Shown here: positions 1 to 64,000 of the stretch, piece after piece
Layout of the letters: every line of letters begins with the position of its first letter
Position numbering within the stretch: position 1 is the first letter of the stretch
Source of the DNA: an uncultured Gammaproteobacteria bacterium
Lineage (GTDB): Bacteria; Pseudomonadota; Gammaproteobacteria; UBA9214
Length of the DNA: 64,000 nucleotides
Assembly: GCA_963753755.1 (NCBI GenBank)
Contig: CAVWDM010000005.1
Span: 138,559 to 202,558, forward strand
Direction of reading: 5' to 3'
Notes under the pieces: generated by a model
Database searches by the model: none
Seen by the model: the letters and a program-made list of their open reading frames with translations, nothing else
Told to the model about the DNA's origin: nothing
Position numbers and translations under genes: made by a program

Positions 1-3000
1 TGGCCGAGAGCAGCAGCCAGCCATTGCCGATGAGTTCCTGCAACGGCGGCTGGCGCTGGTAAATTTTTGTCAGTACCTCGATGCTTGCCTCGACCACGAC
101 CTGCAGGCGCATCGCCTCGTGGATCTCGATCATCTGCTTCGGCAGCCCGATTCGCAGGTCGGAGCTGGTGCCGTCCATGACACCGAACAGGCCGGTTACA
201 TTGTGGGCGATCTTGGTGCCGCAGCCATAACGTTCGTTGTTGACCGTGGAAAAATAGTACTCGAGGTTGATGCCGGCGCCCACTGGACCTGCTGTCAGCA
301 GGATGGCCTCGAGTACCGTGCCCTCGGGATCCTGGTTCGGGTCATAGGAAATCAGGAACACACGCCGGTCGAAGAAGGCGCCCTGGGTCACTGCGCGCCG
401 ACCGATGAGGGCGGCCGCATTGGTGGCATGACCCAGCTCCGGGCGCACCTGGCTGAAGTCGGCGGCGCGTCCCATCATGTGCGTCAGCGCCCGCTGGCGG
501 GTCGGGTTCCGCGGCGCCGAGGCGAGCCGCCGTGCCCGCTCATGGGCGGAGCCCTGCACGGCAACGGCGAGGTCCTGCTGCAGCTGGCTGAAGGCCTGGG
601 TCAGCGACTGTGGCAGTTGATCGAGATCGTACCAGCTGATGTCTTCATTACAGGTATCGTGCTCGGCCCCCAGAAACCAGGTATCCGCGGGGATGTCGCA
701 GCCACGTGCCTTTAAGCGTGCACGCACCTCGGGCCGGTTGGCCATGGTGGCAAAGGCGCGCGCATTCGGGCCCCCGTGGCGGCCGCTGCAGGCGCCGCAG
801 TCATAGGCCGCCAGGTGCGGGTTGTTCTGGCTGCCGGAGCCGTGGCCCATCATCACCACCAGTGGTGCAAAGCCACGCTGCAGCCCAATGGTGCGCAGGA
901 AGCCCAGTACCCGCTGCGCTTGTTCCTCGTCGGTAAAGCCGAGGCGCGGTTGTTCGGGGGTGGCCGGCGAGTCATCCTTGCTGGTGACCCTTACCCGGGT
1001 CGGTATGACCCGGTCGACGGTAATGCGAAGACGCTCGGAGAGCCGTGCAAGTTGTAATGGTGCCAGCACCTTGCCGATCAGGACAGCCAGGGTTGCCGGT
1101 GCCGCCAGCAGGATCAGCAGCATTGTGCGTAGCAGGTTGCGGCGCGTCTCCTGGTGTAGCACATCCTTCAGCCTCAGGCGCTGTGCACGGCGCTGCACAT
1201 GGGTTGCCGCCAGTTGTTCCTGCCCGGCTTGCGGGGTTTCGTGCAGTTCGTGTGAGGGTGTGACCACCACCGGGCACAACGGCGTCAGGGTGCTGTCATC
1301 CAGGCCGCGCCAGTAGATGGGCACACCGAAGAATCCGGCGGCTCCGAGGGTCTCTATCTGGGGCTGGTGTTCCTCCAGATGGCGGCGGATGCCCTCCTCA
1401 CGGTCGTCCATGCAGAACACCAGCTGCGCCCGGGGCCGTGTGTTGCGCACCGGCCAGCGCCCGCGTCCGTGGTTGCTGACCAGGGCGTTGAACAGTTGCT
1501 CGCGGTAATGACGTTCATAGGCCTGCAGCCAGATGAAGCCGGCGCGTTCGGGTTCAAGAGTATCGATAGTCTCAAAGATGCACCTGACGCTGGCTGCATC
1601 CAGGTCGCGGATGTCGGTAGCGCCGATGCCAAGGTGCTGTGCCAGCCGGAACAGGCGCCAGCCATTGCGGTAGACACTGTAGCCGATCGGACGGTCGGAC
1701 GCCGGACTCTGGCGCCAGGTCCAGATCATATGTGCCAGGTGTTGCCATTGTGTTGCGTCGGTACCGCACAGGGTCGAGCAGTTCAGCAGCCGCTGAGCCA
1801 GCGTCACCAGGTATTCCGGCAGATGGCGGTTATAGACGTAGTAGCGCACCAGGAATTCGGCACGGTTGTGGCGGAAATACCAGCGGATGACATCGAAGCT
1901 GGCCTCGATCATCCAGTGCTCGCGGCACAGGCGCTGTGCAAAGAGGCGTTCCAGCACCAGGCGCACGGCCAGATAATCCGCCATGTTGACCTCGACCTGG
2001 TTCAGCCCCTCGTAGCCGGGATGATGATGGCGCCACAGGAACATCCCGGACCAGCCAGGCAGTTCCAGTGCCAGCCGCTCCAGGTAGGCCGACCACTGAT
2101 CGTCAGCCAGCCCCAGCCAGCGCAGTTCGATGTGAATGGTATCCAGCGGATCGTCCGGCAGGGCATTGATACTGTCGCGCCAGTCCGGCAGGTCATCGAA
2201 CACCCAGGCCATGTCCTGCAGGGCCGTGTTGCGCCACACGCGGTAGAAACCCTGTGAACGCTCCGGGGCATTCCAGGCGGCCAGGCCCTGATCCAGGAAG
2301 GAGCCGATATGGCTGATCAGCAACGGCCGCAGTGTCTCCATCAGGTCCTCGCCGGTGACGGCCTGCAGTAGTCCCGGCAGGGTGATGGTCGCGCCCAGCT
2401 GGGCGAACAGTGTGTCCATCAGTTCATCCGCCTCGCGGTTGCTGAGGCGATCCATCAGCAACTGCCCGGGCGGGCTGTGTTCCTCCTTGGACACCACCTC
2501 GGACAGCATCTTCTCTGCCTGTTCGGGGGACATATCGAGCAGTTCCTCGGGGTGCAGGATATAGTGGTCCAGCCCCAGTGCGTGCAGGCAGGCGCTCCAC
2601 AGGTCGCCGATGGCCGCAGCCTCGGTGTTGATGCCATGCCGCCGGGCGGTATCCAGCAGGCGCTTGCGGCTGGCCGCGTCCACGTCCGGCTGGAATGCGG
2701 ACAGCGCATTCTGTTCCTCGAGCTGCCAGTTGAGCTGGCAGGCGGTAACGCTCTGCAACGGGTGCACCAGTGCCGCCAGCAGGATGTCGTGGCGCGTGAC
2801 CGCGGTGCCCTGCGCCGTCAGCACGGTTTCATCAGCCGCCAGTTCCGGGTCATCGTTCAGGGCCTGTTGCAGGTCTTCGCGGTTGATGCGCCCCGCGTGG
2901 TAGTAATCACGGAACTGTGCTTGCGGGAGATAGCCATAGGCACCGGTGACGCGATGTGCCGCGACCAGTGCCTGCGGGAAGGGCAGATGCTGGAAGCCGT

Positions 3001-3097
3001 GCAGGGTATTGTGATGCACGAAGTCCCTGATGGCTGCCTGTGCCGGCAGCACGTGTTCGAAGTGTGCGATCAGCTGCTGTAGCAGCTCGCGTATGTC
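1..3097 (-). CDS. dabA: DUF2309 family protein (DabA/MpsB-like CO2-hydrating subunit), partial; runs off the left edge of the window
   Basis: The minus-strand frame opens with a GTG at 3097, 27 nt after the dabB2 stop. My translation reads ...LPAQAAIRDFVHHNTLHGFQHLPFPQ..., which matches what I recall as the FIHHNTLH N-terminal DUF2309 signature. The frame stays open to position 1, which explains why the ORF track (which needs an in-window stop) does not list it. The long plus-strand ORFs in 119-3082 are antisense artefacts. Confidence 0.7.
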
Positions 3098-3124
3098 CGT
3101 GGTTGCGACCGTTTCAGACACCTA

Positions 3125-4597
3125 TCAACCTCCCTGCGCGCCAGTGAATAGCGCACCCAGCTGCGACACCGAGCTGGCCATCAGTTTCAGTGCTGGCCAG
3201 GGTGCAATGCCCAGCAGGATGATGCCACAGGCGAGCACTCCGGCGGCGGTCAGTTCCAGTGGCCTGAGGTCCTGAATGTTGCGCATGCGGTTGTGTACCG
3301 GTCCCGTGAACAGTCGTCCGATGGTGCGTACCGAGTAGGCGGCGGTCACCATCATGCCGACACTGATCAGCAGGATTGTCCAGCCCCAGGCCTCGAAGCC
3401 ACCGATAATGGCGTGCAGTTCGGCGATGAACCCTGCCGTGCCCGGGATTGCCATACCAGCCAGTAGTGCCAGCGAGGTGAAAAACGCGAAGCGCGGCGTG
3501 ACCTGCACCAGCGAGCTGTAGTCATTGACGTCGCGGGTGTTGGTACGTTCGTAGAGCAGCCCGATGAGCAGGAACAGGGAGCCGGCCACCAGGCCATGGG
3601 CCAGCATCTGCATCAGGGCCCCGGTCAGGCCGGCGATATTGAGTGTGGCGATGCCGAGCAGCACGATACCCATGTGGCTCACCGAGGAGTAGGCGATCAT
3701 TGCCTTCAGGTCGGTCTGGCGCCACGCTAGCAGGCCGCCGTAGATGAGACTGAAGAATGCCAGCCCGGCGAGCAGCGGCTGCAGTGCGACCACAGCATCC
3801 GGCAGCATGGAGGCGGCGCGTATCAGTCCGTAGGAACCCATCTTCAGCAGGATACCGGAGAGCAGGATGGAGATCGGGCTGGGTGCCTCGACATGCGCCA
3901 GTGGCAACCAGCCATGGATCGGAAAGATCGGCATCTTCACCCCGAAGCCGACCAGGAAACCGAGGAAGATCATGACCTGTGCCTGTGGCGGCAGTGCCCG
4001 CGCGCCCTCGCTCATGGTCTCCATGGCAAAGGCATGTCCGGGGGTGATATCAAACAGCACCAGCAGGCTGATGAGCATGAACACCGAGCCGCCCATGGTG
4101 TAGAGCACGAAGTTGAGCGCCGCCTGGTGGCGACGTTTGCCGCCCCAGCCACCGATGAGGAAGAACAGCGGGATCAGCGTCAGTTCCCAGAGCAGGTAGA
4201 ACAGCGTCCAGTCCTGCGCCATGAAGACGCCGAGCATGGCGGCCTCCAGCAGCAGCAGCAGTACGAAATACCACTTCGCACGCTCGCGGATGCTGGCCGA
4301 GGCGAGGATGGCGATAAAGGTCAGCAGCGTCGCCAGCAGGATCATCGGGAAGGAGATGCCGTCGATGCCGAGGGAATAGGAGGTCCCGAGACGCGTATTC
4401 CAGGGGGTCTCCTCGGCAAACTGCATGGCAGCCGTTCCGGTCTCGAAGATCCACAGCAGGCCCCAGGAAAACAGCAGGGTTGCCGCCGCAGCGGTTAATG
4501 CTACCGTGCGGATGACTCGCAGCTGTTGTCCGGGCAGCATAGCGATCAGCGCGGCGCCAAGTGCAGGTAACAGCAATAGCGATGTCAGCAAGTGCAT
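3125..4597 (-). CDS. dabB: NuoM/NuoL-like proton-pumping antiporter subunit (PF00361 family); DabB-type partner of the DUF2309 gene
   Basis: 490-aa polytopic membrane protein with complex I subunit M/N-like motifs (e.g. ...FFLIGGWGG..., ...HGWLPLAHVEAPSP...). It lies immediately upstream of the DUF2309 gene on the same strand. Confidence 0.75.
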   Translation of the reverse strand: MHLLTSLLLLPALGAALIAMLPGQQLRVIRTVALTAAAATLLFSWGLLWIFETGTAAMQFAEETPWNTRLGTSYSLGIDGISFPMILLATLLTFIAILASASIRERAKWYFVLLLLLEAAMLGVFMAQDWTLFYLLWELTLIPLFFLIGGWGGKRRHQAALNFVLYTMGGSVFMLISLLVLFDITPGHAFAMETMSEGARALPPQAQVMIFLGFLVGFGVKMPIFPIHGWLPLAHVEAPSPISILLSGILLKMGSYGLIRAASMLPDAVVALQPLLAGLAFFSLIYGGLLAWRQTDLKAMIAYSSVSHMGIVLLGIATLNIAGLTGALMQMLAHGLVAGSLFLLIGLLYERTNTRDVNDYSSLVQVTPRFAFFTSLALLAGMAIPGTAGFIAELHAIIGGFEAWGWTILLISVGMMVTAAYSVRTIGRLFTGPVHNRMRNIQDLRPLELTAAGVLACGIILLGIAPWPALKLMASSVSQLGALFTGAQGG

Positions 4598-4791
4598 ACC
4601 AAGTCTTCTTTAAATTCCCGGGGAGGGGGATGATTACTGCCGGGATTACACGCTGCGCACCAGGCGGTGACAGGTCGGCGCGACCGGACCAGCGGTGCCG
4701 ACACAAGAGGCGAAAAATAGCATAATCGCCGTGCTGAGTCATCTGCGGCCGGTACTCGACCGGTCCATCTGATTACACGCAGATGCAGTCT

Positions 4792-5322
4792 TTATGCGGC
4801 TGAATCGCTGCTGCCACCCAGCCAGTCGACAATAAATGCGGCAATGGCGGCGCTGTCGTTTATATCCAGTGACGGCCGTTCGCGGCAGTCAGCCGGGTGA
4901 TCCGAGGCCACGGCGATGATGTTGCTATCTTCCGGGTACAGCAGTGTCTTGCCGAGTGCCTGGCGATGCAGTTCGATCTTCGGGAACGGCACCTGCTTGA
5001 AGCCTTCAACCAGTACCAGGTCGATATTGTCGAGATCGAGGCGGGTGATGAGTTCATCAAGACACGGTTCCCGCGGCGTGGCGTTTTCCGTCATTAATGC
5101 CTGGCGCTGACTGGACGCGATCAGCATTTGCCGTGCACCTGCCGTGCGCAGGCGATAACTATCCTTGCCCGGCTTGTCGATATCGAATTCATGGTGTGCG
5201 TGTTTAACCATGCCGATACGAATGCCCTGTGCTGTCAGTTGCGGAATCAGCTTCTCCAGCAGGGTGGTCTTGCCAGTGCCGCTGAACGCCGCAAAACCCA
5301 GAACCGGTCGGGTGCTTTTCAT
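4792..5322 (-). CDS. mobB: molybdopterin-guanine dinucleotide biosynthesis adapter protein MobB
   Basis: P-loop GFAAFSGTGKTTLLEKLI followed by MobB-like sequence. The listed ORF (4792..5409) has an N-terminal extension; the likely start is the ATG at 5322 (MKSTRPVLGF...). Confidence 0.75.
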   Translation of the reverse strand: MKSTRPVLGFAAFSGTGKTTLLEKLIPQLTAQGIRIGMVKHAHHEFDIDKPGKDSYRLRTAGARQMLIASSQRQALMTENATPREPCLDELITRLDLDNIDLVLVEGFKQVPFPKIELHRQALGKTLLYPEDSNIIAVASDHPADCRERPSLDINDSAAIAAFIVDWLGGSSDSAA

Positions 5323-5646
5323 GTGTGGATGCTTCCTGGAAAAAGTAGCCGGCCGGGCTGCCCCGGCCTGTTTCTGTGCTGGTCGGCCATGAGTGTGATG
5401 CCTGCGCACGCCTCAAGTCGCAGTATCATAGCGGAAACCGAGCGTGCTGGCAGCGAGCGCATCAATGATAGGGTCGGTACTTGCATACCAGGTCCGACCG
5501 GGCGGCAATAGATTTTATACTAGGCTGATGCAGTTCCACGAGACTCACAACAAGACGTCGTTACCCCGGCAAAGGCCGGGGTCGGAAATGCCCTGCAACT
5601 GTCTAGTCAGTGCATGTCCAGGAACCATGGCCGGCGGTTAAACATC

Positions 5647-6393
5647 ATGTGGCTGCTCGATCCCTCGATATCACCCTGGTTGCTGTTGCTGGTTGCCGCG
5701 ATGGCGATTCTTTATTCCTCGGTGGGGCATGGTGGCGCCTCCGGTTATCTCGCAGCAATGGCGCTGTTCGGGCTGGAGCCGGCAGTTATGAAACCGGCTG
5801 CCCTGACCATGAATATCTTCGTCACCGTGCTGGTGCTGTGGCGGCTCTCCCGGACCGGTCCTTTTAACTGGCGCCTGTTGCTGCCATTTGCCGTTGCCTC
5901 GGTTCCGATGGCCTTCATCGGCGGTGCATACACCATCAGTTCCAGCGTCTACCGGATCATGGTGGGGCTGGCCCTGCTGTTGGCGATGTGGCGCTTGCTC
6001 TGGGAGGACAAGGACAGTGACAGTATCCACGCGCCTGCGCTGTGGGTCGCGCTGCCGGTTGGCGCGATTCTCGGGCTGGTGTCAGGCCTGACCGGTGTAG
6101 GGGGCGGAATCTTTCTCAGCCCGTTGTTGCTGTTGTTTCACTGGACCAACATGCGCGGCTGCGTGGCGGTCGCCGCCGCCTTCATCCTGCTGAATTCCAT
6201 TGCCGGACTGGTCGGCTACGCCAGTACGGCTACACTTTGGCCTGCCGGGATTCCAGTGCTGGTGGTAGCGGCGCTGCTGGGCGGCCTGGTCGGTGCGGAA
6301 CTGGGTGCACGTCGCCTGGCACCCGCGCACCTGCGCATGGTGCTGGCCGTGGTACTGGCGGTGGCCGGCGCAAAGATGATTGCCACGGCCTGA
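5647..6393 (+). CDS. TauE/SafE family sulfite/anion exporter (membrane protein)
   Basis: 4+4 TM architecture with the GGxxG-type motifs of the TauE/SafE (DUF81) family. The start is probably at MWLLDP (5647) inside the ORF listed from 5614. Confidence 0.65.
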   Translation: MWLLDPSISPWLLLLVAAMAILYSSVGHGGASGYLAAMALFGLEPAVMKPAALTMNIFVTVLVLWRLSRTGPFNWRLLLPFAVASVPMAFIGGAYTISSSVYRIMVGLALLLAMWRLLWEDKDSDSIHAPALWVALPVGAILGLVSGLTGVGGGIFLSPLLLLFHWTNMRGCVAVAAAFILLNSIAGLVGYASTATLWPAGIPVLVVAALLGGLVGAELGARRLAPAHLRMVLAVVLAVAGAKMIATA

Positions 6394-6418
6394 ACGTATT
6401 TCCCTGTGGGTGTCAGGC

Positions 6419-6991
6419 TTATCCGATGCTCAGGGCATTCACCGGGCAGGCGCTCACACACATACCGCAGCCGGTACAGCGCTCGCTGTTGATCCGGGCA
6501 CGGCGCTGGTACTCGGTGCTGATGGCCTGGTAGTCACAGCGGCCCTGGCAGGACATGCAGATCACATCGTTCCAGGCGATGCAGCGGTCCCGGTTCAGGT
6601 GCGCCATGCCGATGCGGGGAGTGCTGGCTTCAATGACCTCGATCTGCAGCGGGCAGGCAGTGACGCAGGCCTTGCAGAAGGTGCAGCCGGAGGTTGCAAA
6701 ATCAAGATAGGGTGTGCCGGCGCGCTCATGGTTGGCTGGGTGCAGCCGGATAATGCCCGGCTCGCAGGCGCTTACGCAGGGGTGCGTACAGCCCTGGCAG
6801 ACCTCATGCAGCGCCAGACCCTGGTGCCAGGGTGGAGGCGGACCCAGCGGCTGCTGCCGTTTTACTTCTGCCTTGCGTCCGCTGCGGGTCAGCAAGGTGC
6901 CACGCAGAAACGCCCTGCGCCCGCTGTCCACCTCGCTCAACGATAGGTGCTCTCGACCAGCGGCATGGCGTTCGACAGGGGTACGTGGCAT
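6419..6991 (-). CDS. napF: ferredoxin-type protein NapF (multi 4Fe-4S)
   Basis: Four CxxCxxCxxxCP-like clusters (CQGCTHPCVSAC, CTFCKACVTACP, CMSCQGRCDYQA, CTGCGMCVSACP). It is the last gene of the nap cluster. The annotated 5' end overlaps napB, so the true start is probably internal. Confidence 0.75.
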   Translation of the reverse strand: MPRTPVERHAAGREHLSLSEVDSGRRAFLRGTLLTRSGRKAEVKRQQPLGPPPPWHQGLALHEVCQGCTHPCVSACEPGIIRLHPANHERAGTPYLDFATSGCTFCKACVTACPLQIEVIEASTPRIGMAHLNRDRCIAWNDVICMSCQGRCDYQAISTEYQRRARINSERCTGCGMCVSACPVNALSIG

Positions 6992-7401
6992 TGCGTGCAG
7001 GTGAAGCGTGCACCGTCCACTTCATCAAGCTCGTCGCTGGCATAGTGAGCGGCTGACATCGGGCTCTTGCTTTTCACGGTCCTGTCCATGTTTTTGGGCT
7101 TGTCGATGTATTTAGGCACATCATGGCAGTCGAGGCACTGGTTATCCGCGGCAACGATCGGCAGGAATTCAACGACCTGGTGCGGGATCTGGGGGGGCGC
7201 CTGCTCCCAGGCTCGTGGCAGAGGGTCATTATAGCCAGGCTTGCCATCACTATAGGTGTAGGTGGTGTCCGGTGTGGGCGTATCAAACACGCTGGTCTTG
7301 CTCAGGCCCATGTTGAGTTCGTCGATGGCGCCACCGTTCGATGCACATGCGGCGAAGGTAAACACCAGGCCGAAAGTGGTGAAAAATGCTCGTGCTTTCA
7401 T
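6937..7401 (-). CDS. napB: periplasmic nitrate reductase dihaem cytochrome c subunit NapB
   Basis: Signal peptide, two CxxCH motifs (CLDCH, CTQCH), ~150 aa, located between napH and napF. Confidence 0.8.
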   Translation of the reverse strand: MKARAFFTTFGLVFTFAACASNGGAIDELNMGLSKTSVFDTPTPDTTYTYSDGKPGYNDPLPRAWEQAPPQIPHQVVEFLPIVAADNQCLDCHDVPKYIDKPKNMDRTVKSKSPMSAAHYASDELDEVDGARFTCTQCHVPLSNAMPLVESTYR

Positions 7402-8339
7402 ACTGCTCTCCTTTGTCGGGGTTCAGTGGTTTCAGCTTGTTGCGGACGCTTGATCAAGTGCCGCAGATTAAATTCCAGGGTACCTTCCGGGCAGACGCCG
7501 ATGCAGCGACCGCAGTTGCTGCATTCACCGGAGGTGATCATACCAGCCGCGGCGGCTTCCTTGAGGTTCAGTACCTGCGGTTCCGGGCACACCTTGGCGC
7601 ACTCGCAGCAGTGGGTACAGGTCGGTGTATCGAAGCGCAGGCGTAGCTGTGCCAGCCTGCCCACCAGGGCATAAAAGGCGCCCAGCGGGCAGAGGTGTCC
7701 ACACCAGCCATGGCGCAGGATAAACAGGTCAAACAGGAACACGCCCAGTACGGCGGTCCAGCCCAGTCCGATGCCATAGATCAGTTCACGGTGCAGCATA
7801 CTGATGGGGCTGATCCATTCGAATGCGGCGACACCGGTCAGCATCGACAGCAGCAGTGTCAACGCCAGCACGGTGTAACGGATATTGCGGCTCAGCCGCA
7901 ACAGGTCGTTGATGCCAAGGCGGCGCCGCAGCCAGGCGGCCAGGTCGGTCACCATGTTGACGGGACACACCCAGGCGCACCACACCCGGCCCCCAAGAAC
8001 GGTATACAGGGCGAGAATGAGGGCAGCACCCAGCAATACCTCCTGCAGCGGCCAGTGCCCGGTGAGCATGATTTGCAGCAACGCGAAGGGATCCGCCATG
8101 GGGACCAGCCCGAACAATTCCGAGCTGCTCAGATTACCGCTCAATACCGGTCTGCCAGCGGCTGTCCAGCCCCAGCGCACCGTCGCGAAGAACAGCAGCA
8201 GTACCCCGAGTTGCACGGCACGGCGCAGTAACAGCCAGCGCCATACCCGTAATTTGCCGCCGAAGGATGCCGGCATAACGAAGGGCCTGACCGGCTGGCC
8301 ATTGGGCCCCAGCTTTACCGGTTTACTCGCCTCGTTCAC
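7398..8339 (-). CDS. napH: quinol dehydrogenase membrane subunit NapH
   Basis: Polytopic membrane protein with C-terminal 4Fe-4S motifs (CTHCCECAKVCP, CSNCGRCIGVCP). It overlaps napG by 4 nt. Confidence 0.8.
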   Translation of the reverse strand: MNEASKPVKLGPNGQPVRPFVMPASFGGKLRVWRWLLLRRAVQLGVLLLFFATVRWGWTAAGRPVLSGNLSSSELFGLVPMADPFALLQIMLTGHWPLQEVLLGAALILALYTVLGGRVWCAWVCPVNMVTDLAAWLRRRLGINDLLRLSRNIRYTVLALTLLLSMLTGVAAFEWISPISMLHRELIYGIGLGWTAVLGVFLFDLFILRHGWCGHLCPLGAFYALVGRLAQLRLRFDTPTCTHCCECAKVCPEPQVLNLKEAAAAGMITSGECSNCGRCIGVCPEGTLEFNLRHLIKRPQQAETTEPRQRRAV

Positions 8340-9100
8340 GGCGAACCCTCGTTCAGGTAATCGATGCCGGTGGCCGGCTCAGCAGCGCCGGTGGCTTCAG
8401 CGCCGGCCTTGAATTCCTGGGTAATCGGGCTGTCGATGGTCCAGCCGAGGCGGTAGTGATCACCGATCTGGCCCTGCACCAGATCTGGCTGCAATACTCG
8501 AATGGCGGCCTTCTGGGTGGGGCACGCCTGCTCGCATATGCCACAGCCGGTACAGGCATCGCTGTGTACCAGCGGTACGAACATCGCATGCTTGCTGATG
8601 CGGCGCGGGTGATGCTCGATACTGATCGCCTCGCCTTGCACCGGGCACTCGCGGAAGCAGATTTCACAGCGCAGGCCTTGCCAGGACAGACAATTCTCGA
8701 TATCGATAACGGCCAGTCCCATGCGTGCATCGTCGATTTCTTGCAGTGCATGGTCGAGCGCGCCGGTCGGACAGACCGGTACGCACGGGATGTCCTCGCA
8801 CATGTAACAGGGTGTCGCGCGCGGGATGAAATAGGGTGTGCCGATGGGGATACCGGAAGCCGCCGTTGCCAGTTTCAGGGTGTCATAGGGGCAGGCATCC
8901 ACACACTGGCCGCACTTGATGCAGGTGGCATTGAAATCCGCTTCAGCCAGTGCGCCCGGTGGGCGGATGGCAAACGGTGTTGCCCGGGCCTGCTGCGTCA
9001 GCAGGTAGGACCAGACCAGGCCTCCGGTGGCCGCGAGGGCGGCTCCCTGTCCCATCCGGGTGAAAAAGTCACGCCGGGAAATCGCTGTTTTCCTGCCCAT
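8336..9100 (-). CDS. napG: quinol dehydrogenase periplasmic FeS subunit NapG
   Basis: Tat signal (SRRDFFTRMGQGAALAATG) and four ferredoxin-type Cys clusters. Confidence 0.8.
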   Translation of the reverse strand: MGRKTAISRRDFFTRMGQGAALAATGGLVWSYLLTQQARATPFAIRPPGALAEADFNATCIKCGQCVDACPYDTLKLATAASGIPIGTPYFIPRATPCYMCEDIPCVPVCPTGALDHALQEIDDARMGLAVIDIENCLSWQGLRCEICFRECPVQGEAISIEHHPRRISKHAMFVPLVHSDACTGCGICEQACPTQKAAIRVLQPDLVQGQIGDHYRLGWTIDSPITQEFKAGAEATGAAEPATGIDYLNEGSP

Positions 9101-9157
9101 CGGAGCGTGCCCCGGGAGTTGGCAAGGTGGCCGCCCTGCATTCCCGGGGCGTCATAC

Positions 9158-11902
9158 TCAGGCCTTGTAGACCTTGATGGCGGCCTTCTTGAAGTCGGTC
9201 TCCTTCGACATCGGGCAGGTCACATCAAGGCACAGTTTGTTGACAAACACGGCCTCGTCAAAGAACGGTACGAAGGTATAGCCCTTCGCTGGCCGGTTGC
9301 GTCCCTGGGTCTCCACCACGGCCTTGACCTTGCCGCGGCGTGATTCCAGCCAGGCGATATCATTGCGCTGCAGGCCACGTTTTTTGGCGTCGTCCGGGTG
9401 CATGAAGATCACGGCCGTCGGCACGGCACGGTGCAACTCTGGTACCCGGCGGGTCATGGTGCCGGTGTGCCAGTGTTCCAGCACGCGGCCGGTGTTCAGC
9501 CACAGGTCGTAATTGCTGTCCGGTTGCTCCGGTGGCGCCGCATAGGGACGGAAGAAGATCTTTGCCTTGCTGGCCAGGCTGGTCTTCTCCTGGTTGGTGA
9601 CCTTGTCCAGGTCGCCACTCGGCAAGGCCTTGAGCGCCTTGCCGTAGAAGTCGAAGCCGCTGCCTTTCGCGCAATAGGGGTCATACTCTTCGTTGAAGCG
9701 CCACTGGGTTTCCTTGCCGTCGACGACCGGCCATTTCAGACCGCGCACATCGTCACCGTAGTAGACATCGAATGCCGCCAGGTCATGGGCATGTCCGACG
9801 CCAAACTGGCGGTATTCGTCGAACAGTGCCTTTTCCGGAAACCAGCCATCGCCGAGTTTCTCGGCCACGTGGTTGTCGTGTCCCTTGGCCACCGATTCAT
9901 CGGGCCACTTGACCTTGCGGTTGTCCGCGTTGGCGAACAGTACCTCGTAGAGGGTGTCATCGGGTGAGTAACCCATCTTCTGCGCCTCGGCCAGCACGCT
10001 GGGCAGCTTGCCATTATCGAAACCCTCGGCCTCGAGCCCCGGCACATTCTGCTCGCCCCAGACCTCCTTGAGCGTGAAGCGCTTGGAAAACTCCAGGCCC
10101 TGCCAGACATCACCCATGGCCTCGCCGGGCGGTGCCACCTGCTGCCGCCAGGCCTGGGTACGTCGTTCTGCATTGCCGTACAGGCCCCACTTCTCAAAGA
10201 TCATGGCGGTTGGCAGTATCAGGTCCGCCACCTTCGCCGAGACGGTGGGATAGGGATCGGACACCACAATGAAATTATCCATGTCGCGGGCTGCCTTGAT
10301 CCAGTGGTTGGCATTTGCGGTTGCCTGGAAGGGGTTGTTGACCTGTACCCAGGCCCACTTGATCTGACCGTCCTCGAGGTCGCGCATGATCTTGGTAATG
10401 TGGCTGCCGACCTTGGGATTGAGGGTGCTGGGCGGCAGTTTCCAGAGCTTCTCGCTGAATGCCCGGTGTGCCGGGATGGTGACCACGAGGTCAGCCGGCA
10501 GTCGATGGGCGAAGGTACCCACCTCACGTGCGGTACCGCAGGCGGAGGGCTGGCCGGTGAGCGAGAAGGCACCGTTGCCCGGCATGCACTGCTTGCCGAG
10601 CAGCAGGTGTATCGCATAGTTCTGCTCGTTGACCCAGCTGCCGCGGTAGTGCTGGTTGAAACCCATGGTCCAGAAGCTGACCACCTTGCGGTTCGGATCG
10701 ACATACAGCTCGGCCAGTTGCTTGAGTTTGCCCTTGTAGGTCTCCGGATCCTCGTCCGGATCACCCTTCGACAGTTGTGCCACGAAGTCCAGAGTGTAGG
10801 GCTCCACGCCCTTCTTGAAGTCCTCGTAGCTGATCATCCAGTGTGCAACCGGTTTCCTGGTGTTGTTCTGTTCCACCACTTCGCCCGCCTTTCTGCGCTG
10901 GCCGATGGCCTCATCCTTGTCGAGCGTCACCCTGAGCTCCTTGACCTGGATATCCTTCTCGGCCTCGAAACAGTACTTGTCTGTCGGGCGCATGCCGTAA
11001 CCGATATCATAGGGGCCGGTAGCAAACACGCAATGCTTGTTGACGAAGTCCTGGTTGACGGCATCGCGCTTGATGATCTCGCGCAGCAGGTAGTTCTGGA
11101 TGGCGAGGTCAGTACCCGGTTTGAAGATGATCTCGGTATCGGCGATGTCGGAGGTCTGGTTGCTCATGGTGGTCAGGTTGATGAGCTTGACGTTGTCATC
11201 CGTCAGCCGTCTATCGGAGACGCGTGCCCACAGGATCGGGTGACACTCGGCCATGTTGGCGCCCCAGGTGACAACGGTATCGGTGTGCTCGATGTCGTCG
11301 TAGTTACCGGCCGGTTCGTCGATGCCGAAGGTCTGGATGAAGCCCACCACGGCCGAGGCCATGCAGTGGCGTGCGTTGGGATCGATGTTGTTGCTGCGGA
11401 AACCGGCCTTCATCAGCTTCGCCGAGACATAGCCTTCCGGGATGGTGTACTGGCCGGAGCCGAAGATGGCGATGCCGTGTGGCCCCATTTCCCGGTAGGT
11501 CTTCTTGAACTGTTTTTCCATTTCGTCGAAGGCGCGTTCCCAGCTCACCGCCTGGAACTTGCCCTGCTTGTCGAACTTGCCGTCCGTCATGCGCATCAGT
11601 GGCTGGGTGAGACGGTCCTTGCCGTAGATGATCTTGCCGTTGAAGTAGCCCTTGATGCAGTTCAGCCCCCTGTTCACCGGTGCATCCGGGTCACCCTTGG
11701 TGGCGACGATGCGGCCGTCGCGGGTACCGACCATAATGCCGCAGCCGGTACCACAGAAGCGGCAGACGCCCTTGTCCCACTGTACTCCGGCCTCGGCCTC
11801 TTTAGATTTCGCCAGTGCGGCGGCGGGAATGGTGATGCCGGCGGCAGTGGCGGTGGCCGCCGCGGCACTGGTCTTGAGAAATTCTCTGCGTGTGACGTCC
11901 AT
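9158..11902 (-). CDS. napA: periplasmic nitrate reductase catalytic subunit NapA (Mo-bisMGD)
   Basis: 914 aa; twin-arginine signal ([22 protein letters not shown]); N-terminal CxxCxxxC...C FeS motif (CRFCGTGCG); Nap-type molybdopterin motifs ([15 protein letters not shown]). Confidence 0.9.
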
Positions 11903-11950
11903 TGATCTCTCCTGAAATAGTGTGGGGTTCGGAAGTGAGCAGGGTGCGCG

Positions 11951-12328
11951 CTACTCTTTTAAAAATGCGGGTACGTTATCCGTGTCCTCAAGATCCGCCG
12001 GAATGCCCTGCAGCAGTTCGCTGTCATCTTCAAAATTGTGGTAGGACATTTCCGCAAGGATGATGCCGGGCAGTGCCTGGATACGCTTCAGGCCATCGAC
12101 CTCGTCGCTGATGGTAGCGGCTTCCTGGGTGATGACGATACGGCCAGTGGACGCATCGATATGATGCACGTCGATACCGTCCAGCCCCTGCAGCTGCTCA
12201 ACCATGGATTCAACCCGCTGTGGGGAAACGACCACGAGGATGCCTGATATATTCATGTGCGGTAACTGCCCCCAGTCACTGTAGCAAATGATGTCGTTTT
12301 TATACGGGGTCTGGATGGCCAGGTTCAC
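11951..12328 (-). CDS. napD: NapA maturation chaperone NapD
   Basis: ~125-aa acidic protein directly upstream of napA, the conserved napD position; sequence is NapD-like. Confidence 0.7.
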   Translation of the reverse strand: MNLAIQTPYKNDIICYSDWGQLPHMNISGILVVVSPQRVESMVEQLQGLDGIDVHHIDASTGRIVITQEAATISDEVDGLKRIQALPGIILAEMSYHNFEDDSELLQGIPADLEDTDNVPAFLKE

Positions 12329-12379
12329 TCTTCCCCAAACGCCCTGATAAACTTATACCAAGATAATCAGCGTCACGAC

Positions 12380-12393
12380 TTGATTCAGGTCAA
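12380..12393. promoter_or_regulatory. FNR/Dnr-type binding site TTGATTCAGGTCAA (TTGAT-N4-GTCAA)
   Basis: Near-consensus CRP/FNR-family half-sites spaced N4. It sits ~50-65 nt upstream of the napD start, in the divergent intergenic region shared with the oxidase operon. Confidence 0.5.
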
Positions 12394-12741
12394 GAGTGGG
12401 CAGCACCGCACCGGCAGGACCGGTGCTGCCGGTGGCGCTTGAAAACCGGGTATGCACTCATGTCAGCATGGCATGCCAGCAGCAGGCGGTATCGAGGCGT
12501 TCACGCAAGAGCTGGTACTTCCACTTGAAATTCAAAGGAAAATTGTGGATTATCGAGTGGCGATTGTCACGGGGACGCCGCGATGGATAGCATGCGCATG
12601 GCTGTCCCGATAATAACCTCAAAGAAAATGCTTACCGCACATCATTTGAATTTCTGTGCCTTTTATCTTCCTGAATCACCCCGGTGACGGGACGGTGTCT
12701 GCATGTCTGAGGGTCACGCAATTCTGTCTAGGAGAAAATGA

Positions 12742-12894
12742 ATGAGTCAACTAACACCTGAAGAGGAGCAGAAAATCCTCAACAGTTCACCGACCGGGAC
12801 CTTTGCACTGCTGTTGCTGATCGGTGTGCTGCTCTTCGCCGGCTGGGCCTATATGTTTTTATTCATGTTTCTTGAAAACGGACCGGTGAGCTAG
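12742..12894 (+). CDS. 50-aa single-TM peptide; candidate ba3-type oxidase subunit IIa (CbaD-like)
   Basis: My own translation: MSQLTPEEEQKILNSSPTGTFALLLLIGVLLFAGWAYMFLFMFLENGPVS. An AGGAG sits 8 nt upstream and the gene lies immediately 5' of the CuA subunit gene. It is below the 60-aa cutoff of the ORF track. Confidence 0.45.
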   Translation: MSQLTPEEEQKILNSSPTGTFALLLLIGVLLFAGWAYMFLFMFLENGPVS

Positions 12895-12905
12895 GAGGCG
12901 TGGCA

Positions 12906-13430
12906 ATGTTTGGTGATCCCCTGAAAAGCATCTGCGAAGATTCACTGGAAAGAAAGTGGATCTGGATATCCCTGTTGCTGGCGTTCTTTATGGCCGGTAT
13001 GCTGGGTTTTTATGCGGTGGCCAGCAACATCCACCCGCCGAGCAATGTTGAAACCATTGACTCCTCGCGACTGCACCTGACGGAAGAATTTGCAGAGGAC
13101 AAGCTGGGAGTAACCACCAATGCGGATGGCAGTCTCACCGTTACCCTGGTGGCGGCCCGCTATGGTTTCTATCCACCGGTCATCGAAGTGCCGGCCGACA
13201 CGCCGGTGACCTTCCGCATCGCCAGCGCCGATGTGCTGCACGGTGTGCATGTGCCCTTTACCAACATGACCACCATGATCGTGCCGGGCTATATATCCGA
13301 GGTAAGGACGAGCTTTCCGCGCACCGGGGAGTTCTCCCTGCTGTGTAATGAATACTGCGGCCTCGGGCATGATTCCATGTGGTCGCGCCTGGTGGTGGTT
13401 CCTAAATCCGTGGGGGGGGCTTCATCATGA
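12906..13430 (+). CDS. heme-copper oxidase subunit II (CuA cupredoxin; ba3/sNOR-type, no cytochrome c domain)
   Basis: One N-terminal TM helix plus a cupredoxin domain with the CuA motif HGVHV...CNEYCGLGHDSM. AGGAGG RBS 7 nt upstream of the ATG at 12906. ATGA overlap with the subunit I gene. Confidence 0.8.
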   Translation: MFGDPLKSICEDSLERKWIWISLLLAFFMAGMLGFYAVASNIHPPSNVETIDSSRLHLTEEFAEDKLGVTTNADGSLTVTLVAARYGFYPPVIEVPADTPVTFRIASADVLHGVHVPFTNMTTMIVPGYISEVRTSFPRTGEFSLLCNEYCGLGHDSMWSRLVVVPKSVGGASS

Positions 13431-15050
13431 GCCGGTCAAATGCTGCCGGTATCAGCCTGGCAAGTATGTGGGTGGGTTTTACGGCCTTTGCCGTCGCGGC
13501 CCTGCTGGGTGTTTACCAGGTCATTGAAAGGATCGATCTGATCCCCGCGCTGCAATCGCCGGAACTGTATTTCGGCTCGGTGTCGACCCACGGGGTGCTG
13601 ATGGCGTTCGTGCTGACCACCTTCCTGGTGATGGGATATGGCTATTACACGGCGACCACCAGCCTTGATCAGGCGTTGTGGAACAAGCCACTGGCCTGGT
13701 TCGGTTTCTGGCTGGCCGTGATCGGTGTGCTGCTGGCGGCCGGGCCGCTGCTCACCGGTAATGCCTCGGTGCTGTATACCTTCTACCCGCCACTGCAAGC
13801 GCATCCGGCATTCTACCTCGGTGCCACGCTGCTGGTGGTGGGTTCCTGGGTGTGGTGCCTGGAGATGGTCATGATGATGACCATCTGGAAGAAGGCGCAC
13901 CCGGGTGAAACCGTGCCGCTGGCGATGTACGGCACCACGGCGAATGCCATTCTCTGGTTTATTACCAGTCTCGGGGTTGCCGCGGAAGTGCTGTTTCAAC
14001 TGCTTCCCTGGTCACTGGGGATTATCGAGACCGTCGACGTCGGCCTGGCGCGAACCCTGTTCTCCTGGACCCTGCACGCGATTGTGTACTTCTGGCTGTT
14101 CCCGGCCTACATCGCGCTGTACACCCTGTTGCCGAGTGCAGCGGGTGGCCGCTTGTTCAGTGACCAGATGGGGCGGCTGGCGTTTATCATGTTGCTGGTG
14201 TTTTCGGTGCCTATCGGTTTTCACCACCTGTACATGGATCCGTTTCAGGCGGCCGGCTGGAAGTTCCTGCACATGATGGGCACCTTCATGGTGGCCGTGC
14301 CAACCCTGATTACCGGTTTTACCATCATTGCCTCGCTGGAGATTGCCGGCAAGTTGCGTGGTGGCAAGGGGCTGTTTGGCTGGATTGGCGCGCTGCCCTG
14401 GGGTAATCCCATGGTGCTGGCGAGCCATACTGGCGATGCTGATGCTCACCTTCGGTGGCTTCGGCGGCATGATCAATGCCAGTTATGCCATGAACACCAT
14501 GGTGCATAACACCCAGTGGGTCACCGGCCACTTTCACCTCATCTTTGCAGGGACCACGGTGATCATGTACTTCGCGATTGCCTATACTCTGTGGCCGAAG
14601 ATGACGGGGCGAGCGCTGTATTCAACGCGCATGGCGTTGCATCAACTGTGGTTGTGGTTTGTCGGCATGTTGATCCTGACACTGCCCTGGCACCAGCTTG
14701 GACTGGCCGGCCAGCCACGGCGTATCTCGTCGACACCGTATGACGAATCCTTCGTGCAGGCATGGCTACCGGCCGGATCCGCCATGATCGTCGGTGGTGT
14801 CATCCTGTTTATCTCGGCGCTGATGCTGGTCTACAACCTGTTCAGGACGCATGGCAACGCCCGGGCGGAAGACAATCTTGAGGTCGAGTATGCCGAACCG
14901 CTGCATGCGATACAGCGCATGCCGCAGCTGATGAACAGCTTCGGTTTCTGGGTGCTGCTGGTGGTGGTGTACATGGTAGCCAGCTACGGTTATCCCATAG
15001 CACAGTTTTTCCTCATGGATACCTACGGTACTGTCCCATGGAGCATATGA
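13427..15050 (+). pseudogene. heme-copper oxidase subunit I (B-family / NOR-like), interrupted by a frameshift near 14410-14420
   Basis: Two overlapping ORFs in different frames (13427..14509 and 14328..15050) together give a ~540-aa subunit I (...HHLYMDPF..., ...WVTGHFHLIF..., ...GYPIAQFF...). Continuity is ...GNPMVLA|ILAMLMLTFGG..., implying a single 1-nt indel. Confidence 0.7.
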
Positions 15051-15718
15051 TCATGATGCGTTTATTTGCTGTATTTATCGGCGTGGTGGTGCTGATCCCG
15101 GCTGCCGGTGCCGAACCCTCTTCACAAGTGGCCTTTGACGTGGCCACGGTGCAGCTGTTGCGAACGGCGGACCCGGCACGTGGTGAGGCACTGGCAGCGG
15201 AGAGCAAGTGTTCCAAGTGTCATGGCGATAACGGTGTCTCGAATGATCCTGATGACGTCAACATTGCCGGGCTGCGTCCCAGCTATATCTACAAGCAGCT
15301 CAGCGATTACCGGGACGAAAATCGCGATGACCGCGACATGTTCAAACAGACACGTAACCTTGATAATCAGCAGCTGGCTGATCTGGCCGTCTGGTTTGCC
15401 GCGCAGCAACCGCTAGCGCCTGCCGCCGACCGCAATAGTGATCCCGCTATCTTGCGCCTCGTCTACCAGGGCGATCCTGAACGGCTGATCAAGGCCTGTG
15501 CCTCCTGTCACGGCCGCGATGGCCGCGGTGGCCAGTTCGATCACCCGGCACTGGCCGGCCAGTACCCGGAATACCTCATCTACACACTGACCGAGTTCAA
15601 GGAAGGTGACCGCAGCAATGATATCTATGCGCGCATGCGCAGTATCGCCGAGGTGCTCACCGAGGAGGAGATCGAGGGTCTGGCCGCCTACTACGGTGCC
15701 GCCGTGCCGGCGGAATAA
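15038..15718 (+). CDS. dihaem cytochrome c (c4-like), probable electron donor to the oxidase
   Basis: Signal peptide and two CxxCH motifs (CSKCH, CASCH). Overlaps the end of the subunit I gene. Confidence 0.7.
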   Translation: MEHMIMMRLFAVFIGVVVLIPAAGAEPSSQVAFDVATVQLLRTADPARGEALAAESKCSKCHGDNGVSNDPDDVNIAGLRPSYIYKQLSDYRDENRDDRDMFKQTRNLDNQQLADLAVWFAAQQPLAPAADRNSDPAILRLVYQGDPERLIKACASCHGRDGRGGQFDHPALAGQYPEYLIYTLTEFKEGDRSNDIYARMRSIAEVLTEEEIEGLAAYYGAAVPAE

Positions 15719-15799
15719 CGCCCGATCATTGATACCTTGAATACTGTCGCAGCGGACCGGGGCGGACGCGGTCCGCTGCGACAGTTTAGATTGTAAAGC

Positions 15800-18256
15800 A
15801 TGTCGACGGATGACGCGGAATCGCGCTGTTTTCATTGTGGCCTGCCGCTACCGGCTGCCGCACCGACACCGCGGCTGGAGGTGCTGGGCGAACCGCGTGC
15901 ATTCTGCTGTTATGGTTGCCATGCCGTGTGCAAGGCCATCTCTGATGCCGGCCTGGACGACTACTACCGGCATCGCACCGACCCTGCCGTATCCGCCAAC
16001 CGCGAGTTCGTGCCGGACTTCCTCAAGCAGGTGGAGCTGTTCGATCGCCCGGAGATCCAGCAGGATTTCGTCGTGCACGTCGGTGACAGCCGGGAAGCGG
16101 CCCTGTTGCTCGACAACATCCGCTGCCCTGCCTGCCTGTGGCTGAATGAACGGCACTTGCGCAGCCTCCCCGGGGTGCTCGACGTGCACATCGATGACAC
16201 CACGCAGCGTGCCCGCGTGCGCTGGGACCCGCAGACCATCCGGCTAAGCGAGATCCTGCGCGCCATTACCGACATTGGTTACATTGCCCATCCCTATGAC
16301 GCCACGCGCAGCGAACAACTCAACAGGCTGCGGCGCCGGCGCAGTACCGAGCGCCTGATATTCGCCGCTGCCATCGGCATGCTGGTGATGAATTTTTCAC
16401 TGGCCACCTATGTTATGGGTGAAACCGACGACGCGGGTGCGCTGCCGCTGTGGATTACGCTGGGACGCTGGACCAGCGTACTGCTGTCCGTGCTGCTGCT
16501 GGCCTATCCGGGCCAGGAGTTTTTCGCCGCGGCCTGGAATGATCTCAGGCATCGACGTCTGGGCATGGATATCCCCGTGGTGCTGGGTCTGTGTGCCGCG
16601 TTCATCGGCAGCCTGCAGGCCACGGTGACCGGGCACGGCGAGGTGTACTTTGATTCCATCGCCATGTTCATCTTCTTTCTGCTGCTGGCGCGGCGCTGGG
16701 AACTGCGCGGCAAGCTCAGTGCGGCCGACCGCCTGGAGCGACTGGCACGCATCACACCGCGCACGGCATCGCGACTGGATACGCAGGGTGCGGTGACCGA
16801 CGTTGCGGTTGATGAACTGGCCGTGGGCGACCTTATCCGGCTGCTGCCCGGGGAAACCCTGCCTGTGGACGGGACCGTGGTGACCGGCAGCAGCAGTTTT
16901 GATGAATCGCTGCTGACGGGCGAGGCGCAGCCGATCGTCAAGCAACCGGGTGACGCGCTGATTGCCGGCTCGGTGAACAGTGAACAACCGCTGACGATCC
17001 GGGTGACCCATACGCTGCAACATTCCGCCGTCAGTGAGATTCGGCAGCTGGTGGAACGGGGGCTGGAGCTACGCCCACGCTACGCGCTGCTGGCGGAACA
17101 GGTGGCGAGCGGGTTTGTCATAGTGCTGCTGCTGATCGCATCGGCAACCGCCGCCTACTGGCTGCTGACGGACCCGGGCAACTGGTTACCCAGTACCATT
17201 GCCGTGCTGATCGTAACCTGTCCCTGTGCGCTGGCACTGGCGACACCGGTGGCGCTGGCGGTCAGTGCCGGCCGCTTTATCGACATCGGTGTGTTACCTC
17301 TGCGGATGCGGGCACTGGATGCGCTGGCGTGCAGCGATCTGTTTGTATTTGACAAAACCGGTACCCTCACCACGGGGCAGCCGGCCATTGCCGCCGTGGT
17401 GCCGACCGCCGGCCTGGATGAAGACACCTGCCTGCGCCATGCGGCTGCGCTTGCCACCGAGTCGGCACACCCGGTGGCGCATGCCCTGCATCACGTCGTC
17501 GTGCCGCCGCAGATGGTCACCACGGCAGTGGTTAATGTACCGGGCGCCGGCATCCAGGCATCGATCGAGGGGCGTGAGTGGCGCTTCGGCAAACCCGATT
17601 TTGCAGCACACGGTGCTGACTATGACGAGCGCACCCGTGCGATCATTGCTGATGGGCGGGCGCGTGGACAGCTGGTCTCCGTACTGGCCAGTCCCGAGGG
17701 GGTGCAGGCTGTGATGACCTTTGCAGATCCGCTGCGGCCGGGTATCGAGGTGCTGTTAGCCGGCCTGAAAGACAGCGGCGTACAGCAGCTGGCAATACTC
17801 AGTGGTGATGCTCCTGACACGGTACTGAGACTGGCCAGGCAGCTGGGTATTGAAGAGGCACACGGCGGACTGTCACCGGCCGGCAAACTCGACTGGACGC
17901 GGGCGCAGCAGGGACAGGGGCGGCAACTGGCGATGATGGGTGACGGAATCAATGATGCCCCCACGCTGGCCGCCGCCGATGTGTCGATTTCATTTGCTGA
18001 TGCGACCGACCTGGCGAATGCCAGCAGTGATTTTCTCATACTGGGAGATGATGCCGGCGTGCTGGTGACGGCACGACAGCTTGCACGGCGTACGCGCCGC
18101 AATATCATGCAGAATTTTGCCTGGGCAGGCGCTTATAACCTGATTGCCGTGCCGTTTGCCGCTGCCGGCTGGATTCCACCCTGGGGCGCGGCACTGGGTA
18201 TGTCCTTCAGTTCCCTGTTCATTGTCATGAATGCGCTGCGATTAAGGCAAGGATAA
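15800..18256 (+). CDS. ccoI: copper-translocating P1B-type ATPase, CcoI/FixI-type
   Basis: N-terminal CxxC...CCxGC metal-binding region (CFHCGLP...CCYGCHAVC), TM CPC motif (TCPCALALATP), phosphorylation motif FDKTGTLT, GDGINDAP hinge. Confidence 0.85.
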   Translation: MSTDDAESRCFHCGLPLPAAAPTPRLEVLGEPRAFCCYGCHAVCKAISDAGLDDYYRHRTDPAVSANREFVPDFLKQVELFDRPEIQQDFVVHVGDSREAALLLDNIRCPACLWLNERHLRSLPGVLDVHIDDTTQRARVRWDPQTIRLSEILRAITDIGYIAHPYDATRSEQLNRLRRRRSTERLIFAAAIGMLVMNFSLATYVMGETDDAGALPLWITLGRWTSVLLSVLLLAYPGQEFFAAAWNDLRHRRLGMDIPVVLGLCAAFIGSLQATVTGHGEVYFDSIAMFIFFLLLARRWELRGKLSAADRLERLARITPRTASRLDTQGAVTDVAVDELAVGDLIRLLPGETLPVDGTVVTGSSSFDESLLTGEAQPIVKQPGDALIAGSVNSEQPLTIRVTHTLQHSAVSEIRQLVERGLELRPRYALLAEQVASGFVIVLLLIASATAAYWLLTDPGNWLPSTIAVLIVTCPCALALATPVALAVSAGRFIDIGVLPLRMRALDALACSDLFVFDKTGTLTTGQPAIAAVVPTAGLDEDTCLRHAAALATESAHPVAHALHHVVVPPQMVTTAVVNVPGAGIQASIEGREWRFGKPDFAAHGADYDERTRAIIADGRARGQLVSVLASPEGVQAVMTFADPLRPGIEVLLAGLKDSGVQQLAILSGDAPDTVLRLARQLGIEEAHGGLSPAGKLDWTRAQQGQGRQLAMMGDGINDAPTLAAADVSISFADATDLANASSDFLILGDDAGVLVTARQLARRTRRNIMQNFAWAGAYNLIAVPFAAAGWIPPWGAALGMSFSSLFIVMNALRLRQG

Positions 18257-18551
18257 TCATTACTCGTCAAGCCGGCGATGATACTGACAAAACAGACAGG
18301 TTCCACTCGACATTATAGTGGGGTAGGATGCAGTATCGCCCTTGATAAAGGCGTGAATACGGACTATAGCCATTGTACGCGACCGTCAGCAAGCCTGACC
18401 CTCAATAAGGGGGCGAGCCGGCTGGCATGCGAATATGCGGGTTTGGACTCGCAGCAGAATTCCGCCGGGGGGCAGGGAGAAGTGGCCCTGACATCCCGTT
18501 TGAAGTCTTCTGTTTGGTTGCCACGAAATCAATAAGAGAGGAGTCACACTT

Positions 18552-19130
18552 ATGTCTGCAAGAAAAACACTCGCAGTGCTATTGGGGTCCGGTCTGTTGC
18601 TGGGTGCCGCCCACGTGTCAGCGGCACCGACCGCCACCATGCTGGCTGATACATGTGCCGGTTGTCATGGCACCGATGGTGCCAGCACGGGGCCAGCCAC
18701 ACCCTCGCTCGCCGGAATGTCGGAGACCTACATGGTCGATTCCATGAAGGCCTTCAAGAGCGGTGAACGTCACAGCACGGTCATGGGCCGTATCGCCAAG
18801 GGCTACAGTGACGAAGAGTTTCAGCTCATGGCCTCGGTGTTCGCCAAACAGCCGATTCCAGTAACCAGCCAGACAACGGATGCCGCCAAGGTGGCAGCCG
18901 GTGAGAAGTTATACGGCGATAACTGTGAAAAATGCCACGATGAAAAAGGTGGCCTGGCCGATGACGATGCCGGCATCCTCTACAGTCAATGGCTTCCCTA
19001 CCTGCAGTATTCCATGCAGGACTTCAAGGGTGATGCAAGAGAGATGCCCAAGAAGATGAAAAAGAAGGTCGACGCGCTTAGCGATGCCGAGATTGAAGCA
19101 TTGTTGCAGTTCTTCGCCAGTCAACAGTAG
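18552..19130 (+). CDS. fccA: flavocytochrome c sulfide dehydrogenase, dihaem cytochrome subunit
   Basis: Signal peptide and two CxxCH motifs (CAGCH, CEKCH). Immediately upstream of the FccB flavoprotein gene. Confidence 0.75.
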   Translation: MSARKTLAVLLGSGLLLGAAHVSAAPTATMLADTCAGCHGTDGASTGPATPSLAGMSETYMVDSMKAFKSGERHSTVMGRIAKGYSDEEFQLMASVFAKQPIPVTSQTTDAAKVAAGEKLYGDNCEKCHDEKGGLADDDAGILYSQWLPYLQYSMQDFKGDAREMPKKMKKKVDALSDAEIEALLQFFASQQ

Positions 19131-19145
19131 GGGAGATAAAGAATC

Positions 19146-20423
19146 ATGAACAAGATTAATCGCAGAAGTTTCATCAAGATCGCGGGTGGTGCCACGGCTG
19201 CCAGCGCGATCGGTTTCCCCATGATCGCCGCAGCAGCTGGCAAGAAGCAGGTCGTTATCGTCGGTGGCGGTACCGCGGGCGCGACCGCCGCCAAGTACAT
19301 CCGCCGGGCTGATGCCACGGTCGAGGTGACACTGATCGAGCCGAACAAGGATTACTATACCTGTTACCTGAGTAACGAGGTCATTGGTGGCGGTCGCAAG
19401 CTGGATAGCCTCAAGTTCGGCTACGACGGTCTGCGCAAGCACGGCGTCACGGTGGTACACGATACCGTCACCGCGATCGATGCCAAGGGACAGAAGGTGA
19501 CGACCCAGGGTGGCAAGAGCTTCAGCTATGACCGCTGTATTGTCGCCCCCGGTATTTCCTTTGTTGACAATATCGAAGGCTATGACGCGGCCGCCATGGA
19601 GAAGATGCCGCATGCCTGGAAGGCGGGTGCACAGACTGCACTGCTGCGCAAGCAGCTGGAAGCCATGGCTGACGGTGGCACGGTGTTGATTGCACCGCCA
19701 CCGAATCCCTTCCGCTGTCCGCCCGGCCCATACGAACGTGCCTGCCAGATCGCCAGCTACCTGAAGAGCCACAAGCCGAAATCAAAGGTCCTCATCATTG
19801 ATAAAAAGGACTCGTTCTCCAAGCAGGGCTTGTTCACACAGGCCTGGGACCGGCACTACAAGGGCATGATTGAATGGGTCAAGGCAGTTGATACCGGCGG
19901 CGGCGTACAGAGCGTCGATGCCAAGACCGGCACGGTCTCCACGGAGTTCGAGGAGTACAAGCCGGCCGTTGCCAATATTATCCCGGCACAGGTCGCCGGT
20001 AGTATTGCCAAGACAGCCGGTTTGACCGATGACAGCGGCTGGTGCCCGGTTACCGGCAAGACCTTCGAGTCGACCATCCACAAGGGTATTCACGTGATCG
20101 GCGATGCAGCCATCCAGGCACCGTTGCCGAAGTCCGGCTATGCTGCCAACTCCGAGGCCAAGGTTGTCGCTGCCGCGGTCGTGGATCTCGTCAACGGTCG
20201 CGAACCGGGTACGCCGTCCTGGGTCAATACCTGTTACAGCATCGTGGCCCCGAATGACGGTATATCGGTCGCCATGGTCTACAACCTGGTAGACGGCAAG
20301 GTCGCGAAGGTCGAGGGTTCCGGTGGCCTGACGCCGATGGACAGCTCGCCGGAAGAGCGTGCCCGTGAGGTGCAGTATGCCTACAGCTGGTTCAATAACA
20401 TCACCAGCGATATTTTTGACTGA
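19146..20423 (+). CDS. fccB: flavocytochrome c sulfide dehydrogenase flavoprotein subunit (FCSD/SQR-family FAD protein)
   Basis: Tat signal ([17 protein letters not shown]), FAD-binding [16 protein letters not shown], and FCSD-like sequence throughout. Confidence 0.8.
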
Positions 20424-20453
20424 TAGCGGTTGCTGACTGGCACAAAGTAAACG

Positions 20454-20484
20454 GGGTCCGCAGCTGCGGGCCCCGTCGTTTAAG
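20454..20484 (+). terminator. GC-rich hairpin (GGGGTCCGCAG/CTGCGGGCCCC) between fccB and soxY; possible terminator or attenuator
   Basis: Approximately 10-bp imperfect inverted repeat followed by a weak T tract (GTCGTTT). Confidence 0.4.
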
Positions 20485-20495
20485 GAGTCGAATGG

Positions 20496-20969
20496 ATGAA
20501 TACAAACATGAAGCGTCGGCTGTTCCTGAAGGCCTCTGTGGCGGCCGGGACGGTCGGGATGGCTGCTGGTGCCGGTCTGTTGATGCCCAGGACCGTGCTG
20601 GCCGCCTGGAACGAGGCCGCATTCAAGGCCGATTCCATGGGCGCTGCCCTGAAGGCAGGCCTGGGCAGCGATGCCGCGACGGAGTCCGCCGAGGTGAAGC
20701 TGGATGTGCCTTCTAATCCGGAGAATGGTGCCGTGGTACCGGTTGCAGTGAACACCACGCTGGCCGGCGTACAATCGATCGCGATACTGGTGGAAAAAAA
20801 TCCCAGCCCGCTGTGCGGCGTCTTTAATCTCGGCAAGCGCATGAAGCCGCAGGTCTCCATTCGTGTGAAGGTGAGCGAGTCGGCCGATATCATTGCCGTG
20901 GTGAAAGCGGGGGACGCGCTCTACAGCGCGCGGACATCCGTCACGGTCACAGTCGGCGGCTGTGGGTGA
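20496..20969 (+). CDS. soxY: thiosulfate-oxidation carrier protein SoxY
   Basis: Tat signal (MKRRLFLKASVAAGTVGMAAGAG) and a C-terminal ...VTVGGCG swinging-arm cysteine motif. Confidence 0.85.
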   Translation: MNTNMKRRLFLKASVAAGTVGMAAGAGLLMPRTVLAAWNEAAFKADSMGAALKAGLGSDAATESAEVKLDVPSNPENGAVVPVAVNTTLAGVQSIAILVEKNPSPLCGVFNLGKRMKPQVSIRVKVSESADIIAVVKAGDALYSARTSVTVTVGGCG

Positions 20970-21024
20970 TGAGCGGCGTCGTGTAACGAATTCAGAGATA
21001 CAATATTTCGAGGTATAGCACACC

Positions 21025-21342
21025 ATGGCCAGCAAGAGCATAAAGTTGAAAGCCAAAGCGGAGAATGGAGAAACCACCGTCAAGGCACTGATCAAACACC
21101 CGATGGAGACCGGTCGACGCAAAGACAAGGACAGTGGCAAGCTGGTATCGAGTCACTACATTCAGGAGGTCAGCTGCAGTTACCAGGGCGAACCGGTGAT
21201 GACGGCCGAGTGGGGGCCGACTATCGCAAAGAATCCGTTCCTGTCTTTCACGTTCTCGGGTGGCGCCGCGGGTGAGGAAATCGAGATGAGCTGGAAGGAC
21301 AACACGGGCGACAGCGACTCGGCCAGCGCGACTATCACTTAG
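21025..21342 (+). CDS. soxZ: thiosulfate-oxidation carrier protein SoxZ
   Basis: ~105-aa SoxZ-like sequence immediately after soxY. Confidence 0.8.
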   Translation: MASKSIKLKAKAENGETTVKALIKHPMETGRRKDKDSGKLVSSHYIQEVSCSYQGEPVMTAEWGPTIAKNPFLSFTFSGGAAGEEIEMSWKDNTGDSDSASATIT

Positions 21343-21549
21343 CTGGCAGGGCCTGGTTTGATAGTGTCGGCGGGCAAACCGCCGTCACGGTTCTGCAACC
21401 TGGCTGTCAAACACAGCCGGGAAATTGATTTCCGCAATCCCGCCTATCAGCAGATAAATATTAAAAAATTGATTCATGTTAAGGCATGAGTTGCGGGCGT
21501 GTTTAAAATCCTCTGTTTGTGACTACCCGTCGTGTGACGAATCATTTTT

Positions 21550-21565
21550 ATGACAGATTTGTCAT
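21550..21565. promoter_or_regulatory. 16-bp palindrome ATGACAGATTTGTCAT in an AT-rich promoter region upstream of the octahaem cytochrome gene
   Basis: Near-perfect inverted repeat (ATGACA-N4-TGTCAT) ~120 nt upstream of the start codon, inside an unusually AT-rich intergenic stretch (21343-21685). Confidence 0.4.
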
Positions 21566-21685
21566 CTTGTAACGCACAGTTTATTGCCTACACTGGTACT
21601 AGTGTGGGTACAAGAAATTAATAATCAATACACGTTCACGGCGGTGTGCGCACTGCCGGATCAACTAACGTAAACATACAGGGGG

Positions 21686-23116
21686 ATGAATCCAATGGAT
21701 AAGAAAAAGTGGTTATGGGGCCTCGGTTTTCTCTGTCTCGTATTTCAGTCGGTGGCCATGGCTGCCCTCAGCAACCAGACACTTCCGATCAAGGAACTAT
21801 CGGAGGAAAGCAAGGAATGTATGAGCTGTCATCAGAAGTACAATCCCGGCATCACGCAGGAGTGGGGCAGGAGCAAGCACTATGGTGCCAACGTCGGCTG
21901 CTACGAATGTCACGCCGCTGAAAAAGGTGATGTGGATGCCTACATACATGATGACAAAAAGGTCAAGAAATCGATTTCCATCCTGGTGACACCAAAGGAC
22001 TGCGGCGTCTGCCACGAAAAGGCTGCGAAGGAAATGACCAGTTCCCGTCATGCCAAGGCTGGACATATCCTGGATTCACTGGATAACCTCCTCGCTGAAG
22101 TCGTCGAGGGTAATAACGCCATGATCACCCCCGGATTCCCGGGTGGCAACTCGGCCGCCGCGGTCAATGGCTGCTGGCAATGTCATGGTTCAAAGGTCAA
22201 GGTGCTGGAAGACGGTCAGCTGGATCCGGCCACCTACCCAAATACCGGTATCGGACGTATCAACCCGGACGGGTCTGAAGGCTCATGCTCGGCCTGCCAC
22301 AGTCGCCATCAATTCTCCACTGCACTGGCGCGCGAACCCGATAACTGCGGCAAGTGTCACCTCGGTCCTGATCATCCGCAGAAGGAGATCTACGAGGAAT
22401 CCAAGCACGGAATTGCCTTCAAGGCTTACAGGGACGAGATGAACCTGGACAGTTCCAAGTGGGTCGTCGGCGTGGATTACACGGCCGCACCTACCTGTGC
22501 GACCTGCCACATGGGCGCCACCAGGAAACAGCCGTCCAGCCACAATGTCGGTGATCGCATCAGCTGGACGAACCGTCCGCCGATATCGGTACGCCCCGAG
22601 GTGATGGATGCCAAGATGGGCCTGGAAAGTGCCAACCTCAAATGGGACACGCGTCGGGCAAACATGAAGGACGTGTGTAATGCGTGTCACAGCGAGGATC
22701 ATACGGAGGACTTCTACGTCCAGTACGATGCGCTGATCGAACTCTACAACGAGAAATTCGCCAAGCCCGGCAAGGCACTCATGGAGACAGCCAAGCCTCT
22801 GCTGAAACCGGCCAAGTTCAGCAACAAGGTTGACTGGACCTGGTTCGAACTCTGGCATCACGAGGGTCGCCGTGCGCGCATGGCTGCTTCCATGCAGGCA
22901 CCGGATTACACCCACTGGCATGGTACCTATGACCTGGCCAAGCACTTCTATACCAAGATGGTTCCGGAGCTGGAGGACCTGGTCAACGAGAACCTTGATT
23001 CCAAGGATCCAGTTAAGGCCAAGGCGGCCAAGGATCTGCAGGCCCAGATGATCGAGCTCTTTAACACCGATAACCACAAGTGGTATATCGGCAAGCGGGA
23101 CAAGGCAAAGAAATAG
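21686..23116 (+). CDS. octahaem c-type cytochrome, HAO/Otr (hydroxylamine oxidoreductase / octahaem tetrathionate reductase) family
   Basis: Signal peptide and eight CxxCH motifs (CMSCH, CYECH, CGVCH, CWQCH, CSACH, CGKCH, CATCH, CNACH) in 476 aa. Confidence 0.7.
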   Translation: MNPMDKKKWLWGLGFLCLVFQSVAMAALSNQTLPIKELSEESKECMSCHQKYNPGITQEWGRSKHYGANVGCYECHAAEKGDVDAYIHDDKKVKKSISILVTPKDCGVCHEKAAKEMTSSRHAKAGHILDSLDNLLAEVVEGNNAMITPGFPGGNSAAAVNGCWQCHGSKVKVLEDGQLDPATYPNTGIGRINPDGSEGSCSACHSRHQFSTALAREPDNCGKCHLGPDHPQKEIYEESKHGIAFKAYRDEMNLDSSKWVVGVDYTAAPTCATCHMGATRKQPSSHNVGDRISWTNRPPISVRPEVMDAKMGLESANLKWDTRRANMKDVCNACHSEDHTEDFYVQYDALIELYNEKFAKPGKALMETAKPLLKPAKFSNKVDWTWFELWHHEGRRARMAASMQAPDYTHWHGTYDLAKHFYTKMVPELEDLVNENLDSKDPVKAKAAKDLQAQMIELFNTDNHKWYIGKRDKAKK

Positions 23117-23160
23117 TTCTGCGCCAGTCGATTGATGTTGTAATGCGGAACTGACGTACG

Positions 23161-23200
23161 GTCACTCCCCCCGCATCCTGCGGGGGAGTGACTGGATCGT
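23161..23200 (+). terminator. Rho-independent terminator after the octahaem cytochrome gene
   Basis: ~14-bp near-perfect stem GTCACTCCCCCCGCA-TCC-TGCGGGGGAGTGAC followed by a T-rich stretch. Confidence 0.6.
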
Positions 23201-23283
23201 TTACTCTTCTGACTTTTTCACTTGTGGCTTTTCCTGCATGAATAGATTGCGTTATTGAGCTATTCGGACAAGTCACCAGAGCA

Positions 23284-23832
23284 ATGATTCAAGAGAGGCA
23301 CAGGTTGCTGATGAATAAATTCCTGTACGTTGTATTGATGTGTTGTCTGATTGTCGCCCCGGCCGGAGCGGCGGATGTCGAGAGCCTGGTCGAGTCGGGT
23401 AATCAATACTGGTCTGAAGGCAAGCTGGAGCTGGCGGAGTCGACCTTCAGGGAAGCGATCAAGAGTGATCCCGATGCCGCATTGCCACATGCGCGTCTTG
23501 CCGGGCTGCTGCTGAGTCAGCACCGCAACGAGGAGGCGCGCGCTGAATACCAGAATGCCATCATGAACGACCCGGAAGATCCCAACCTGTTTCTGGCACT
23601 GGCCATCGTCTACCTGCATGAAAAAGCCTACAGCAATGCCCAGGCCATGGTTGATATGGTCCTTGAACTTGAACCGGACAGTGAAAATGCATTAAAGCTG
23701 CAGCAATATGTTACCTCAAGGATGGACACGCTGGATGCCACTGCAGGCGACGGTGCTGATGTTCCGGTTGCCATACCGCAGGACGCGATTCACGGCAGCG
23801 CAGGTGATAATGCAATGGAAGGCGCGCACTGA
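23284..23832 (+). CDS. secreted TPR-repeat protein
   Basis: Signal peptide (MNKFLYVVLMCCLIVAPAGAAD) and tetratricopeptide-like repeats. Confidence 0.55.
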   Translation: MIQERHRLLMNKFLYVVLMCCLIVAPAGAADVESLVESGNQYWSEGKLELAESTFREAIKSDPDAALPHARLAGLLLSQHRNEEARAEYQNAIMNDPEDPNLFLALAIVYLHEKAYSNAQAMVDMVLELEPDSENALKLQQYVTSRMDTLDATAGDGADVPVAIPQDAIHGSAGDNAMEGAH

Positions 23833-23940
23833 TCGAGACAGTTCCCTGAAGATCCAGCCGCCGCTTCATCGGTTTGCGTAGGGGCGAGGTCCTGCCGTCT
23901 TGCTGCCCCGGGCCATGGGTAAACAGTTGTTAAACTGAAT

Positions 23941-24306
23941 TCATGTAATGAAGTTTCCTGGGAACAACAGGCGACTCGGGTAACCGGGTTGCAGCAGGAA
24001 ACCCTCGACATAATGGGCATAGTCCTCGCGTACACCACGTACCAGGATAATCCAGGAAATGTAGACACCCGGGAGTAGCAACACCAGTATCAGCGGTAAA
24101 TAAGTGACCTTCAATGACCACGCTGCCACCGGCAGCAGGTACAGGGGCCAGCTGAACAATGTGCCGCGCAGTCCGTGTTTCAGGCCGAGTACCACGCGTG
24201 CGATGTGTCGACGCAGACGCTGCGTGCGCGAATTGTAGACACTCAGGAACACCCCGCGCTCGAAGTCATTGTGTATATCCGAGAGGCGTTTCGATGATTG
24301 CTGCAT
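23941..24306 (-). CDS. small membrane-flanked (bacterial PH-like) domain protein
   Basis: ATG 10 nt after the stop of the FeS-membrane-anchor gene; ~120 aa with two TM segments. The listed ORF has an N-terminal extension that overlaps the upstream gene. Confidence 0.4.
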   Translation of the reverse strand: MQQSSKRLSDIHNDFERGVFLSVYNSRTQRLRRHIARVVLGLKHGLRGTLFSWPLYLLPVAAWSLKVTYLPLILVLLLPGVYISWIILVRGVREDYAHYVEGFLLQPGYPSRLLFPGNFIT

Positions 24307-24316
24307 GATCTTCAGG

Positions 24317-26158
24317 TCAGTGGCAATCCGGTAATACACCCACCTGCGGCATGTTGGCGAGGCCGGTCTCGCGGGCATGTTCTTCAAAACCCCTGTTACG
24401 CCAGAAAAAGGCACCGGGCAGGGTGGTTGGAATGACCAGGGCGTAAAACAGGGCGCGGCCAATCAGTGCGCTGCCGACAATACTGATTGCAGTGACTAGC
24501 CACATGAACAGCGCGGTGTTGCCGTCGGGGTTTAGCAGGCTGATTAGCCCCAGCATCAGCATGGACAGTCCAATACCGGTGTTGCGCAGCAGGTAGGTGT
24601 TTCCGAATTTCGTTCTTTGATCATAGTGCGAGGCCGCGCCTTCACCGCCACCACACCGCAGGTCGCGCGCATGGTAGTACAAACCAACGGCTTCCAGCGC
24701 CAGGCCGCACAGCATAAGCCCGGCCAACCCATGCACGGTGCTTGACCAGGGCAGACCCTGCAACAGTTGAGCGGCCATGTATACCAGCACCACCAGCAGT
24801 GGCCCCAGTGCCAGCATGCTGCCATAGAATGAGGTCAGTACCTGCCAGTGGTTCCAGTAGGGCCGGGCGGGTATGCGGTAGATGCTGTGCATGAAATACA
24901 GTGCCGCGATCCCCGCGATGACCGCACCCCAGCCGCATAGCTGTGCCAGCGCGTTGCTCAACCCGGCTGGCAGCCATGTAAACAGCATGGGCAGGCCGCT
25001 TAACAGCGTATAGGCACCGAGGAAGTTGTAGAACACGGCGATGCCGGCGACCTCGCGGCTCACCGGTGAATGACGCAGATTATTAAATGCACGGTAGAAA
25101 CGATGCGGGCGACCCAGGTGCAGGGTCGACATCACCAGTGCCAGTGTCTGTATGCTGATTAATCCAAACAGCAATAACGGCCGGGCGACCGGGTGGTTGG
25201 CCATGCTCAGCATTTCAACGCCCACTAGTGGGCCGATAAACAGAGTAATAAAGGCACCAATGACCGCCTGTGAAACCAGTGTGAAGATCACCAGCGGGTC
25301 TTCGCGGGTACGCAGTTTTATCAGGTTCCATGCACGGCCGGCTCCTGATTCGTCGACCTTGGGTTTGTAGGCGCCGCCCGGTCGCTGTTCGTCACGTTCG
25401 TAGCGCAGGGGCATGCTGTCGGTGCGTTTCATTTCACGAGGCAGACTGCGGGTTTGCTGAAAACGGATATTCGGATGGGTGATCTCCGGCGTTGGAAACC
25501 CCGGTATCTGTGTTTCCAGTTGATCGCGGTTCTCCGGCGTGGTCTCGATGATGCCGAAGTCCAGTGCACCGGCGAGGCAGGCCGATGCGCAGGCCGGTTT
25601 CAGGCCGACCTCGAGCCGGTCAACGCACATGTTGCACTTCGACACGTGACCGGCGGCGCTGTCCAGTTGTGGTGCATTGTAGGGGCACACCCAGGTGCAG
25701 TAGCCGCAACCGAAACAGATATCCGGATCCTGCAGTACGGCGCCGTACTCGGCGAACTTGGTGTAGGCCCGTGTCGGGCAGCCCTTCAGGCACACCGGGT
25801 CGTCGCAATGGTTGCAGGCCATGGAGATATTCATGCGCTGGTAAGCGGGGTAGGAACCCCCTTCCACGTAGCCGACGGCACGGAAGGCAATATGCGCCGG
25901 CAGGTCGTTCTTCTCGGAACAGGCCGCCTCGCAGGCATGGCAGGCAATGCAGTTGTCGGCATTGAAATAAAAACCGTGCTGCTTGTAGCGGTTCGGGTTG
26001 TCCGACACGCTACTGTCGCCGTTGATGTTCAGTGACTGGCCGCGTAGCGGGTCACCTGGCGGTACGGTTTCGGTGGATCTGCCGTAGCGATTGGTCTGCG
26101 GTGCTTCCACGTCAGGCACAAAGGCGTAGGCGGGTTCCTTGGGACGTGCTTCAAACAT
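24317..26158 (-). CDS. fusion of a DmsB-like 4x[4Fe-4S] ferredoxin subunit with a DmsC/NrfD-like integral membrane anchor
   Basis: N-terminal half has four ferredoxin Cys clusters (CIACHACEAAC, CNHCDDPVCLKGCP, CFGCGYCTWVCP, CNMCVDR...CASAC). C-terminal half has ~8 TM helices typical of DMSO-reductase anchor subunits. It lies directly downstream of the molybdoenzyme gene. Confidence 0.7.
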   Translation of the reverse strand: MFEARPKEPAYAFVPDVEAPQTNRYGRSTETVPPGDPLRGQSLNINGDSSVSDNPNRYKQHGFYFNADNCIACHACEAACSEKNDLPAHIAFRAVGYVEGGSYPAYQRMNISMACNHCDDPVCLKGCPTRAYTKFAEYGAVLQDPDICFGCGYCTWVCPYNAPQLDSAAGHVSKCNMCVDRLEVGLKPACASACLAGALDFGIIETTPENRDQLETQIPGFPTPEITHPNIRFQQTRSLPREMKRTDSMPLRYERDEQRPGGAYKPKVDESGAGRAWNLIKLRTREDPLVIFTLVSQAVIGAFITLFIGPLVGVEMLSMANHPVARPLLLFGLISIQTLALVMSTLHLGRPHRFYRAFNNLRHSPVSREVAGIAVFYNFLGAYTLLSGLPMLFTWLPAGLSNALAQLCGWGAVIAGIAALYFMHSIYRIPARPYWNHWQVLTSFYGSMLALGPLLVVLVYMAAQLLQGLPWSSTVHGLAGLMLCGLALEAVGLYYHARDLRCGGGEGAASHYDQRTKFGNTYLLRNTGIGLSMLMLGLISLLNPDGNTALFMWLVTAISIVGSALIGRALFYALVIPTTLPGAFFWRNRGFEEHARETGLANMPQVGVLPDCH

Positions 26159-26267
26159 GACGGCTAATTTCTGTTAAATATCCGCAGCAGCGCAACGCAT
26201 GCGCGATTGCACGGCAACAATAAACGCGCTTGCGATGGGCTGCTGTATGTGGGTGTATAAATCTTCA

Positions 26268-28481
26268 TCAGAACGCCCGGGCAGCCAGATTGCGCACGGC
26301 GGCGGCTTCCTGGTCGGCGATCGGTTCGACGCGAACGGCACATTGCTTGTAGGCCGGCTGGCGCGAATGCGGATCGAGCAGGCCGAGCGACAGGCGATTC
26401 ACACACTCATGGTAATGAAACGGGATAAATACCATGTCGCGCGAGACGCGCTGTGTGCACTGCACCATCACCACGGCATCACCGCGGCGCGAGGTCAGGC
26501 GGGCATAAGAGCCATGCTCGATGCCGAGTTCGCTCGCTGCATCCGGGTTCATCTCCATGTAAGGGGTGGGGCTGAATTTGTTGCCGTTACCGATCTTGCC
26601 GGTACGGGTGCGGGTATGAAAGTGTTCCACCACGCGACCGGAGTTCAGCCAGAACGGGTATTCCTCGTCGGGGTGTTCGTTGTTGTCAATAAATGGCAGT
26701 GCGATCAGTTTTGCCTGGCCGCTGGCAAACTGGAATTTTCCATCGGTGTACAGGCGCTGCGATCCCCCGGGTGCCGTGTCCTCGTTACAGGGCCACTGGA
26801 TGCCGCGACTGGCCTCGATCTTGTCGTAACTCATGCCCGAGTAATCCAGCAGGCGGCCCTTTGACAGCGTTTTCAGTTCCTCGAACACGCCTTCGGCCGT
26901 TTCAGGGAAATTGATCTTGCGGCCCTGTTCGAAGCGACGGGCAACCTGGTTGAAGATCCATAAATCGGTTTTCGAATTACCGTACGGTGCACAGACATTG
27001 CGTATCAGGTTGACGCGTCGCTCGGTGTTGGTGAAGCAGCCTTCCTTTTCGGCCCATATGGCTGCGGGCAGGAACACGTGGCTGTACTCGTTGGTCTCGA
27101 CATCGCGGTAGGCGTCCTGTACTACCAGGAACTCCAGTTTTTCCAGCGTCTTGCGGATGCGTGCCGTATTGGCCATGGAGGTCATCGGGTTGGTGGCGAT
27201 CAGCCACAGTCCCTTGATCTGGCCGGATTCGATCGCGGGCAGGATGTCGGTCATGAACAGGCCGCGCTTTTCCGGGAAAAATCGCCTCATCGACGCCCCA
27301 GAACGCCGCGATGTCCTTGCGGTCCTGCGCGTTTTCCAGTGCGCGGTAACCCGGCAGACCGGAGCAGGATGACCATTCACGTGTGCCCATGGCATTGCAC
27401 TGTCCGGTGATGGACAGGCTGGAGCCGCCGGGCTTGCCGATGTTGCCGGTGATCAGGTTGAGGTTGTTGATGGCGACCACGCCGTCGGAGCCGTGCGTGC
27501 TCTGGTTGATGCCCATGGTCCAGATGGTCATGGCGGTGCCGGCCTGGCCATAGACGCGTGCGACATTGCGAATGGTGTCTTCATCGATGCCGCAGATCCT
27601 TGATGCCGTGACCGGGTCGTATTGTTCGACCAGTTGTGCGAATTCCTCAAAGCCCTCGGTATGCGCCTTGATATAGCTGTCATCCTGCAGGCCTTCCTCG
27701 AGGATGACATGTGCCAGGGCATTCAGTAGCACCAGGTCGGTGCCCGGTGCGACCGGCAGATGTATGTCGGCATTCTGTGCAAACATCGTGACACGTGGGT
27801 CCACCACGATCAGCGGGAATTTGCGTTGTTCACGCATCTGCTGCAGGCGCCAGTAGATAATCGGGTGCTGCTCGGGCAGGTTGGAACCAAACGCCAGCAG
27901 GCAATCGGTGTGCTCGAAGTCATCATAGCAGCCGGGTGGTCCGTCGGAGCCAAAGGAGCGCTTGTAGCCGGAAACTGCCGACGACATGCACAGCGTGGTG
28001 TTGCCATCGTAGTTGTTGGTGCCGATCACGCCACGGGCCAGCTTGCCGAGGGTATAGAATTCCTCGGTCATGATCTGTCCGGTGGAGACAATCGAAAGGC
28101 ATCGCGTCCGTAGGTTTCCTGGATACGCTTGATCTCGCCGCTGGTCCTGTCCAGTGCCGTATTCCAGCTGGTGGGTATGAAATCCTCCCAGCGGTTGTTG
28201 CGCATCAGCGGTTGTTCACCGCGCCCGGCCGTCTTGCGGAACAGCTCGTGTTCAAACATGCCCTTGATGCAGAGTTTGCCGCGATTGACATCGGCATCGG
28301 CGACGCCCCGCGAGGCCACCGGTGCATTGTCGGCGTTCAGGCCGACTTCTATGGAACAGCCGGTTGAGCAGTAACCACAGGTCGCGTAGCGCCATTCCCT
28401 GACGTCCTTGTCAGCAATCCTGATGGGGTTCTTTTTTTTTCGTCCGAACAGCATGACCAGGTTCCGTATTTTGAACAACAA
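26268..28481 (-). pseudogene. nasA: cytoplasmic Nas/NarB-type molybdopterin oxidoreductase (assimilatory nitrate reductase-like catalytic subunit), split into three ORFs by two frameshifts
   Basis: ORFs 28068..28481 (N-terminal CGYCSTGCS FeS domain, no Tat signal), 26977..28071 (MTEEFYTLGKLARGVIGTNNYDGNTTLCMSSAV..., Nap/Nas/Fdh-type) and 26268..27395 (C-terminal MGD-binding domain). They lie in frames 2/0/2, so there are two frame changes, near 28100 and 27300. The 5' end contains an A9 tract encoding KKK. Confidence 0.75.
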
Positions 28482-28561
28482 ATCGCGGACGCGTTCCGCT
28501 CCTGCAGGTGCATCGGTTTATACAGGAGCGCATCGCATGCGCGTTATGTTGGTAAATAAAA

Positions 28562-28891
28562 TTATGCAGCAGCCTCGTTGCTCGACAGGGCCAGGAATAC
28601 CCGGCCGTTCTCGACGCGGGTGGCGTAGGTGTTGGTGCATCCCTCGTCCGGGCCAAGTGCCTCGCCACTGGCGAGATCGATCTTCCAGTTATGCAGCGGG
28701 CAGGTCACGGAGGTGCCGTGCACGATGCCCTGCGACAGCGGGCCCTTCTGATGCGGGCATTCATCCTTGATGGCGAATACCTCGTCGCCAGAAGTGCGAA
28801 ACAGGGCAATGTTGACAGTGTCTGTTTTCAGTACCCGTGCACCCAGCCTCGGGATGTCCTCCAGTTTTGCAATTTCAGTCCAGTCGTTCAT
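28562..28891 (-). CDS. nirD: nitrite reductase small subunit NirD (Rieske-type)
   Basis: 109 aa with the Rieske motif CPH...CPLH (ECPHQKG...CPLHNW). Confidence 0.85.
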   Translation of the reverse strand: MNDWTEIAKLEDIPRLGARVLKTDTVNIALFRTSGDEVFAIKDECPHQKGPLSQGIVHGTSVTCPLHNWKIDLASGEALGPDEGCTNTYATRVENGRVFLALSSNEAAA

Positions 28892-29157
28892 TGGTTATAC
28901 CCCGGGTAAATATCTGTCGCAGACGACGCAGAGAACACGGCGATTATGAGTGCAGGTTCTTTTTCGGCCGGCGGGTAAACCCGGGTTGCCCGGTTTCCGA
29001 AAAACGCTGGATAGCCGCCATCGCGGTGATGACGTGTTGTGCAGAATCCGGGTGCCCGGATGTCATGAAGTCGTATTCCTGCAAGCGCAGTTGCAGTTGC
29101 TCATCGTATTCTTTATCCATCGTTATTACCTCTGTGTTGTCTGTGGCGTAAACTCGT

Positions 29158-31592
29158 TTATGCAATCTTGAGTGGTGTGAATTCATGTGCCTCGCTGCCC
29201 TCGGCGCGCGCTTTCCACGGATCGATCTGAGCGAACTGCTGTGAATACAGGAAACGTTCATGCAGGGCCTTGCGATTGGCCTCGTTGTTGAGGATCTTTT
29301 CCTTTACATGGCTCAGGCCAACGCGTTCCACCCAGGGTGCCGTGCGTTCCAGGTAGTGTGCTTCCTCACGATACAGCTGGATGAAGGCGCCGCAGTATTC
29401 CAGCACCTGTTCCTCGGTATCGACCTTGGTCAACAGGTCGGTGACACGGACCTTGATGCCGCCATTGCCACCGATGTGCAGTTCGTAGCCGGAATCCACA
29501 CACACCACGCCAAAGTCCTTGATGGTGGCCTCGGCACAGTTGCGCGGGCAGCCGGAGACGGCCAGCTTGAACTTGTGCGGCATCCATGAGCCCCAGGTGA
29601 GTTCTTCAAGCTGTACGCCGAGACCGGTCGAGTTCTGGGTGCCGAAACGGCACCAGGTCTTGCCGGCACAGGTCTTCACGGTGCGCATGGCCTTGCCGTA
29701 GGCATGACCGGAGACAAAGCCGGCCGTGGACAGGTCATTCCACATGAACGGCAGGTCTTCCTTCCTGACGCCGAACAGGTCGATGCGTTGACCGCCGGTT
29801 ACTTTCATCTCCGGCACATTGAACTTGTCGCAGACATCGGCAATGGCGCGCAGTTCGTCCGGCTTGACCAGGCCGCCGAACATGCGCGGAACCACGGAGT
29901 AGGTGCCGTCTTTCTGGATGTTGCCGTGCGCGCGTTCGTTGATGAAGCGTGACTGCGCATCATCCTGGTATTCGTCCGGCCAGTGGGCACAGCAGGTAGT
30001 AATTCAATGCCGGCCGGCAGGCGGCACAACCGTCGGGCGATTTCCATTCGAAGAATTCGCGCACCGCCGGCATGGACTTCAGTCCTGTTTCTTGATCCCG
30101 GCGATCACCTCGTCATGGCTGTACTCGGTGCACTTGCACATCGGTTTTTTATTCGGCGAGGCGTCATAGCCTTCACCCACGGTGCTGGCCAGCAGTGCCT
30201 CGACCAGCCCGGTGCAGGAACCGCAGGAACTGGAGGCCTTGGTATGGGCACGCACATCTTCCAGTGTAAACAGGCCGTTCTTTGGCGATGGCATTGACGA
30301 TGTCGCCCTTGCAAACACCGTTACAACCGCAGATCTCGGCCTCGTCGGAGAGCGGCATGACGCGTGTCTCGTCGCCATGACCGGCATCGCCGAGGTCATG
30401 CTGGCCGAACAGGATGGTCTTGCGAAAATCGGCAACGCTGCTGCCTTCGCGCATCAACTGGAAGTACCAGGTGCCGTCGATGGTATCGCCGTAGAGCACC
30501 GCACCCTTGATGCGGTTGTCCTTGATGACCAGCTTCTTGTAGGTGCCCGCGGCCGGGTCCTGCAGGCTGATGACCTCATCGCCTTCCGCTTCGTTGAAAT
30601 CACCGGCGGAGAACAGGTCAATGCCGGTGACCTTCAGCTTGGTGGAGGTCACCGAGCCCTTGTAGCTGGCATAGCCGAGGTCGGCGAGCTGATTGGCAGC
30701 CACCTTGGCCTGTTCGAACAGCGGCGCCACCAGCCCGTAGGCAATGCCGCGGTGCTGTGCACACTCACCCACGGCGTAGATGGCCGGGTCAAAGGTCTGC
30801 ATGGCGTCATTGACGACGATGCCGCGTTCGCAGTGCAGCCCGGCCTCTTTGGCAAGTCGTGCAATTCGGCAGGATACCGACACCCATAACCACGAGGTCG
30901 GCCTCGACGACACTGCCATCCTTGAAGCGCACGCCCTGCACGCGGCCGTTACCGATTATTTCCTCGGTGGCTGCCTCCATCAGGAAGTTCATGCCGCGCT
31001 GTTCCAGCGAGGCCTTCAGCAGGGCCGATGCCGGCTTGTCGAGCTGGCGTTCCATGAGGCTGTCCAGAAGGTGTACGACCGTGACATCCATGCCCTGTTT
31101 CATCAGGCCGTTGGCGGCTTCCAGTCCCAGCAGACCGCCGCCGATGACAACCGCCTTTTGGTAATCCTTTGCTGCCTGCAGCATGGTGTCGACATCGTGA
31201 ATATCGCGGAAGGCGATGACGCCATCCTTGTCCTTGCCCGGCACCGGAATCATGAACGGGTTGGAGCCGGTGGCCAGCAACAGGCGGTCGTACTCGGCCG
31301 TGGTGCCGTCATCGGCAATGACCTTCTTGTTCAGGCGATCAATGTCGGTCACTGATTTGCCTTTATGGAGGGTAATGCCATTGTCGCTGTACCACTGTTC
31401 GTCATTGAGCATGATGTCATCGACGGTCTTCTCACCAGCGAGTACCGGTGACAGCATGATGCGGTTGTAGTTACCGTAGGGCTCGGCGCCGAACACTGTG
31501 ATGTCGTATTTATCCGGAGCGATTTTCAGCAACTCTTCCAGGGTGCGTACCCCGGCCATGCCGTTGCCTACCAGTACCAGTTTTTCTTTCAT
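29158..31592 (-). pseudogene. nirB: NAD(P)H-nitrite reductase large subunit NirB, broken by at least three frameshifts
   Basis: N-terminal FAD/NAD domain (MKEKLVLVGNGMAGVRTLEEL...) in ORF 30807..31592; middle in 30173..30919 and 30079..30435; C-terminal sirohaem/FeS domain in 29158..29895. The pieces lie in three different frames across a ~2.4-kb span that matches an ~810-aa NirB. Confidence 0.8.
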
Positions 31593-31796
31593 GGGGTTGA
31601 TGCACCTGCTTACTTAAGTGATGCTGTTCCTCTAGCAAGGTTTGTACCAGCAGGGCAGGAGATCAGGGTGCATGTTATTAACTCGCTGATTTAGATAGTC
31701 AGTTTTGGTGCGCTTCTGCCGGGCTCCAGGACGGCGACTGCACAGGTCCGATGATGTTGTGCACTAGGATGGCGCAGCGGTACGCAGGTCGCACCT

Positions 31797-31816
31797 TATA
31801 TAACCCTATATAACCC
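31797..31816. repeat. perfect tandem duplication TATATAACCC x2 in the nirB-nasT divergent intergenic region
   Basis: Two adjacent 10-bp copies in a region that is otherwise >60% GC. Confidence 0.6.
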
Positions 31817-32016
31817 TGGTTTTCATGATGGGCCATGCAGCTCTGTTGTTGTGTGGACATGACGCCTGCCACACCGCCGGGCACCTGCTTGATGCATGCG
31901 CCACGCGCATGCGTCATCCTGGCGCACGGCGCGAGGTGACAGCGGCAGGGGTGATGCCTCTCAACGGTTGCAATGGACTGATTTAATTAATAAACCCCGA
32001 AGTAGCGAGTGCTGGC

Positions 32017-32634
32017 ATGAAAATTGACTTGTTTTTTTGCAGATCAAATCATATGGGGTCGCTGGTGAACTTGCTGGTCGTTGCGGAACAAGCGGGACAA
32101 AGTGCTCCCTATATCAAGGCGGCCAGTAAGGCCGGCTGGCACATCGCGTCTGAGCTGAGCTATGACCGTTTGCCGGTGGCGTTGACAGATATCCAGGTGG
32201 ATGCCGCCGTGTTGATCGCACAGTGTATCGACGACAACGTTCTCAAGGCTGTGCGCCTGTTTAACAGCCGCTGGCCCTTGCCGGTGGTGTTGTACACCGA
32301 CGATTCACATCAGCGTTCTATTCGTGCAGCGGTAATGGCCGGTGTTTCCGTATATGCCGTTGATTGTCAGAACGTCAATCGCATTGCCGCGCTACTCGAT
32401 GTAGCGATGGTTCGTTTTAGTGAATCGCAGCAACTGAAAAAGGCTTTGCACAAGGCCAAAACTTCACTGACAGAGCGCAATACCGTGGAGAAGGCCAAGG
32501 GGATCATCATGCGTCAGCGCCAGCTCAACGAGGATGCCGCCTACAGGTTGTTGCGCAAGCTCGCCATGGATCGTAACCGGCGTATCGGCGAAGTGGCCGG
32601 AGAAGTCATTGCCGCTGCCGAGGTGTTGATCTGA
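32017..32634 (+). CDS. nasT: ANTAR-domain response regulator NasT (nitrate-responsive antiterminator)
   Basis: REC-like N-terminus and C-terminal ANTAR motif (EKAKGIIMRQRQLNEDAAYRLLRKLAMDRNRRIGEVA). Divergent from nirB. Confidence 0.8.
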   Translation: MKIDLFFCRSNHMGSLVNLLVVAEQAGQSAPYIKAASKAGWHIASELSYDRLPVALTDIQVDAAVLIAQCIDDNVLKAVRLFNSRWPLPVVLYTDDSHQRSIRAAVMAGVSVYAVDCQNVNRIAALLDVAMVRFSESQQLKKALHKAKTSLTERNTVEKAKGIIMRQRQLNEDAAYRLLRKLAMDRNRRIGEVAGEVIAAAEVLI

Positions 32635-32869
32635 ACAAACGGCCTGTCGCACGCACTGTCACGGTGCAACAGATGCATGCATCCGGTGAACATGGCTGAC
32701 GGTCAATGCTGATGACGGGGTGTAAGTCACTGTATTTCTCTCAGCGACTGTATTGGCACGGTTAATGCTATACACATTGTAGAATTAAACGGCAGCAGGC
32801 CAGTGACGGTGTGCTGCAAATCGCCGGTAATGTTGCCGGCAGCGAACAAAGGCGTTCTCCCTGACCGGT

Positions 32870-32905
32870 CATCAGACCCGTCGGGGTGAGCGTTTTTTTT
32901 TGGGT
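32870..32905 (+). promoter_or_regulatory. GC-rich stem followed by a T9 tract immediately 5' of the downstream operon; terminator-like leader element, a candidate for NasT (ANTAR) antitermination
   Basis: ...GACCCGTCGGGGTGAGCG-TTTTTTTTT at 32875-32901, only ~10 nt upstream of the ATG at 32912. Intrinsic-terminator architecture downstream of an ANTAR regulator gene. Confidence 0.4.
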
Positions 32906-32911
32906 TAAATC

Positions 32912-34882
32912 ATGAGCCAGGCAGACAACATTGCAGTTGCAGAACGTCACTACGCGGCGGAATGGCAGCAACCACCGACAGTGATCGTCGGGGTCGGGCC
33001 GGTCGGGCAGCGACTTGCGGCTGAATTAAGACAACACGATGCTGAACGTGAAATCGTTATGTTCGGTGATGAACCCTGGGCACCGTACGACCGGGTGCAA
33101 CTGTCATCCTGGCTTGCCGGAGAGAAGCGCGCTGGCGCTACGATGAGCGAAGATGCCCATCTACGGGTGCATCTCGGTATGTCGATAACCCGTATTGACA
33201 GGGCGAACCGCGAGGTCGTCGATGCGCGTGGCATTGCCTGTCCCTATGAAACCCTGATACTGGCAACCGGATCGCGTGCCAGTATCCCGCCGTTGCCGGG
33301 TATCCGTTTGCCGGGCGTGTTCACGTTCAGGAACCTGTCGGATGCCCAGGCACTCATGGCACGCAGTGTGCGCAGTCGCAGCGTGGTCGTCATTGGCGGT
33401 GGTCTGCTGGGTCTGGAAACAGCACGTGCACTGCGTCGCTTCCAGACCCATGTCACCATCATCGAGCAATCCGAACGCCTCATGTACCAGCAACTCGATG
33501 CTGACTGTGCGGCTCTGTTGCAGCAGCATGTCGAGGGACTCGGCATCGACGTCGTCACCCGTGCACGGGTCAAACGCATACTGGGAGAAACCCGCCTGCA
33601 GGGAGTGCTGTTGTCGGACAGCCGCTTTATAGAATGTGACACCGTGGTGATGGCCGTGGGCATTACGCCCAATATCCAGCTGGCGCGCGCTAGCGGGTTG
33701 CATATCGCACGGGGTGTGCTGGTGAATGACCACATGCAGACCAGTGATAGCCATATCTATGCTGTGGGTGAATGTGCCGAACACCGGCACACCGTTTACG
33801 GGCTGGTGGCCCCGGGTTTTGAGCAGGCGGCCGTGGCGGCACACGTCCTCTCCGGGCGCGCTGCGGAATACAGTGGCTCGATGACCGCGACACGCCTCAA
33901 GGTGCTCGGTTACCCGGTGATGAGTGTCGGTACCGCCGAGAGTGAATGGCCACGCCGTCCACTGGTCTATCGTGAGCGTGGAACGGGTACGTTACGCAAG
34001 GTGTTTCTCGATGGTAACCGCCTCGATGCGGCCATGGCGCTCGGTAGCTGGGACGAGTTCAGCCGGGTTCAGGAGGGCGTGCGTATGCGGCGGCGAATTC
34101 GGCCATGGCGCGCACTGCGTTTTCGTCTTACCGGCACACTCTGGTCGGCAGAAGGCGAGGGCGGCGTGGCTGGTTGGCCCGCTGCAGCGACGGTCTGCAA
34201 CTGTATGGGGGTGAGCCGTGGTGCCCTGACCCGGGCCGTGGATCAGGGCTGCGCCGATGTGGCCTGTCTTGCCAGTTACACCGGTGCCTCCAGCGTGTGC
34301 GGTTCCTGCAAGCCCTTGCTGGTGCAGTTGCTGGGCGCAACGGAAATAACGCCGGTTGTTGCAGCGCGCGCATTGACAGCCACAGCGTTTGTGGTCGCGG
34401 TTGCCACGCTGCTGTGGCTGTTGCCGCTTAGTCTCCCCTATGCGCACAGCGTGCAGTTGTCGCCACATATCGATGCGTTGTGGCGCAATGGCCTGTACAA
34501 GCAGATCAGCGGCTTCGGCCTGCTGGGATTGTCGCTGATATTGGCTCTGGTGTCGGTGCGCAAGCGCGTGCGTCGGCTGCGCTGGGGCAGCTTTGACGGC
34601 TGGCGCGTGCTGCATGTAATGGTCGGGCTGCTGACGGTCGCCGTGCTGGTGGCACATACCGGTTTCCGCCTCGGTGACAATCTCAATTTCTACCTGATGT
34701 GTGTGTATGCAGGCCTGATGCTGGCCGGTGCGGCCGCCAGTGCCGTGGTCGGCCTGCAGCATGTATTACCGCTAACACTGGCGCGGCGCAGCCGTGAACT
34801 GTCACTCTGGTCACATGTGCTGCTGCTCTGGCCGCTGCCGGCACTGCTCGGTTTTCATATCCTGAAAACCTACTGGTACTAG
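32912..34882 (+). CDS. NirB-like FAD/NAD(P)H pyridine-nucleotide-disulfide oxidoreductase fused to BFD-like [2Fe-2S] Cys motifs and a C-terminal 4-5 TM membrane domain
   Basis: N-terminal ~400 aa resemble the NirB/NasC reductase domain (GxGxxG motifs VIVGVGPVGQRLA and VVIGGGLLGLETA). Then CNCMGV...CGSCKP Cys motifs. The final ~200 aa are hydrophobic with conserved His residues. Confidence 0.6.
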   Translation: MSQADNIAVAERHYAAEWQQPPTVIVGVGPVGQRLAAELRQHDAEREIVMFGDEPWAPYDRVQLSSWLAGEKRAGATMSEDAHLRVHLGMSITRIDRANREVVDARGIACPYETLILATGSRASIPPLPGIRLPGVFTFRNLSDAQALMARSVRSRSVVVIGGGLLGLETARALRRFQTHVTIIEQSERLMYQQLDADCAALLQQHVEGLGIDVVTRARVKRILGETRLQGVLLSDSRFIECDTVVMAVGITPNIQLARASGLHIARGVLVNDHMQTSDSHIYAVGECAEHRHTVYGLVAPGFEQAAVAAHVLSGRAAEYSGSMTATRLKVLGYPVMSVGTAESEWPRRPLVYRERGTGTLRKVFLDGNRLDAAMALGSWDEFSRVQEGVRMRRRIRPWRALRFRLTGTLWSAEGEGGVAGWPAAATVCNCMGVSRGALTRAVDQGCADVACLASYTGASSVCGSCKPLLVQLLGATEITPVVAARALTATAFVVAVATLLWLLPLSLPYAHSVQLSPHIDALWRNGLYKQISGFGLLGLSLILALVSVRKRVRRLRWGSFDGWRVLHVMVGLLTVAVLVAHTGFRLGDNLNFYLMCVYAGLMLAGAAASAVVGLQHVLPLTLARRSRELSLWSHVLLLWPLPALLGFHILKTYWY

Positions 34883-34884
34883 GA

Positions 34885-36318
34885 ATGAGTGATGCAATAA
34901 CGCGGCGCATACTCTGGGGTGTCTGGTTGCTGGCAACGATCGGCCTGCTGGCATGGCTGACAAACAGCATGTTGAACGAGGCCGCGGACAAGCACATCTT
35001 CATGCCCGGTGAGTTGTCAGCGGGTCATTACCAGTTGCAGCTGGCGTGCGTGTCCTGTCACAGTGATCCTCTTGGTGGTGCTGACGTGCTGCAGCAGGCC
35101 TGTGTCGACTGTCATGGAGACGAGCGCAAGAAGCCGTTTGATTCACACCCGCCAGGCAAGTTCAGGGACCCGCGCAATGCAGACCGTCTGGAAAATATAG
35201 ACGCACTGCATTGCGTCACTTGTCATTCGGAGCATCGCCCGGAGATCACGCGTAAAAACGGCGTCACCCAGCCTCGCGACCTGTGTATTCATTGCCACGA
35301 GGATATTGCCGGGGACCGTCCCAGTCACAGCGGTATGGCGTTCACCCGTTGTGCGGACAGCGGGTGCCATAATTTTCACAACAACCGTTCACTGTACACG
35401 AAATTCCTTATCAAGCACCTGGACGAACCGGCATTGCTGCAAGAGCCACTGCTGCCGCAACGTGAATTCGCACAGCTGCTCGATCAGATCGTTGAGTACC
35501 CGCTGCAGCAGTACCCGCAGCAAGCGCTGTTACTGCAGGATGCGGATGGTGATTCCGAATTTGTGGACCTGCAGGGTGAGACGCCGCATGCGGACTGGGC
35601 GGCGACTGCCCATGCAAAGTCGGGAGTGAACTGCTCTGCCTGTCATCAACCAAAGGCTCAGGACGGCACGCAAGCTGCCTGGACTGATTATCCGGATGAA
35701 CAGGTTTGCTCGATTTGCCACAGCCTCGAGGTGGAACGCTTTGCCAGGGGCAAGCATGGCATGCGACTCGCCGCCGGGTTACCCGCGCTGAGTGTCAGTG
35801 ATGCACGTTTACCGATGCGCACGGAGGCAGCACACGAGTCACTGACCTGTCACAGCTGCCATTTGGCGCACCGATATGATGTCCGTCAGGCCGCCGCCGA
35901 GGCCTGTGTGGCTTGCCACGAGGATACGCACACGCTGGCGTACGAGGGTTCACCGCACCACATGCTGTGGCAACAGGAACTGAGCGGTGAGTTGCCTGCG
36001 GGCAGCGGTGTGTCCTGTGCAAGCTGCCACATGCCGCGTATTGAGTTTGACGTCAGCGACTGGCTGACACGCGTCATGGTTGACCACAACCAGAGTGCCA
36101 ACCTGTCACCGAATTCCAAGATGATACGCAGTGCCTGCCTGAACTGTCACGGGCTTGGGTTTTCCATCGATGCGCTGGCGGATCAACGCCTGATCGACAA
36201 CAACTTCCGCGGCAGCCCGTCATTGCACATCGATACCATGGATCTGGCTGCCGCGGAAAAGGAGCGCCGTGATAGTGAGGCGGGTGCGGATGATGACACG
36301 AGTATGTTCGGGTTCTGA
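34885..36318 (+). CDS. membrane-anchored multihaem c-type cytochrome (~11 haem-binding motifs)
   Basis: N-terminal TM helix. Ten CxxCH motifs (CVSCH, CVDCH, CVTCH, CIHCH, CSACH, CSICH, CHSCH, CVACH, CASCH, CLNCH) plus one CxxxxCH (CADSGCH). Only a 3-nt gap from the upstream gene. Confidence 0.7.
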   Translation: MSDAITRRILWGVWLLATIGLLAWLTNSMLNEAADKHIFMPGELSAGHYQLQLACVSCHSDPLGGADVLQQACVDCHGDERKKPFDSHPPGKFRDPRNADRLENIDALHCVTCHSEHRPEITRKNGVTQPRDLCIHCHEDIAGDRPSHSGMAFTRCADSGCHNFHNNRSLYTKFLIKHLDEPALLQEPLLPQREFAQLLDQIVEYPLQQYPQQALLLQDADGDSEFVDLQGETPHADWAATAHAKSGVNCSACHQPKAQDGTQAAWTDYPDEQVCSICHSLEVERFARGKHGMRLAAGLPALSVSDARLPMRTEAAHESLTCHSCHLAHRYDVRQAAAEACVACHEDTHTLAYEGSPHHMLWQQELSGELPAGSGVSCASCHMPRIEFDVSDWLTRVMVDHNQSANLSPNSKMIRSACLNCHGLGFSIDALADQRLIDNNFRGSPSLHIDTMDLAAAEKERRDSEAGADDDTSMFGF

Positions 36319-36361
36319 TTTTTTTATTCACACACTTCCATAGTGAAACAGGAGAGAGTCG

Positions 36362-36952
36362 ATGAGTATCAAGCTGAAAAGCAGTATCGGTGTAGCTGTC
36401 TGTCTGTGTATCGGTGTTGCCGTGGCGGCAGAACCGGGTTCTGAAACGGTGTCCGTAAAGGCGATGGCCGATGCGCTGCACATGGTCATGGATTCCGATC
36501 GCACCGTGTACACGAAGACTATCGTCAACCGGCTGGTGAAGAAAGACAAGGTCATCAAGGCCTCCGAGCACTTCGAGGATGACCAGGCGCTGGCCCTGCC
36601 GGCTCAGATGTTTCGCTTTGGCGCCGAGATGGTGTCTGAGCGTTCTGCTGATAATCCGGACGTGAACTTCAGCTATTCACTGCAATCGCTGTGGCCGGTG
36701 AACAAGCAGAATGCGCCGCAGACCGACGCCGAGAAGGAAGGGCTTGAGTTTGTCGCTGAAAACATTGGCAAAAACTACTACACCACCGAGACACTCGGAG
36801 ACCAGGAATACTTTACCGCTGTTTACGCCGATACCGGCGTCGCCCCGGTCTGTGTCTCATGTCATAACGCCCACCCGGATTCACCGCGAACGGATTTCAA
36901 GCTGGGTGATGTCATGGGCGGTGTGGTGATTCGCATCCCGGTTGAAGGCTAG
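36362..36952 (+). CDS. DUF3365 / Tll0287-like periplasmic c-type haem protein
   Basis: Signal peptide, PAS-like DUF3365 sequence, and a single C-terminal CxxCH (PVCVSCHNAHP). Confidence 0.55.
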   Translation: MSIKLKSSIGVAVCLCIGVAVAAEPGSETVSVKAMADALHMVMDSDRTVYTKTIVNRLVKKDKVIKASEHFEDDQALALPAQMFRFGAEMVSERSADNPDVNFSYSLQSLWPVNKQNAPQTDAEKEGLEFVAENIGKNYYTTETLGDQEYFTAVYADTGVAPVCVSCHNAHPDSPRTDFKLGDVMGGVVIRIPVEG

Positions 36953-36990
36953 AACGTCGGCATTACTTTTTAACAGACAGGAGAGCAGAT

Positions 36991-37407
36991 ATGCTTACAA
37001 CGGAACAAATCAAAATGGTGCAGTATTCCTGGGCGCAGGTGGTACCGATAGCTGACAAGGCAGCAGAGCTGTTTTACGGCAGGTTGTTTGAACTGGACCC
37101 CACGCTGAAACCCATGTTCAAGGGCGATATGGTCGAGCAGGGACAGAAGCTCATGCGCATGATCCACATTGCCGTCGATAATCTCGACAAGCTCGATGAC
37201 ATCGTACCGGCGGTACAGGACCTTGGCGTGAAGCACCTCGAGTACGGCGTGAAAAACTCCCACTATGACACGGTGGGCGCGGCCTTGCTGTGGACGCTGG
37301 GACAGGGACTCGGCGATGCGTTTACAACAGAGGTCAGGTCTGCCTGGACCGAAGTCTACGGACTGCTGGCCAGCACCATGAAGGATGCGGCCAGGGAAGC
37401 GGCCTGA
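36991..37407 (+). CDS. single-domain globin (bacterial haemoglobin-like)
   Basis: 138-aa globin fold sequence (…QYSWAQVVPIADKAAELFYGRLFELDPTLKPMFKG…VKHLEYGVKNSHYDTVGAALLWTL…). Confidence 0.7.
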   Translation: MLTTEQIKMVQYSWAQVVPIADKAAELFYGRLFELDPTLKPMFKGDMVEQGQKLMRMIHIAVDNLDKLDDIVPAVQDLGVKHLEYGVKNSHYDTVGAALLWTLGQGLGDAFTTEVRSAWTEVYGLLASTMKDAAREAA

Positions 37408-37426
37408 TTTTAAGTAAGCGGTCTCT

Positions 37427-37596
37427 GCAGCAGACACGATCCGTCTTTCCACTGTAAACAGGACAACAGCGCAAGATGCGTTGAACACTCAAAGGACGGC
37501 CACAGGGGAAGGGCAGCCAGTCATCCAGCCGCCTGGATCCCGGTCTTTGCCGGGGTGATGAATCAGCGCGTGTGTTGACATGATCGTGTCTGCTGC
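37427..37596. repeat. pair of 16-bp perfect inverted repeats (GCAGCAGACACGATC / GATCGTGTCTGCTGC) separated by ~140 bp
   Basis: Left arm 37427-37441 and right arm 37582-37596, inside the 470-bp globin-nrtA intergenic region. Either MITE-like or a long-range leader RNA stem. Confidence 0.55.
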
Positions 37597-37882
37597 AAGG
37601 CCTGGTCTTCATTTACCGCGCCTGGCGTCATTCAGCACCTGAAGTTCCCGGGGAGCTTTCCGGTATCGCCCTGGACGGTGTTGCTAATGATGCACCGCGC
37701 TGGTTGCATGTTGCACCATATGGGTGCGAGTTGCCGTTGGCTTTTCCATTCTCTCATTTTGTCTCCAGCCAGATCAGTCACATACGTCGTTGGCACGGAA
37801 CCTGCTAATAACCTTGTAGACAGGCTGCAATGAGGCAGTGGAGTGTACAGATGGTGCACTCATTAATTAACTGGGGAAGGAG

Positions 37883-39292
37883 ATGTACATGAAGATCAAG
37901 CTGGACTGGACATCGCTGGCTAACGTGGGCCAGCGCATGCAGCGATCACTGTCGGCTGTTGCCGTTATGGGCCTTATGGTGGTTGCCCAGCACCCTGTCA
38001 TGGCAGGTGAGCTGGAAAAGGAAGATCTGAAATTCGGCTTTATCAAGCTGACTGATATGGCGCCCCTGGCGATTGCCTACGAGAAGGGGTATTTCGAGGA
38101 TGAGGGTCTGTACGTCATGCTGGAAGCGCAGGCCAACTGGAAGGTGCTGCTGGATCGTGTCATCGATGGTGAACTGGATGGTGCCCACATGCTGGCCGGT
38201 CAGCCACTGGGCGCAACCATCGGTTTTGGTACCAAGTCGGATATCATTACCGCGTTCAGCATGGACCTGAACGGTAACGGTATTACGGTCTCCAACAGTA
38301 TCTGGGAGCAGATGAAGGAGCACGTCCCGCACCAGGACGGTAAGCCCGTTCACCCGATCAAGGCGGATTACCTGAAGCCGGTGGTGGATAAGTATATCAA
38401 GGAAGGCAAGCCCTTCAAGATGGGCATGGTGTTCCCGGTCTCCACGCATAATTACGAGCTGCGCTACTGGCTGGCGGCTGGCGGTATCCACCCCGGCTTT
38501 TATGCCCCCGAAAGCGGTGATATCACCGGCCAGATCGATGCCGAGGCGTTGCTGTCCGTGACACCACCACCCCAGATGCCATCGACAATGGAGGCCGGCA
38601 CGATCTATGGCTACTGCGTCGGTGAGCCCTGGAACCAGCAGGCCGTATTCAAGGGCATTGGCGTACCGGTGATTACCGATTATGAGATCTGGAAGGACAA
38701 TCCCGAGAAGGTCTTCGGTGTTTCAAAAGAATGGGCTGAGGAGAATCCGAATACCCACAAGGCGGTACTGAAGGCGCTGATCCGGGCCGCGATGTGGCTG
38801 GATTCCGGTGGTCTGGAAAACCGCAAGGAAGCGGCGAAGATCATGTCGCGCCCGGAGTATGTTGGTGCTGACTACGAAGTGATTGCCAACAGCATGACCG
38901 GTACCTTCGAGTACGAAAAGGGCGACAAGCGCTCGGTACCTGATTTCAACGTGTTCTTCCGTTACAACGCCACCTATCCGTATTACTCGGATGCTGTCTG
39001 GTACCTGAGCCAGATGCGCCGCTGGGGACAGATCGGCGAGTACAAACCGGATAGCTGGTATATGGACACGGCGAAGCAGGTGTACCGCCCGGATCTGTAT
39101 GCCGAGGCCGCTGAGGAACTGATTGCCGAGGGCAAGGCGAAGGCGGAAGACTTTCCTGATTTTGCCAGCGAGACCGGGTTCCGTGCGCCGCAAACAGAGT
39201 TTATCGATGGCATCACCTACGATGGCACCAAGCCAAATGCCTACCTTGCACAGTTCCCGATAGGCCTGAAAGGCGAGGACAAGGTGAACTGA
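37883..39292 (+). CDS. nrtA: nitrate/nitrite ABC transporter periplasmic substrate-binding protein (NrtA/CmpA family)
   Basis: Signal peptide plus NrtA-family sequence, followed by permease and ATPase genes. Confidence 0.75.
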
Positions 39293-39370
39293 TCAGTACA
39301 TGCCGTTGGCCATTGGCCCGCACGCCACCCCGTGTGCGGGCCTTTTTTAAATGAGCGAGTAGAGGGTGAT

Positions 39371-40337
39371 ATGTGTACGGAAACGATGAAGATATTTCAG
39401 CTGCAGGACTACCAGGAGGCCGCCAGGGCATTCTTATTGCCACTGATCGCCTTTCTCCTGTTTCTCGGCTTGTGGAGTTTTGCAGCATCACGCATCGAGA
39501 CGTCACTGGGGCAGTTGCCCGGACCTGCAGCGGTCTGGGAGCAGGCGAGTAATCTGGTCGCTGAACACCGTGCAGGAACGCGACAAGGCGCTTGCCTTTA
39601 TCGAGCGTCAGGAAGTGCGCAACCAGGCAAAGCTGGCGAAAGACCCGAGCGCAGAGGTACGCATCCGTCCCTATACGGGCAAACCGACCTTCTTTGACCA
39701 GATCGGCACCAGTCTGCTGACCGTGTTTACCGGCTTTCTGCTGGCAACGGTCATCGCGGTGCCGCTGGGTGTATTCACCGGCTTGAGCAGTAATGTTTAC
39801 CGGGCAATCAATCCGATTGTGCAGATCTTCAAGCCGGTGTCGCCGCTGGCGTGGCTGCCGATTGTCACCATTATCGTCAGTGCCGTTTATGTCACCGATG
39901 ACCCTATGTTTTCCAAATCCTACGTGACCTCCGCCATCACCGTCACCCTGTGTTGCCTGTGGCCGACCCTGATCAACACGGCGGTCGGTGTGTCATCCAT
40001 GGATCGGGACCTGGTGAATGTCGGCAAGGTGCTGCGCCTTGGCTGGTTCACCACGGTATGGAAGATTGCGTTGCCCTCGGCTGTTCCGATGATCTTTACC
40101 GGTCTGCGCCTGAGCCTGAGTATTGGCTGGATGGTGCTGATTGCAGCGGAGATGCTGGCACAAAATCCGGGGTTGGGTAAATTCGTCTGGGATGAATTCC
40201 AGAATGGCAGCTCCAATTCGCTGGGCCGCATTATGGTGGCCGTGTTTACCATCGGACTGATCGGATTCTTGCTGGATCGCATGATGCTGCTGCTGCAACG
40301 TCGTGTGTCCTGGGACAAGGACGCTGTATTGCGCTAG
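39371..40337 (+). pseudogene. nrtB: nitrate ABC transporter permease NrtB, N-terminus frameshifted
   Basis: The N-terminal TM segment is in ORF 39332..39697 and the rest in 39480..40337 in another frame; junction at about 39540-39560 (...GPAAVWEQA... then ...[19 protein letters not shown]...). The downstream part is a typical ABC permease (EAA-like region). Confidence 0.7.
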
Positions 40338-40381
40338 TGCCGAAGCGGCGTGCCACAGAATCAGATTTATTAAGGGAGTGA

Positions 40382-41263
40382 GTGATGAGTGATAAATATC
40401 TGAATATTGATCACGTGTCGATGGTGTTCGACACACCTGCCGGACCGTTCAAGGCGCTAGATAACGTCGACCTGGTGATCGCAAGGGGTGAGTATGTCTC
40501 GCTGATCGGTCATTCGGGTTGCGGCAAGTCGACGGTACTGAATGTCGTTGCTGGTTTGTTGCAGGCCACCACAGGCGGTGTGGTGCTCGATGGTACCGAG
40601 GTCGATGAACCCGGCCCCGAGCGAGCAGTTGTATTCCAGCACCATTCGCTGATGCCATGGCTGACGGCCTATGAAAATGTTGAACTGGCCGTTCAGCAGG
40701 TATTCAAGGGAAAAAAGAGCAAGCCCGAGATGCGCGAATGGATTGAATACAATCTGAAGCTGGTGCATATGGAACATGCCATGGATAAATTACCCGGTGA
40801 AATCTCCGGCGGCATGAAACAGCGTGTCGGCATTGCACGCGCACTCGCGATGCAACCCAAGGTGTTGTTGATGGATGAGCCGTTCGGTGCACTGGATGCG
40901 CTGACGCGTGCACACATGCAGGATTCACTGATGGAAATTCAGAACGAACTCGGCAATACCGTGATCATGATTACGCATGATGTTGATGAAGCGGTACTGT
41001 TGTCTGATCGAATTGTCATGATGACCAATGGTCCGGCAGCCACCATCGGGCAGATTCTTGACATCAAGCTGGAGCGACCGCGTAACCGCGTTGCCCTGGC
41101 GGATAGCGCCGAGTACAACCATTACAGGGCGGAAGTGCTGAAGTTCCTCTATGAACGCCAGCGCAACCCCGAGTCGGGAGATAGCAATAGCAGGAAGGAT
41201 AATGTGCAGGGAAGCGCGGAGGACAAACCGTTACAGGTGGTTGCCGGTATTGCCGCCGCCTGA
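40382..41263 (+). CDS. nrtD: nitrate/sulfonate/bicarbonate ABC transporter ATP-binding protein (NrtC/NrtD-like)
   Basis: Walker A GHSGCGKST, ABC signature LSGGMKQRVGIARAL, Walker B LLMDEPFGALD. Confidence 0.8.
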   Translation: MMSDKYLNIDHVSMVFDTPAGPFKALDNVDLVIARGEYVSLIGHSGCGKSTVLNVVAGLLQATTGGVVLDGTEVDEPGPERAVVFQHHSLMPWLTAYENVELAVQQVFKGKKSKPEMREWIEYNLKLVHMEHAMDKLPGEISGGMKQRVGIARALAMQPKVLLMDEPFGALDALTRAHMQDSLMEIQNELGNTVIMITHDVDEAVLLSDRIVMMTNGPAATIGQILDIKLERPRNRVALADSAEYNHYRAEVLKFLYERQRNPESGDSNSRKDNVQGSAEDKPLQVVAGIAAA

Positions 41264-41432
41264 GGGCGGTAATAGTCACTTTTTAATGTTCGTAGCTGTT
41301 CACAATGTTCTAGTAACATTGTATATGTAGCATAAATCGATCGCACTTGTTCATGACCATTTTGGCAGCAAGTTCGTACAGCGTCCGTACGAGCAATTCC
41401 TGCCCATTCCGATTTTTGTAGGAGAACGAGTC

Positions 41433-41880
41433 ATGAAGATCGATACACCGAGCGCACGCAGCAAACTGTCTCCCCGTCGAGAGCCATTTGGTGTGCCCTG
41501 GGAAAGGGCAAGTCCATCGGTTACCGTGCCGCTTCCGGCCCTTGGATCGTACGCTGACGGTATCAGGCAAGCCCGGCACCCACGACATGGTGCTGTCCAA
41601 CGAGGCCAAGACATTCTTTAACACACAGGCACAGGACAAACTCCCGAAGGCGTTGCTATTAAAACCTGATGGAGGTTTCAGTGGAATCGTAATCACGTGG
41701 GGAGGTGCTGCAAAGAGGCTGAACAGACGGAGTATCACAACACACCCGAGTAATTCCTCACCCAACCCCCTGCTTGACGAGCTGGGGAATATTATTATAC
41801 CTGTCCAGTTACCCCCCCACCCGATGTTGGACTCAATTATCCCCTGTAGATTGATGAACGTGGAAGTTCACAAATCGTTA
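41433..41880 (+). mobile_element. decayed tyrosine-recombinase (phage-type integrase) N-terminal remnant, marking the left border of an acquired low-GC region
   Basis: Spread over two frames: MKIDTPSARSKLSPRREPF | WCALGKGKSIGYRAASGPW..., matching the lambda-like integrase N-terminal pattern (LTPREKDYFVWD..LKGFGVRV.PSG.K.Y..QYR). No catalytic domain follows. GC content drops sharply after 41290. Confidence 0.45.
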
Positions 41881-41891
41881 AGTGACAGGAG

Positions 41892-42077
41892 ATGAGCATG
41901 AAAGGCATGCAGCCACAAATGACCGAGTTCGGTGACTGCCTCAGCGAGTTGACTGATGTGGGTCCGTTGGGTGGTGCTGTACTGACTAATGAAGTCAAAA
42001 AAGGAAATCTGAGAGCCAAGAAGTATGGCTCGAAGGTGATCGTTCTGCCCTACGACTACAGGGTTTTCCTTGAGTGA
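41892..42077 (+). CDS. excisionase/AlpA-like HTH DNA-binding protein
   Basis: 61 aa; ...LSELTDVGPLGGAVLTNEVKKGNLRAKKYGSKVIVLPYDYRVFLE resembles Xis/MerR-type excisionase domains (…G.L.A.K.G.KWRI…FLE). Confidence 0.45.
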   Translation: MSMKGMQPQMTEFGDCLSELTDVGPLGGAVLTNEVKKGNLRAKKYGSKVIVLPYDYRVFLE

Positions 42078-42316
42078 CTGCCTGATGCACAGGTGGAAGC
42101 CGTGCCAGACACACGGGCGGAAGCACTGTCAGCTACGCGGGCAAGAGGCGGAGGGAAGAGAAGTCGCTTCAGTGAATATTTCATTGTTGTTTCTTCTTCA
42201 TTGTCCATATGAAAAATTAGAAACATGACAATGCAAGCACATGAATTGGATGTTGTTTTCCTGTTCTTTATCCGCTTCGCGCTCATCATGGATGCGCTGA
42301 TTAGTGTTAACAGGCC

Positions 42317-42922
42317 CTAAGGCACTGCAAGCTGTACTGTGCAATTACGTTGCTGGGCTTCTTGGTATAATTCTTTACCAAGTCGAACGACTAGCTGTTC
42401 GTCCAATGCTGGAATGTCTACGGTATTATGAATAGGAATAAATCCTCCACTTCGAAAAAAAATAACATCCCTTGAGCGTTGCCGCTGCTCGCTGTATCGT
42501 CCTGGCGCAAGGCGACTAAAGCGAAGTAAGGTTCTTCCAATATAAACACATTCTGCTTCTGCAGGAACAGTGAACCTGATATTTGCAGGAATTGTTATAC
42601 GGCCTTGGTCCAGTTCCGATGCCATAATCTCAACTGAATCGACTAGATATTCCCCTGGTGGCAAAGAAATGGTGAAATTAAAATGTCCCTCACGCTTATC
42701 TTTCTCCCGAGAGGCTGACTCAAAACCGCTCCAGCCACGCTGTAAGTCATTGACAAGCTGTTGTCGGTACTGGTGGTCGGTGTCACGCGATACAATTACC
42801 AGGGTGACCTCCATCGAGGTTGGTGGCAGCACTGCGCGCTCTTCCGCAAGGTAGAACATGAAGGCCATGGTACCAAGTACGTGTTTCGATCTTCTCGCCT
42901 GTCGTTGCTGCTCATCAAGCAT
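42317..42922 (-). CDS. hypothetical protein within the acquired region
   Basis: 201-aa ORF with protein-like composition; I could not recognise any domain. Confidence 0.3.
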   Translation of the reverse strand: MLDEQQRQARRSKHVLGTMAFMFYLAEERAVLPPTSMEVTLVIVSRDTDHQYRQQLVNDLQRGWSGFESASREKDKREGHFNFTISLPPGEYLVDSVEIMASELDQGRITIPANIRFTVPAEAECVYIGRTLLRFSRLAPGRYSEQRQRSRDVIFFRSGGFIPIHNTVDIPALDEQLVVRLGKELYQEAQQRNCTVQLAVP

Positions 42923-43702
42923 CTTTTGCTTTTGTATGTCATCAGTTTTTTGTATCGACTCAAGCCATTTCTTCTCTCCAGGTCTCAGAGCAGTTGACGA
43001 TTCTTGGTCCTTCGAAATAGGCGGAGGCGAAATCTCTACAGTTTCAGTATCAGTGCCGCATGGCTGGTCACTGAAAAATACTTCTCCTGCAGGACCTGTA
43101 CACTTGTAGACCGTAGCATTAGTTACGAGAGGGAAGCTAACGAGAATCGAAAAACCAATCGTTTAATGAAGCCGAAGACCCAGAAGAATTGCTGGGTAAT
43201 ATACTGATTAAAATAACATCTCACTCGCAACTGAACGTTAGCCTCATCAATCACCGCCCCCGGCACCATCCCTTTTGTATTCGTTGCTGTATTCATCATT
43301 AGAGGCCTGCATTTTTTAAATTTCCAGTTCAACGCCTCTAGTAAAGAGTAAACCGCATTTCCTGTAACTACCTATTCTAAATGGCCGTCATTGATAACGC
43401 CTAGGAGCTGGCCTGGGTTGGCCGGGGTTGACCGTACGCAACAAAGCCAATAGCTTGCTCTGATAGTTCAGCGAACAGCCAGTACCGGTCTATTAAGGAA
43501 GTTCCTGCGGTACGTGCAAGTGATTTCTGCTGAGTGGGAAAGTCGACCCATATATGGCAATTAGTGGCAAATGGCTAGAGCTAGTCTACGCTTATGTTTA
43601 AAGGCAGGAGACGACCTACCCAGATGCACGGCATTTATTGATATATACCTACCGGGTGTATGCTTCCGAAGCCATTCAAATATATTGAAGGAGGAATCAC
43701 TG

Positions 43703-44308
43703 ATGAAAGGAATACCAGTAAAAACTACCAGACTTTCTAGTTTTTCATTGTTCGCTGCTGCTGCGTTTGCCTGCTCTTCGCTACCCGGACATGCTTCCAA
43801 GCTCACGGCCACAGCCGACATCAAAGGTTGTACCGACTTCAGTATTTCAGGGAGGGCTACACTCGGGGAAGAAGTGACGGACGAAGGTATAAAGGAAGTC
43901 ACTGTCCATCTCAAGGTAGAGGGTATGTCCGATGGCAAGCATGCGGTGCACATTCATGAAACGGCCGCCTGCGAGCCCTGCAGCGCTGCCAATGGCCACC
44001 ACGACCCAGGACCTTTCGGGCAGACGCGTCCGGACAGTGCGGGTGACACTGTTCCGGCAACAGACATCAATCACCCTTATCATATGGGTGATCTCATCAA
44101 CATCGAGGTGAAGAATGGCAGGGGCACCATGAAGCATACGAGCAACCGGGTGACCTTGTCGGCGGGCCGTCTCAGCCTGTTTGATGCTGACGGCAGCAGT
44201 ATCATCATTCATACCAATGAAGATACCTACTGCGACGAGGAAAGTGATCTCAAGAAAGGCTGTGCAGGTGGTTCGCGCGATGCCTGCGGAATAATAGTGG
44301 CTGATTGA
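43703..44308 (+). CDS. sodC: periplasmic Cu/Zn superoxide dismutase (SodC family)
   Basis: GGAGGA RBS and signal peptide (MKGIPVKTTRLSSFSLFAAAAFACSS). Cu/Zn ligand pattern HAVHIHE...GHHDP...HMGDL...IIIHT...GGSRDACGII. Confidence 0.7.
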   Translation: MKGIPVKTTRLSSFSLFAAAAFACSSLPGHASKLTATADIKGCTDFSISGRATLGEEVTDEGIKEVTVHLKVEGMSDGKHAVHIHETAACEPCSAANGHHDPGPFGQTRPDSAGDTVPATDINHPYHMGDLINIEVKNGRGTMKHTSNRVTLSAGRLSLFDADGSSIIIHTNEDTYCDEESDLKKGCAGGSRDACGIIVAD

Positions 44309-44594
44309 AATTGGCTGGTGAGGGTGGGTTTTAATCCTAATCCTTTTTGACCCTTTGACATTGGCCGGCAATATTTTTCATGGCGAGCCGATATGATTGC
44401 AGTATTGAGATGTCGTCAGTCATAACTCGTTATTGAACAGTACGACCCCGTATTTTTCAGCGCGATCACGGCCTTTATTATGGTGCTATATACCCGAAGC
44501 TGGCCGACAGTCGATAAACAGGGGCACTAAACTAGATTATATTCTGTGCGGACGTAATGTCTTACTTACCCCGAACTAAGACCTGTATACTGCC

Positions 44595-44966
44595 TCATAG
44601 ACCAGCTGGTTGAATGCAACGTTCGTCATTATTCTTTGGTGAATTCACCCAGGTGTTAACGGGGTAAGCGGTCAACTGGCTGGATGGGGCAGAGTTCAGG
44701 TACTGCATGATCTCTTGCTTGTCAGTGATTATTTCATCAAGCCAGTAGTCATAATGCGCGGGCGCAATAATTGCGGGCATCCGTTCATGGATCGGTTTCA
44801 TTGCCTCGTTGGATGGTGTGCTGATAATTACACAATTATTTAATGATTCACTCTCGTCTTCCCAATGATCCCAGAGGCCAGCCCCTGTCTGTGGTCTGGC
44901 CGAGGCGTGAGCTGGGAAGAGTTGGGAGAGGGGGTAAAAAGAACGGCGGCCCAAAGGGGGAAGCAT
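44595..44966 (-). pseudogene. truncated SOS-response-associated peptidase (SRAP/YedK, DUF159) C-terminal fragment
   Basis: ...NNCVIISTPSNEAMKPIHERMPAIIAPAHYDYWLD...AYPVNTWVNSPKNNDERCIQP matches the SRAP C-terminal half. The N-terminal catalytic Cys2 region is absent. Confidence 0.5.
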
Positions 44967-45190
44967 TAGGCCGCCGTGTATTACTAAAAGACCCGTGATG
45001 AGTCACACCTAGATGCTAGCCTGATGCTGGATCAGAGAAGCATATCGCATTAGTCAAAAATACGTCATAGGCCAGCGTCACTGTCTGCGATCTATCATAA
45101 AGAGGGAGAGTACGTTTCGTAATTTTCGGCCTCATTCCGCCCCTTACTTCATGTTCAGCGCTCGTTGACATGTGATTGGTGGTGTGGCAT

Positions 45191-45280
45191 CTGTACGGAC
45201 GTCCGTACAGGGTCCGGATGCCAGAATTTTTGTTAGAAAAACACCCAATAACAGAAAACGTCCGTACGGTGTCCGTACAG
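45191..45280. repeat. cluster of GTCCGTACRG sites, including a perfect 20-bp palindrome CTGTACGGACGTCCGTACAG
   Basis: Palindrome at 45191-45210; further copies CGTCCGTACGG (45259-45269) and TGTCCGTACAG (45270-45280). A related copy, CGTCCGTACGAG, lies ~40 nt upstream of the integrase remnant (41382-41393). Confidence 0.6.
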
Positions 45281-45428
45281 AACGCTCTAAAAAATGCAAC
45301 CTAATGAATTAAGGGCTTAATGTATGAGGGTGTGCGACTGTTCGCTGTCGCCTGAGGGCGGTACCTGGCGAATCAAAACAGCCGGCGTTGCCGGGAAGAA
45401 CTTGCGGGTGTCAACATGACACACCGCA

Positions 45429-45833
45429 TCAGTGTGCCAACTTGTCTTTTTCGCTGAGCTTGAGCTTGCAATTTGTGTTGGTAGAGATCGCCAGTATCGC
45501 GACATAGCCAATGACGGCCATGAAGCCTATATAGGCATAGATTGACATGGCATTCTTGTAAAAGACTGCAATATTGAGTGCGCTGATAAACAGCAGAAGT
45601 AATAGTATTTTCAGTGCACAGGCGATCGGACACCTTTTTGCGCGATGTGTGAGTTCGTTGATAAAGCCTGGCATATAGCCTCCATTTCCTCTTTCTGTGT
45701 TCATGTGATACGACTCCGTCAGCTTTGGAATGTAGGTCAGTGAAATCAGCCGGTCAGGCCGATCCAAAGCCAGTATAAAAACAGGGGCACCACGGTCACG
45801 ACTACAACCATTAATAGCGCTGCCAGCGAGCAC
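45429..45833 (-). CDS. possible small two-TM membrane protein
   Basis: The C-terminal ~80 aa are strongly hydrophobic. Low-GC context and no recognisable homology. Confidence 0.2.
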   Translation of the reverse strand: MLAGSAINGCSRDRGAPVFILALDRPDRLISLTYIPKLTESYHMNTERGNGGYMPGFINELTHRAKRCPIACALKILLLLLFISALNIAVFYKNAMSIYAYIGFMAVIGYVAILAISTNTNCKLKLSEKDKLAH

Positions 45834-46272
45834 CTCAATAAATCATCACAGGCCATGTTTCACCTCATAGGAATACTTAAATAATCATAAATTCATTATA
45901 TAACTGAATACTGATTAGTCAACTGAAACAAATCAATGTCGTCGATAACTGTGACGAGATTCGCTGTCAATATAATGTCGTCCAGAACCGTGCAACTGGC
46001 ACGGTTCGCATGCCATACAGCACAGGCAGGTATCGTGCCAGCCAGGCAAATTCCGATATGAAAAGCGTTAATTACAGCAAGCTGCAAGTCTGAAACGATT
46101 ATCAGCCACGAGAGAAATGCACCCGTGTGGTTCAATAAAGACTCACCCTGCCATATGAGGGTGCACGGTCGCTTACAAACCAGTGAGTAACTGATTGATT
46201 TTGCAGTGCGCCATGATTGGCACCATTCATGCCTGTCTTTTGTATATCAAAAAGAGAGTATGAGGACGTGTC

Positions 46273-47394
46273 ATGTCTACCAGAACCAGTCATGGTTACC
46301 TGCCTGCAGGACGTTATGTCGTTAATCATGACATCATGCATTGCACCGCCGAGGGTGTTGAGGGCAATGATCTTTATTCAGGTCGTGCACTCGGGCTTAG
46401 CGAACCGGAAGATTTCATCCAGCTGCACCCGGTGCTCAAGCCCCTGTGGAGACACATCGCGAGTCATTATCGCCGTATCGGACTGAGCCATAGTGAAAGC
46501 GTCATCTGGGACCTTAGCCGGGAGCAACTGTCTCGACATGCGGGATACGAGCCGTCCGTGTTTTATTTCGGGCCAAGTGAATGCAAGGCCTGGAACGATC
46601 CGCAATGGCTGGAGACTGTCGAGTTTATCAACTCGAAAAACAATTTCATGGCGCTTGCAGAACAGCTGGGTATCGATGTGCCGCACTCGCAATGTTTTGC
46701 CAGTGTCAATGACATCACCGAGATGGACATCATTGCGTTCAGTATGCCCTGCTACCTGAAAGCGGCGATATCTGTTTCCGGAGTCGGTATCTATCGTTGT
46801 GCCAACCGCGAGGAACTGCGTGATGCGATGAAAAATTTCGCAGCCGATATGCCGGTACAAATGCAGGAAGAAATCAGAACCGACGTGTTTCTCAACCTGC
46901 AGTATCGTGTCATTGACGGTCAGCTTGTACGCCTGGCCGCAAGCGAACAAATACTGCAGGGCTGCGCCCACCAGGGTAACCGTTTTCCGTCCAGCCATGA
47001 GCCATGGAGTGCCATCGAACCGATGGCACTCTGGCTCAAGGAGCGTGGTATGAAAGGTATCTTTGCCTTTGACCTGGCACTGGTTAGAACAGCAGAAGGT
47101 GGTATTCGTTTCCCCGCCATTGAATGCAACCCGAGGTTCAACGGTGCTACCTATCCAACCGTCATCGCGCAGAAACTGGATATTCCGGAATGGAGTGCAA
47201 TAACGTTCAAGACTCGCTACCGAAAACTGTCCGACCTGGATATCAGGGATGTCGAGTTTGATATGAGCACAGGGGAGGGCATGGTCATCGTTAATTGGGG
47301 CACCATACTGAAGGGCAAACTTGTGGTGTTGCTGGCGGGGTCACCCGACTACCAGGAGGCGCTGCGAAACGAGTTGCTGTACCGCCTGGGATAA
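46273..47394 (+). CDS. ATP-grasp family ligase (stand-alone, 373 aa)
   Basis: C-terminal ATP-grasp Mg/ATP motif ...AIECNPRFNGATY (E-x-N-x-R) and central-domain-like region. GC (~52%) is lower than the core genome. Confidence 0.5.
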   Translation: MSTRTSHGYLPAGRYVVNHDIMHCTAEGVEGNDLYSGRALGLSEPEDFIQLHPVLKPLWRHIASHYRRIGLSHSESVIWDLSREQLSRHAGYEPSVFYFGPSECKAWNDPQWLETVEFINSKNNFMALAEQLGIDVPHSQCFASVNDITEMDIIAFSMPCYLKAAISVSGVGIYRCANREELRDAMKNFAADMPVQMQEEIRTDVFLNLQYRVIDGQLVRLAASEQILQGCAHQGNRFPSSHEPWSAIEPMALWLKERGMKGIFAFDLALVRTAEGGIRFPAIECNPRFNGATYPTVIAQKLDIPEWSAITFKTRYRKLSDLDIRDVEFDMSTGEGMVIVNWGTILKGKLVVLLAGSPDYQEALRNELLYRLG

Positions 47395-47466
47395 TCATCT
47401 TTTCCGGGAATCCTGTGCGCTGATGTGTGACAATGCGCGAATGCAACATCACGAACGGGACAAGAC

Positions 47467-48408
47467 ATGAGTGGTACCGGCAGCTATTCCCTGATGGTTC
47501 ATGGCGGGGCGGGTGCGCTCGATAACGTCCGGGACGATAAAACCGCATTCCGTTACCTCGATAGTATTCGCAGAACACTCGAACATGGCCGTGATGTCAT
47601 GGAACTGGGTGGCTCGGCACTGCAGGCGGTGGAAGCCTGTGCGTCATTACTGGAGGACGACCCGGTGTTCAATGCCGGTTGCGGTTCGGTACTCAACGAA
47701 AACGGCAAGGTCGAGATGGACGCCGCCATTATGGATGGCCGTGACCTGTCGGCCGGCGCCGTTGCTGCCGTCGATAACATTGCCAACCCGGTACAACTCG
47801 CACGTCTGGTCATGACCGAAAGCGAGCACGTCATGCTCATTGCCGAGGGTGCCATGCGCTTTGCCGATCATTGTGGCATGCCGCGTGTACCCGAGGACTA
47901 TTTCTATACCACTGACCGCGTCGAACAGCTTCGCCAGGCACGCCTGCACCACAAGATCATGCTCGACCATGATGACACAGAGGAAGACACGGAAGACCAG
48001 AAATACGGCACCATTGGTGCCATTGCCCGTGACCCGCAAGGGAATCTGGCTGCTGCAACATCCACCGGCGGCATTGTCAACAAGCGGATGGGACGCGTTG
48101 GCGATTCCCCGATCATCGGTGCCGGTGTGTATGCCGACAATGAGACCTGCGCCGTCTCTGCAACGGGTTTTGGCGAGGACTTCATGCGTTCCGTCATTTC
48201 AAAAACGATAGCGGATTTCATGTTCATGAAAGGTATGGACGCAACACAGGCAACGGCAGCCGGCATCGAGTACCTGGTGCGCAAGGTCAAGGGACGCGGC
48301 GGCGTTATTGTCATCGATCATGAAGGCAACTGCAGCAGCGGTTTTACCACCAAGAAAATGATTCACGGCTGGATTGAAAAGGGTGGCGAGACCTGTTGCC
48401 GTTTCTAG
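47467..48408 (+). CDS. isoaspartyl peptidase / L-asparaginase (Ntn-hydrolase, asparaginase_2 family)
   Basis: N-terminal VHGGAGA, Ntn nucleophile region GTIGAIARD, and ...TSTGGIVNKRMGRVGDSPIIGAGVYA. Confidence 0.75.
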   Translation: MSGTGSYSLMVHGGAGALDNVRDDKTAFRYLDSIRRTLEHGRDVMELGGSALQAVEACASLLEDDPVFNAGCGSVLNENGKVEMDAAIMDGRDLSAGAVAAVDNIANPVQLARLVMTESEHVMLIAEGAMRFADHCGMPRVPEDYFYTTDRVEQLRQARLHHKIMLDHDDTEEDTEDQKYGTIGAIARDPQGNLAAATSTGGIVNKRMGRVGDSPIIGAGVYADNETCAVSATGFGEDFMRSVISKTIADFMFMKGMDATQATAAGIEYLVRKVKGRGGVIVIDHEGNCSSGFTTKKMIHGWIEKGGETCCRF

Positions 48409-48926
48409 GCCACTGACCGGGTTGTCGATGGCCGATCGATCCGGCTTTAGAGTCCCAGATTGGGGATCCGTGATTCCCCGCCTTTAGGTGGCGGGTCAGC
48501 GAGTATGTACGCATAAGATATTGAGTAGAAAAAAATATAAATAAAACGAAGAGTTCCTTCTCCCTCCATGAGAAGAATAGGAAGAGGGGGGTTAATTGGC
48601 CGAACGAACGTCGGTTTCCGGGGGCGGAGTGGTCGTTCGGCGAACGGCCTGCTTCTGCGGAATAATCGGCATCTTATATGAATATTGACACCCGCCACGT
48701 CCCGGGCTTTTTCATGTTTAACTCGGGAGTTCAGCATATGTGATCACGTTCAAGTCCCGGCTTGGGTTCGTCGCTGTTCAGGTAGCTGTGCCCCGCAAAG
48801 AGTTGCTGTCCCTGGCCCGCCTTTTCACCCAGCTATGGGCCTCTACCCCGTCCCTTTAAGAAGACAACGCCGAGGCCATGGCAGCCTACCAGAAGCCCAC
48901 GATGGGGCTCCACCTCGCGACGTGTC

Positions 48927-51443
48927 TCAGGCCCCAGGTGCGACTTCCCAGCCACCTTCCGGCAGACGGCGCAGCACCTCACCGTCGTCGCCGACACGAA
49001 AGAGGTGCAGCCACTCGTGAGCGATCAAGTCGTGGACCATGGTATTGCCAGCGATCACATCGTCAACGGCCTCTGCCGGGGCCCCGATGAAAACGGACAG
49101 GCGCAGGGGTTCGTGCACCCATCGCCGGCCATCGTGGAGCGACTGCAGCGCCAGCCCAATGCGCAGGTCGCCGCCATTGCCTTCCAGCACGCCGATGCGC
49201 CCTCCCACGACGTTGTGGAGAACCTTGTTGCCTGCCCCCAGATGGTCGTGATCCACGGTGGAACCGTAGTACTGGAGATTGATCCAATTGGCCACCACCA
49301 TGGGGGCACTTATGATGAGTTTGAGGACCTCGAAACCCGTGTCCTGCCGCCAGTCGTACTCGTGCAGGAAGGCCCGTCCCTGAAGGGACAAGTGGGCCGT
49401 GCGTGCCCGTGGCACGGCGAAGAAGGCTGCGTTGCCGGCGAGCCCCCACTCGGGGCGGACCTGGGACCAGTCTTGGCCGCGCTGGCGCACGGCACGCAGG
49501 GCACGGGCGGCGTCGGCCGGGGGCTGCTCGCAGAGGAGCTGAAGACGCTCGAGGCGCGCGATGTCGCCCGCCCGCTCGAGGGTACTGCGCAGGCGATCGA
49601 CCGCCGCACGCAGGGTCCGTGGTATGGACGCCGTGTCCAGCAGATGCACCTCGTCTGTAGTGGTGTCGTGCAGGGCCGGCACAAACCGGGTATCGTCGGG
49701 AATCGGCTGGCCGCGTTCGGCCAGGGTTGCGCGCACAGCGGGGTCGTTCAGGATGGTAGCTGCCATGCGCACGCTCGCTTCGCCAGTCTGACCGGCGCAC
49801 GCGCCGCAGTCCAGGGCAGCGCGCTGCGGGTTGTTGACGGTGGAGCTTCCATGGCCCGCGAGCAGCACGATGGGCGCGAGGCGCGACTTGAGACCCATGG
49901 CATTGAGGATGAAGGCTGCCACGTCGGCGCGTTCGTCGCGGGGGATGCCCCAGCTGCCGTCGTCCCCAGCATCCCCCGCGGGGGCCGCGTCCAGGTCGGG
50001 ACCCAGGACAGCAATGTCGCGGTGGCTGAGTCCCGCTGTATCCGGCCGTGGCACCGGGCGGGTCCAACCCAGGCTGTCGGTGACAAGCTTGAGCAGGTAG
50101 AGAAGCCCCGCGGATTCTACGAAGGAGAAACAGGAGGCGCTTGAGAGCTTGAACTGCTTCCAGGCCCTGGACAAACCGAGGGACAGCTTGCGCCGCGCCA
50201 GCAGCGCCTCGTTGCGGGCGCCGCCGCCGTCACCAGCAGTCTCGCACACCCGGTAACGCGGTGGCAGCAGCACCGGCAGGTGAGGCCGCGAATGGCCGGC
50301 GCCCAGCGGACGGTACTCGGCCATGATGCCGAAGAATCCCGCGAAGCCCTGGGTTTCGATGGCTCTGTCGGCCGTCTCGAGGGCGCGCCTGAACACCTCG
50401 GAGCGCACATCGATGCAGAAAGCTGCCTGGATGGCCGGCCTGGGCATCTCTGCCACGGGCCGCTCTTTGCTTGCCCGACGCAGACCCGCTATCAGGCCGC
50501 GCTGGTAGCCGATCTCCAGGGCCCGTTGAAGGATCAGGTTCACCTCCAGGGCGCGCGCCTGGGCCGGGCGCAGCCGGCGTGGCCAGCAGTGGAGAGACTG
50601 CAGCCATTGCGCGCGGTGGGCAGGACGCTCACAGGTGGCCACCAACAGGGCTTCCCAAACTACGCGGATGGCCAGCAGGTCCACGATGTCATCGTTACGC
50701 CCGCCCTCCATCTCGGCCACCCAGCGCAGGTGGCGGGTATAGCTGGCCCATCCGTCAACGGTGGACAGGGCCACGAAGAGGAAATCCTCCAGCCGGTCCT
50801 GCGGCACCTCCATGCGCTCGACGGCGGCCTGGATGGCGTCCCGCGGCGAGGTCGGCAAGGTGCGCAGCGCCGCAGGCACGTTGCGGATGTCCATGCCCCG
50901 GGGGCTGCGGTCCACGCAGGTGTAGTGCCACCACGATTCGTACAGGCCGTCGCCGAAGCGCGGAAGTGGCCAGATGGCCTGGCCGAGATCGTAGTAAGCG
51001 GCGCAGAACTGACTTATCTGCTGGACCACGTAGCTGGAATGACTAGGCCGGTATCGCCCGTCGCGCATGTGGGAGTACAGGAGCTGGGGTATCGCGACGG
51101 CCACGTGCTCGTCCACCGCGGCTCGGAGCCGAGCGAGATCCATCTCGGATCCGCTGCGGGCTAAAGACTCCTCGAGATCGGTATCGGTGATACGCCCGGC
51201 GGCAATCTGCTCGCGGAACCAGTCCCGGTTCATGGTCATGGGACGCCCGATGATGCGTCTGTGGTACTCGGCCGCCGCCGCGAAATGCTCATCCACAAAG
51301 CCCAGATACGGGTTCGTGGCCACCATGGCGTCGAGGGGCCAGAAGGGTGCGAACCGCGCGCAGACGGCGTCCACTGCCGGGTCGGTCCAGCGTTCAGTCT
51401 GTCCGGGGGCGACAGCCGCTTCTGGCGCAGTTTGGTCCGTCAT
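48927..51443 (-). CDS. dabA: DUF2309 protein DabA (putative CO2-hydrating subunit of DAB complex)
   Basis: 838-aa DUF2309-like protein; partner dabB immediately upstream with overlap. Confidence 0.75.
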   Translation of the reverse strand: MTDQTAPEAAVAPGQTERWTDPAVDAVCARFAPFWPLDAMVATNPYLGFVDEHFAAAAEYHRRIIGRPMTMNRDWFREQIAAGRITDTDLEESLARSGSEMDLARLRAAVDEHVAVAIPQLLYSHMRDGRYRPSHSSYVVQQISQFCAAYYDLGQAIWPLPRFGDGLYESWWHYTCVDRSPRGMDIRNVPAALRTLPTSPRDAIQAAVERMEVPQDRLEDFLFVALSTVDGWASYTRHLRWVAEMEGGRNDDIVDLLAIRVVWEALLVATCERPAHRAQWLQSLHCWPRRLRPAQARALEVNLILQRALEIGYQRGLIAGLRRASKERPVAEMPRPAIQAAFCIDVRSEVFRRALETADRAIETQGFAGFFGIMAEYRPLGAGHSRPHLPVLLPPRYRVCETAGDGGGARNEALLARRKLSLGLSRAWKQFKLSSASCFSFVESAGLLYLLKLVTDSLGWTRPVPRPDTAGLSHRDIAVLGPDLDAAPAGDAGDDGSWGIPRDERADVAAFILNAMGLKSRLAPIVLLAGHGSSTVNNPQRAALDCGACAGQTGEASVRMAATILNDPAVRATLAERGQPIPDDTRFVPALHDTTTDEVHLLDTASIPRTLRAAVDRLRSTLERAGDIARLERLQLLCEQPPADAARALRAVRQRGQDWSQVRPEWGLAGNAAFFAVPRARTAHLSLQGRAFLHEYDWRQDTGFEVLKLIISAPMVVANWINLQYYGSTVDHDHLGAGNKVLHNVVGGRIGVLEGNGGDLRIGLALQSLHDGRRWVHEPLRLSVFIGAPAEAVDDVIAGNTMVHDLIAHEWLHLFRVGDDGEVLRRLPEGGWEVAPGA

Positions 51444-51471
51444 CTCGCCTCAACCCGTGTTTGTGGCAGGG

Positions 51472-53103
51472 TCATGAGCGCAGCCCCCCGCGACGGCCGG
51501 GCAGGTCCCTAAACCGCGCCGGCCACACCCGATAGACCATGCGCTCCACGGGCAGATCGGTATACAGTCCGTTGTAGAGGTGCACATAGAGCCGCCGTAG
51601 CCAGGGCGCGTGTGTCCCGCTGGTGAGCACGGACTGGAAGTAGGACAAGCCCAGGAATACCACCGCCACCAGTCCGAGCAGGAGATAATAACCGGCCGTC
51701 ACCTCATGCGGAATGGGGTTCAGCACGCCCGTATAGACGGTGGCGAAAACTGTATGAAGACCGAAGTAGGCGGCCGTGACCAGCGCCGACACCGCAAGCA
51801 GACGTACTGACAGGGCGGCACCCGCCGAACCAGCGAGGAGCAGCTGAGCCACAGCCACCGCGACAATGGTGCCGATGGCAACCAAAGCAGGCTCATTGGC
51901 CGGAGTGATACCCCATGCGGCGGCCATGGCAAAAGTTACGGCCGCGCTCAGGCTCACGGCGACGCCCCATGCCAGCGGCGTCACACGCTTCCTGGATTTG
52001 GAACCGGGAGCCCGCAGCAAGTCCACCATGCTGCCGGATGACAGGAAGGCATGCGCCTTGTACAGCGAGTGAGTGATGAGGTGGAGCACGGCGAGGACGA
52101 ACAGACCGAGGCCGAGCTCGAGCAGCATAAAGCCGAGCTGGCCAGCGGTGGACCAAGCCAGAGAGCTTTTGATCGCAGTCTGGGTGAGCATTGCGAGTGA
52201 CGCGAGCACGGCGGTCATCAATCCTACGAGAGCGAGTGCCACTAGGGCATTGCCGTCCGCCAGGAGCAGCTCGTGGGTGCGCAGCACGATGATGGCCCCG
52301 CTGTAAACGATGCCGGCGTGGAGCAGGGCCGATACCGGGGTGGGGGCCTCCATCACCTGCAGCAGCCACCCGTGGAACGGGAACTGGCCGCTCTTCAGGA
52401 CGGCGAAAGCGACGATCAGCCAGGCCGCGAGATGCAGCTGCCAGCTCGGGTCCCCCTCCGCCGCCGTGGCCGCGATGACCTCGAACGACAGGGAGCGCTC
52501 GCTGGCGGCGATGAGCAGCGCGGCCGATAGCAGGCAGATATCCGCCATCCGGCTGAACAGGAGCTTCTTGTGCGCCACCATCTGGGCCGGCAGCCGGTCG
52601 CGGTAATGGGTCAGCAGCTGATTCAGCGCGGTGCTAGTGAGGATGATAGCGAGACCGAACATAAGCAAGTTGCCGGCGACCACGACCAGCATGAAGGCAC
52701 TGACGGTCAGCGCCAGCGACCGGAAGAAACGACCCTGCGTCGGCTCTCCGGCCAGATAGTTGGTGCTGTAGCGTGCGATAATCGCGGCGAGCAGGCACAC
52801 CATGGCCAGTACGGTGAAGGTCAGGTTATCTGCGAGCACCGACAGCGCCACGGGGATGCGACCTGTGTCGCTGCCGAGCACGACAAGGGTGGCTGGCGTC
52901 GTGGCTTCGTACAAATTGGCCGCGAGGGCCGCCACGAGGGTGCAAAGGAGACCTGCCAGCGCGGCGATCTGAATCAGCTGACCCATGGCCAGCGGATGCC
53001 GGCCAGCAAAGGCTGCTGGCGCGGCGGCAACCAGCAGCATCAGCCCGGGGCCGAGAAGCAGCAATGCTGCAGTAGAACTGACTAGACTCTCAATCACGTG
53101 CAA
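51472..53103 (-). CDS. dabB: NuoL/MnhA-like proton-pumping membrane subunit DabB
   Basis: 543-aa PF00361-type antiporter-like membrane protein upstream of the DUF2309 gene. Confidence 0.75.
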   Translation of the reverse strand: MHVIESLVSSTAALLLLGPGLMLLVAAAPAAFAGRHPLAMGQLIQIAALAGLLCTLVAALAANLYEATTPATLVVLGSDTGRIPVALSVLADNLTFTVLAMVCLLAAIIARYSTNYLAGEPTQGRFFRSLALTVSAFMLVVVAGNLLMFGLAIILTSTALNQLLTHYRDRLPAQMVAHKKLLFSRMADICLLSAALLIAASERSLSFEVIAATAAEGDPSWQLHLAAWLIVAFAVLKSGQFPFHGWLLQVMEAPTPVSALLHAGIVYSGAIIVLRTHELLLADGNALVALALVGLMTAVLASLAMLTQTAIKSSLAWSTAGQLGFMLLELGLGLFVLAVLHLITHSLYKAHAFLSSGSMVDLLRAPGSKSRKRVTPLAWGVAVSLSAAVTFAMAAAWGITPANEPALVAIGTIVAVAVAQLLLAGSAGAALSVRLLAVSALVTAAYFGLHTVFATVYTGVLNPIPHEVTAGYYLLLGLVAVVFLGLSYFQSVLTSGTHAPWLRRLYVHLYNGLYTDLPVERMVYRVWPARFRDLPGRRGGLRS

Positions 53104-53271
53104 CCCCGCCGTCGCTGGGACAGTATGGCATGTCGCTGTCGGATACTTTGACTTAACTCTAGGCGGCTGATCCCATCAATAACAATAGATAATTTCTATA
53201 TTTTTTATCGTTTATCGACTATGGAACAGACAGCTGGGCTGTCACGATGCCATGCGTCCCCCCTCGCGGGT

Positions 53272-54168
53272 AGCGTAAGGCTTACATCCGCAAGCTCTTC
53301 GCCCGACTCGCCCGTTGGTTTGTGCGTCGGCTGTGGTCCCAGCGTTACAAGCGCTGGCGTAACTACGGTTGGCGGTATCTTCCGGAGCGTCGGCTCTATG
53401 GCGAGTACGGGCTTGTGAATCTTATTGCGCAGATTCCTTCCTTGAATCTTCGGGCGACATCTCTATAGGGAAGGCGGGATTCCAGGACACGCATTGGCAA
53501 GTGTTCTGGAGTGCTTCCGGGGTTCGTACCGTCGGCATGCAGTCGAGGGATTTCATGTGAACAAGGGAGGTCCATCAGGTTCAAGCGGAGCTTGTAGGCT
53601 CGGACAAGCTGACAAAGCGAGGAAGATCCGATGGCCTGACGGAAGTCAGACTGGCTGATAGTACTCCGAGGTCGGGAGAGCCGATCACATGCGCAAGCGA
53701 CTGGGGAAGTTTGGACTGGGACTGGAACCAACGAAGACAAAACGCGTGAAATCTGGCCGCTTTGGTAAACGGCATGCAAGCAAACGAGGGAGAAGACGCC
53801 CGGAGACGATCTACTTTCTGGGTTTTACTCTCTATTGCATGCAAAACCGAAAGGGCAACTTCAAGGTGGGGTTGCGTACCGAGGAGTCTCAGCTTCAGCG
53901 TAGCTTGTCCCGCCTGCGCGACCTGATGCGGCGAATGCGTCATCTGAAGCTTCAGAAACAGGTCATCAATATGAACCGGGTCTTGCATGGTCTCTATGCC
54001 TAGTATGGCATTGCCGGTAACCTTCGTGCCTTGCAGAAAGTGTATCGGTTCGTAGGAAGGTACTGGCGAAAGATGCTTTGCAATCGGAGTCGTAAAGGTA
54101 ATGTCCCGTGGGAGGTTTTCCAGCGGTGGCAAATCAACGCTACTGGGTATCAGCAAACGCGGTGACGT
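53272..54168 (+). pseudogene. 5'-truncated, frameshifted group-II-intron-like (G2L/YkfC-type) reverse transcriptase remnant with an in-frame stop
   Basis: 53689..54003 encodes ...RLGKFGLGLEPTKTKRVKSGRFGKRH...ETIYFLGFTLYCMQNRKGNFK...NRVLHGLYA*. After a TAG in place of Tyr it continues YGIAGNLRALQKVYRFVGRYWRKML.... Upstream frames hold ...RLARWFVRRLWSQRYKRW... and a degraded YADD-region (SYRRHAVEGFH). Motifs 0-3 are absent. Confidence 0.5.
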
Positions 54169-54355
54169 TTATTTGCGTTCGTTGCTGAGCCATGGGGCGA
54201 GGTCCGTGATACGGTATGCGGAACCCAAAGCGGCCCCGGATAGTTGGTTAAGGAAGCTGCTGGCAAGGCGGCACAGGAACGTGGCGACGGTTGCCCTGGC
54301 GAATAAGAATGCCCGGGTTATTTGGGCACTGCTTACGCGTGGGGAGGAATTTTAG
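54101..54355 (+). mobile_element. IS110-family transposase C-terminal fragment (remnant)
   Basis: ...SSGGKSTLLGISKRGDVYLRSLLSHGARSVIRY...NVATVALANKNARVIWALLTRGEEF matches the conserved IS110/IS902 transposase C-terminus. No DEDD N-terminal domain is present. Confidence 0.55.
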
Positions 54356-54747
54356 CCAGATTTCTGCATTGCCACGCAGGCCGCTGTAGTGTAACGATTT
54401 GGCAGATAAACCGGTTATATAGTGAGGTAAACCACCGATTGCTCAGGTGATCAAGAAATGATGGCGAGACAGGTCAGACCGGGGTTATGAGAACCTGACA
54501 CCGGCTATGCACGATCCAGTGCGGGGCTTTAGTAAGGACATAATCAGCAGATTCCATCAGGGACAGAAGCGATATGCTTGATAGAAGTCCGGATGTATAG
54601 CTGCAATCTTGAACTACTCGAAATCGTTGATTGAAAGCTTGGCATACAGTGGGCGTCCATGTACAGGCAGTGGTTGTTTGTCTGCCAAGTATTCATGACT
54701 CCCTTGATAGGCCACTCCCCGTTGGTCTTCACGAGTGTTGTTCCTTG

Positions 54748-55650
54748 CTACCTGCCCCCTGTTTCGGCTTCCGGCAGGCGCGTCATGTCCACCGACACTT
54801 GCGGTTTGTGCCCCGGATCGCCGCCGAAGATTACACCCTTGAGCGGCGTCACATCGGCGTAGTCCCGTCCCCAGGCCGTGGTGATGTGCTGGTCCAGTGG
54901 CACACTGTTGTTGGTAGGATCAAAGTCATGCCAGCCAACATCGGGCAGATACACCGAGAACCAGGCATGGGACTCGTCGGCCCCCCGTTGCTTGGCCTGA
55001 CCCGGTGGCGGGTGGGTTTCGAGATAGCCGCTGACGTAGCGCGCCGCCAGTCCGAGGCTGCGCAGGCTGGCAATCGCCAGGTGGGCAAAGTCCTGGCACA
55101 CACCCCGACGATTGGAGAGCACATCGGCCAGTGGAGTGGAGACGGTGGAAAAATGCGGGTCGTAGGTGAAATCATGGTGTACCCGCTCCATCAGTTCACG
55201 CACGGCCTCCAGCAGGGGCCGGGCAGGCGGGAACGACGTGGCTGCGTACTCGGCCAGCTGCGGTGACGTTGCGGCCAGCGGCGAGTCAAGCACGAATTGC
55301 AGGTTCTCACGATCGCTGTCGGTTTGTGCTTCCACCAGTCGCAGCCTCACCTGGTCCCAGGGCATGCCCCTGTCGAGCGCCAGCTGAGCGTTGCCGGTCT
55401 CCAGTTGTATCTCGCTGGTTGCCGTAACCGTAAGGGTCTGGTGCGGCTGCGTGATGGAAAAGTAGTTGACGTGGTTGCCGAAGAAATCCTCGTGCTCGGC
55501 AAGGTCCATAGGCAAGGGGTCGATCTGCAGGCGATAGCCCAGGCACTGCTGCGCGGCCAGGTTGCGGGGCCGCAGGTGGGCCAGGTTGTGACACTGGCTG
55601 ACGGTGATGCCGTAGAAGTACTCGGTCTTGTGCACAACGCGGTATTTCAT
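54748..55650 (-). CDS. transglutaminase-like cysteine protease family protein (Bact_transglu_N + TGc core)
   Basis: N-terminal MKYRVVHKTEYFY... and a TGc catalytic Cys region (GVCQDFAHLAIASLRSLGLAARYVSGY). ATGA overlap with the upstream gene. Confidence 0.75.
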   Translation of the reverse strand: MKYRVVHKTEYFYGITVSQCHNLAHLRPRNLAAQQCLGYRLQIDPLPMDLAEHEDFFGNHVNYFSITQPHQTLTVTATSEIQLETGNAQLALDRGMPWDQVRLRLVEAQTDSDRENLQFVLDSPLAATSPQLAEYAATSFPPARPLLEAVRELMERVHHDFTYDPHFSTVSTPLADVLSNRRGVCQDFAHLAIASLRSLGLAARYVSGYLETHPPPGQAKQRGADESHAWFSVYLPDVGWHDFDPTNNSVPLDQHITTAWGRDYADVTPLKGVIFGGDPGHKPQVSVDMTRLPEAETGGR

Positions 55651-58214
55651 GGCCGTTGCGTGTCTTTATCGACCAGCTGGTAGGGCCGCTGGGTATGGGT
55701 GAAATAGGTGGCCGAAAGGGCGATCGAGGTTTCGCTCAGGCTATGGCCCAATCCGGCGAGCAGGGTATCGAGCCGTGGCCGGGTACCGCCATCGGCGTCA
55801 GTCAGTTCCTCGGCATCTGCCAGATTGAGCAGGTTGGTGGCCTCAAGGATGAGGCGCATTTCCTTCTTGTAGGGACGTACACCCTGTCCAGGCAGTACTG
55901 CGAGGTGCTGACGGGCGGCATTTAACTGGTAAATGAGAGAACGGCTGTTGGTTTCATCCAGTAGCAGCAGGTCGAGCGTGGCCTCGAACTGCGGCCGATT
56001 CCGAAAACGGCGTCGATAGAGAGTCAGGCTCTCGGCAACAGCCAGCACCGACTCCAGCAACAGAACCTCAACCTCCGCGGTCTCGCGGGATGCCAGCACG
56101 GCACGCAGCAGCGCAATCAGCAACAGTGCGCGCTCGATGCGTCTGCCGAGGTTGAGAAAGTGCCAGCCGAGGTCGCGGCTCATGCTCTCGCTGGCGGCGC
56201 CGGCAATGGCCATCAGGGCGGTGATGATACGGTCCTGGGCACCCTGCAGGAACTGCAGGTCGCCAGGTTCTTGCTGCGACAGGCTGGCCAGTTCATCACC
56301 GATGTCATTGAATACCCGGCGCGTGTCCACTGAAAACAGGTTGCGTACGGCATAGGCCGCGTTCAGGCAGGCTGCCAGGTTGGCAGCCAGGGTTCCGGTG
56401 CGCTGCTTGTTGCATATCAAGCCGGTGATCTCTGCCGTTGGCTCGGCCAGCCGGGCTTCTGAGCCGGCCCCGGTGAAACCGGGGTAGGTCATGCTCATGT
56501 GCGTCAGTCCCCGCAGCAGCACGACGAGTGTTGCCTGGTTTACCGGGTCCTCCAGCTGCAGGATTTCATTGCGGCGCTTGTGAATATTGCGGATCAGCCG
56601 GATTATGTTTTCGGCACGCTCGGCATAGCGTGCCAGCCAGAACAGGTTCTCGGCGGCGACACCGGGCAGGGTTTCCTGCATCTGGTGGTAGGCGAGCTGG
56701 GTCTGTGGCAGCAGTGTATCGATCTGCTCGGGCTCAGAGGCCAGTACCCAGGTGTCCTTGCTGATGGCGCCGGCCTGGTTGGTGACAATGCGACTTTCCG
56801 GCTGCTCGCCGACGCGGGTCAGTCCGCCGGGCATCACCACGAAACTGTCCTGCGAGGCCGTCATGAAGGTCCGCAGTATGCTTTGACGCGGCTCCAGCAG
56901 GCCGTTGCGCAGTGTCGGTGCCGAGGAGGGCGGCAGTTGTTCCTGGCCGACATACAGATGTGGCTGTGCGCGGATCCGCTCGCGCCATGATGCCAGTGCT
57001 GCGTTGTCAAGCTGGTCGCCAAAGATCGTTTTGCTGCCGGCGGCGCGGTTGGTCGAGCGCAGTACCAGGCTGGGCAGGTTGGCGAGTACGTAGTCCAGCT
57101 CACGCGGCTGTCCGCACCACCAGGTGGCTACCGAGGGCAGGCGCAGCTCCTGTCCCAGTAAATGCCTTGCAAGTCGGGGGAGAAACGCCATCAGGCCGGG
57201 GTTCTCCAGGACGCCGGCACCGAGTGGATTGGCAACCGCGACACGCCCCCTGCGCACAACTTCTACCAGTCCCGGGATGCCAAGCAGCGAGTCCGGACGC
57301 AGTTCCAGTGGATCGCAGTAATGATCGTCGACGCGTCTCAGGATGACGTCCACCGGTTCCAGACCGCTGACGGACTTGAGCCAGATACGACCGTCGCGCA
57401 CGGTCAGGTTGGCACCCTCGATGAGAGTGTAATCAAGGTAGTTAGCCAGGTGCAGATGCTCGAAATAGGTTTCATTGTGCGCCCCGGGTGTCATGATCAC
57501 CACCCGTGGGGCATCGCGCCCGCCCTTCGGTGCCAGCGCTGCCAGTGATTCCCTCAATCGCCGGAAGAAGGGCGCCAGCCGGTGCGGGTGGGAGTCGCGA
57601 AACAGGCTCGGTATCAGCCTAGACATGACGGTGCGGTTTTCCAGGGCATAGCCCATACCCGAGGGGGACTGGCTGTGGTCTTTCAGGACCCTGAAGTGGC
57701 CATCCGTGCAGCGCACCAGGTCTGCAGCGCAGAGGGTCAGCCCCGGTGCACTGCTGGCAGGTGGGACCACGCAGGCGCGCAGGAAGCCGGGGTCGGCATA
57801 GACCAGATTCGCAGGGATCAGGCCTTTTCTGATGAGGCTGCGTGGTCCATAGAGATCGCGCAGGATCAGGTTGAGCAGCTCTGCCCGTTGTATAAGGCCG
57901 GCCTCGATGCCGGCCCACTCGCTGCTGCTTATCAGCAGCGGTACCGGGTCGAGTGGCCACGTCCGGTTGAGTCCGTCCAGGGCACCATAGATATTGTAAG
58001 TGGCGCCGTCACTGCGCAGCATCTGCACCGTGTCGCGCTGCCGCTGCTGCAGTGCCTCGGGGCCCATGGTATCCAGTGAATCGATCAGGTAGCGCCAGTG
58101 CTTGCGTACCTTGCCCTGCCCGGTGCACATCTCGTCATAGCCCGTCGACGACTGCCGGTAGGCCGGACAAACGGCGCTGCGCTGTGGTGTGTTGCTCACT
58201 TGTGAATCAGTCAC
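55647..58214 (-). CDS. circularly permuted type-2 ATP-grasp domain fused to an alpha-E domain (855 aa)
   Basis: N-terminal CP-ATP-grasp (DUF404/DUF407-like: ...YDEMCTGQGKVRKHWRYL...ATYNIYG...). C-terminal alpha-E-like region (...WHFLNLGRRIERALLLIALLRAVL...). Confidence 0.65.
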   Translation of the reverse strand: MTDSQVSNTPQRSAVCPAYRQSSTGYDEMCTGQGKVRKHWRYLIDSLDTMGPEALQQRQRDTVQMLRSDGATYNIYGALDGLNRTWPLDPVPLLISSSEWAGIEAGLIQRAELLNLILRDLYGPRSLIRKGLIPANLVYADPGFLRACVVPPASSAPGLTLCAADLVRCTDGHFRVLKDHSQSPSGMGYALENRTVMSRLIPSLFRDSHPHRLAPFFRRLRESLAALAPKGGRDAPRVVIMTPGAHNETYFEHLHLANYLDYTLIEGANLTVRDGRIWLKSVSGLEPVDVILRRVDDHYCDPLELRPDSLLGIPGLVEVVRRGRVAVANPLGAGVLENPGLMAFLPRLARHLLGQELRLPSVATWWCGQPRELDYVLANLPSLVLRSTNRAAGSKTIFGDQLDNAALASWRERIRAQPHLYVGQEQLPPSSAPTLRNGLLEPRQSILRTFMTASQDSFVVMPGGLTRVGEQPESRIVTNQAGAISKDTWVLASEPEQIDTLLPQTQLAYHQMQETLPGVAAENLFWLARYAERAENIIRLIRNIHKRRNEILQLEDPVNQATLVVLLRGLTHMSMTYPGFTGAGSEARLAEPTAEITGLICNKQRTGTLAANLAACLNAAYAVRNLFSVDTRRVFNDIGDELASLSQQEPGDLQFLQGAQDRIITALMAIAGAASESMSRDLGWHFLNLGRRIERALLLIALLRAVLASRETAEVEVLLLESVLAVAESLTLYRRRFRNRPQFEATLDLLLLDETNSRSLIYQLNAARQHLAVLPGQGVRPYKKEMRLILEATNLLNLADAEELTDADGGTRPRLDTLLAGLGHSLSETSIALSATYFTHTQRPYQLVDKDTQRP

Positions 58215-61200
58215 ATTTGTTACGGTATCTCAGATCCAGTGTGCCAGGGTACTCCGGATTGATTTCCTCCGCAGGGGGTGCCATGGGTCCGGGGACGTGA
58301 CCCTCGGGGAAAAATTTCGCCAGCTGCGCAGAATCCGGTGGTGGCCTAAGGGGGCCGGCATGGTGGCCATGACTCCAGAAACGGCTGAAGCGGCGCGTTT
58401 CGGCCTCGTAGGCATTCACCGGGAACACGTCATAGTGCCGCCCGCCCGGGTGCGCCACGTGGTAGGTGCAGCCGCCGATGGAACGGCCATTCCAGGTATC
58501 GATGATATCAAAGACCAGCGGTGAATGACTGCCGATGGTGGGGTGCAATGCCGAGGGCGGCTGCCAGGCACGGAAACGTACGCCTGCGACGTATTCGCCA
58601 TGGGTGCCGGTATTGCGTAACGGTACCCGGCGATCATTGCAGGTCACCACGAAACGTTCGTGTTTCAGCCCTGTGACCTTGACCTGCACGCGCTCCACCG
58701 AGGAGTCAACGAAACGCGCGGTCCCCTGGCTGCTCATCTCCTCGCCGAGTACGTGCCACGGCTCCAGCGCAGCATTCAGATCAAGGCGGATATCCTGCAC
58801 GCTGATCGCACCGTAGTGCGGAAAGCGGAACTCCAGGAACGGCGCCAGCCATTCCAGCTGGAACGGGTAACCGTCGCGCTGTAACTCGCACACCACGTCC
58901 TTCATATCCGACCACACGTAGTGGGGCAGCATGAAGCGGTCGTGCAGTTCGGTACCCCAGCGCACCAGCCGGTGCCGGTAGGGCCGCTTCCAGAAGCGCG
59001 CAATCAGGGTGCGCAGCAGCAGCATCTGCACCAGGCTCATGCGCGCATGGGGCGGCATCTCGAAGGCGCGGAATTCCACCAGTCCGAGGCGTCCGGTCGA
59101 CGAGTCCGGCGAGTACAGCTTGTCGATGCAGAACTCTGCCCGGTGCGTATTGCCGGTGATGTCAACCAGCAGGTTTCGCAGCAGGCGGTCTACCAGCCAG
59201 GGTTGCTGGACATCGCCCTCGGGCATTTGCTGAAAGGCGATCTCCAGTTCATAGAGATTTTCGTCGCGGGCCTCGTCGACCCGTGGTGCCTGGCTGGTGG
59301 GACCGATGAACATGCCGGAGAACAGTGTGGACAGGCCGGGGTGATGCTGCCAGTACGTCAGCAGGCTGCGCAACAGGTCGGGGCGCCGCAGAAACGGGCT
59401 GTCGGCCGGGGTGGCGCCACCTAGCGTGACATGGTTGCCGCCACCGGTGCCGGTATGACGACCGTCGAGCAGGAACTTCTCCGTCCCGAGCCGTGCCAGG
59501 CGTGCCTCGGCATAGAGGGTTTCGGTGCATTCGGCAAGCTCTTCCCAGTTATTCGCCGGGTGGATGTTGACCTCGATGACGCCCGGATCGGGGGTGACGG
59601 CCAGTTTGCGAATGCGCCAGTCCCGCGGTGGTTCGTAACCTTCGATACGCACCGGTGTCTGCAGCTTTGCAGCGGTCAATTCGATGGCAGCGAGCAGTTC
59701 CAGGTAATGTTCAATGTGGGAGAGTGGCGGCATGAACACCCGCAACATGCCCTTGCGTGCCTCGACGCACAGGGCGGTGTGGATGACCTCGATGCGTTGC
59801 CGTGTGCGTTTGCCGTTGTCCGCTGCTTGCTGTTGCCTTATTTCCGGATGGGTGTCCACTGCCGCCTCGAAATGGCTGAAACGGCGCATCACCTCGCCAT
59901 AGTAATCCCCCAGTGGCGGGCGCGGTTCAAACAGGTCGCGTTGCGGCTCGATATCGCGCTCCTCCTCGGCGACCCAGGGCAGGGCATCGAGTGGCAGTCG
60001 CAGTCCCATGGGTGAATCACCGGGTGCCAGGAACATGTGGCCGCGACGAAAGCACCAGCTGCAGCTTTGCCAGCCGTTGTTGGCTTCGTCGCGGCGCAAC
60101 GGCAGCGCGAAGCCCGCAGGTTTGCCGAGATCGCCGGCAAGCAGTTCCACCAGTCGGCGGCGCTCGTCCGGTTTTTTCAGGTCAGTGCCGAGCAGGTCCA
60201 CATTGACGGGTTGTTCCCCTTCTTTCCACAGGTAGTAAAGGGTGTCCTCGTAGGCCGGCAACAGGTATTTTTCCGCCAGGCCCAGCCTGCGCGTCAGTGC
60301 TGCAGCAAACTGCTGTGCCTCGGCCGGTCCGCTGCCGTAATCGACACCGTCCTGCGCCATCAGTTTCGGGTCCTGCCATAGCGGTTCATTATCGACCCGC
60401 CAGAAGCAGTTCAGCGACCAGCGTGGTATCGGTTCGCCCGGATACCACTTGCCCTGGCCGTAGTGCAGCAGTCCGCCGGGTGCAAAGCGTTGCCACAGGC
60501 GCAGCAGCAGGTCACCCGCCAGTTCACGCTTGTGCTTGCCCAGCGCGGCGTCATTCCACTGCGTCGATTCCATGTCATCGATGGAGACGAAGGTCGGTTC
60601 GCCGCCGAGGGTAAGGCGTACATCGCTCGCGACCAGGTCGGCATCGACCTTGCGTCCCAGGGCCTGGATGGTTTGCCACTGGGATTCGGTATAGGGCTTG
60701 GTGACCCGTGGATCTTCATGGATGCGTTGCACGTGGTTGTGAAAGCTGAATTCCACTTCGCATTCATCGGTGGCACCGGTGATCGGTGCGGCGCTGACGG
60801 GGTGTGGTGTACAGGCCAGCGGGATATGACCCTCGCCGGCAAACAGGCCGGAGGTCGGATCCAGCCCCAGCCAGCCGGCGCCCGGTATATATACCTCGGC
60901 CCAGGCGTGCAGGTCGGTGAAATCATGATCGGTGCCAGAGGGGCCATCCAGCGATTTTTCGTCGGGTGTCAGTTGTAGCAGATAGCCGGAGACGAAGCGT
61001 GCCGCCAGCCCGAGGTGGCGCAGGATCTGTACCAGCAGCCAGCCGCTGTCGCGGCAGGAGCCGAGGGCTTTTTCAAGGGTGTACTCGCAGCGCTGGATAC
61101 CCGGTTCCATACGGATGGAGTAGTCGATATCCTGCTGCAGGCGCTTGTTGAGATCGACCAGGAAGTTATTGGTTTCCTGACGCGAACGGTCGACGGCCGC

Positions 61201-61593
61201 CAGCCATTTGTGCAAGCGCGGGCCGTCTTCGGTGATTTCCAGGTAGGGGGCCAGTTCCTTGCGCAAACCCGCGGTATATTCGAAAGGGTAATGCGTGGCA
61301 TATTTTTCCACGAAGAAATCGAACGGGTTGATGGTCACGATTTCTGCCACCAGGTCCACCTCGAAGGATATTTCCGTCACTGGCTCGGGGAACACCAGGC
61401 GTGCGAGGTAATTCCCGAAGGGATCCTGTTGCCAGTTGATAAAGTGTTCCTTCGGCAGCACCTTGAGTGAGTAGGACTCTATCGGGGTACGGGTATGCGG
61501 TGCCGGGCGCAGTCGCACCACATGGGGTGACGCCTTGACCGGCCGGTCGAAGCGGTATTCGGTCTTGTGATTGATTGCGACTCTGATTGCCAT
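58207..61593 (-). CDS. large transglutaminase-like superfamily protein (Bact_transglu_N + TGc + DUF2126), 1128 aa
   Basis: MAIRVAINHKTEYRFDRPV... N-terminus, TGc Cys region (LGSCRDSGWLLVQILRHLGLAARFVSGYL), and a long DUF2126-like C-terminus. First gene of a three-gene operon with overlapping junctions. Confidence 0.65.
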   Translation of the reverse strand: MAIRVAINHKTEYRFDRPVKASPHVVRLRPAPHTRTPIESYSLKVLPKEHFINWQQDPFGNYLARLVFPEPVTEISFEVDLVAEIVTINPFDFFVEKYATHYPFEYTAGLRKELAPYLEITEDGPRLHKWLAAVDRSRQETNNFLVDLNKRLQQDIDYSIRMEPGIQRCEYTLEKALGSCRDSGWLLVQILRHLGLAARFVSGYLLQLTPDEKSLDGPSGTDHDFTDLHAWAEVYIPGAGWLGLDPTSGLFAGEGHIPLACTPHPVSAAPITGATDECEVEFSFHNHVQRIHEDPRVTKPYTESQWQTIQALGRKVDADLVASDVRLTLGGEPTFVSIDDMESTQWNDAALGKHKRELAGDLLLRLWQRFAPGGLLHYGQGKWYPGEPIPRWSLNCFWRVDNEPLWQDPKLMAQDGVDYGSGPAEAQQFAAALTRRLGLAEKYLLPAYEDTLYYLWKEGEQPVNVDLLGTDLKKPDERRRLVELLAGDLGKPAGFALPLRRDEANNGWQSCSWCFRRGHMFLAPGDSPMGLRLPLDALPWVAEEERDIEPQRDLFEPRPPLGDYYGEVMRRFSHFEAAVDTHPEIRQQQAADNGKRTRQRIEVIHTALCVEARKGMLRVFMPPLSHIEHYLELLAAIELTAAKLQTPVRIEGYEPPRDWRIRKLAVTPDPGVIEVNIHPANNWEELAECTETLYAEARLARLGTEKFLLDGRHTGTGGGNHVTLGGATPADSPFLRRPDLLRSLLTYWQHHPGLSTLFSGMFIGPTSQAPRVDEARDENLYELEIAFQQMPEGDVQQPWLVDRLLRNLLVDITGNTHRAEFCIDKLYSPDSSTGRLGLVEFRAFEMPPHARMSLVQMLLLRTLIARFWKRPYRHRLVRWGTELHDRFMLPHYVWSDMKDVVCELQRDGYPFQLEWLAPFLEFRFPHYGAISVQDIRLDLNAALEPWHVLGEEMSSQGTARFVDSSVERVQVKVTGLKHERFVVTCNDRRVPLRNTGTHGEYVAGVRFRAWQPPSALHPTIGSHSPLVFDIIDTWNGRSIGGCTYHVAHPGGRHYDVFPVNAYEAETRRFSRFWSHGHHAGPLRPPPDSAQLAKFFPEGHVPGPMAPPAEEINPEYPGTLDLRYRNKCD

Positions 61594-61759
61594 TCCACAG
61601 CTGCCTCGTTCGTTTAATTATTCATTACTATGCACTATTTCGGGCACATAGGGGTGCCCGGCGTTTACATGGCCGTGGAAAGTTTATCTACAGCCGCTGC
61701 CGCGGCAATCATCACTGTTGACGGTTTACTGTAAAGTGCTGTGCCAACCGTCCATCCCG

Positions 61760-62062
61760 TTACACGACTACGACGGAATTCTCGCTGTCACCGATGCTGC
61801 TTGGCAGATACTTGTCGGCCTGCCAGTCATTTTCCCAGCAGTCGTCATCGATCAGATACTTGAACTGGTATTCCCGGTTGGCAGGCAGGTCGAGCGTAAT
61901 GCTGTAGGAACCATCCTTGCGCCGCCTCAACAGGGTGCTGGCGGTATCCCAACTATTGAATTCTCCCACCAGTGCCACCGTGCGAGCGTTCCTGGTGACC
62001 TCCTGTGGCAACTCGAACGTTACCTTGCAGACCGGTTTTGTTTTCAGAAATCGCTTTTTCAT
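61760..62062 (-). CDS. E-set / CBM48-like (AMPK-beta glycogen-binding-type) domain protein
   Basis: ~100 aa with ...VALVGEFNSWD...YQFKYLIDDDCWEND..., the characteristic CBM48 pattern. Confidence 0.55.
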   Translation of the reverse strand: MKKRFLKTKPVCKVTFELPQEVTRNARTVALVGEFNSWDTASTLLRRRKDGSYSITLDLPANREYQFKYLIDDDCWENDWQADKYLPSSIGDSENSVVVV

Positions 62063-62110
62063 CTTCTTTAACCTCCTTCTGTCTGTGTATGAAAACGCGT
62101 GACACAGCTG

Positions 62111-63388
62111 CTAGCGTGTCCTGTCATGCCACCGCTGTGATTGTGACTGTAGCTCCAGCAGTTCCTCATCAACCCCCGCGGCATGCGTAAGCTCGGCGAC
62201 ATTCTCCTTGGTGAAGAAGCCCTGGAAATCACCGAAACGCTGTACATACTCGATGATGAGTGAGGAATGTTCCGAGGCGCTGGAGAATATCTGTTTCAGT
62301 CCCTGGTCGCGGGAGCCAATGACATCAAGCAGGAAGTTTCGTCCCTGTGCGGCGATCTGGCTGACGACATGTTCAATGTTTTCCTTACCGTCCGTCTCGC
62401 CGTCGCGTACCGCCAGCGCAAGGTGATGCAGCCGCGGACCGTAGTTGCGTGCAAAGGTCTCGGTAGGCGATGGCAGCCCGTCAAGGTGGTTGACGAAGTA
62501 GGGTGTGTTGTTGGCTGTGAATACCTTCGCCGGACTGTGGATCTCGCTGTTGTGGTGCACACTCTTGGTGACGTTGGTTGAGGAGTTCTGGTCACTGATG
62601 TCGTAGGAACCCCAGTAGTAATAACTCGACAGGGACAGCCATTCGAGAATGGCAACCTCCCGGTTCTGGCTGTAGATACGCGTCGCGAGATGGTCGATGG
62701 GCAGAATCAGATCGTCGATGCGCAGTTCCTTCTGCAGTTCCTTGGCAGCCAGGTAGACCTCCTGTACCTCGCTGTTGATGCTGCTGTTGCCAAGGGCATA
62801 GACGCGCAGCTGGTCAAGCGGACGTTCCATGTAACTGAGAATGTTGTGGGTGTAGGGTGACGGCTTGACGATGGCGAGGTTGCCGGGCAGTTCCAGCTTG
62901 CGGACCTCGTCCTGGGAGAAGAAGCGGAATTCCCGGCCCTGCTGGCATTCGACCACGCCGTGCAGGTCCTGCACGCGCAGTATTTCTCCCATGTAGCGGC
63001 TGTTGGGCTTGCGCGCGCCGATGGGGTAGACCTCGTTGAGGCTGCGAAAGATGCCGCGGGTGCGACGGTCCTTGACCTCGCGTATCAGGAAGTCCGGCGA
63101 GTTCATGTCGACGCGCAGGATATGCGTCCAGTGACTCTTGCTTTCCAGTGTCACCAGATAGTTGTAGGGCGTCATCAGCGCCAGTTCGCCAATGTAGCGA
63201 ATCGACTGGCCAGGATCGACGGTGATCATGATGGCCTCGATCTGGTCGATCAGGTCGGTGAGGCCGCTGCGGTCGCGCTCCTCCAGCAGACGCACCAGGT
63301 ATTCCTCGAAAAATGGCGAGTTCTGTTTGTCTCCGTTACGTGGGAATGTGATTGAGGGGGTCATGTCGAAGTTGCACCTGTTAATCAA
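62111..63388 (-). CDS. hypothetical protein with C-terminal VOC (glyoxalase/dioxygenase-like) region
   Basis: 425-aa ORF. The C-terminus contains ...GPRLHHLALAVRDGETDGKENIEHV..., reminiscent of VOC-family metal-binding modules; the N-terminal 250 aa are unrecognised. Confidence 0.35.
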   Translation of the reverse strand: MINRCNFDMTPSITFPRNGDKQNSPFFEEYLVRLLEERDRSGLTDLIDQIEAIMITVDPGQSIRYIGELALMTPYNYLVTLESKSHWTHILRVDMNSPDFLIREVKDRRTRGIFRSLNEVYPIGARKPNSRYMGEILRVQDLHGVVECQQGREFRFFSQDEVRKLELPGNLAIVKPSPYTHNILSYMERPLDQLRVYALGNSSINSEVQEVYLAAKELQKELRIDDLILPIDHLATRIYSQNREVAILEWLSLSSYYYWGSYDISDQNSSTNVTKSVHHNSEIHSPAKVFTANNTPYFVNHLDGLPSPTETFARNYGPRLHHLALAVRDGETDGKENIEHVVSQIAAQGRNFLLDVIGSRDQGLKQIFSSASEHSSLIIEYVQRFGDFQGFFTKENVAELTHAAGVDEELLELQSQSQRWHDRTR

Positions 63389-63408
63389 ATACTGTTTGCT
63401 AGCCCTGC

Positions 63409-64000
63409 TTATGCGAACCAGGTCTTGACGATCTGTTTATGTATGGCCGAGATGCCGATCTGCAATCGGTCAACCTCTGTGTGCAGCGAAACGGCATCAA
63501 GTTTTTCCGGCTTGATGCGGCTGACACGGTAGCGTGTCTCGCGCACAGGTTTGAGTGTCTCCTGGTGGCGTGGCAGGTCGCCGATGCACTCCTCGATCTG
63601 GTCGAGGCAATGCGCAACGGAGCGTGGCAGATAGTCATTTTGCAGCAGGTAGCTGACAACATCAGCACAGTGAACACCCAGCTGTATATCCTTGCGGTAC
63701 ATCTGGTAGGCGTTCAGGGCGCGCAACATGCTGGTCCAGACATGCACATCCAGACTGCCGACATCATCGGGCTTTTGCATGCTCATGGCACCGATATCGA
63801 CGACCCTCGTGGTCATGTCGGCGCGTTCGAGGTTGCGTCCGATGCGCACAAAATCATAGGCATGGTCATGGCTCATGGTACCGGCCAGCAGTCCGGTCAG
63901 CTGCTGGCAGTGGTGGATGATCTCGGTGAGGAATTCGAAGCGGCCACGGCGTGGCAGCGCATTGCCAATGTGGGCGCTTGCGTACAGCTGCAGTTCGTTG
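63409..64000 (-). CDS. alpha-E domain (DUF403) protein, partial; continues beyond the right edge
   Basis: ...RIGRNLERADMTTRVVD... alpha-E signature. The frame stays open upstream through position 64000 (…LTGLLAGTMSHDHAYDF…). Confidence 0.6.
   Translation of the reverse strand, partial: NELQLYASAHIGNALPRRGRFEFLTEIIHHCQQLTGLLAGTMSHDHAYDFVRIGRNLERADMTTRVVDIGAMSMQKPDDVGSLDVHVWTSMLRALNAYQMYRKDIQLGVHCADVVSYLLQNDYLPRSVAHCLDQIEECIGDLPRHQETLKPVRETRYRVSRIKPEKLDAVSLHTEVDRLQIGISAIHKQIVKTWFA

Follow-up and report, generated by a model that had tools for sequence, protein, structure and literature searches.

A predicted ba3-type oxygen reductase operon with a cytochrome c4 and a CcoI-type copper ATPase in a sulfur-oxidising gammaproteobacterium

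Organisation of the locus

Back to back with a nap operon, the window (the whole stretch of 64,000 nucleotides that was analysed) carries genes for a CuA-containing haem-copper enzyme, and the question is whether this enzyme reduces oxygen or, as a partner of Nap, nitric oxide. On the plus strand, a cbaD-like gene (12742–12894) for a 50-aa peptide with one transmembrane helix is followed by cbaB for the CuA subunit II (from 12900 or 12906 to 13430; 176 or 174 aa), by cbaA for subunit I (13427–15050, written as two overlapping frames, 13427–14509 and 14328–15050), by a gene for a dihaem cytochrome (from 15038 or 15047 to 15718) and by a P1B-type ATPase gene (15800–18256). Directly 3' of the ATPase gene, on the same strand, lie fccA and fccB (18552–20423; Pfam FCSD_central and FCSD-flav_bind) for flavocytochrome c sulfide dehydrogenase. 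Upstream and divergent, on the minus strand, are napD (11951–12328, with ATG 12256 as the likely start) and napA (9158–11902). The first-pass annotation had listed the five genes of the operon in this layout, and all five were found where it had placed them. The cbaDBA, cytochrome and ATPase genes appear to be translationally coupled across most of the operon. From the homologies described below, the enzyme is very likely a cytochrome c:O2 oxidoreductase of the B family (ba3-like, 'b(o/a)3-type') with three subunits, whose genes, cbaD-cbaB-cbaA, are co-transcribed with those for a cytochrome c4 and a CcoI/FixI-type (CopA2) ATPase. An Rfam search of the operon region and of the whole window returned no RNA elements, no tRNA genes were found, and a scan for promoters and terminators gave matches no more frequently than expected from shuffled sequence.

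The oxidase subunits

The two cbaA frames match positions 2–297 and 309–436 of the 436 positions of the Pfam COX1 profile. Removal of base 14423 restores a protein of 540 aa, which aligns over its full length with hundreds of intact 540-aa homologues (up to 91–93% identity; 91% for P0001). More than 100 of these, at 81–91% identity, are named 'b(o/a)3-type cytochrome-c oxidase subunit 1' in their sources. The closest solved structure is subunit I of the Thermus ba3 oxidase (E 1e-118, 42% identity). The haem and CuB ligands H55, H370, H368, H217, H266 and H267 (two for the low-spin haem, one for the high-spin haem and three for CuB) are kept in 80/80 homologues, as are the ba3 positions H72, H384, H386, H233, H282, H283, Y237, Y244, Y248, S261 and T312. 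The stretch H217-A-I-V-Y221 aligns with H233-P-I-V-Y237 of ba3, with the tyrosine present in all 80 homologues; the covalent His-Tyr bond itself is a prediction. K-path residues in subunit I are Y228, Y232, S245, T293, T296 and T299. The position of ba3 S309 (T293 here) is Thr in 78 and Ser in 2 of the 80 homologues, so that a hydroxyl is retained, and ba3 T315 is retained in 77/80. The Glu of the D-channel is missing, with HAIVY here and HPIVY in ba3, that is, Ile at the position taken by Glu in GHPEV.

Subunit II has a COX2 domain (Pfam) with the CuA motif CNEYCGLGHDSM and is without a cytochrome domain; it matches Thermus ba3 subunit II with an E value of 1e-28. The likely start of cbaB is ATG 12906, because the AGGAGG at 12893–12898 is too near GTG 12900. 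The CuA ligands H114, C149, C153, H157 and M160 are conserved in 79/79 subunit II homologues, and so is Glu17, the counterpart of the K-path residue II-E15 of ba3.

The 50-aa peptide has a single hydrophobic stretch, and its gene is preceded by an AGGAG ribosome-binding site. Homologous small open reading frames lie 5' of the subunit II gene in 77 loci, with P17, G19, T20, W35 and G47 invariant. The peptide gave no matches in Pfam, even at E 10, or in NCBIfam, and its identity was taken from a profile of 28 such peptides searched against the PDB; the top match was Thermus ba3 subunit IIa (E 0.0011). On this profile evidence the peptide is predicted to be a homologue of ba3 subunit IIa, which bears out the analogy with ba3 that the first-pass annotation had drawn. 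The features expected of a B-family ba3-type enzyme, namely the ligands, the tyrosine, a single K-path, a CuA subunit and a IIa peptide, were thus all found at the level of sequence.

Oxygen or nitric oxide as substrate

The gene order had left two activities in play, a B-family oxygen reductase and a CuA-containing NO reductase of the sNOR kind. The sNOR, eNOR, gNOR, nNOR and bNOR families are defined by the missing active-site tyrosine (PMC11214002), and sNOR is also without S309 and carries one more conserved Glu near the K-path. The CuA subunit and the kinship with the B family are found in sNOR too, and the position back to back with nap, with an FNR-like box in between, would suit an enzyme that partners Nap in denitrification. 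Such an enzyme is nevertheless highly improbable here: Y221 (Y237 of ba3) is invariant, the three CuB histidines are present, a hydroxyl occupies the S309 position, the nearest solved structure is a ba3 oxidase, and the linkage to nap is limited to a few close relatives. The first-pass annotation had named the cross-link motif and the K-path as the features that should decide, and both are kept, together with the CuB and haem ligands, in the 80 homologues. By the tyrosine criterion the sNOR alternative is refuted; a dedicated NO reductase was rejected on the active-site residues, and the alignment of subunit I favours the oxygen reductase. The enzyme may still contribute in a small way to NO handling, because B-family oxidases reduce NO at a low level as a side activity (PMC11214002).

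The regulatory argument for denitrification was followed in the napD-cbaD intergenic region. The FNR/CRP-type palindrome TTGATTCAGGTCAA is present at 12380–12393, as the first-pass annotation had noted, and nap is indeed divergent. The palindrome is the sole FNR-like match in the window; 0.24 matches were expected and at least one was seen in 15 of 100 shuffles, so that the box alone is not beyond chance. The related loci L003 and L005 have a comparable box in the corresponding intergenic region, and L001 (where NapD is called), L002 and L004 have a degenerate one. In the window the likely start of napD is about 130 bp away from the box and the oxidase operon 355 bp, and a function for nap is more likely than one for the oxidase. 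A consensus scan gave a candidate sigma-70 promoter for the oxidase operon, TTGAAA-17-GATTAT (12525–12553, plus strand), with the -35 element in the inverted repeat TTGAA-N-TTCAA. Four loci, namely the window, L002, L004 and L007, share this promoter-like block, which lies about 190 bp 5' of the first oxidase gene. Adjacency to nap was found in 7 of 46 non-methanotroph loci by a strict count (8 loci in a looser table), in the closest relatives only. Since nap adjacency is rare, the box is nearer napD and non-significant, and a separate promoter-like block precedes the operon, the proposed link with denitrification is weak.

The extra base in cbaA

As written, cbaA allows no full-length subunit I. 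The single-nucleotide indel that the first-pass annotation had suspected at about 14410–14420 was located by DNA alignment 3 nucleotides beyond that interval: the window reads GCG-A-GCC where the relative L001 (91% identity) reads GCG-GCC, with one extra A at 14423 on the plus strand. Full-length subunit I homologues taken from the loci are uninterrupted in 79/79 cases, including L001–L003 (88–91% identity). The junction pattern, with or without the extra base, had no matches in genome_contigs and metagenome_contigs, and exact-sequence look-ups for subunit II (with both possible starts), FccB and SoxZ gave no same-strain sequence for comparison. Codon-position GC was too unspecific to detect frameshifts by itself.

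A sequence error is probably the cause, because the part of cbaA 3' of the frameshift shows no decay and nirB, in the same window, has four indels and is likewise undecayed. The dN/dS values 3' of the site are 0.08–0.10 versus 0.108 for the intact pair L001–L002, and 2 of 193 conserved columns deviate. In nirB there are four 1-nt indels (three insertions and one deletion); when repaired, it is 92% identical to intact NirB and deviates in 1 of 460 conserved columns. A nasA-like gene in the window has two frame changes. A true mutation, with cbaA as a recently inactivated pseudogene and the ba3-type oxidase lost from the strain, is doubtful but deserves weight. Technical indels usually fall in homopolymers, and the extra A lies outside any; the other long open reading frames of the window are intact, so that the assembly is not uniformly error-ridden, and the remaining indels cluster about 12–17 kb from the cbaA site. 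Any inactivation would, however, have to be very recent, as selection is unrelaxed 3' of the site, and an undecayed nirB with four indels, together with the nasA-like frame changes, is hard to explain biologically and typical of sequence errors like the one in cbaA.

The purifying selection on both reading frames could also be reconciled with programmed +1 ribosomal frameshifting or transcriptional slippage, by which full-length subunit I would still be made. We rejected this possibility, whose probability we consider negligible: the homologous genes are uninterrupted, also in the close relatives, and the site is without a slippery run, stop or rare codon, while the zero frame runs on for 29 codons. 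With a sequence error as the preferred explanation, the apparent cbaA pseudogene is probably a product of assembly, and no claims of gene loss should rest on it.

Cytochrome c4 and copper ATPase

The cytochrome gene overlaps the cbaA stop with an ATGA start at 15047; ATG 15038 is an alternative. Its product has a signal peptide, a pair of CxxCH motifs and two Cytochrom_C stretches (Pfam), and residues 45–219 match the cytochrome c4 structure 6q2u in the PDB (E 5e-23). A cytochrome c4 is a periplasmic protein of about 20 kDa that combines two class I c-type haem domains, and this is the predicted build of the dihaem protein, which is therefore assigned to the c4 type on sequence grounds. The c4 gene is immediately 3' of the subunit I gene in each of the 74 loci with enough flank.

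The ATPase has the N-terminal domain PF12156 (E 4e-23) followed by HMA, E1-E2_ATPase and Hydrolase domains, and is recognised by the models TIGR01511 and TIGR01525. Those full-length matches that are annotated belong to ccoNOQP-(ccoG)-fixH-[ATPase]-ccoS clusters. The FixI-type N-terminal domain and the cco/fix context of the matches support the first-pass assignment, and the protein is predicted to be a CopA2/CcoI/FixI-type Cu(I)-exporting pump. CopA2 pumps supply copper to cuproenzymes, and CcoI/FixI is needed for oxidase metallation, with a high affinity and a low turnover (PMC7558416). A literature search on PF12156 returned nothing.

Conservation and proposed mechanism

About 80 loci keep the gene order IIa-II-I-c4. 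In sulfur oxidisers the ATPase gene and fccAB accompany it, with fccB present in 19 of the 27 non-methanotroph loci whose downstream flank is 6.5 kb or longer; methanotroph loci are without the ATPase gene and fccAB.

Homology, ligand sets and synteny are read from sequence, and from these we infer how electrons travel, what the pump does and how the operon is regulated. Cytochrome c4 would be reduced by the periplasmic chain, through bc1 and probably also through the adjacent flavocytochrome c sulfide dehydrogenase, and hand the electrons to CuA of subunit II. By way of the low-spin haem they would then reach the active site of subunit I, made up of the high-spin haem, CuB and Tyr, for the reduction of O2 to water, with protons supplied by the single K-path analogue. 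The ATPase would export Cu(I) to the periplasm for metallation of CuB and/or CuA.

A more speculative proposal, which we think rather unlikely as it stands, is that cbaDBA, c4, the CcoI-like copper pump and fccAB form one conserved module in sulfur-oxidising Gammaproteobacteria, in which flavocytochrome c sulfide oxidation feeds c-type cytochromes and these a sulfide-tolerant, high-affinity ba3 oxidase loaded with copper by a dedicated CopA2 pump. If this were true, CcoI-type pumps would serve other oxidases besides those of the cbb3 type. The linkage of a B-family oxidase, c4, a CcoI-type pump and fccAB in any case offers a modest lead on O2 respiration amid sulfide. As to annotation the matter is settled: the locus belongs with the oxygen reductases and not with the NO reductases when the potential of this organism for respiration or denitrification is deduced. 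By its sequence it appears to be an ordinary ba3-type operon of a sulfur-oxidising gammaproteobacterium, and of a well-known kind.

Comparison with known systems

A counterpart of known structure is the ba3 oxidase of Thermus thermophilus (CbaA, CbaB and CbaD; PDB 1EHK and 1XME), which has the same three subunits including the single-helix IIa, the same haem, CuB and CuA ligands, His-Tyr motif and K-path including Glu15 of subunit II, and likewise no cytochrome domain in subunit II. The identity of subunit I is only 42%, however, and the IIa peptide of the window has a 15-residue acidic N-terminal extension. The gammaproteobacterial family differs from Thermus ba3 by S309 to Thr, D372 to Asn and W229 to Ser or Ala, and the operon of the window adds the genes for cytochrome c4 and the CcoI-type ATPase.

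Closer are the gammaproteobacterial 'b(o/a)3-type cytochrome-c oxidase' clusters, which share IIa-II-I-c4 and have subunits I that are 62–93% identical; they are found in the Solemya velum gill symbiont, in Thiogranum and other sulfur-oxidiser MAGs, and in Methylobacter and Methylovulum. The window differs by the one extra base in subunit I, and it shares the divergent nap genes with its closest relatives only. The ATPase resembles CcoI/FixI of the ccoGHIS/fixGHIS clusters in its Cys-rich PF12156 N-terminus, HMA domain, CPC and DKTGT motifs and the Cu(I) signatures YN...P and MSxSS. It is, however, just 34–37% identical to the FixI/CcoI genes checked, is without adjoining ccoG, ccoH or ccoS, and has a B-family oxidase as its partner, whereas the partner there is a cbb3 (C-family) oxidase.

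The putative NO reductases of the sNOR family (Murali et al. 2024) are likewise derived from the B family, with a CuA subunit and with polar residues conserved around the K-path, but they have lost the tyrosine and S309 and gained a Glu, whereas the enzyme of the window keeps the tyrosine and the hydroxyl. A ba3-type oxidase proposed to be insensitive to sulfide and tied to sulfide oxidation has been described in Methylacidiphilum fumariolicum SolV (PMC10205796); what it has in common with the enzyme of the window is the association with sulfide oxidation. In SolV this association consists of co-induction with SQR, whereas in the family studied here it consists of the conserved adjacency of fccAB.

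Composition of the oxidase operon

The gene content was assessed from the ORF list for 9-22 kb and from Pfam domains. On the forward strand the operon starts with a 50-aa ORF (12742-12894), followed by a 176-aa ORF for subunit II (12900-13430; COX2 domain) and by two overlapping ORFs of 360 aa (13427-14509) and 240 aa (14328-15050), which match positions 2-297 and 309-436, respectively, of the 436-position COX1 profile. Since these are successive stretches of the profile, the two ORFs are halves of one gene, encoding subunit I. A 226-aa dihaem cytochrome (15038-15718; two cytochrome c domains) and an 818-aa ATPase (15800-18256; E1-E2_ATPase, Hydrolase, HMA and PF12156) complete the set, which agrees with the genes described in the first-pass annotation. 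napD and napA lie upstream and are divergent.

Subunit II matches the ba3 subunit II (E 1e-28), and residues H114, C149, C153, H157 and M160, together with the Glu at the K-path entrance, are kept in 79/79 homologues. The 50-aa peptide had no match in Pfam or NCBIfam. In 77 loci a homologous small ORF lies ahead of subunit II, with P17, G19, T20, W35 and G47 invariant. The top PDB match of a profile built from 28 of these peptides was subunit IIa of ba3 (E 0.0011), spanning the entire 34-residue chain. With subunit I, subunit II and the peptide all matching ba3 counterparts, the operon is cbaD-cbaB-cbaA.

Subunit I is of the oxygen-reductase type

Among solved structures, subunit I is closest to the ba3 oxidase of Thermus thermophilus (E 1e-118), followed by 7DEG, another entry of the ba3 type (E 2e-86); the A family gives far weaker matches (E 1e-16 and worse). 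In the alignment with the Thermus protein (42% identity) every catalytic residue is kept. H72, H233, H282, H283, H384 and H386 (ba3 numbering), the cross-link tyrosine position Y237 and the K-path residues Y244, Y248, S261 and T312 are present in 80/80 family members. The position of ba3 S309 is occupied by Thr, and T315 is retained in 77/80. Where A-family oxidases have the D-channel Glu, subunit I has Ile, as does ba3. Two further substitutions were observed: ba3 W229 is Ser or Ala across the whole gammaproteobacterial family (S213 here; a neighbouring Trp is retained), and D372 is Asn in 79/80 members (N356 here).

An sNOR-like nitric oxide reductase had been left open as an alternative identity. 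Absence of the active-site tyrosine is a defining trait of sNOR, eNOR, gNOR, nNOR and bNOR, and sNOR additionally lacks S309 and carries a different conserved Glu (Murali et al. 2024, PMC11214002). Both the tyrosine and a hydroxyl at the S309 position are retained in the window protein and in all 79 homologues, which excludes sNOR and refutes this alternative by the test set for it at first pass. B-family oxidases are known to have a weak NO-reductase side activity (PMC11214002), but this does not make the window oxidase a denitrification enzyme.

An apparent single-base frameshift in cbaA

The apparent 1-nt indel in subunit I was confirmed and located by DNA alignment with L001, the closest relative with available DNA (subunit I 91% identical): there is one extra A at 14423 (GCG-A-GCC versus GCG-GCC). 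Its removal yields a 540-aa subunit I, 100% of which is covered in alignments with more than 100 intact proteins of 540 aa (81-91% identity); a fragment from a Thiogranum MAG is 93% identical. The repaired protein deviates in 2 of 193 conserved columns (at least 97% conservation among 79 homologues), compared with 0-15 in intact homologues. Downstream of the frameshift, dN/dS was 0.08-0.10 against L001 and a second homologous locus, L002, and 0.108 for the intact pair L001-L002. There is thus no sign of decay, and the lesion is either very recent or not real. Exact-sequence look-ups and scans of genome and metagenome contigs found no same-strain sequence for comparison.

A second and more telling case in the window is nirB, for the large subunit of the NADH nitrite reductase (29161-31592, reverse strand). 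It is broken into four frames by 1-nt insertions at ~30864, ~30280 and ~29989 and a 1-nt deletion at ~30086, as placed by alignment to the DNA of a homologue, none of them in a long homopolymer. After four single-base corrections the gene encodes an 812-aa NirB with 92% identity, across the full length, to an intact NirB of 811 aa; the corrected protein deviates in 1 of 460 conserved columns, the median of intact homologues. Natural decay would hardly produce four indels without accompanying substitutions, and the nirB lesions are therefore most likely sequence errors. The extra A in cbaA, likewise a 1-nt insertion that is not in a homopolymer, is on these comparisons probably an artefact of sequencing or assembly. 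We regard a real, recent mutation as the less likely reading. That the frameshift is overcome by recoding is scarcely credible.

The adjacent nasA-like molybdopterin oxidoreductase gene (26271-28517, reverse strand) is split over three frames (28071-28517, 26980-28215 and 26271-27452), and thus contains two frame changes. A nirD-like Rieske ORF (28565-28894) appears intact. In 23941-26158 (reverse strand) Fer4_11 and DmsC-like domains are fused in a 613-aa protein. Its gene shares 146 bp with the next ORF downstream (173 aa, no family match), possibly another frame problem.

The nap-cbaD intergenic region

nap adjoins the oxidase operon only in the closest relatives (7 of 46 non-methanotroph loci by a strict count; 8 loci in a looser table). 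An FNR-like box at 12380-12393 is the sole match in the window and is not significant by itself; five relatives have related boxes in the corresponding intergenic region. It had been taken as shared by nap and the oxidase. Its presence was upheld. The box is ~130 bp from the likely start of napD and 355 bp from that of cbaD, upstream of both; we infer that it belongs to nap, and joint control of the oxidase operon is hypothetical. Four loci (the window, L002, L004 and L007) share a conserved promoter-like block (TTGAAA-17-GATTAT; 12525-12553 in the window), ~190 bp upstream of cbaD. Its -35 element lies inside an inverted repeat, TTGAA-N-TTCAA, a possible binding site for a regulator. No RNA family and no tRNA were found in the operon region or the whole window. 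The napD-cbaD spacer, 0.3-0.5 kb elsewhere, is 2.4 kb in L023 (4600-7064) and 0.9 kb in L004 (6280-7219), two relatives in which the divergent operons are thus separated by an insertion.

Neighbouring genes, cytochrome c4 and copper pump

The oxidase cluster is followed at 18552-23116 by fccA, fccB, soxY, soxZ and a gene for a 476-aa multihaem cytochrome. fccAB (flavocytochrome c sulfide dehydrogenase), directly after the ATPase gene, keeps this adjacency in most sulfur-oxidiser relatives (fccB in 19 of the 27 non-methanotroph loci with enough flank) and is missing in methanotroph relatives. Further along, 32912-36318 and 37883-41263 hold a second flavoprotein resembling NirB (656 aa, lacking a NIR_SIR domain) and then a 477-aa multihaem cytochrome, after which an NrtA-like binding protein, a permease and an ABC ATPase form what looks like a nitrate uptake set. 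A DabA/DabB-type inorganic carbon transporter pair (48927-53103, reverse strand) fits a chemolithoautotroph. The stretch ~42000-46000 has a G+C content of 47-48%, against ~60% elsewhere in the window, and may be acquired DNA; within it lie the gene of a Cu/Zn superoxide dismutase (43571-44308) and an ORF (42317-42922) that has no Pfam match.

ba3-type oxidases of thiotrophs and methanotrophs are already annotated and discussed, and the sole peculiarity of this locus is the frameshift, which is probably technical. As a pointer to sulfide-tolerant aerobic respiration, the conserved neighbourhood of oxidase, cytochrome c4, CcoI-type pump and fccAB is of modest value.

The structures that the dihaem cytochrome matches are of cytochrome c4 (E 5e-23), and its N-terminus resembles a signal peptide. 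The start codon of its gene and the stop codon of subunit I overlap in an ATGA, and the gene directly follows subunit I in 74/74 loci with enough flank; the cytochrome is presumably the dedicated electron donor of the oxidase. Of 46 non-methanotroph loci, 37 have the ATPase gene; all 35 methanotroph-like loci lack it. The protein carries a FixI-type N-terminal domain and Cu(I) signatures, and its annotated full-length matches in a plasmid collection sit in ccoNOQP-(ccoG)-fixH-[ATPase]-ccoS clusters, which supports the CcoI-type assignment made at first pass. In cuproenzyme assembly, Cu(I) is delivered by CopA2/CcoI pumps (PMC7558416). Unlike the pumps of CcoI/FixI clusters, that of the window is linked to a B-family oxidase, without adjoining ccoG, ccoH or ccoS.

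Follow-up and report, generated by a model that had tools for sequence, protein, structure and literature searches.

The minus strand of the window (the whole 64-kb stretch of DNA analyzed, from a sulfur-oxidizing gammaproteobacterium that retains NapAGHB) carries nirB, nirD, a gene for a molybdoenzyme catalytic subunit (the Mo gene), a gene for a fused iron–sulfur (FeS) and membrane-anchor protein, and a gene for a small membrane protein (table 1). The initial annotation had described the nirB–nirD–Mo gene order with the fusion directly downstream, and each of these genes lies where it had been placed. The NirD protein contains Rieske_2 and Rieske domains, scores 98 bits with TIGR02378, which is over the cutoff of that model, and retains its Rieske ligands, as in Paracoccus NasG. 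On the plus strand, the NrtA-like ORF (37883..39292) matches NMT1_2 with 325 bits; we assume that the two ORFs that follow encode the remainder of a nitrate ABC transporter, and the ABC ATPase of L001, one of two loci with intact orthologues used for comparison (the other is L098), matches 40457..41032 weakly (28% identity).

Table 1. Features of the locus, with positions in the window
Feature	Coordinates	Strand	Remarks
nirB, NADH nitrite reductase large subunit	29158..31592	-	four 1-nt indels; tblastn with L001 NirB
nirD, NasG-like	28562..28891	-	intact; Rieske ligands CPH...CPLH
Tat-less Nas/Nap-type Mo-bisPGD catalytic subunit	26268..28454	-	~728 aa once repaired; pseudogene or misassembled
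Mo gene frameshift 1	28090..28100	-	lacks 1 nt that L001 and L098 have; codon-usage segmentation
Mo gene frameshift 2	27279..27289	-	has 1 nt that L001 and L098 lack; codon-usage segmentation
Fusion protein, 613 aa	24317..26158	-	intact; N-terminal extension, four-cluster FeS domain, basic linker, 8-TM DmsC-like anchor
DmsB/PsrB-like 4x[4Fe-4S] domain, ~residues 60-205	25544..25981	-	39% identity to E. coli DmsB
DmsC-like membrane domain, ~residues 286-574, 8 TM	24437..25303	-	positively charged loops on FeS side
Small membrane protein, 121 aa	23941..24306	-	without known domain
ANTAR-domain (NasT-like) regulator	32017..32634	+	divergent from nirB; context
NrtA-like binding protein, then two ORFs	37883..41263	+	ORF map; context

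Three ORFs (28481/28454..28068, 28071..26977, and 27395..26268) make up the disrupted Mo gene; they contain Molybdop_Fe4S4, Molybdopterin, and Molydop_binding domains (Pfam) and carry CGYCSTGCS and TNNYDGNTTLCMSSAV, together with the motifs CGYC, LCMSSAV, and TGQCNAMGTRE. A Pfam scan gave no TAT_signal match for the Mo subunit, while the NapA of the same window has one; the earlier description of a Tat-less, Nas-type protein thus holds. The start first assigned, TTG at 28481, was rejected, the homologous start being the ATG at 28454. The subunit shares 84–91% amino acid identity with its intact 728-aa orthologue over three HSPs and 33–39% with every plasmid-borne Nas, NasC, NasN, haloarchaeal NasA, and FdhF compared. 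In a neighbor-joining tree of 41 sequences, from which cyanobacterial NarB and Bacillus subtilis NasC are absent, the Mo genes of this family form a clade of their own (bootstrap 1.0), and those beside close or distant fusions unite in a single clade (0.97) that stands apart from classical NasA/NasC (1.0), NapA, and FdhF. The initial annotation had left the placement of the Mo subunit to phylogeny, and it falls outside ordinary NasA. The clade keeps the nitrate-reductase motifs: LCM[SA]SAV and TGQxNAMGxRE are common to it, NasA, and NapA and are not shared by FdhF. The C-terminal [2Fe-2S] Fer2_BFD domain of classical NADH-type NasA/NasC is absent from the family. NCBI and IMG label the protein "nitrate reductase," and the Mo subunit scores 518 bits with the NasC model, 170 bits with PhsA, and 21 bits with narG.

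That the enzyme acts on another substrate or in the oxidizing direction, for instance as a cytoplasmic oxidoreductase passing electrons from formate or some other donor to quinone, and has only its position in common with nitrogen-assimilation clusters seems to us very improbable. FdhF scores (PDB, NCBIfam) for the Mo subunit match those of Nap/Nas in height, and SoeABC is an example of such an enzyme that faces the cytoplasm and works toward quinone (PMC8076601); however, genuine NasA proteins give the same NCBIfam score order, the active-site motifs are of the Nas/Nap type, the FdhF Cys/Sec-His and RG(H/Q)NNVQG signatures are absent, and the nitrate-assimilation context recurs in unrelated arrangements.

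The fusion protein contains Fer4_11 and DmsC domains and matches DMSO_dmsB with 158 bits, in line with its first description as DmsB–DmsC-like. The 16 cysteines of the FeS domain are invariant in 14 family members; across 75 aligned sequences, distant fusions among them, 11 cysteines never vary and another 4 reach at least 90% conservation. The membrane domain is 31% identical to DmsC over TM1–4. Residues H347 and E369, which correspond to E. coli DmsC H65 and E87, are invariant in the 14 family members, and each keeps at least 90% conservation across the wider set. Foldseek matches the AF2 model of the fusion (pLDDT 88, pTM 0.88) to PsrB (2vpw_B) and PsrC (2vpw_C). No Tat motif occurs in 61 diverse fusion proteins, and no signal sequence was found on the Mo subunit or the fusions. 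Lys and Arg counts are 15.5 on the FeS side versus 0.76 on the far side, with all 75 sequences biased in this direction (14 versus 0 in the window protein). Given this charge bias and the absence of a signal peptide, we predict that the FeS domain and the DmsC-type quinol-site residues H347 and E369 face the cytoplasm, on the same side as the Mo subunit. The initial annotation likened this topology to that of SoeABC, and the comparison is apt.

The pairing of the two genes recurs in related genomes. Among the 111 loci with at least 2.3 kb of upstream sequence, the Mo gene lies directly upstream of the fusion gene on the same strand in 109 (median gap 75 nt); in the other two it is present farther upstream. 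The distance matrices of the Mo and fusion proteins correlate (r = 0.67) above the correlation of either with nirB, and the Mo genes of distant fusions, which are 31–33% identical and have the gene order reversed, still join the same clade. The adjacency is not coincidental, and the pairing and coevolution of the two genes are conserved. The surroundings are those of nitrate assimilation. NirBD genes occur in 62 of 83 related loci, and a classical NasA is also in the cluster in 11 of 94 (~12%); ~88% of the examined loci have no other nitrate reductase within the flanks. In the cultured Litoribacillus peritrichatus the order is MFS–Mo–fusion ... nirB–nirD–NasT–NrtAB, with no other nitrate reductase gene within the 21-kb locus examined, and one distant locus reads GAF-ANTAR, NirA-Rieske, PII, fusion, Mo, MFS, MoaA. 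ANTAR and Nrt genes lie near the module in few loci only at the thresholds used. Carriers of the module are often microaerophilic or anaerobic lithotrophs.

The initial annotation had named the fusion as a partner that takes the place of an NADH- or ferredoxin-type one; the pairing stands, but an NADH-type partner is not strictly absent, given that NirB and a Rieske-type NirD are adjacent. Since the Rieske ligands of NirD are kept, NADH could reach the Mo subunit via NirB and NirD without the fusion. The Mo subunit might then be a soluble assimilatory nitrate reductase of the ordinary kind, with electrons from NADH, as in Paracoccus NasB–NasG–NasC, or from soluble ferredoxin or flavodoxin, as in NarB. 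The fusion would be accessory in that case, tethering the enzyme to the membrane, connecting it to the quinone pool as an overflow, or serving another enzyme. The adjacency of nirBD in ~75% of loci and a domain content equal to that of ferredoxin-type NarB or NasA are consistent with such an enzyme. We nevertheless regard it as unlikely, as the fusion is a steadier neighbor than nirBD (109/111 versus 62/83), its neighborhood defines the Mo clade even where gene order and the type of nitrite reductase vary, and the Mo subunit lacks the [2Fe-2S] tail of classical NirB-coupled NasA/NasC.

Instead, we think it somewhat probable, judging from sequence and gene order, that the Mo subunit and the FeS–anchor fusion belong together as a two-gene module for a quinol:nitrate oxidoreductase that faces the cytoplasm, is non-electrogenic, and serves nitrate assimilation. 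The membrane domain would oxidize quinol at its DmsC-type site, which faces the cytoplasm, and electrons would travel through the DmsB-like domain with its four [4Fe-4S] clusters before they reach the [4Fe-4S] cluster and Mo-bisPGD of the Tat-less Nas-type subunit, which would reduce nitrate to nitrite in the cytoplasm; NirBD would then reduce nitrite to ammonium. Homology and synteny suggest that the two proteins form a complex and that it depends on quinol, and we infer nitrate as its substrate as well as its physiological role. Release of protons from quinol and their uptake in nitrate reduction would both take place on one side of the membrane, which would make the enzyme non-electrogenic, an assimilatory electron sink rather than a Nar-like redox loop. 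An enzyme fed by quinol would also save NADH, a costly reductant for sulfur oxidizers, iron oxidizers, and methanotrophs. A nitrate-reducing Mo enzyme of this kind is usually thought to act alone in the cytoplasm, and reviews describe Nas enzymes as without such partners; here, as in well over 100 related loci of other bacteria, it is paired with a single FeS–anchor protein. We found no description of a membrane-anchored, quinol-linked Nas module in the searchable literature.

The presence of classical NasA in 11 of 94 loci means that the module may serve beyond plain assimilation or occupy another physiological niche. With enzyme and electron path unchanged, its role could be dissimilatory or redox-balancing, disposing of excess reductant or supplying nitrite to NirBD for ammonification (DNRA-like), with NasA, where present, assimilating. 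NirBD of E. coli works with the respiratory NarG, and the lifestyle of many carriers would also suit such a role. We give it a low probability: most loci have no second nitrate reductase within the flanks, the context comprises NasT/ANTAR, PII, nitrate ABC/MFS transporters, and a NirA-type assimilatory nitrite reductase, and a quinol site on the cytoplasmic side yields no proton-motive gain and is a poor fit for a respiratory enzyme.

The proposed assimilatory module resembles several known systems in part. A review of NrfD proteins lists SoeABC as the only complex of this kind facing the N-side (PMC8076601). Like SoeABC of Allochromatium vinosum and Aquifex aeolicus, the module has a Mo subunit, a four-cluster FeS component, and a heme-less 8-TM anchor, and is predicted to face the cytoplasm with its quinone site on the N-side. 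However, SoeA belongs to the Psr/Phs/Sre lineage, whereas model scores and tree place the Mo subunit here with the Nas/Nap type; SoeB and SoeC are separate, SoeC being NrfD/PsrC-type, whereas here one polypeptide combines both and its anchor matches Pfam DmsC; and Soe oxidizes its substrate and reduces quinone, whereas the enzyme here should oxidize quinol. With E. coli DmsABC the fusion shares the quinol-site residues, but DmsAB is Tat-exported and periplasm-facing, its B and C subunits are not fused, and its catalytic subunit is of a different clade. Klebsiella NasA and Paracoccus NasC with NasB/NasG are likewise cytoplasmic, have Cys-ligated Mo-bisPGD and the motifs of nitrate reductases, and are encoded in clusters with nirBD and regulator/transporter genes; the Mo subunit here is 33–36% identical to these NADH-dependent enzymes, lies in a separate clade, and has a dedicated membrane FeS partner in place of the BFD-like [2Fe-2S] domain. 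The ferredoxin/flavodoxin-dependent NarB/NasA of cyanobacteria, haloarchaea, and Azotobacter share the minimal [4Fe-4S] and MopB architecture of ~700–730 aa, and the fused four-cluster domain can be viewed as a tethered ferredoxin. Their donors are soluble, unlike the membrane-bound donor here, and the ferredoxin-type NasA of haloarchaea, with only 36% identity, falls outside the clade in the tree, which lacks cyanobacterial NarB. NarGHI is a functional analogue in quinol-driven nitrate reduction, cytoplasmic active site, and four-cluster electron-transfer module; its catalytic clade is unrelated, and the module here has no diheme NarI. Given the cytoplasmic position of the quinol site, neither a redox loop nor proton-motive force would be expected, unlike NarGHI.

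In the window itself the reading frames of two pathway genes are broken. The two Mo gene frameshifts already reported in the initial annotation (~28095, -1; ~27284, +1) are reproduced against both intact orthologues, L001 and L098, but four further 1-nt indels in nirB had been missed (~30864, 30280, 30091, and 29989 in DNA alignments to L001 and L098); tblastn with L001 NirB gives three HSPs in three frames, and codon-usage segmentation shows the frame switches of both genes. Seven frame switches were detected across the 64 kb, and six of them fall in these two genes, within 4.6 kb. A rough Poisson estimate, with the background taken as one event in an estimated ~45–50 kb of remaining coding sequence, gives ~0.1 expected events for 4.6 kb and P around 1e-9. 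With six frame-breaking indels between these genes, this gammaproteobacterium probably has an inactive pathway, and the window copy of the Mo gene is probably a pseudogene reflecting local gene decay. It is less probable, though a serious alternative, that the frameshifts are assembly or consensus errors and that the organism has a functional operon. A record of the identical fusion protein comes from a 552-kb contig, typical of long-read assemblies, the unrelated COX1 gene in the window is also split, and the repaired Mo protein still has the high identity to its orthologue given above; however, such errors would not readily account for the clustering of the indels, their position outside long homopolymers, or the intact orthologous genes that flank the two damaged ones.

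The small membrane protein had been annotated as a 173-aa bPH protein. This label is unsupported, given that the 121-aa product has no Pfam match at E<=0.01 and only ~30 residues after its hydrophobic segment. This protein follows the fusion in 38 of the 134 related loci.

The five genes nirB, nirD, the molybdoenzyme (Mo) gene, the gene of the fused iron-sulfur/membrane-anchor protein (the fusion) and a small ORF lie in that order on the minus strand (coordinates are collected in the table). The three Mo gene fragments together carry the Pfam domains Molybdop_Fe4S4, Molybdopterin and Molydop_binding; the motifs that the initial annotation cited for the Mo subunit are found in the window sequence, and CGYCSTGC...C supplies the four cysteines of an N-terminal [4Fe-4S] (FS0) site. 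The absence of a Tat signal is borne out as well, with no TAT_signal match in the Mo subunit and one in the NapA of the window (9158..11902). The partner is, as had been read, a single polypeptide, a DmsB-like iron-sulfur half (NCBIfam DMSO_dmsB, 158 bits) joined to a DmsC-like anchor (Pfam DmsC, 77 bits). The reading of the small ORF as a bPH membrane protein did not hold: neither its 173-aa nor its 121-aa version matches a Pfam family at E<=0.01, and only ~30 residues follow the hydrophobic segment. NirD retains the full Rieske ligand set, as does Paracoccus NasG and presumably unlike E. coli NirD, and is therefore probably a real [2Fe-2S] electron carrier. The nirB-nirD spacer (28892-29160) exceeds that of L001 and L098, two intact orthologous loci from other bacteria, by ~160 nt and holds a spurious-looking ORF (28944..29261).

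Features of the nitrate assimilation locus and of other genes in the window
Feature	Coordinates	Strand	Remarks
nirB	31592..29158	-	four 1-nt indels
nirD	28891..28562	-	NCBIfam assimilatory small subunit, above cutoff; Rieske ligands CPH...CPLH
Mo gene, three reading-frame segments	28454..28068, 28071..26977, 27395..26268	-	Pfam matches
Fusion ORF, intact, 613 aa	26158..24317	-	Pfam Fer4_11 at residues 111-202, DmsC at 286-574
Small ORF	24306..23941	-	without Pfam match
ANTAR regulator			divergent from nirB
NrtA-like binding protein, then two ORFs			the two ORFs presumably complete a nitrate ABC transporter
napAGHB	6937..11902
FccAB	18552..20423
SoxY	20496..20969
Two DabA/DabB inorganic-carbon (CO2) uptake pairs	2-4597, 48927-53103	-

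The Mo subunit belongs to a distinct branch of Nas-type enzymes. Its nearest solved structures are HDCR FdhF and Desulfovibrio NapA (~430 bits each), and the thiosulfate reductase 2vpw_A ranks far below both. It is 33-38% identical to classical NasA/NasC, CysJ-fused NasN, haloarchaeal NasA, a Bacillus-type homologue and FdhF, and 28-31% identical to NapA. In a neighbor-joining tree of 41 sequences (200 bootstraps; haloarchaeal NasA is included and cyanobacterial NarB is not among the sequences), the Mo proteins of the close relatives of the window pair (the family) are monophyletic (bootstrap 1.0) and join the Mo proteins encoded beside distant fusions (41-46% identity, gene order reversed) with a bootstrap of 0.97; classical NasA/NasC, NapA and FdhF form separate clades (1.0 each). 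Phylogeny thus places the Mo subunit outside the clade of ordinary NasA/NasC, to which it is 33-36% identical, a placement that leaves the initial annotation standing. The clade is marked by CGYC, NYDGNTTLCM[SA]SAV and ITGQCNAMGTRE; LCMSSAV and TGQCNAMGTRE of the Mo subunit align with NasA and NapA, and the Cys-Met and TGQ...RE elements common to these two enzymes are kept in the clade. The 728-aa family protein was found to lack the C-terminal Fer2_BFD [2Fe-2S] domain that occurs in Ralstonia NasA, in Paracoccus NasC and in the product of the second Mo gene at the related locus L069. We rejected an identity as formate dehydrogenase: the family reads LCM and TGQCNAMG where the FdhF references read YCQ and RGHNNVQG (the LCH of HDCR FdhF aligns at the family LCM), and the FdhF elements, Sec/Cys-His and the RGxNNVQG signature, were not found in the Mo clade. 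The NCBIfam scores of the Mo subunit (Fdh-alpha 585, NasC 518 and PhsA 170 bits) do not discriminate, as genuine NasA proteins are ranked in the same order (Fdh-alpha, NasC, NasA_Halo, NapA) and none reaches a cutoff. NCBI and IMG label the protein 'nitrate reductase' or 'assimilatory nitrate reductase catalytic subunit', and no family member occurs among all the plasmid records of the plasmid collection, where the best identity is 39%. That the module acts on a substrate other than nitrate is very improbable, the active-site motifs of the Mo subunit speaking against it.

The fusion contains 16 cysteines in four ferredoxin-type motifs that are invariant in 14 of 14 family members. An AlphaFold model built on a 14-sequence alignment gave a poor iron-sulfur domain (pLDDT 64), and a 75-sequence alignment was used instead (pLDDT 88, pTM 0.88); in the resulting model, eight long helices follow residue 287. 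In Foldseek searches the N-terminal domain resembles PsrB (2vpw_B; target-normalised TM-score 0.82), and the membrane domain resembles both PsrC and ActC. The fusion shares 39% identity with E. coli DmsB and, over TM1-4, 31% with DmsC, whose H65 and E87 align with H347 and E369 of the fusion, both invariant in the family alignment; mutagenesis has established that these DmsC residues are required for menaquinol oxidation. NCBI and IMG name the protein only as a 'DmsC/YnfH family molybdoenzyme membrane anchor subunit'.

The N-terminal 286 residues of the fusion are soluble, and no Tat motif or signal peptide was found in 61 diverse fusions. The loops of the window protein carry 14 Lys+Arg on the side of the iron-sulfur domain versus none on the far side; across 75 fusions the means are 15.5 and 0.76, and the bias is present in every one, unlike in E. 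coli DmsC, where the DmsB side is periplasmic and no such bias is seen. On these grounds the whole module is predicted to be flipped relative to DmsABC, with its putative quinol site on the cytoplasmic face. We accordingly dismiss a periplasmic iron-sulfur domain, and the predicted orientation agrees with the cytoplasm-facing module of the initial annotation.

The Mo gene and the fusion gene are persistent neighbors. More than 100 full-length homologues share 71-100% identity with the fusion, and the architecture is unchanged in diverse relatives down to ~25% identity. A scan of species-representative genomes gave at least 80 loci (588 of the first 600 pattern matches listed encode relatives) and a metagenome scan 80 further loci, mostly family members again; only about seven loci (L092 and L164-L170) are less than 50% identical to the window fusion, L164-L170 being the informative distant ones. 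The census of pairing drew on 154 listed loci whose fusion shares at least 50% identity; of these, 111 have at least 2.3 kb of upstream sequence. In 109 of these 111 listed loci the fusion gene is immediately preceded by a family Mo gene in the same orientation (median gap 75 nt), which rules out a coincidental adjacency and shows the pairing noted from the window to be meaningful; the only exceptions, L004 and L147, have the Mo gene farther upstream, with 1.2-2.8 kb of extra DNA before the fusion gene. Among the loci listed, nirB is found upstream in 62 of 83, nirD in 59 of 83 and the small protein downstream in 38 of 134. The distance matrices of the Mo and fusion proteins are correlated (r=0.67, Mantel p=0.001), more strongly than either is with NirB. 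From this synteny and co-evolution we infer that the Mo subunit and the fusion form one physical complex. Carriers among the loci listed belong to Acidiferrobacterales, Thiohalobacter, Thioalkalispiraceae, Thiotrichaceae, Thiobacillaceae, Gallionellaceae, Nitrosomonadales, Methylococcaceae/Methylocaldum and Hahellaceae, and include the cultured heterotroph Litoribacillus peritrichatus. With the module retrieved from at least 80 species-level genomes, it probably occurs in hundreds of sulfur-oxidizing, iron-oxidizing and methanotrophic Proteobacteria.

The data support a cytoplasm-facing complex iron-sulfur molybdoenzyme (CISM) composed of a Nas-type catalytic subunit and a fused iron-sulfur/anchor partner. 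The assimilatory nitrate reductases of the textbooks draw on NADH or on soluble ferredoxin/flavodoxin for electrons, and we consider it an even chance that the module represents a third, previously unrecognized class defined by its donor, a membrane-anchored, cytoplasm-facing quinol:nitrate oxidoreductase with a co-evolved Nas-type subunit; complex formation, donor identity and substrate are all points that we infer. The DmsC-type site on the N-side would oxidize quinol, the four [4Fe-4S] clusters would relay the electrons to FS0 and on to Mo-bisPGD, and nitrate would be reduced to nitrite in the cytoplasm at the Mo-bisPGD center. Proton release and uptake would both take place on one side of the membrane, with no gain in proton-motive force. 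The reaction would be strongly downhill, since ubiquinol lies near +0.1 V and nitrate/nitrite near +0.42 V, and the benefit may be the sparing of NADH, which chemolithoautotrophs make through reverse electron flow. It is unlikely that the Mo subunit is instead fed by NADH through NirB and the Rieske protein NirD, or by soluble ferredoxin, with the fusion an accessory: the Rieske ligands of NirD are intact, but the fusion is the steadier neighbor and defines the Mo clade. If a quinol-fed Nas is correct, the energy cost of nitrate assimilation in chemolithoautotrophs would have to be rebudgeted, SoeABC would be joined by a second cytoplasm-facing enzyme of CISM architecture, and surveys using 'nasA' as a marker gene would mix enzymes wired to distinct electron pools. 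The module is widespread, apparently undescribed and experimentally accessible; it is directly testable because there is at least one cultured carrier, L. peritrichatus JCM 17551.

Comparison with known systems helps to delimit the module. It has all the elements of a CISM: an FS0-bearing Mo-bisPGD subunit, a 16-cysteine four-cluster protein and a haem-less anchor with the equivalents of H65 and E87. DmsABC is Tat-exported and faces the periplasm, whereas the module has no TAT_signal, its iron-sulfur side is positive-inside and its catalytic subunit belongs to another clade. The likeness to SoeABC in topology that was proposed initially stands, inasmuch as both are Tat-less and cytoplasm-facing; however, the module is not a SoeABC member. 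The SoeABC catalytic subunit is of the Psr/Phs/Sre lineage, and the window Mo subunit scores 170 bits with PhsA versus 518 with NasC (model scores, with no SoeA sequence in the comparison); SoeB and the NrfD/PsrC-type SoeC are separate proteins, whereas the module has a single 613-aa ORF with a DmsC-type anchor; and electron flow in SoeABC is opposite to that proposed for the module. Classical NADH-type NasA/NasC share the Cys-Mo ligand and the nitrate reductase motifs with the Mo subunit but receive electrons from NasB/NirB/NasC via a BFD-like [2Fe-2S] domain, which the Mo subunit, in a clade of its own, lacks. The Mo subunit matches the minimal [4Fe-4S] plus MopB architecture (~700-730 aa) of ferredoxin-type NarB/NasA; the haloarchaeal ferredoxin-type NasA, the reference for this type in the tree, is 36% identical and falls outside the Mo clade. 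NapA differs in its Tat signal as well as its clade. The catalogue of NrfD-like complexes lists SoeABC as the only N-side complex and no Nas enzyme (PMC8076601), and Wells et al. state that four-cluster or membrane-anchor subunits do not accompany any member of the Fdh/Nas/Aio/Nap clade (PMC7331816). In the literature searched in full text, with incomplete coverage, a DmsB/DmsC-type partner of a Nas enzyme is nowhere described; the Gallionellaceae and Thiomargarita genome papers record the gene as plain 'nasA' beside nirBD and leave the partner unmentioned.

The window copy is disrupted. Alignment to the intact loci L001 (84% nucleotide identity) and L098 (83%) places both Mo gene frameshifts reported earlier, as 1-nt indels at ~28095 and ~27284, together with four in nirB at ~30864, ~30280, ~30091 and ~29989; against the same references nirD, the fusion gene and the small ORF have zero indels. 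Segmentation of the whole 64 kb by codon usage finds frame switches only in these two genes and in a gene for a COX1-family haem-copper oxidase subunit I (13427-15050, plus strand). The latter is split near 14426, with ORF 13427..14509 covering profile positions 2-297 and ORF 14328..15050 positions 309-436, and is the sole disruption outside nirB and the Mo gene; nine neighboring genes are intact relative to their orthologues. Six of the seven events thus fall inside 4.6 kb; if the single event in the other coding DNA (roughly 45-50 kb) is taken as a Poisson-type background, ~0.1 would be expected in such a stretch, as a rough estimate (P near 1e-9). This clustering, and the position of the indels outside long homopolymers, lead us to favor local gene decay with some confidence. 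An assembly or consensus error has a lesser though appreciable likelihood: the database record of an identical fusion protein comes from a 552-kb contig, which makes a consensus problem confined to this part of a long-read assembly conceivable, but the same clustering and sequence context argue against it. Programmed frameshifting was rejected, as the indels are missing from 62 loci with intact genes and four of them lie in nirB. The window copy of the module is probably non-functional, and the clustered frameshifts suggest that the host has lost nitrate assimilation yet keeps its periplasmic Nap.

The DabAB pairs, SoxY, FccAB and napAGHB fit a host that is a sulfur-oxidizing autotroph. The ANTAR and Nrt proteins of the window show low co-occurrence in related loci (at least 35% identity and 50% coverage). 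The L. peritrichatus locus has the order MFS transporter, Mo, fusion, nirB, nirD, REC-ANTAR (NasT) and NrtAB, and its 21 kb contain no second nitrate reductase gene; the Mo-fusion pair of strain JCM 17551 has the accessions WP_344800243 and WP_344800244. At L164 (2119-13389), a distant locus where the fusion precedes Mo, the genes alongside encode GAF-ANTAR, PII, an MFS transporter, a porin and MoaA, and the nitrite reductase is a NirA-like sirohaem enzyme fused to a Rieske domain; these two unrelated nitrite reductase contexts indicate the same role for the module. No NADH-binding module was found in this L164 region, which hints that nitrite reduction there may also be fed via iron-sulfur/Rieske carriers; the Rieske-fused enzyme further suggests that some lineages, such as that of L164, may run the whole nitrate-to-ammonium path on the quinone pool.

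In 11 of 94 related loci (~12%; L014, L015, L023, L045, L066, L068, L069 and others), a classical NasA of ~885 aa with a C-terminal BFD [2Fe-2S] domain is encoded just downstream of the fusion (L069:12217-14949), and these clusters therefore carry two differently wired nitrate reductases. Methylocaldum and Gallionellaceae are examples of organisms with both enzymes. The co-occurrence would suit a use of the quinol-linked module in redox balancing or ammonification, a role to which we give little weight.

Beside the ANTAR regulator of the window (32912-36952, plus strand) lie genes for a 656-aa NAD(P)H flavoprotein resembling the N-terminal part of NirB (Pyr_redox_2 and Fer2_BFD, without the sirohaem domain), a 477-aa multihaem cytochrome and a Tll0287-like protein. 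This trio also flanks the nas cluster in L001 and is possibly an alternative nitrite or hydroxylamine reductase system. The region at ~41300-46200 has a GC content of 0.47-0.48 versus ~0.58 elsewhere and almost no codon-usage coding signal, and could represent either an island of foreign DNA or a decayed stretch. A further Nas-like arrangement, whose partners depart from the textbook, is found on the Deinococcus wulumuqiensis plasmid pDrdI (L091:2769-9133), where an MFS transporter, a 773-aa MopB protein, a 4Fe-4S dicluster protein, a Rieske protein, a DUF6755 protein and a nitrate/nitrite transporter are encoded.

Follow-up and report, generated by a model that had tools for sequence, protein, structure and literature searches.

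Genes of the locus

The window, by which we mean the whole 64-kb stretch of DNA that was analysed, belongs to a source contig of 552,242 bp that is listed in NCBI and ENA without protein accessions and was deposited unannotated. It contains genes for the assimilation of nitrate and nitrite, together with a respiratory oxidase gene outside that group:

13427..15050, plus strand: ba3-type (B-family) haem-copper oxidase subunit I; one single-base insertion
26268..28454, minus strand: nasA, assimilatory nitrate reductase catalytic subunit; two single-base indels
28562..28891, minus strand: nirD, nitrite reductase small subunit; intact (TIGR02378, 98 bits, cut-off 75)
29158..31592, minus strand: nirB, NAD(P)H nitrite reductase large subunit; four single-base indels
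32017..32634, plus strand: nasT-like ANTAR regulator; intact (PF03861 ANTAR)
37889..39292, plus strand: nrtA-like periplasmic binding protein; one uninterrupted ORF, syntenic with relatives
39386..40337 (start about 39386), plus strand: nrtB, putative nitrate ABC transporter permease; one single-base insertion
40385..41263, plus strand: nrtD, nitrate ABC transporter ATPase; intact (TIGR01184, 339 bits, cut-off 292)

The product of nirB spans five frame segments instead of a single uninterrupted frame. Once repaired, the protein (812 aa) scores 945.5 bits against TIGR02374 (cut-off 578), its residues 5-795 corresponding to positions 1-788 of the 794 in the profile, and it is 89-92% identical to intact homologues of 810-812 aa, whose domains are PF07992, PF04324, PF03460 and PF01077, in line with the FAD/NAD, BFD-like 2Fe-2S and sirohaem (NIR_SIR) domains expected of the enzyme; by its match to this equivalog family above the cut-off, the repaired product is assigned as NirB. 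The NirD protein is identical in L001, a contig of another read set (an independent public assembly) that is 99.47% identical to the window. The L001 copy of nasA, 99.5% identical to that of the window, is intact and encodes 728 aa with the domains Molybdop_Fe4S4 (PF04879), Molybdopterin (PF00384) and Molydop_binding (PF01568), scoring 485-527 bits against the NasC/NasA models, under their strict equivalog cut-offs. The twin-arginine motif is absent from the NasA N-terminus and the gene adjoins nirD. Without a Tat signal, with an Fe4S4 domain at its N-terminus and with its gene linked to nirBD, the predicted Mo-bisMGD enzyme is of the NasA type.

Identical copies of the NasT-like protein occur in contigs from four other read sets, and of NrtD in two. 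The nrtA-like protein has no NCBIfam match at E <= 1e-10. Repaired NrtB (316 aa) aligns to relatives over residues 1-316 with identity of up to 87%; its best family match, TIGR01183 ntrB at 149.5 bits, lies below the cut-off of 209, and the order nrtA-nrtB-nrtD is that of relatives. As a whole the set resembles the proteobacterial assimilatory nitrate regulon (nasT, nrtABD or nasFED, nirBD, nasA), with matches for NirB, NirD, NrtD, ANTAR and a NasA-type molybdoenzyme and an order conserved in relatives. It differs from that regulon in a conserved four-gene insert between nasT and nrtA, encoding a NirB-like flavoprotein, a multihaem cytochrome, a Tll0287-like protein and a globin, and in a fused DmsB/DmsC-like gene that comes next after nasA.

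In the oxidase gene the Pfam COX1 profile is broken over two ORFs (2-297 and 309-436), and residues 13-528 of the repaired protein (540 aa) align to Thermus ba3 oxidase subunit I at E = 3e-118, gap-free across the junction. An earlier, sequence-only reading of the window had described the genes flanking the disrupted ones as intact. This holds for nirD, nasT, nrtA, nrtD, napA, the Cu-ATPase gene, both dabA copies and the DUF2126 gene, all of which match their families end to end, but not for the oxidase gene with its +1 shift. The nap genes in the window are intact. At 44595-44966 lies an SRAP-like fragment, a truly decayed remnant whose N-terminal half is unrecognisable.

Position and context of the frameshifts

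The breaks were mapped by DNA alignment of nirB with seven relatives, of nrtB with six and of nasA with L001. That these genes are split over several frames is borne out, and each break is one single-base indel:

nirB, 30858..30869 (about 30864), minus strand: +1, CCGAATTGCACG (gene strand) against CCGAA-TGC in relatives; a single gap column over seven relatives
nirB, 30273..30285 (about 30280), minus strand: +1, CCAAAGAACGGCC against CCAAA-CACGGCC in relatives (DNA alignment)
nirB, 30077..30092 (about 30083), minus strand: -1, CAGGA-CTGAAG against CACGAACTGAAG in relatives
nirB, 29983..29995 (about 29989), minus strand: +1 T, CTGCTGTGCCCAC against CTGCTG-GCC in relatives
nasA, 28090..28100 (at 28096), minus strand: -1 C, GCCTT-TCG against GCCTTCTCG in L001
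nasA, 27272..27285 (at 27277), minus strand: +1 T, GATTTTTCC against GATGTT-CC in L001
nrtB, 39569..39581 (about 39574), plus strand: +1, CGTGCAGGAACGC against CGTGC-CGAACG in relatives
ba3 oxidase subunit I, 14420..14432, plus strand: +1, GCGAGCCATACTG; the frame changes between ...NPMVLAS and ILAMLML...

It is clear that the frameshifts are truly present in the sequence as given. The earlier count of at least three in nirB becomes four (three +1, one -1), those of two in nasA (-1 and +1) and one in nrtB (+1) stand, and the oxidase gene adds one (+1). The deletion in nirB leads to an immediate TGA stop; the aligner placed its gap at 30091, and fewer mismatches result if it is set at 30082/30083. 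Compared with L001, the nasA deletion has a synonymous C>T change at a distance of 5 nt, and the extra T in nasA is coupled with a G>T change 3 nt away. With one SNP per 130 nt, a substitution 3-5 nt from both nasA indels has an estimated chance of about 0.007. Simple slippage does not explain about half of the indels, among them a G>TT change.

The clustering of the indels exceeds chance. Under uniform spread, the probability of at least seven of eight falling within 5.6 of 64 kb is about 3e-7, and that of at least six of eight within the 5.3 kb of the nirB-nirD-nasA operon about 8e-6. Over 29370-26709 the window departs from the other strain by about 0.8%, compared with 1/2619, 1/1700 and 6/3937 in the flanks. 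All six operon indels lie within or adjoin this tract, which is the part of the operon open to comparison and the one in which the window diverges most from that strain. The base substitutions that set the window apart from other samples show a synonymous, evolutionary pattern.

One site had been thought to lie in an A9/T9 homopolymer. The T9 in question (28432-28440) encodes KKK near the NasA N-terminus, is the same in intact L001 and is 336 nt from the nearest indel, and the claim falls. The longest run is of five bases at one indel site and of two or three at the other seven. General consensus quality looks good, since other assemblies bear out all four of the 7-9-base homopolymers open to comparison. 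The eight sites, at which +1 and -1 shifts are mixed, have no slippery heptamer or long A/T run in common; the sole common 5-mer, GCGAT (four of the eight), occurs 189 times in the window and is not significant once the number of 5-mers is allowed for.

Comparison with orthologues, which the sequence-only reading had proposed as a check, finds the shifts absent at the DNA level from 13 nirB and nrtB relatives and from L001 nasA. The seven nirB and six nrtB relatives are indel-free except for one single-base insertion in one nrtB (L008); all 126 full-length NirB homologues are uninterrupted, as are the 60-71 NasA and 34 NrtB relatives aligned by tblastn, with no stop codon in those checked. No same-species sequence was found over the nirB, nrtB or oxidase sites, and the proxy for nasA, L001, is a different strain at 99.5% identity. 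At least six sequencing runs have yielded read sets with near-identical sequences, which suggests that the window's population is widespread and free-living.

Conservation of the repaired proteins

With the eight bases corrected, all of the genes become full length and highly conserved proteins are restored. Repaired nirB, nasA and nrtB are without large deletions and in-frame stops, in agreement with the earlier statement that they carry no large deletions and no obvious accumulation of premature stops. Set against their relatives, repaired NirB, NasA and NrtB show no change at any of 914 highly conserved residues: 0/454 in NirB at positions at least 97% conserved in 126 homologues (which themselves have a median of one difference there and a maximum of 14), 0/315 in NasA and 0/145 in NrtB. 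Conserved codons are about half of the total, and a random substitution strikes a conserved residue with an estimated probability of about 0.37. The absence of any such change therefore limits neutral substitutions to about six (95% bound), against seven indels in these genes. In spontaneous bacterial mutation about ten substitutions arise per indel. Repaired NasA differs from the intact NasA of L001 at 3/728 residues, with three non-synonymous and 14 synonymous changes, indicating that the gene stayed under purifying selection for practically the whole of the time since the two strains diverged. A decaying pseudogene would be recognised by excess non-synonymous change, lost conserved residues, nonsense codons and deletions; none of these signs was found in nirB, nasA or nrtB.

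Probable consensus error and its alternatives

The explanation that we consider likely is that the eight frameshifts are consensus errors of the assembly and not mutations carried by the living cell. In the organism itself, nirB, nasA, nrtB and the ba3 oxidase gene are most probably functional. This reading is favoured over decay because the damage consists of single-base indels only, the amino acid sequences show no decay, and a further frameshift lies in an unrelated oxidase gene. The intact nasA of a close strain, the uninterrupted genes of the relatives, the repeated hits in nirB and nasA and the SNP-rich setting of the operon indels also count in its favour. The sequence-only reading had held inactivation and poor consensus to be equally likely; poor consensus gains from the indel-only damage, the 0/914, the 3 against 14 changes in NasA and the hit in the oxidase gene, and the equal weighting is lost. 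The source is probably a long-read metagenome assembly, a platform suggested by the long, unannotated contig and by its Nanopore relatives. Among the close relatives are several MAGs assembled from Nanopore data alone, their contigs measuring 150-380 kb, and the closest include Nanopore-only MAGs that had received a single round of Medaka polishing (PMC12313526). Nanopore bins under about 40-fold coverage have been reported to need short-read polishing (PMC9262707). Residual indels would be expected to concentrate where consensus calling is hardest, which here would be the nirB-nirD-nasA operon; in its comparable part the assembled haplotype departs most from co-occurring strains, and collapsed strain variation or lower effective coverage may have produced the cluster of errors, and the lone indels in nrtB and the oxidase gene would represent the background error rate. 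Several observations stand against consensus error: no long homopolymer, the classic context of long-read error, is present at any of the eight sites; the homopolymers checked are correct and the substitutions synonymous; and seven of the eight indels fall in one metabolic pathway, the picture expected of a biological loss. Were the assembly a short-read de Bruijn one, in which reads supply all k-mers, the indels would be real variants.

The hits in one pathway, the non-homopolymer sites and the correct homopolymers also argue that this strain has truly, and very recently, had its assimilatory nitrate and nitrite reduction inactivated, the indels being true alleles, an explanation that we regard as unlikely while according it some weight. 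Such a cell, without import of nitrate or its reduction to ammonium for growth, would use ammonium or organic nitrogen and keep periplasmic Nap for respiration, in keeping with the intact nap genes, and the window's real-looking, synonymous substitutions speak for good consensus at the base level. Neutral decay fits poorly because seven indels have accumulated without accompanying substitution damage, and selection for loss fits poorly because nirB has four indels and nasA two, where one per gene suffices. The surplus indels would not be selectable and could have built up only over a long neutral period, a possibility excluded by the substitution data. In addition, nasA is intact in the 99.5%-identical strain, the frameshifted oxidase gene makes the damage other than pathway-specific, and about half of the indels are not simple slippage. 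An inactivation, if real, must be extremely recent and mutationally odd. In full, it would mean that a free-living sulfur-oxidising gammaproteobacterial strain very recently lost nitrate uptake, nitrate and nitrite reduction and its ba3 oxidase through a burst of non-homopolymer indels almost without substitutions, which is decidedly improbable; if true, it would point to an unusual mutational process at the nirBD-nasA operon, biased towards indels and possibly locally targeted.

Old pseudogenes, decaying in a lineage restricted to a host or fed by ammonium in which selection had long been relaxed, would typically have several disruptions per gene, as found here, but are very improbable given the unchanged conserved residues, the freedom from in-frame stops and deletions, the low ratio of non-synonymous to synonymous change in nasA and the widespread free-living population suggested by the other runs; the SRAP-like fragment at 44595-44966 shows for comparison what true decay looks like in this window. 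Functional recoding, with programmed ribosomal frameshifting or transcriptional slippage restoring the proteins, has in its favour no more than frameshifts in genes that are undamaged otherwise, and the mixture of shifts, the want of a common slippery motif or long A/T run, and the unshifted state at all seven nitrate-gene sites of 13/13 nirB and nrtB relatives and of L001 nasA make it barely credible.

Pathway-specific pseudogenisation in bacteria after a niche change, for instance where host-restricted lineages shed assimilation pathways, likewise leaves several genes of one pathway frameshifted among intact neighbours. True cases also show substitutions, nonsense codons and deletions, and usually one founding lesion per gene; the window differs in its lack of substitution decay, in the intact 99.5%-identical strain and in the unrelated oxidase hit. 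Taken at face value, the frameshifts would have the organism annotated as nitrate-assimilation-negative, distorting the metabolic reconstruction of a sulfur-oxidising, nitrate-respiring sediment bacterium. The four-part pattern of indel-only damage, unchanged conserved residues, an intact near-identical allele and a hit in an unrelated gene can guard against false calls of pathway loss in MAGs. Consensus error of the kind proposed here resembles the residual indel errors of long-read MAGs, revealed by IDEEL-type tests, in which single-base indels split conserved genes and correction restores full length. Classic errors of that kind occur in homopolymers all along the genome, whereas here, on what is probably a long-read platform, no long homopolymer is involved and a single 5.3-kb operon holds six of the eight indels, which would make the window a concrete case of consensus errors gathered in one operon independently of homopolymers.

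Single-base indels in the nitrate-assimilation genes and beyond

The nirB, nasA and nrt genes belong to the proteobacterial assimilatory nitrate regulon and are ordinary representatives of it, and their gene order is conserved in Sedimenticolaceae-like relatives. "Repaired" refers here to a translation after correction of the single-base indels, and L001 is a near-identical contig from another public read set. The genes are arranged as follows:

31592..29158, minus strand: nirB, matching the NirB equivalog model after repair
28891..28562, minus strand: nirD
28454..26268, minus strand: nasA, with an intact 728-aa counterpart in L001
32017..32634, plus strand: nasT-like ANTAR regulator
37889..39292, plus strand: nrtA, beyond a four-gene insert
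about 39386..40337, plus strand: nrtB
40385..41263, plus strand: nrtD

The frameshifts that had been read in nirB, nasA and nrtB were borne out base by base in DNA alignments with relatives and with L001, which derives from an independent read set (run ERR11523668), is 99.47% identical to the window over 4363 bp and encodes an uninterrupted NasA of 728 aa. At least three shifts had been proposed for nirB; their presence is upheld and the actual count is four, with the NirB reading passing through five frame segments on three-frame translation and exactly four single-column gaps falling in the window on alignment with seven relatives. The indels in these genes are:

about 30864, minus strand: nirB, extra base
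about 30280, minus strand: nirB, extra base
about 30083, minus strand: nirB, missing base (gap placed at 30091 by the aligner)
about 29989, minus strand: nirB, extra T
28096, minus strand: nasA, missing C relative to L001
27277, minus strand: nasA, extra T relative to L001
about 39574, plus strand: nrtB, extra base relative to six relatives

Gene intactness elsewhere was judged by per-ORF coding scores together with Pfam coverage. Apart from the frameshifted genes, every long gene matches its family end to end: napA and the nap accessory genes, the Cu-ATPase, fccB, soxYZ, two dabA/dabB pairs, and the genes for the DUF2126 and ATP-grasp proteins. The earlier description of flanking genes as intact does not extend to the whole window, as an oxidase gene is also frameshifted:

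12906-13430: COX2-like gene, preceding oxidase subunit I
13427-15050, plus strand: ba3-type (B-family) haem-copper oxidase subunit I, one extra base, shift at 14420-14432
15038-15718: dihaem cytochrome c gene, following oxidase subunit I

When all substantial ORFs were scanned with Pfam, the COX1 profile was divided between ORFs 13427-14509 (profile positions 2-297) and 14328-15050 (309-436), and the frame changes at 14420-14432, between ...LPWGNPMVLAS and ILAMLMLTFGG.... Removal of one base yields a 540-aa protein, residues 13-528 of which align to the Thermus ba3 oxidase subunit I (E = 3e-118), free of gaps at the repaired junction. Across the window there are eight single-base indels in all, of which six are insertions and two are deletions; seven of the eight lie in nitrate-assimilation genes (chance of such clustering 3e-7) and six in the 5.3-kb nirB-nirD-nasA operon (8e-6).

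Two further candidate disruptions were rejected. The stop at 62111 is not a nonsense mutation and divides two genes, the second of which is equipped with a ribosome-binding site and an ATG of its own, and the ORFs overlapping at 24317-24462 meet at an ordinary gene boundary.

62111-63388, minus strand: 425-aa protein, no family match, in frame ahead of the following gene
61760-62110, minus strand: CBM48/AMPK-like carbohydrate-binding protein of about 97 aa, a separate gene with its own ribosome-binding site

Sequence context and strain differences

One frameshift site had been assigned to an A9/T9 homopolymer, an assignment that fails on comparison with the intact L001 allele, in which the T9 run at 28432-28440 is identical; this run supplies codons for Lys-Lys-Lys close to the NasA N-terminus. 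A homopolymer cause was rejected, the T9 run being no shift site and the longest run at any of the eight sites being 5. A common sequence or methylation motif was likewise rejected: GCGAT lies near four of the eight sites but occurs 189 times in the window, and its enrichment is not significant once the number of 5-mers tested is corrected for.

Relative to L001, the window carries 21 substitutions, mostly synonymous, in the tract 29370-26709 (nirB 3' end, nirD and nasA), a density of about 0.8% as against at most 0.15% in the flanks. The next 1700 bp of this comparison hold one substitution, and the flanking near-identical contigs L002 and L084 differ from the window at 1 position in 2619 bp and 6 in 3937 bp, respectively, with no indels. 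Over the stretch from the nirB 3' end through nirD and nasA that L001 covers, the operon bearing six of the eight indels therefore coincides with the tract in which this assembly's haplotype diverges most from a co-occurring strain. A base substitution lies 3-5 nt from each nasA indel. Ten synonymous SNPs are packed into 27715-27982, a pattern suggestive of recombination in this haplotype tract. At the flanking SNPs 31943, 40408, 40795 and 41044, contigs of different sequencing runs concur and the window differs. Compared with two independent sample pairs, the window's substitutions are synonymous and at positions common to those samples, and look like real evolutionary differences.

No same-species nirB that could verify its four sites was found in genomes, metagenomes or protein collections, and run ERR11523668 yielded no contig covering the remainder of nirB, between L001 and L002. 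The best matches reached 89-91% amino-acid identity in genome and metagenome scans, at most 92% in a protein search with full-length NirB, and, with a 204-aa query over three of the four nirB indels (FS2-FS4), at most 91% on partial matches and 78% at full coverage; nothing closer was present among the listed members of the best NirB cluster. An exact-product search gave no record of the 261-aa truncated N-terminal NirB product. Genome, metagenome, protein and exact-product searches recovered no same-species sequence over the nrtB or oxidase sites, and other read sets held no record of NrtA (three alternative starts) or of the cytochrome c and COX2-like genes adjoining the oxidase. The contig L084, which carries NrtD, begins 445 nt downstream of the nrtB indel.

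Consensus error or gene inactivation

Once the eight bases are corrected there is no other damage in the genes. Repaired NirB aligns with its equivalog model over the whole length (945 bits) and is unchanged at all 454 positions with a conservation of 97% or more among 126 homologues, which themselves carry a median of 1 and a maximum of 14 private changes at these positions. The same is true of the conserved positions of repaired NasA (0 of 315 changed) and NrtB (0 of 145), and repaired NasA differs from that of L001 by 3 residues and 14 synonymous changes. A genuinely decayed remnant is available for contrast in the SRAP-like fragment at 44595-44966. With conservation extending to about half of the codons, we estimate that a random substitution hits a conserved residue with a probability of about 0.37, and the absence of conserved changes therefore leaves room for no more than about six neutral substitutions (95% bound) since any loss of constraint, compared with seven indels. 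In mutation-accumulation studies, bacteria gain base substitutions and indels at a ratio of roughly ten to one, with the majority of indels located in runs. Neutral decay is therefore excluded, and with no conserved residue altered in any of the three repaired proteins, long-standing pseudogenes are highly improbable; that recoding restores the proteins is more improbable still.

Local consensus error is the probable explanation of the frameshifts. The source contig measures 552,242 bp and is present at NCBI and ENA without protein accessions. Among its closest relatives are several Nanopore-only MAGs with contigs of 150-380 kb; these MAGs were assembled with Flye and given a single round of Medaka polishing (PMC12313526). 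For Nanopore bins under about 40-fold coverage, short-read polishing is reported to be necessary (PMC9262707). The source is accordingly inferred to be a long-read assembly with local indel errors. Collapsed strain variation or a dip in coverage over the operon would have produced the errors there, and the nrtB and oxidase indels would reflect the background error rate. A real and extremely recent inactivation is unlikely, and it has several observations in its favor: the shift sites are not homopolymers, all four of the 7-9-base homopolymers that could be compared with other assemblies are correct, the substitutions relative to other samples appear evolutionary and synonymous, and seven hits on one pathway would naively be expected of biology rather than of noise. 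Were the assembly built from short reads only, every k-mer would be read-backed and the indels would be real variants. Selection for loss would account for one hit per gene, not for four in nirB and two in nasA, and the oxidase hit is likewise beyond its reach. A literature search for nirB or nasA pseudogenes in related bacteria returned nothing relevant.

Neighboring gene arrangements

A conserved four-gene insert (32912-37407, plus strand) separates nasT from nrtA and encodes a 656-aa NirB-like flavoprotein, devoid of the sirohaem domain and terminating in a hydrophobic, membrane-like tail, together with a 477-aa multihaem cytochrome c, a 196-aa Tll0287-like protein and a 138-aa globin. The arrangement is identical in relatives L086, L088, L089, L008 and L010, and the insert may act as a module, linked to the nitrate regulon, that senses or detoxifies nitrogen oxides. 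Immediately downstream of nasA, a 613-aa fusion of a DmsB-like 4Fe-4S domain with a DmsC-like membrane anchor (24317-26158, minus strand) is syntenic in several relatives and is an unusual partner for the nasA product, a supposedly cytoplasmic assimilatory nitrate reductase.

Rfam gave no match within the window. Two separate DAB inorganic-carbon uptake operons (2-4597 and 48927-53103, both minus strand) each pair dabA with a proton-antiporter-like dabB, and one of the DabA proteins, with at least 1040 aa, is unusually long and continues past the window start. After nrtD, the interval 41300-46270 is a gene-poor island of low GC content (about 47-48%) that contains:

42317-42922: 201-aa ORF, no family match
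43571-44308: Cu/Zn superoxide dismutase gene
44595-44966: truncated SRAP/YedK-like remnant, its N-terminal half unrecognizable

Follow-up and report, generated by a model that had tools for sequence, protein, structure and literature searches.

A conserved four-gene redox operon beside nasT, preceded by a predicted ANTAR-responsive leader, in a gammaproteobacterial nitrate-assimilation locus

In Campylobacter, periplasmic NrfA is paired with the globin Cgb in the defence against nitrosative stress. In Bradyrhizobium, bjgb and flp form part of a NasT-dependent nas operon and guard against the nitric oxide (NO) which arises from nitrate assimilation, Flp being a cytoplasmic oxidoreductase that has been proposed as the electron donor to NasC and to Bjgb (PMC4724949). 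The Bjgb-Flp pair represents a partial precedent, overlooked in the initial annotation, for the locus described here. A literature search returned no paper describing the four-gene system, in keeping with the original remark that no characterized enzyme built in this way was known; we regard the operon as conserved but unstudied, its nearest studied analogue appearing to be the NasT-controlled Bjgb-Flp module of Bradyrhizobium.

Within the window, i.e., the entire 64,000-nucleotide stretch of DNA that was analyzed, four genes on the forward strand span positions 32912 to 37407. They encode a membrane-tethered flavoprotein of 656 aa (gene 1, 32912 to 34882), a membrane-anchored periplasmic undecahaem cytochrome c of 477 aa (gene 2, 34885 to 36318), a periplasmic Tll0287-like, or Cache-haem, monohaem c protein of 196 aa (gene 3, 36362 to 36952), and a cytoplasmic single-domain globin of 138 aa (gene 4, 36991 to 37407). 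The presence of a four-gene redox operon was confirmed, and the interpretation first placed on it is supported in part. The tight spacing initially reported stands for the second and third gaps (43 and 38 nt), the first being 2 nt rather than 3 nt. As described, a NasT-type ANTAR antiterminator, the probable regulator, is encoded upstream (32017 to 32634, forward strand; ANTAR profile, 1.2e-18), and NrtA, NrtB, and an ATPase are encoded downstream; a single ATPase gene was seen, however, and the proposed nrtABCD arrangement is thus incomplete. The nirB and nasA-like genes of the reported nirBD-nasA flank were likewise found, but each is split over three reading frames, these frameshifts probably being assembly errors. 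Positions 33651 to 38059 are 99.9 to 100% identical, without gaps, among three independent short-read assemblies.

Relatives of the cytochrome were detected in 515 species genomes. Neighborhoods were counted for the best 80 loci among these relatives, 72 of which were testable and 48 of which had full flanks. The fused flavoprotein adjoins the cytochrome in all 72 testable loci, the Cache-haem gene is present in every one of them, and the globin gene occurs in 69 of the 72, a pattern which bears out the suggestion that the four genes travel together. The Cache-haem protein is the most conserved component (median identity, 69%). NasT, NrtABC, or NirB is encoded nearby in 34 of the 48 fully flanked loci, with a NasT homolog near 29 of them, and intact NirBD adjoins the operon in several genomes. 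A fifth gene, encoding a c5-like monohaem cytochrome, is found in roughly one-half of related loci. Most carriers belong to lineages that oxidize sulfur or iron (Sedimenticolaceae, Thiogranum, Chromatiaceae, Thiobacillus, Thiothrix, and Gallionellaceae), with heterotroph-type carriers (Halioglobus, Porticoccaceae, and Immundisolibacteraceae) also represented; among the carriers in culture are Sedimenticola hydrogenitrophicus, Halochromatium glycolicum, and Thiogranum longum.

The leader of the operon carries a sigma-54-type −24/−12 promoter-like element, TGGCACGGTTAATGCT, located by pattern matching at positions 32754 to 32769 of the forward strand. Scanning of the 64 kb with the pattern TGGCAC-N6-TGCW gave two matches only, both on the forward strand and one in each of two leaders, the second being situated at 37791 to 37806 upstream of nrtA; the match count is by itself not significant, since at least two matches occurred in 27 of 100 shuffles, and the weight rests on placement. 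Promoters of the RpoN/NtrC type are the rule in nas operons (PMC10783516). Further downstream on the same strand lies a candidate ANTAR target, of which the first hairpin, P1 (GCCGGU-AAUGUU-GCCGGC, 32823 to 32840), has a hexaloop with A1 and G4 and was recognized by a covariance model and by covariation. The second, P2 (GAAC-AAAGGC-GUUC, 32844 to 32857), overlaps the 5′ arm of a strong intrinsic terminator (32853 to 32901; stem, 32853 to 32870 and 32875 to 32892; loop, AUCA; U9, 32893 to 32901), and in the terminator fold its 3′ arm (32854 to 32857) pairs with 32888 to 32891. Such a dual hexaloop with A1 and G4, in which the second hairpin overlaps an intrinsic terminator, corresponds to the published ANTAR target consensus (PMC8934654, PMC10783516). 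The minimum free energy of the leader is −73.7 kcal/mol (z = −5.4), none of 200 shuffles folding as well.

In the window, the motif scored 42 bits (E = 1.4e-8) with a covariance model whose training set includes the window sequence. Across 13 leaders, five of the six pairs of the P1 stem change on both sides, these pair statistics being biased because the model was trained on leaders picked for hairpins. With the same model, the motif was detected ahead of the operon in approximately 13 loci not used for training and ahead of nrtA in approximately 12 loci, detection extending to only about one-third of loci; a GGAC-AAAGGC-GUCC hairpin plus terminator also precedes the orthologous operon in other genomes. 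The terminator-like GC stem and T9 tract noted earlier is the terminator defined here, whose U9 ends 10 nt before the ATG, and the antitermination control first suspected from it gains from the dual hexaloop and from recurrence of the motif before the operon and nrtA elsewhere. Predicted control of the operon by NasT is, on this sequence evidence, well supported.

The gene 1 product matches Pyr_redox_2 (9e-62), Rubredoxin_C, and Fer2_BFD (1.4e-8) in Pfam, and its fold matches the ferredoxin, putidaredoxin, and rubredoxin reductases. The BFD-type [2Fe-2S] cysteines (C429, C431, C463, and C466) are invariant in 72 orthologs. Against the NirB model TIGR02374, the protein aligned with positions 2 to 469 of 794 only (390.5 bits; cut-off, 578), and no NIR_SIR_ferr or NIR_SIR sirohaem domain was found in the profile search. 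The C-terminal membrane module comprises five helices in the AF2 model (pLDDT, 77), so that the profiles and the model together agree with the earlier description of a NirB-like NAD(P)H/FAD protein bearing BFD cysteines and four to five transmembrane segments. H568 and H582 on TM3 and H635 and H649 on TM5 (predicted helices, 561 to 583 and 621 to 655) are invariant in the 72 orthologs, each pair conforming to His-x13-His (14 residues apart), a di-haem-b signature. The module is, from this His spacing, a putative di-haem-b carrier. Loops 550 to 560 and 615 to 628 read as K/R-rich, which would place them and the N-terminus in the cytoplasm. Pfam matches of the module to Ferric_reduct (E = 0.53) and DUF4405 (E = 0.066) were both below cut-off, and its profile matched neither a solved protein in the PDB nor a curated family at a significant level. 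Throughout 769 clusters the module is C-terminal, the full-length proteins listed being mostly 640 to 700 aa. Automatic pipelines name this family "nitrite reductase (NADH) large subunit"; as the sirohaem/[4Fe-4S] half is missing, gene 1 cannot encode a NirB-type nitrite reductase, and an ordinary NirB or NasC paralog was ruled out on this ground together with the constant presence of the membrane module.

The gene 4 product was verified as a single-domain globin (Pfam, 2.2e-16) without a reductase domain, matching the Hmp model over the globin part only (positions 1 to 136 of 399). It has Tyr-B10, Gln-E7, Lys-E10, and the proximal His, the first two being shared with Hmp and Vgb. Among solved structures it is closest to 3WFW (6e-32) and 3S1I, and then to neuroglobin, Vitreoscilla hemoglobin, and Hmp, and the LFY and EQGxK motifs in the alignment to 3WFW and 3S1I are kept in the orthologs listed.

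The identification of the third product as a DUF3365 PAS-like c-haem protein was substantiated by a Tll0287-like profile match (PF11845; 3.6e-19; 70.1 bits; cut-off, 24.1) and by a CXXCH motif, CVSCH, behind a signal peptide; C164, C167, and H168 are invariant in orthologs. No single c-haem is known to act as an NO reductase. Apart from those of CXXCH, no Cys is present in the mature form of the window protein or of 12 aligned orthologs, and membership in the Cys/His redox subgroup of sCache_heme was ruled out by this absence of the axial Cys. A sequence search of the PDB gave no match for gene 3, 5B82 included. As the axial Cys is absent, the haem environment would resemble that of the NO-binding, signaling-type sCache_heme members: of a pair that was assayed, the Cys-less member bound NO tightly and the Cys/His member did not, a rule for NO binding which rests on one protein, and in the same preprint Cache-haem proteins that stand alone are credited with a redox role and not with NO binding (10.64898/2026.02.01.703092).

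From these features we infer, tentatively, that the operon couples an NAD(P)H-driven, NOX-like export of electrons to globin reduction, for the disposal of NO or N-oxides on either side of the membrane. The operon would belong to the nitrate-assimilation regulon as an accessory module; its transcription would probably start at the sigma-54 promoter, with NasT antitermination allowing read-through in the presence of nitrate or nitrite. On the cytoplasmic side, gene 1 would pass electrons from NAD(P)H via FAD to its own [2Fe-2S] cluster, and then to two b-haems, held by the two His pairs on parallel helices, and on to the periplasmic face, the logic of NADPH oxidase being built from a different flavoprotein. 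The 11-haem cytochrome would take up these electrons and deliver them to the periplasmic Cache-haem protein, with the c5-type cytochrome joining the chain in about half of the genomes. The same reductase may also serve the cytoplasmic globin, as proposed for Flp and Bjgb in Bradyrhizobium. The task would be the removal of NO, and perhaps of further reactive N-oxides, arising as side products when nitrate and nitrite are reduced, with the globin responsible for the cytoplasm and the Cache-haem/cytochrome arm for the periplasm. Against the export of electrons, it must be said that this wastes the energy of NAD(P)H and would be odd for chemolithoautotrophs.

The properties of the cytochrome bear on the role of the periplasmic arm. 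Its sequence has an N-terminal transmembrane helix and 11 haem motifs, in line with the approximate count given initially, with exactly 10 CXXCH and 1 CX4CH in all 77 orthologs; Pfam reports cytochrome c3/c7 motifs, and structure prediction was poor (pLDDT, 42). Curated cut-offs were missed for every known family considered, i.e., Cytochrom_C552 (20.1 bits; cut-off, 24.1), NrfA (NF008339; 27; cut-off, 595), DmsE/MtrA-type (TIGR03508; 46.6; cut-off, 192.2), and NrfH (TIGR03153; 16.6; cut-off, 134.2), and assignment to the NrfA type, to the NrfB/NrfH-type shuttles, or to the decahaem DmsE/MtrA type was rejected. Twelve non-motif His are invariant among the 77 sequences, enough for bis-His ligation of all 11 haems, and because of these the cytochrome looks like an electron wire, in which one haem may nonetheless be open and catalytic. 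Were it catalytic, the cytochrome could be a distant relative of NrfA and the octahaem reductases, and the operon a system for the assimilatory reduction of nitrite or hydroxylamine in the periplasm at the expense of NAD(P)H, making ammonium outside the cytoplasm, with the globin merely protective. Consistent with this are weak but significant local matches of the cytochrome profile to NrfA (7e-6) and TvNiR (9e-5) over residues 225 to 428, the NrfA-like signatures GVxCxxCHxP(K/R) and, between the last two haems, xDH, and a genomic context which is strictly that of nitrate assimilation. The sequence has no CXXCK, however, the segment aligned to the Gln/His active site of NrfA (residues 226 to 237) is the least conserved of the protein, the extra His could ligate every haem, and scores against the NrfA, NrfH, and DmsE models fall well short of the cut-offs; moreover, as intact NirBD stands beside the operon in several genomes, no replacement nitrite reductase is needed. 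We consider a catalytic cytochrome of this kind unlikely.

Somewhat less probable again is that the system is an NAD(P)H:cytochrome-c oxidoreductase which bypasses the quinone pool and, given nitrate, acts as a redox valve or feeder, supplying the cytochrome-c pool of the periplasm and through it a cbb3 oxidase, cNor, NirS, or peroxidases, or that its di-haem-b module exchanges electrons with quinones. The all-bis-His pattern would suit a pure wire, a soluble c5-type monohaem cytochrome is inserted in the operon at about half of the loci, and di-haem-b membrane modules commonly carry quinone sites; left unexplained, however, are the near-universal and most conserved Cache-haem protein, the globin, and regulation through NasT instead of an oxygen or redox regulator. 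Inward flow, in which periplasmic donors from sulfur or iron oxidation would pass electrons through c-cytochromes to the 11-haem protein, the b-haems, and the [2Fe-2S]/FAD centers, thereby feeding the globin, NasA, or NirB or making NAD(P)H, would spare chemolithoautotrophs reverse electron transport. The predominance of sulfur- and iron-oxidizing carriers and the proposed donation from Flp to NasC speak for this direction, but electrons would run against the membrane potential and, by established bioenergetics, uphill from c-haems to NAD(P)+, heterotroph-type carriers exist as well, and the nitrate reductase near the operon has its own FeS/DmsC-type partner, so that we judge it improbable. 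That the system is a sensing device, with the Cache-haem protein monitoring NO, O2, or redox state in the periplasm and the globin doing so in the cytoplasm to adjust nitrate assimilation, is very improbable: sensor functions are established for Cache-haem domains and for some globins, but profile searches found no signaling output domain among the four proteins, an 11-haem wire plus an NAD(P)H reductase would be an expensive way to sense, and no kinase or GGDEF partner recurs among the neighbors, save a Ser/Thr kinase-like gene in five loci.

Read as an electron-export and NO-disposal module, the operon can be set against the systems from which its parts are known. By description only, it resembles narK-bjgb-flp-nasC of B. 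japonicum, which is controlled by NasS-NasT, in combining a single-domain Hmp/Vgb-type globin with an FAD/NAD(P)H flavoprotein in a NasT-regulated nas cluster; unlike Flp, the flavoprotein is fused to a five-TM, four-His module (72 of 72 loci), and the 11-haem cytochrome and Cache-haem protein are additional to the Bradyrhizobium operon as described. With NirB, gene 1 shares its N-terminal 470 residues, covering FAD, NAD(P)H, and BFD [2Fe-2S] sites (approximately 37 to 39% identity to the neighboring NirB), whereas the membrane module stands where NirB has its catalytic sirohaem/[4Fe-4S] half. Gene 3 lacks the axial Cys of Tll0287 and of the Pseudomonas putida protein, both of which stand alone as it does. 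The cytochrome is NrfA- and TvNiR-like locally, around its last six haem motifs, and differs from NrfA in lacking CXXCK and a conserved active-site segment and in having 11 haems and a membrane anchor; its electrons would come from the NAD(P)H flavoprotein, whereas NrfA is supplied by a quinol dehydrogenase (NrfH or NrfBCD). The pairing of a periplasmic multihaem protein with a cytoplasmic single-domain globin recalls NrfA and Cgb of Campylobacter. The proposed route from cytoplasmic NAD(P)H through flavin and two b-haems to an outer-face acceptor is that of NOX/ferric reductases, SpNOX, and Fre-MsrQ-MsrP (PMC5676040, PMC11031084, PMC12525009), among which MsrQ also feeds a periplasmic enzyme. 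As in NOX-type carriers, two His pairs 13 to 14 residues apart lie on the third and fifth helices, haem binding being putative here. In contrast to the NOX type, the domain order is reversed, with the flavoprotein N-terminal; the FNR-like domain gives way to one of the glutathione-reductase/ferredoxin-reductase class plus [2Fe-2S]; five helices are predicted instead of six, with no significant Ferric_reduct match; and the proposed acceptor is a multihaem cytochrome c rather than O2 or MsrP.

The four genes of the operon lie head to tail on the forward strand, separated by intergenic gaps of 2, 43 and 38 nt, and were called as open reading frames for a flavoprotein of 656 aa (gene 1, 32912-34882), an undecahaem cytochrome of 477 aa (gene 2, 34885-36318), a Cache-haem protein of 196 aa (gene 3, 36362-36952) and a globin of 138 aa (gene 4, 36991-37407). 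Upstream is the gene of a NasT-type ANTAR regulator (32017-32634), and downstream are those of NrtA (37883-39292), a permease (39480-40337) and an ABC ATPase (40382-41263). The operon sequence is considered reliable, as three independent short-read assemblies derived from other sequencing runs are gap-free and 99.9-100% identical to the window across 33651-38059.

The gene 1 product harbors Pyr_redox_2, Rubredoxin_C and BFD-type [2Fe-2S] domains, and its match to the NirB model is restricted to positions 2-469 of 794, under the curated cut-off; domain and profile searches detected no sirohaem domain in it. An AlphaFold model based on 41 homologues (pLDDT 77) possesses a ferredoxin-reductase-like N-terminal part, and its best solved matches in Foldseek were toluene-dioxygenase, putidaredoxin and rubredoxin reductases, all matches being of this type because the N-terminal domain dominates the comparison. 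The model further contains five helices (485-503, 527-549, 561-583, 591-614 and 621-655). The four BFD cysteines are invariant among 72 full-length orthologues, as are two pairs of histidines, each with a spacing of 14 residues: H568/H582 in the third helix and H635/H649 in the fifth. Two such pairs on two parallel helices are classically the mark of a transmembrane di-haem-b conduit such as that of the NADPH oxidases. We infer that H568/H582 and H635/H649 bind two b-haems, and the K/R-rich loops at 550-560 and 615-628 fit a predicted topology in which the N-terminus is cytoplasmic and the C-terminus periplasmic.

The membrane module bears only a faint likeness to Ferric_reduct and DUF4405, and a search of PDB sequences with the module profile returned no solved relative. 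When 1.84 billion cluster representatives were searched with its profile, the module appeared in 769 clusters, always in a C-terminal position, from which it follows that the fusion of flavoprotein and module defines a family of its own; the full-length proteins listed with it are mostly of 640-700 aa. Homologues of gene 1 are widely auto-annotated in public collections as either "FAD-dependent oxidoreductase" or "nitrite reductase (NADH) large subunit", the latter being a wrong name for this family, in which the catalytic sirohaem half is missing, and one that would inflate nirB counts in metagenome surveys.

Gene 2 specifies a hydrophobic N-terminal helix, preceded by Arg-Arg, which was also the sole confident part of an otherwise unusable AF2 model (20-sequence alignment; pLDDT 42). 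Its haem-binding motifs, ten CXXCH and one CX4CH, are all retained in 77 of 77 orthologues, and as the family possesses 12 further invariant histidines outside these motifs, every haem could be bis-His ligated, a pattern which suggests, though it does not prove, that the protein is a wire for electrons and not an enzyme. This pattern bears on the rival explanation in which the cytochrome would catalyse a periplasmic reduction of nitrite or hydroxylamine, driven by NAD(P)H. When the cytochrome profile was compared with solved structures, residues 225-428 gave weak local matches to NrfA (7e-6) and to the octahaem nitrite reductase TvNiR (9e-5), yet the stretch aligned to the active-site Gln/His segment of NrfA shows the lowest conservation in the family, a CXXCK motif is absent from gene 2, and the NrfA, NrfH and DmsE/MtrA models all scored far under cut-off. 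The undecahaem UetJ of Ca. Tenderia was rejected as a counterpart, since it belongs to a porin-cytochrome extracellular-electron-uptake cluster with zero neighbours in common. More than 2600 homologues of the cytochrome are present in the protein collection, where they are named, if at all, in the style of "cytochrome c3 family protein".

The product of gene 3 is a clear Tll0287-like protein with a signal peptide, which is replaced by a lipobox in some orthologues. The Tll0287-like family has been reclassified as haem-c Cache domains in a 2026 preprint (10.64898/2026.02.01.703092), in which a stand-alone member with Cys/His ligation bound NO weakly and a member without the Cys bound it tightly. 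The gene 3 product is itself stand-alone, and neither it nor its aligned orthologues contain a Cys outside CXXCH; single-sequence and profile searches returned no PDB sequence match. Among related loci it is the most conserved operon product, with a median identity to the window of 69%, the cytochrome reaching 56% and the flavoprotein about 47%, which hints at a functionally central rather than accessory role. Gene 4 encodes a single-domain globin without a signal peptide, whose closest solved relatives are HGbRL and HGbI of Methylacidiphilum, followed by neuroglobin, Vitreoscilla haemoglobin and the globin domain of Hmp, and which carries Tyr-B10 and Gln-E7, as do NO-dioxygenase globins.

Relatives of the cytochrome were found in 515 genomes in a scan of one genome per species, the carriers being mostly Gammaproteobacteria and Betaproteobacteria (Sedimenticolaceae, Thiogranum, Chromatiaceae, Thiohalocapsa, Thiothrix, Thiobacillus, Gallionellaceae, Methylococcales, Granulosicoccus, Porticoccaceae and Halioglobus), together with one Nitrospirota MAG. 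The operon is common in sulfur oxidisers from marine and sediment habitats, some of them related to animal symbionts. Gene neighbourhoods were counted in the best 80 of these loci, representing the closest relatives, and more distant ones may differ. Within this set, the fused flavoprotein gene is located directly 5', and the Cache-haem gene 3', of the cytochrome gene in all 72 testable loci, a globin gene follows downstream in 69 of the 72, and gene order and strand are constant. NasT, NrtA or NirB is encoded nearby in 34 of the 48 loci with full 8-kb flanks, other recurrent neighbours being NarK, a porin-like protein and a kinase/phosphatase, all of which are typical of nas clusters. A fifth gene, absent from the window operon, lies between the Cache-haem gene and the globin gene in 38 of the 80 loci (within L003-L079; for example, at 10084-10485 of locus L004), and specifies a monohaem c5-type cytochrome of about 125 aa with a signal peptide (CxxCH ... 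MPxRGGN). The window's closest relative in the genome collection (L001; CAVYIJ010000005.1) is labelled "uncultured Halobacteria archaeon"; its gene content at the locus is gammaproteobacterial, with 65-87% protein identity to the window, and it looks like a mislabelled or contaminated bin. A literature search found no description of the full four-gene set.

The predicted fold of the 277-nt operon leader is far more stable than those of shuffled sequences (z = -5.4), and the leader includes an intrinsic terminator (stem 32853-32870 / 32875-32892, U9 tract 32893-32901) ending 10 nt before the ATG. Two hairpins were identified, P1 (32823-32840, hexaloop AAUGUU) and P2 (32844-32857, hexaloop AAAGGC), each with A at loop position 1 and G at position 4, and the 3' arm of P2 belongs to the terminator's 5' arm. 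In published ANTAR targets, the second hairpin likewise overlaps the terminator stem (PMC8934654, PMC10783516), and the predicted P1-P2-terminator leader is this same arrangement. The initial annotation had placed the operon under ANTAR (NasT) antitermination control, a claim which is well supported by the dual hexaloop overlapping the terminator, the binding of NasT being predicted. In other genomes, the orthologous operon is likewise preceded by P2, there in the form GGAC-AAAGGC-GUCC, and the terminator. In an alignment of 13 leaders, 97.7% of cells are paired and 6 of 10 pairs are changed on both sides, figures which are biased by the selection of the leaders through a hairpin scan. The covariance model built from these leaders (R1) located the motif 5' of the flavoprotein gene in about 26 of the 80 loci, of which about 13 had not been used in training, and 5' of nrtA in about 12 loci. 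Within the window, R1 returned no second convincing site, leaving the nirB and nrtA leaders unmatched, and no Rfam family exceeded its gathering threshold; the motif was not detected in the window's 475-nt nrtA leader, although it is present 5' of nrtA in related genomes. A looser dual-hexaloop scan yielded one candidate in the nirB leader (31772-31813, reverse strand; loops AGGGUU and ACCGCU), to which R1 gave no match.

Pattern matching detected only two sigma-54-type -24/-12 matches in the window, one in the operon leader (32754-32769) and one, TGGCACGGAACCTGCT, on the forward strand at 37791-37806, about 80 nt 5' of nrtA. The known scheme of nas operons combines RpoN/NtrC promoters with NasST antitermination (PMC10783516). 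Taken with the ANTAR leader, its terminator and the sigma-54-type match, this scheme makes the predicted membership of the operon in the nitrate-assimilation regulon well supported.

Beyond the regulator gene, on the reverse strand, frame analysis revealed a nirB split over three frames (31592 to 29161), followed by an intact nirD (28562-28891) and a nasA-like molybdoenzyme gene of the NasC/NarB type (roughly 700 aa), also split over three frames (28481 to 26268). In an independent, 99.5% identical assembly (L084), the molybdoenzyme is encoded by one intact 728-aa gene, relative to which the window lacks 1 nt at 28095 and has 1 extra nt in a T-run at 27277; the frameshifts near the operon are, therefore, probably assembly errors rather than signs of pseudogenes, the comparison with L084 covering the molybdoenzyme alone. 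The operon as a replacement for a decayed nirB/nasA was rejected on account of this intact molybdoenzyme gene and its mere two 1-nt indels, and also because related genomes keep an intact NirBD beside the operon. Directly 3' of the molybdoenzyme gene, as in L084, is a gene (24317-26158, reverse strand) whose 613-aa product joins an unusual DmsB-like 4Fe-4S protein and a DmsC-like membrane anchor in one chain; this points to an assimilatory nitrate reductase that is bound to the membrane and possibly linked to quinol. An octahaem HAO-family cytochrome is encoded at 21686-23116 on the forward strand (8 CXXCH; PF13447; hydrazine-dehydrogenase model E 2e-23; signal/anchor sequence), and may be a "reverse HAO"-type nitrite or hydroxylamine enzyme; its gene is followed by that of a TPR protein (23284-23832, forward strand). 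These flanking genes, from nirB to the TPR protein, are not needed for the operon conclusions; their predicted products show an unusual abundance of membrane and periplasmic redox proteins in the nitrate cluster of this organism.

In the mechanism we propose, the cytoplasmic FAD would accept electrons from NAD(P)H and hand them to the fused [2Fe-2S] cluster, from which they could reach either the cytoplasmic globin or, via the two b-haems, the periplasmic face, where the membrane-anchored 11-haem cytochrome would deliver them to the Cache-haem protein (and to the c5 cytochrome where present). The same chain might instead feed electrons into the pool of cytochrome c or that of quinones, a rival to be set beside the c5-type gene of 38 loci on one side and the constant presence of the Cache-haem gene on the other. 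Inward electron import in lithoautotrophs is a further rival, to be set beside the mostly sulfur- or iron-oxidising carriers; by established bioenergetics, outward electron flow should be favoured by both redox potential and membrane potential, and inward flow disfavoured by both. The last rival, a sensor, may be set beside the Cache domain on the one hand and the NAD(P)H-linked and multihaem proteins encoded with it on the other.

Electron export as an architecture is by itself more secure than any assignment of substrate. In Bradyrhizobium japonicum, the NasT-dependent narK-bjgb-flp-nasC operon encodes a globin and a flavoprotein, and mutants in either are sensitive to NO donors (PMC4724949). 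By analogy with this precedent, and given the NO-dioxygenase residues of the globin and the Cys-less Cache-haem environment associated with tight NO binding, the best-supported role of the operon, although a tentative one, would be to remove NO, and perhaps further reactive N-oxides, formed as by-products of nitrate/nitrite reduction. The more specific proposal of an unrecognised transmembrane reductase class, in which a NirB-derived flavoprotein with a di-haem-b conduit drives the 11-haem cytochrome and the Cache-haem protein is a periplasmic reductase or scavenger of N-oxides (NO, nitrite, hydroxylamine), is one we regard as rather doubtful; if true, nitrate assimilation in hundreds of sulfur- and iron-oxidising species would gain a periplasmic branch so far missing from the pathway. 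Nitrate assimilation is usually treated as a cytoplasmic process of transporter, NasA and NirBD, and the predicted co-regulation of the operon with it, in at least 515 species-level genomes, implies a conserved, putatively periplasmic, haem-rich redox branch. Should the NO-removal model hold, it would explain how carriers cope with NO produced during nitrate assimilation, and would give a physiological function to stand-alone Cache-haem proteins.

With regard to known systems, the operon flavoprotein is not a NirB, as the catalytic half of that enzyme is absent from gene 1, and the cytochrome falls under the curated thresholds for NrfA, NrfH and DmsE/MtrA. The working logic proposed for the operon, that of electron export, is the same as that of NOX and Fre-MsrQ; however, its flavoprotein is of a different class, with the opposite domain order and an extra FeS cluster, and its module has no significant sequence match to the ferric-reductase domain. 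If the model holds, the operon would constitute a second, independently built bacterial system for NAD(P)H-driven electron export besides NOX/MsrQ. Only the idea of a globin plus a flavoprotein has a characterised precedent, the Flp-globin NO module of Bradyrhizobium. The operon combines known kinds, a Flp-globin NO module and NOX-like electron export, and there is a real chance that it represents a new enzyme system.
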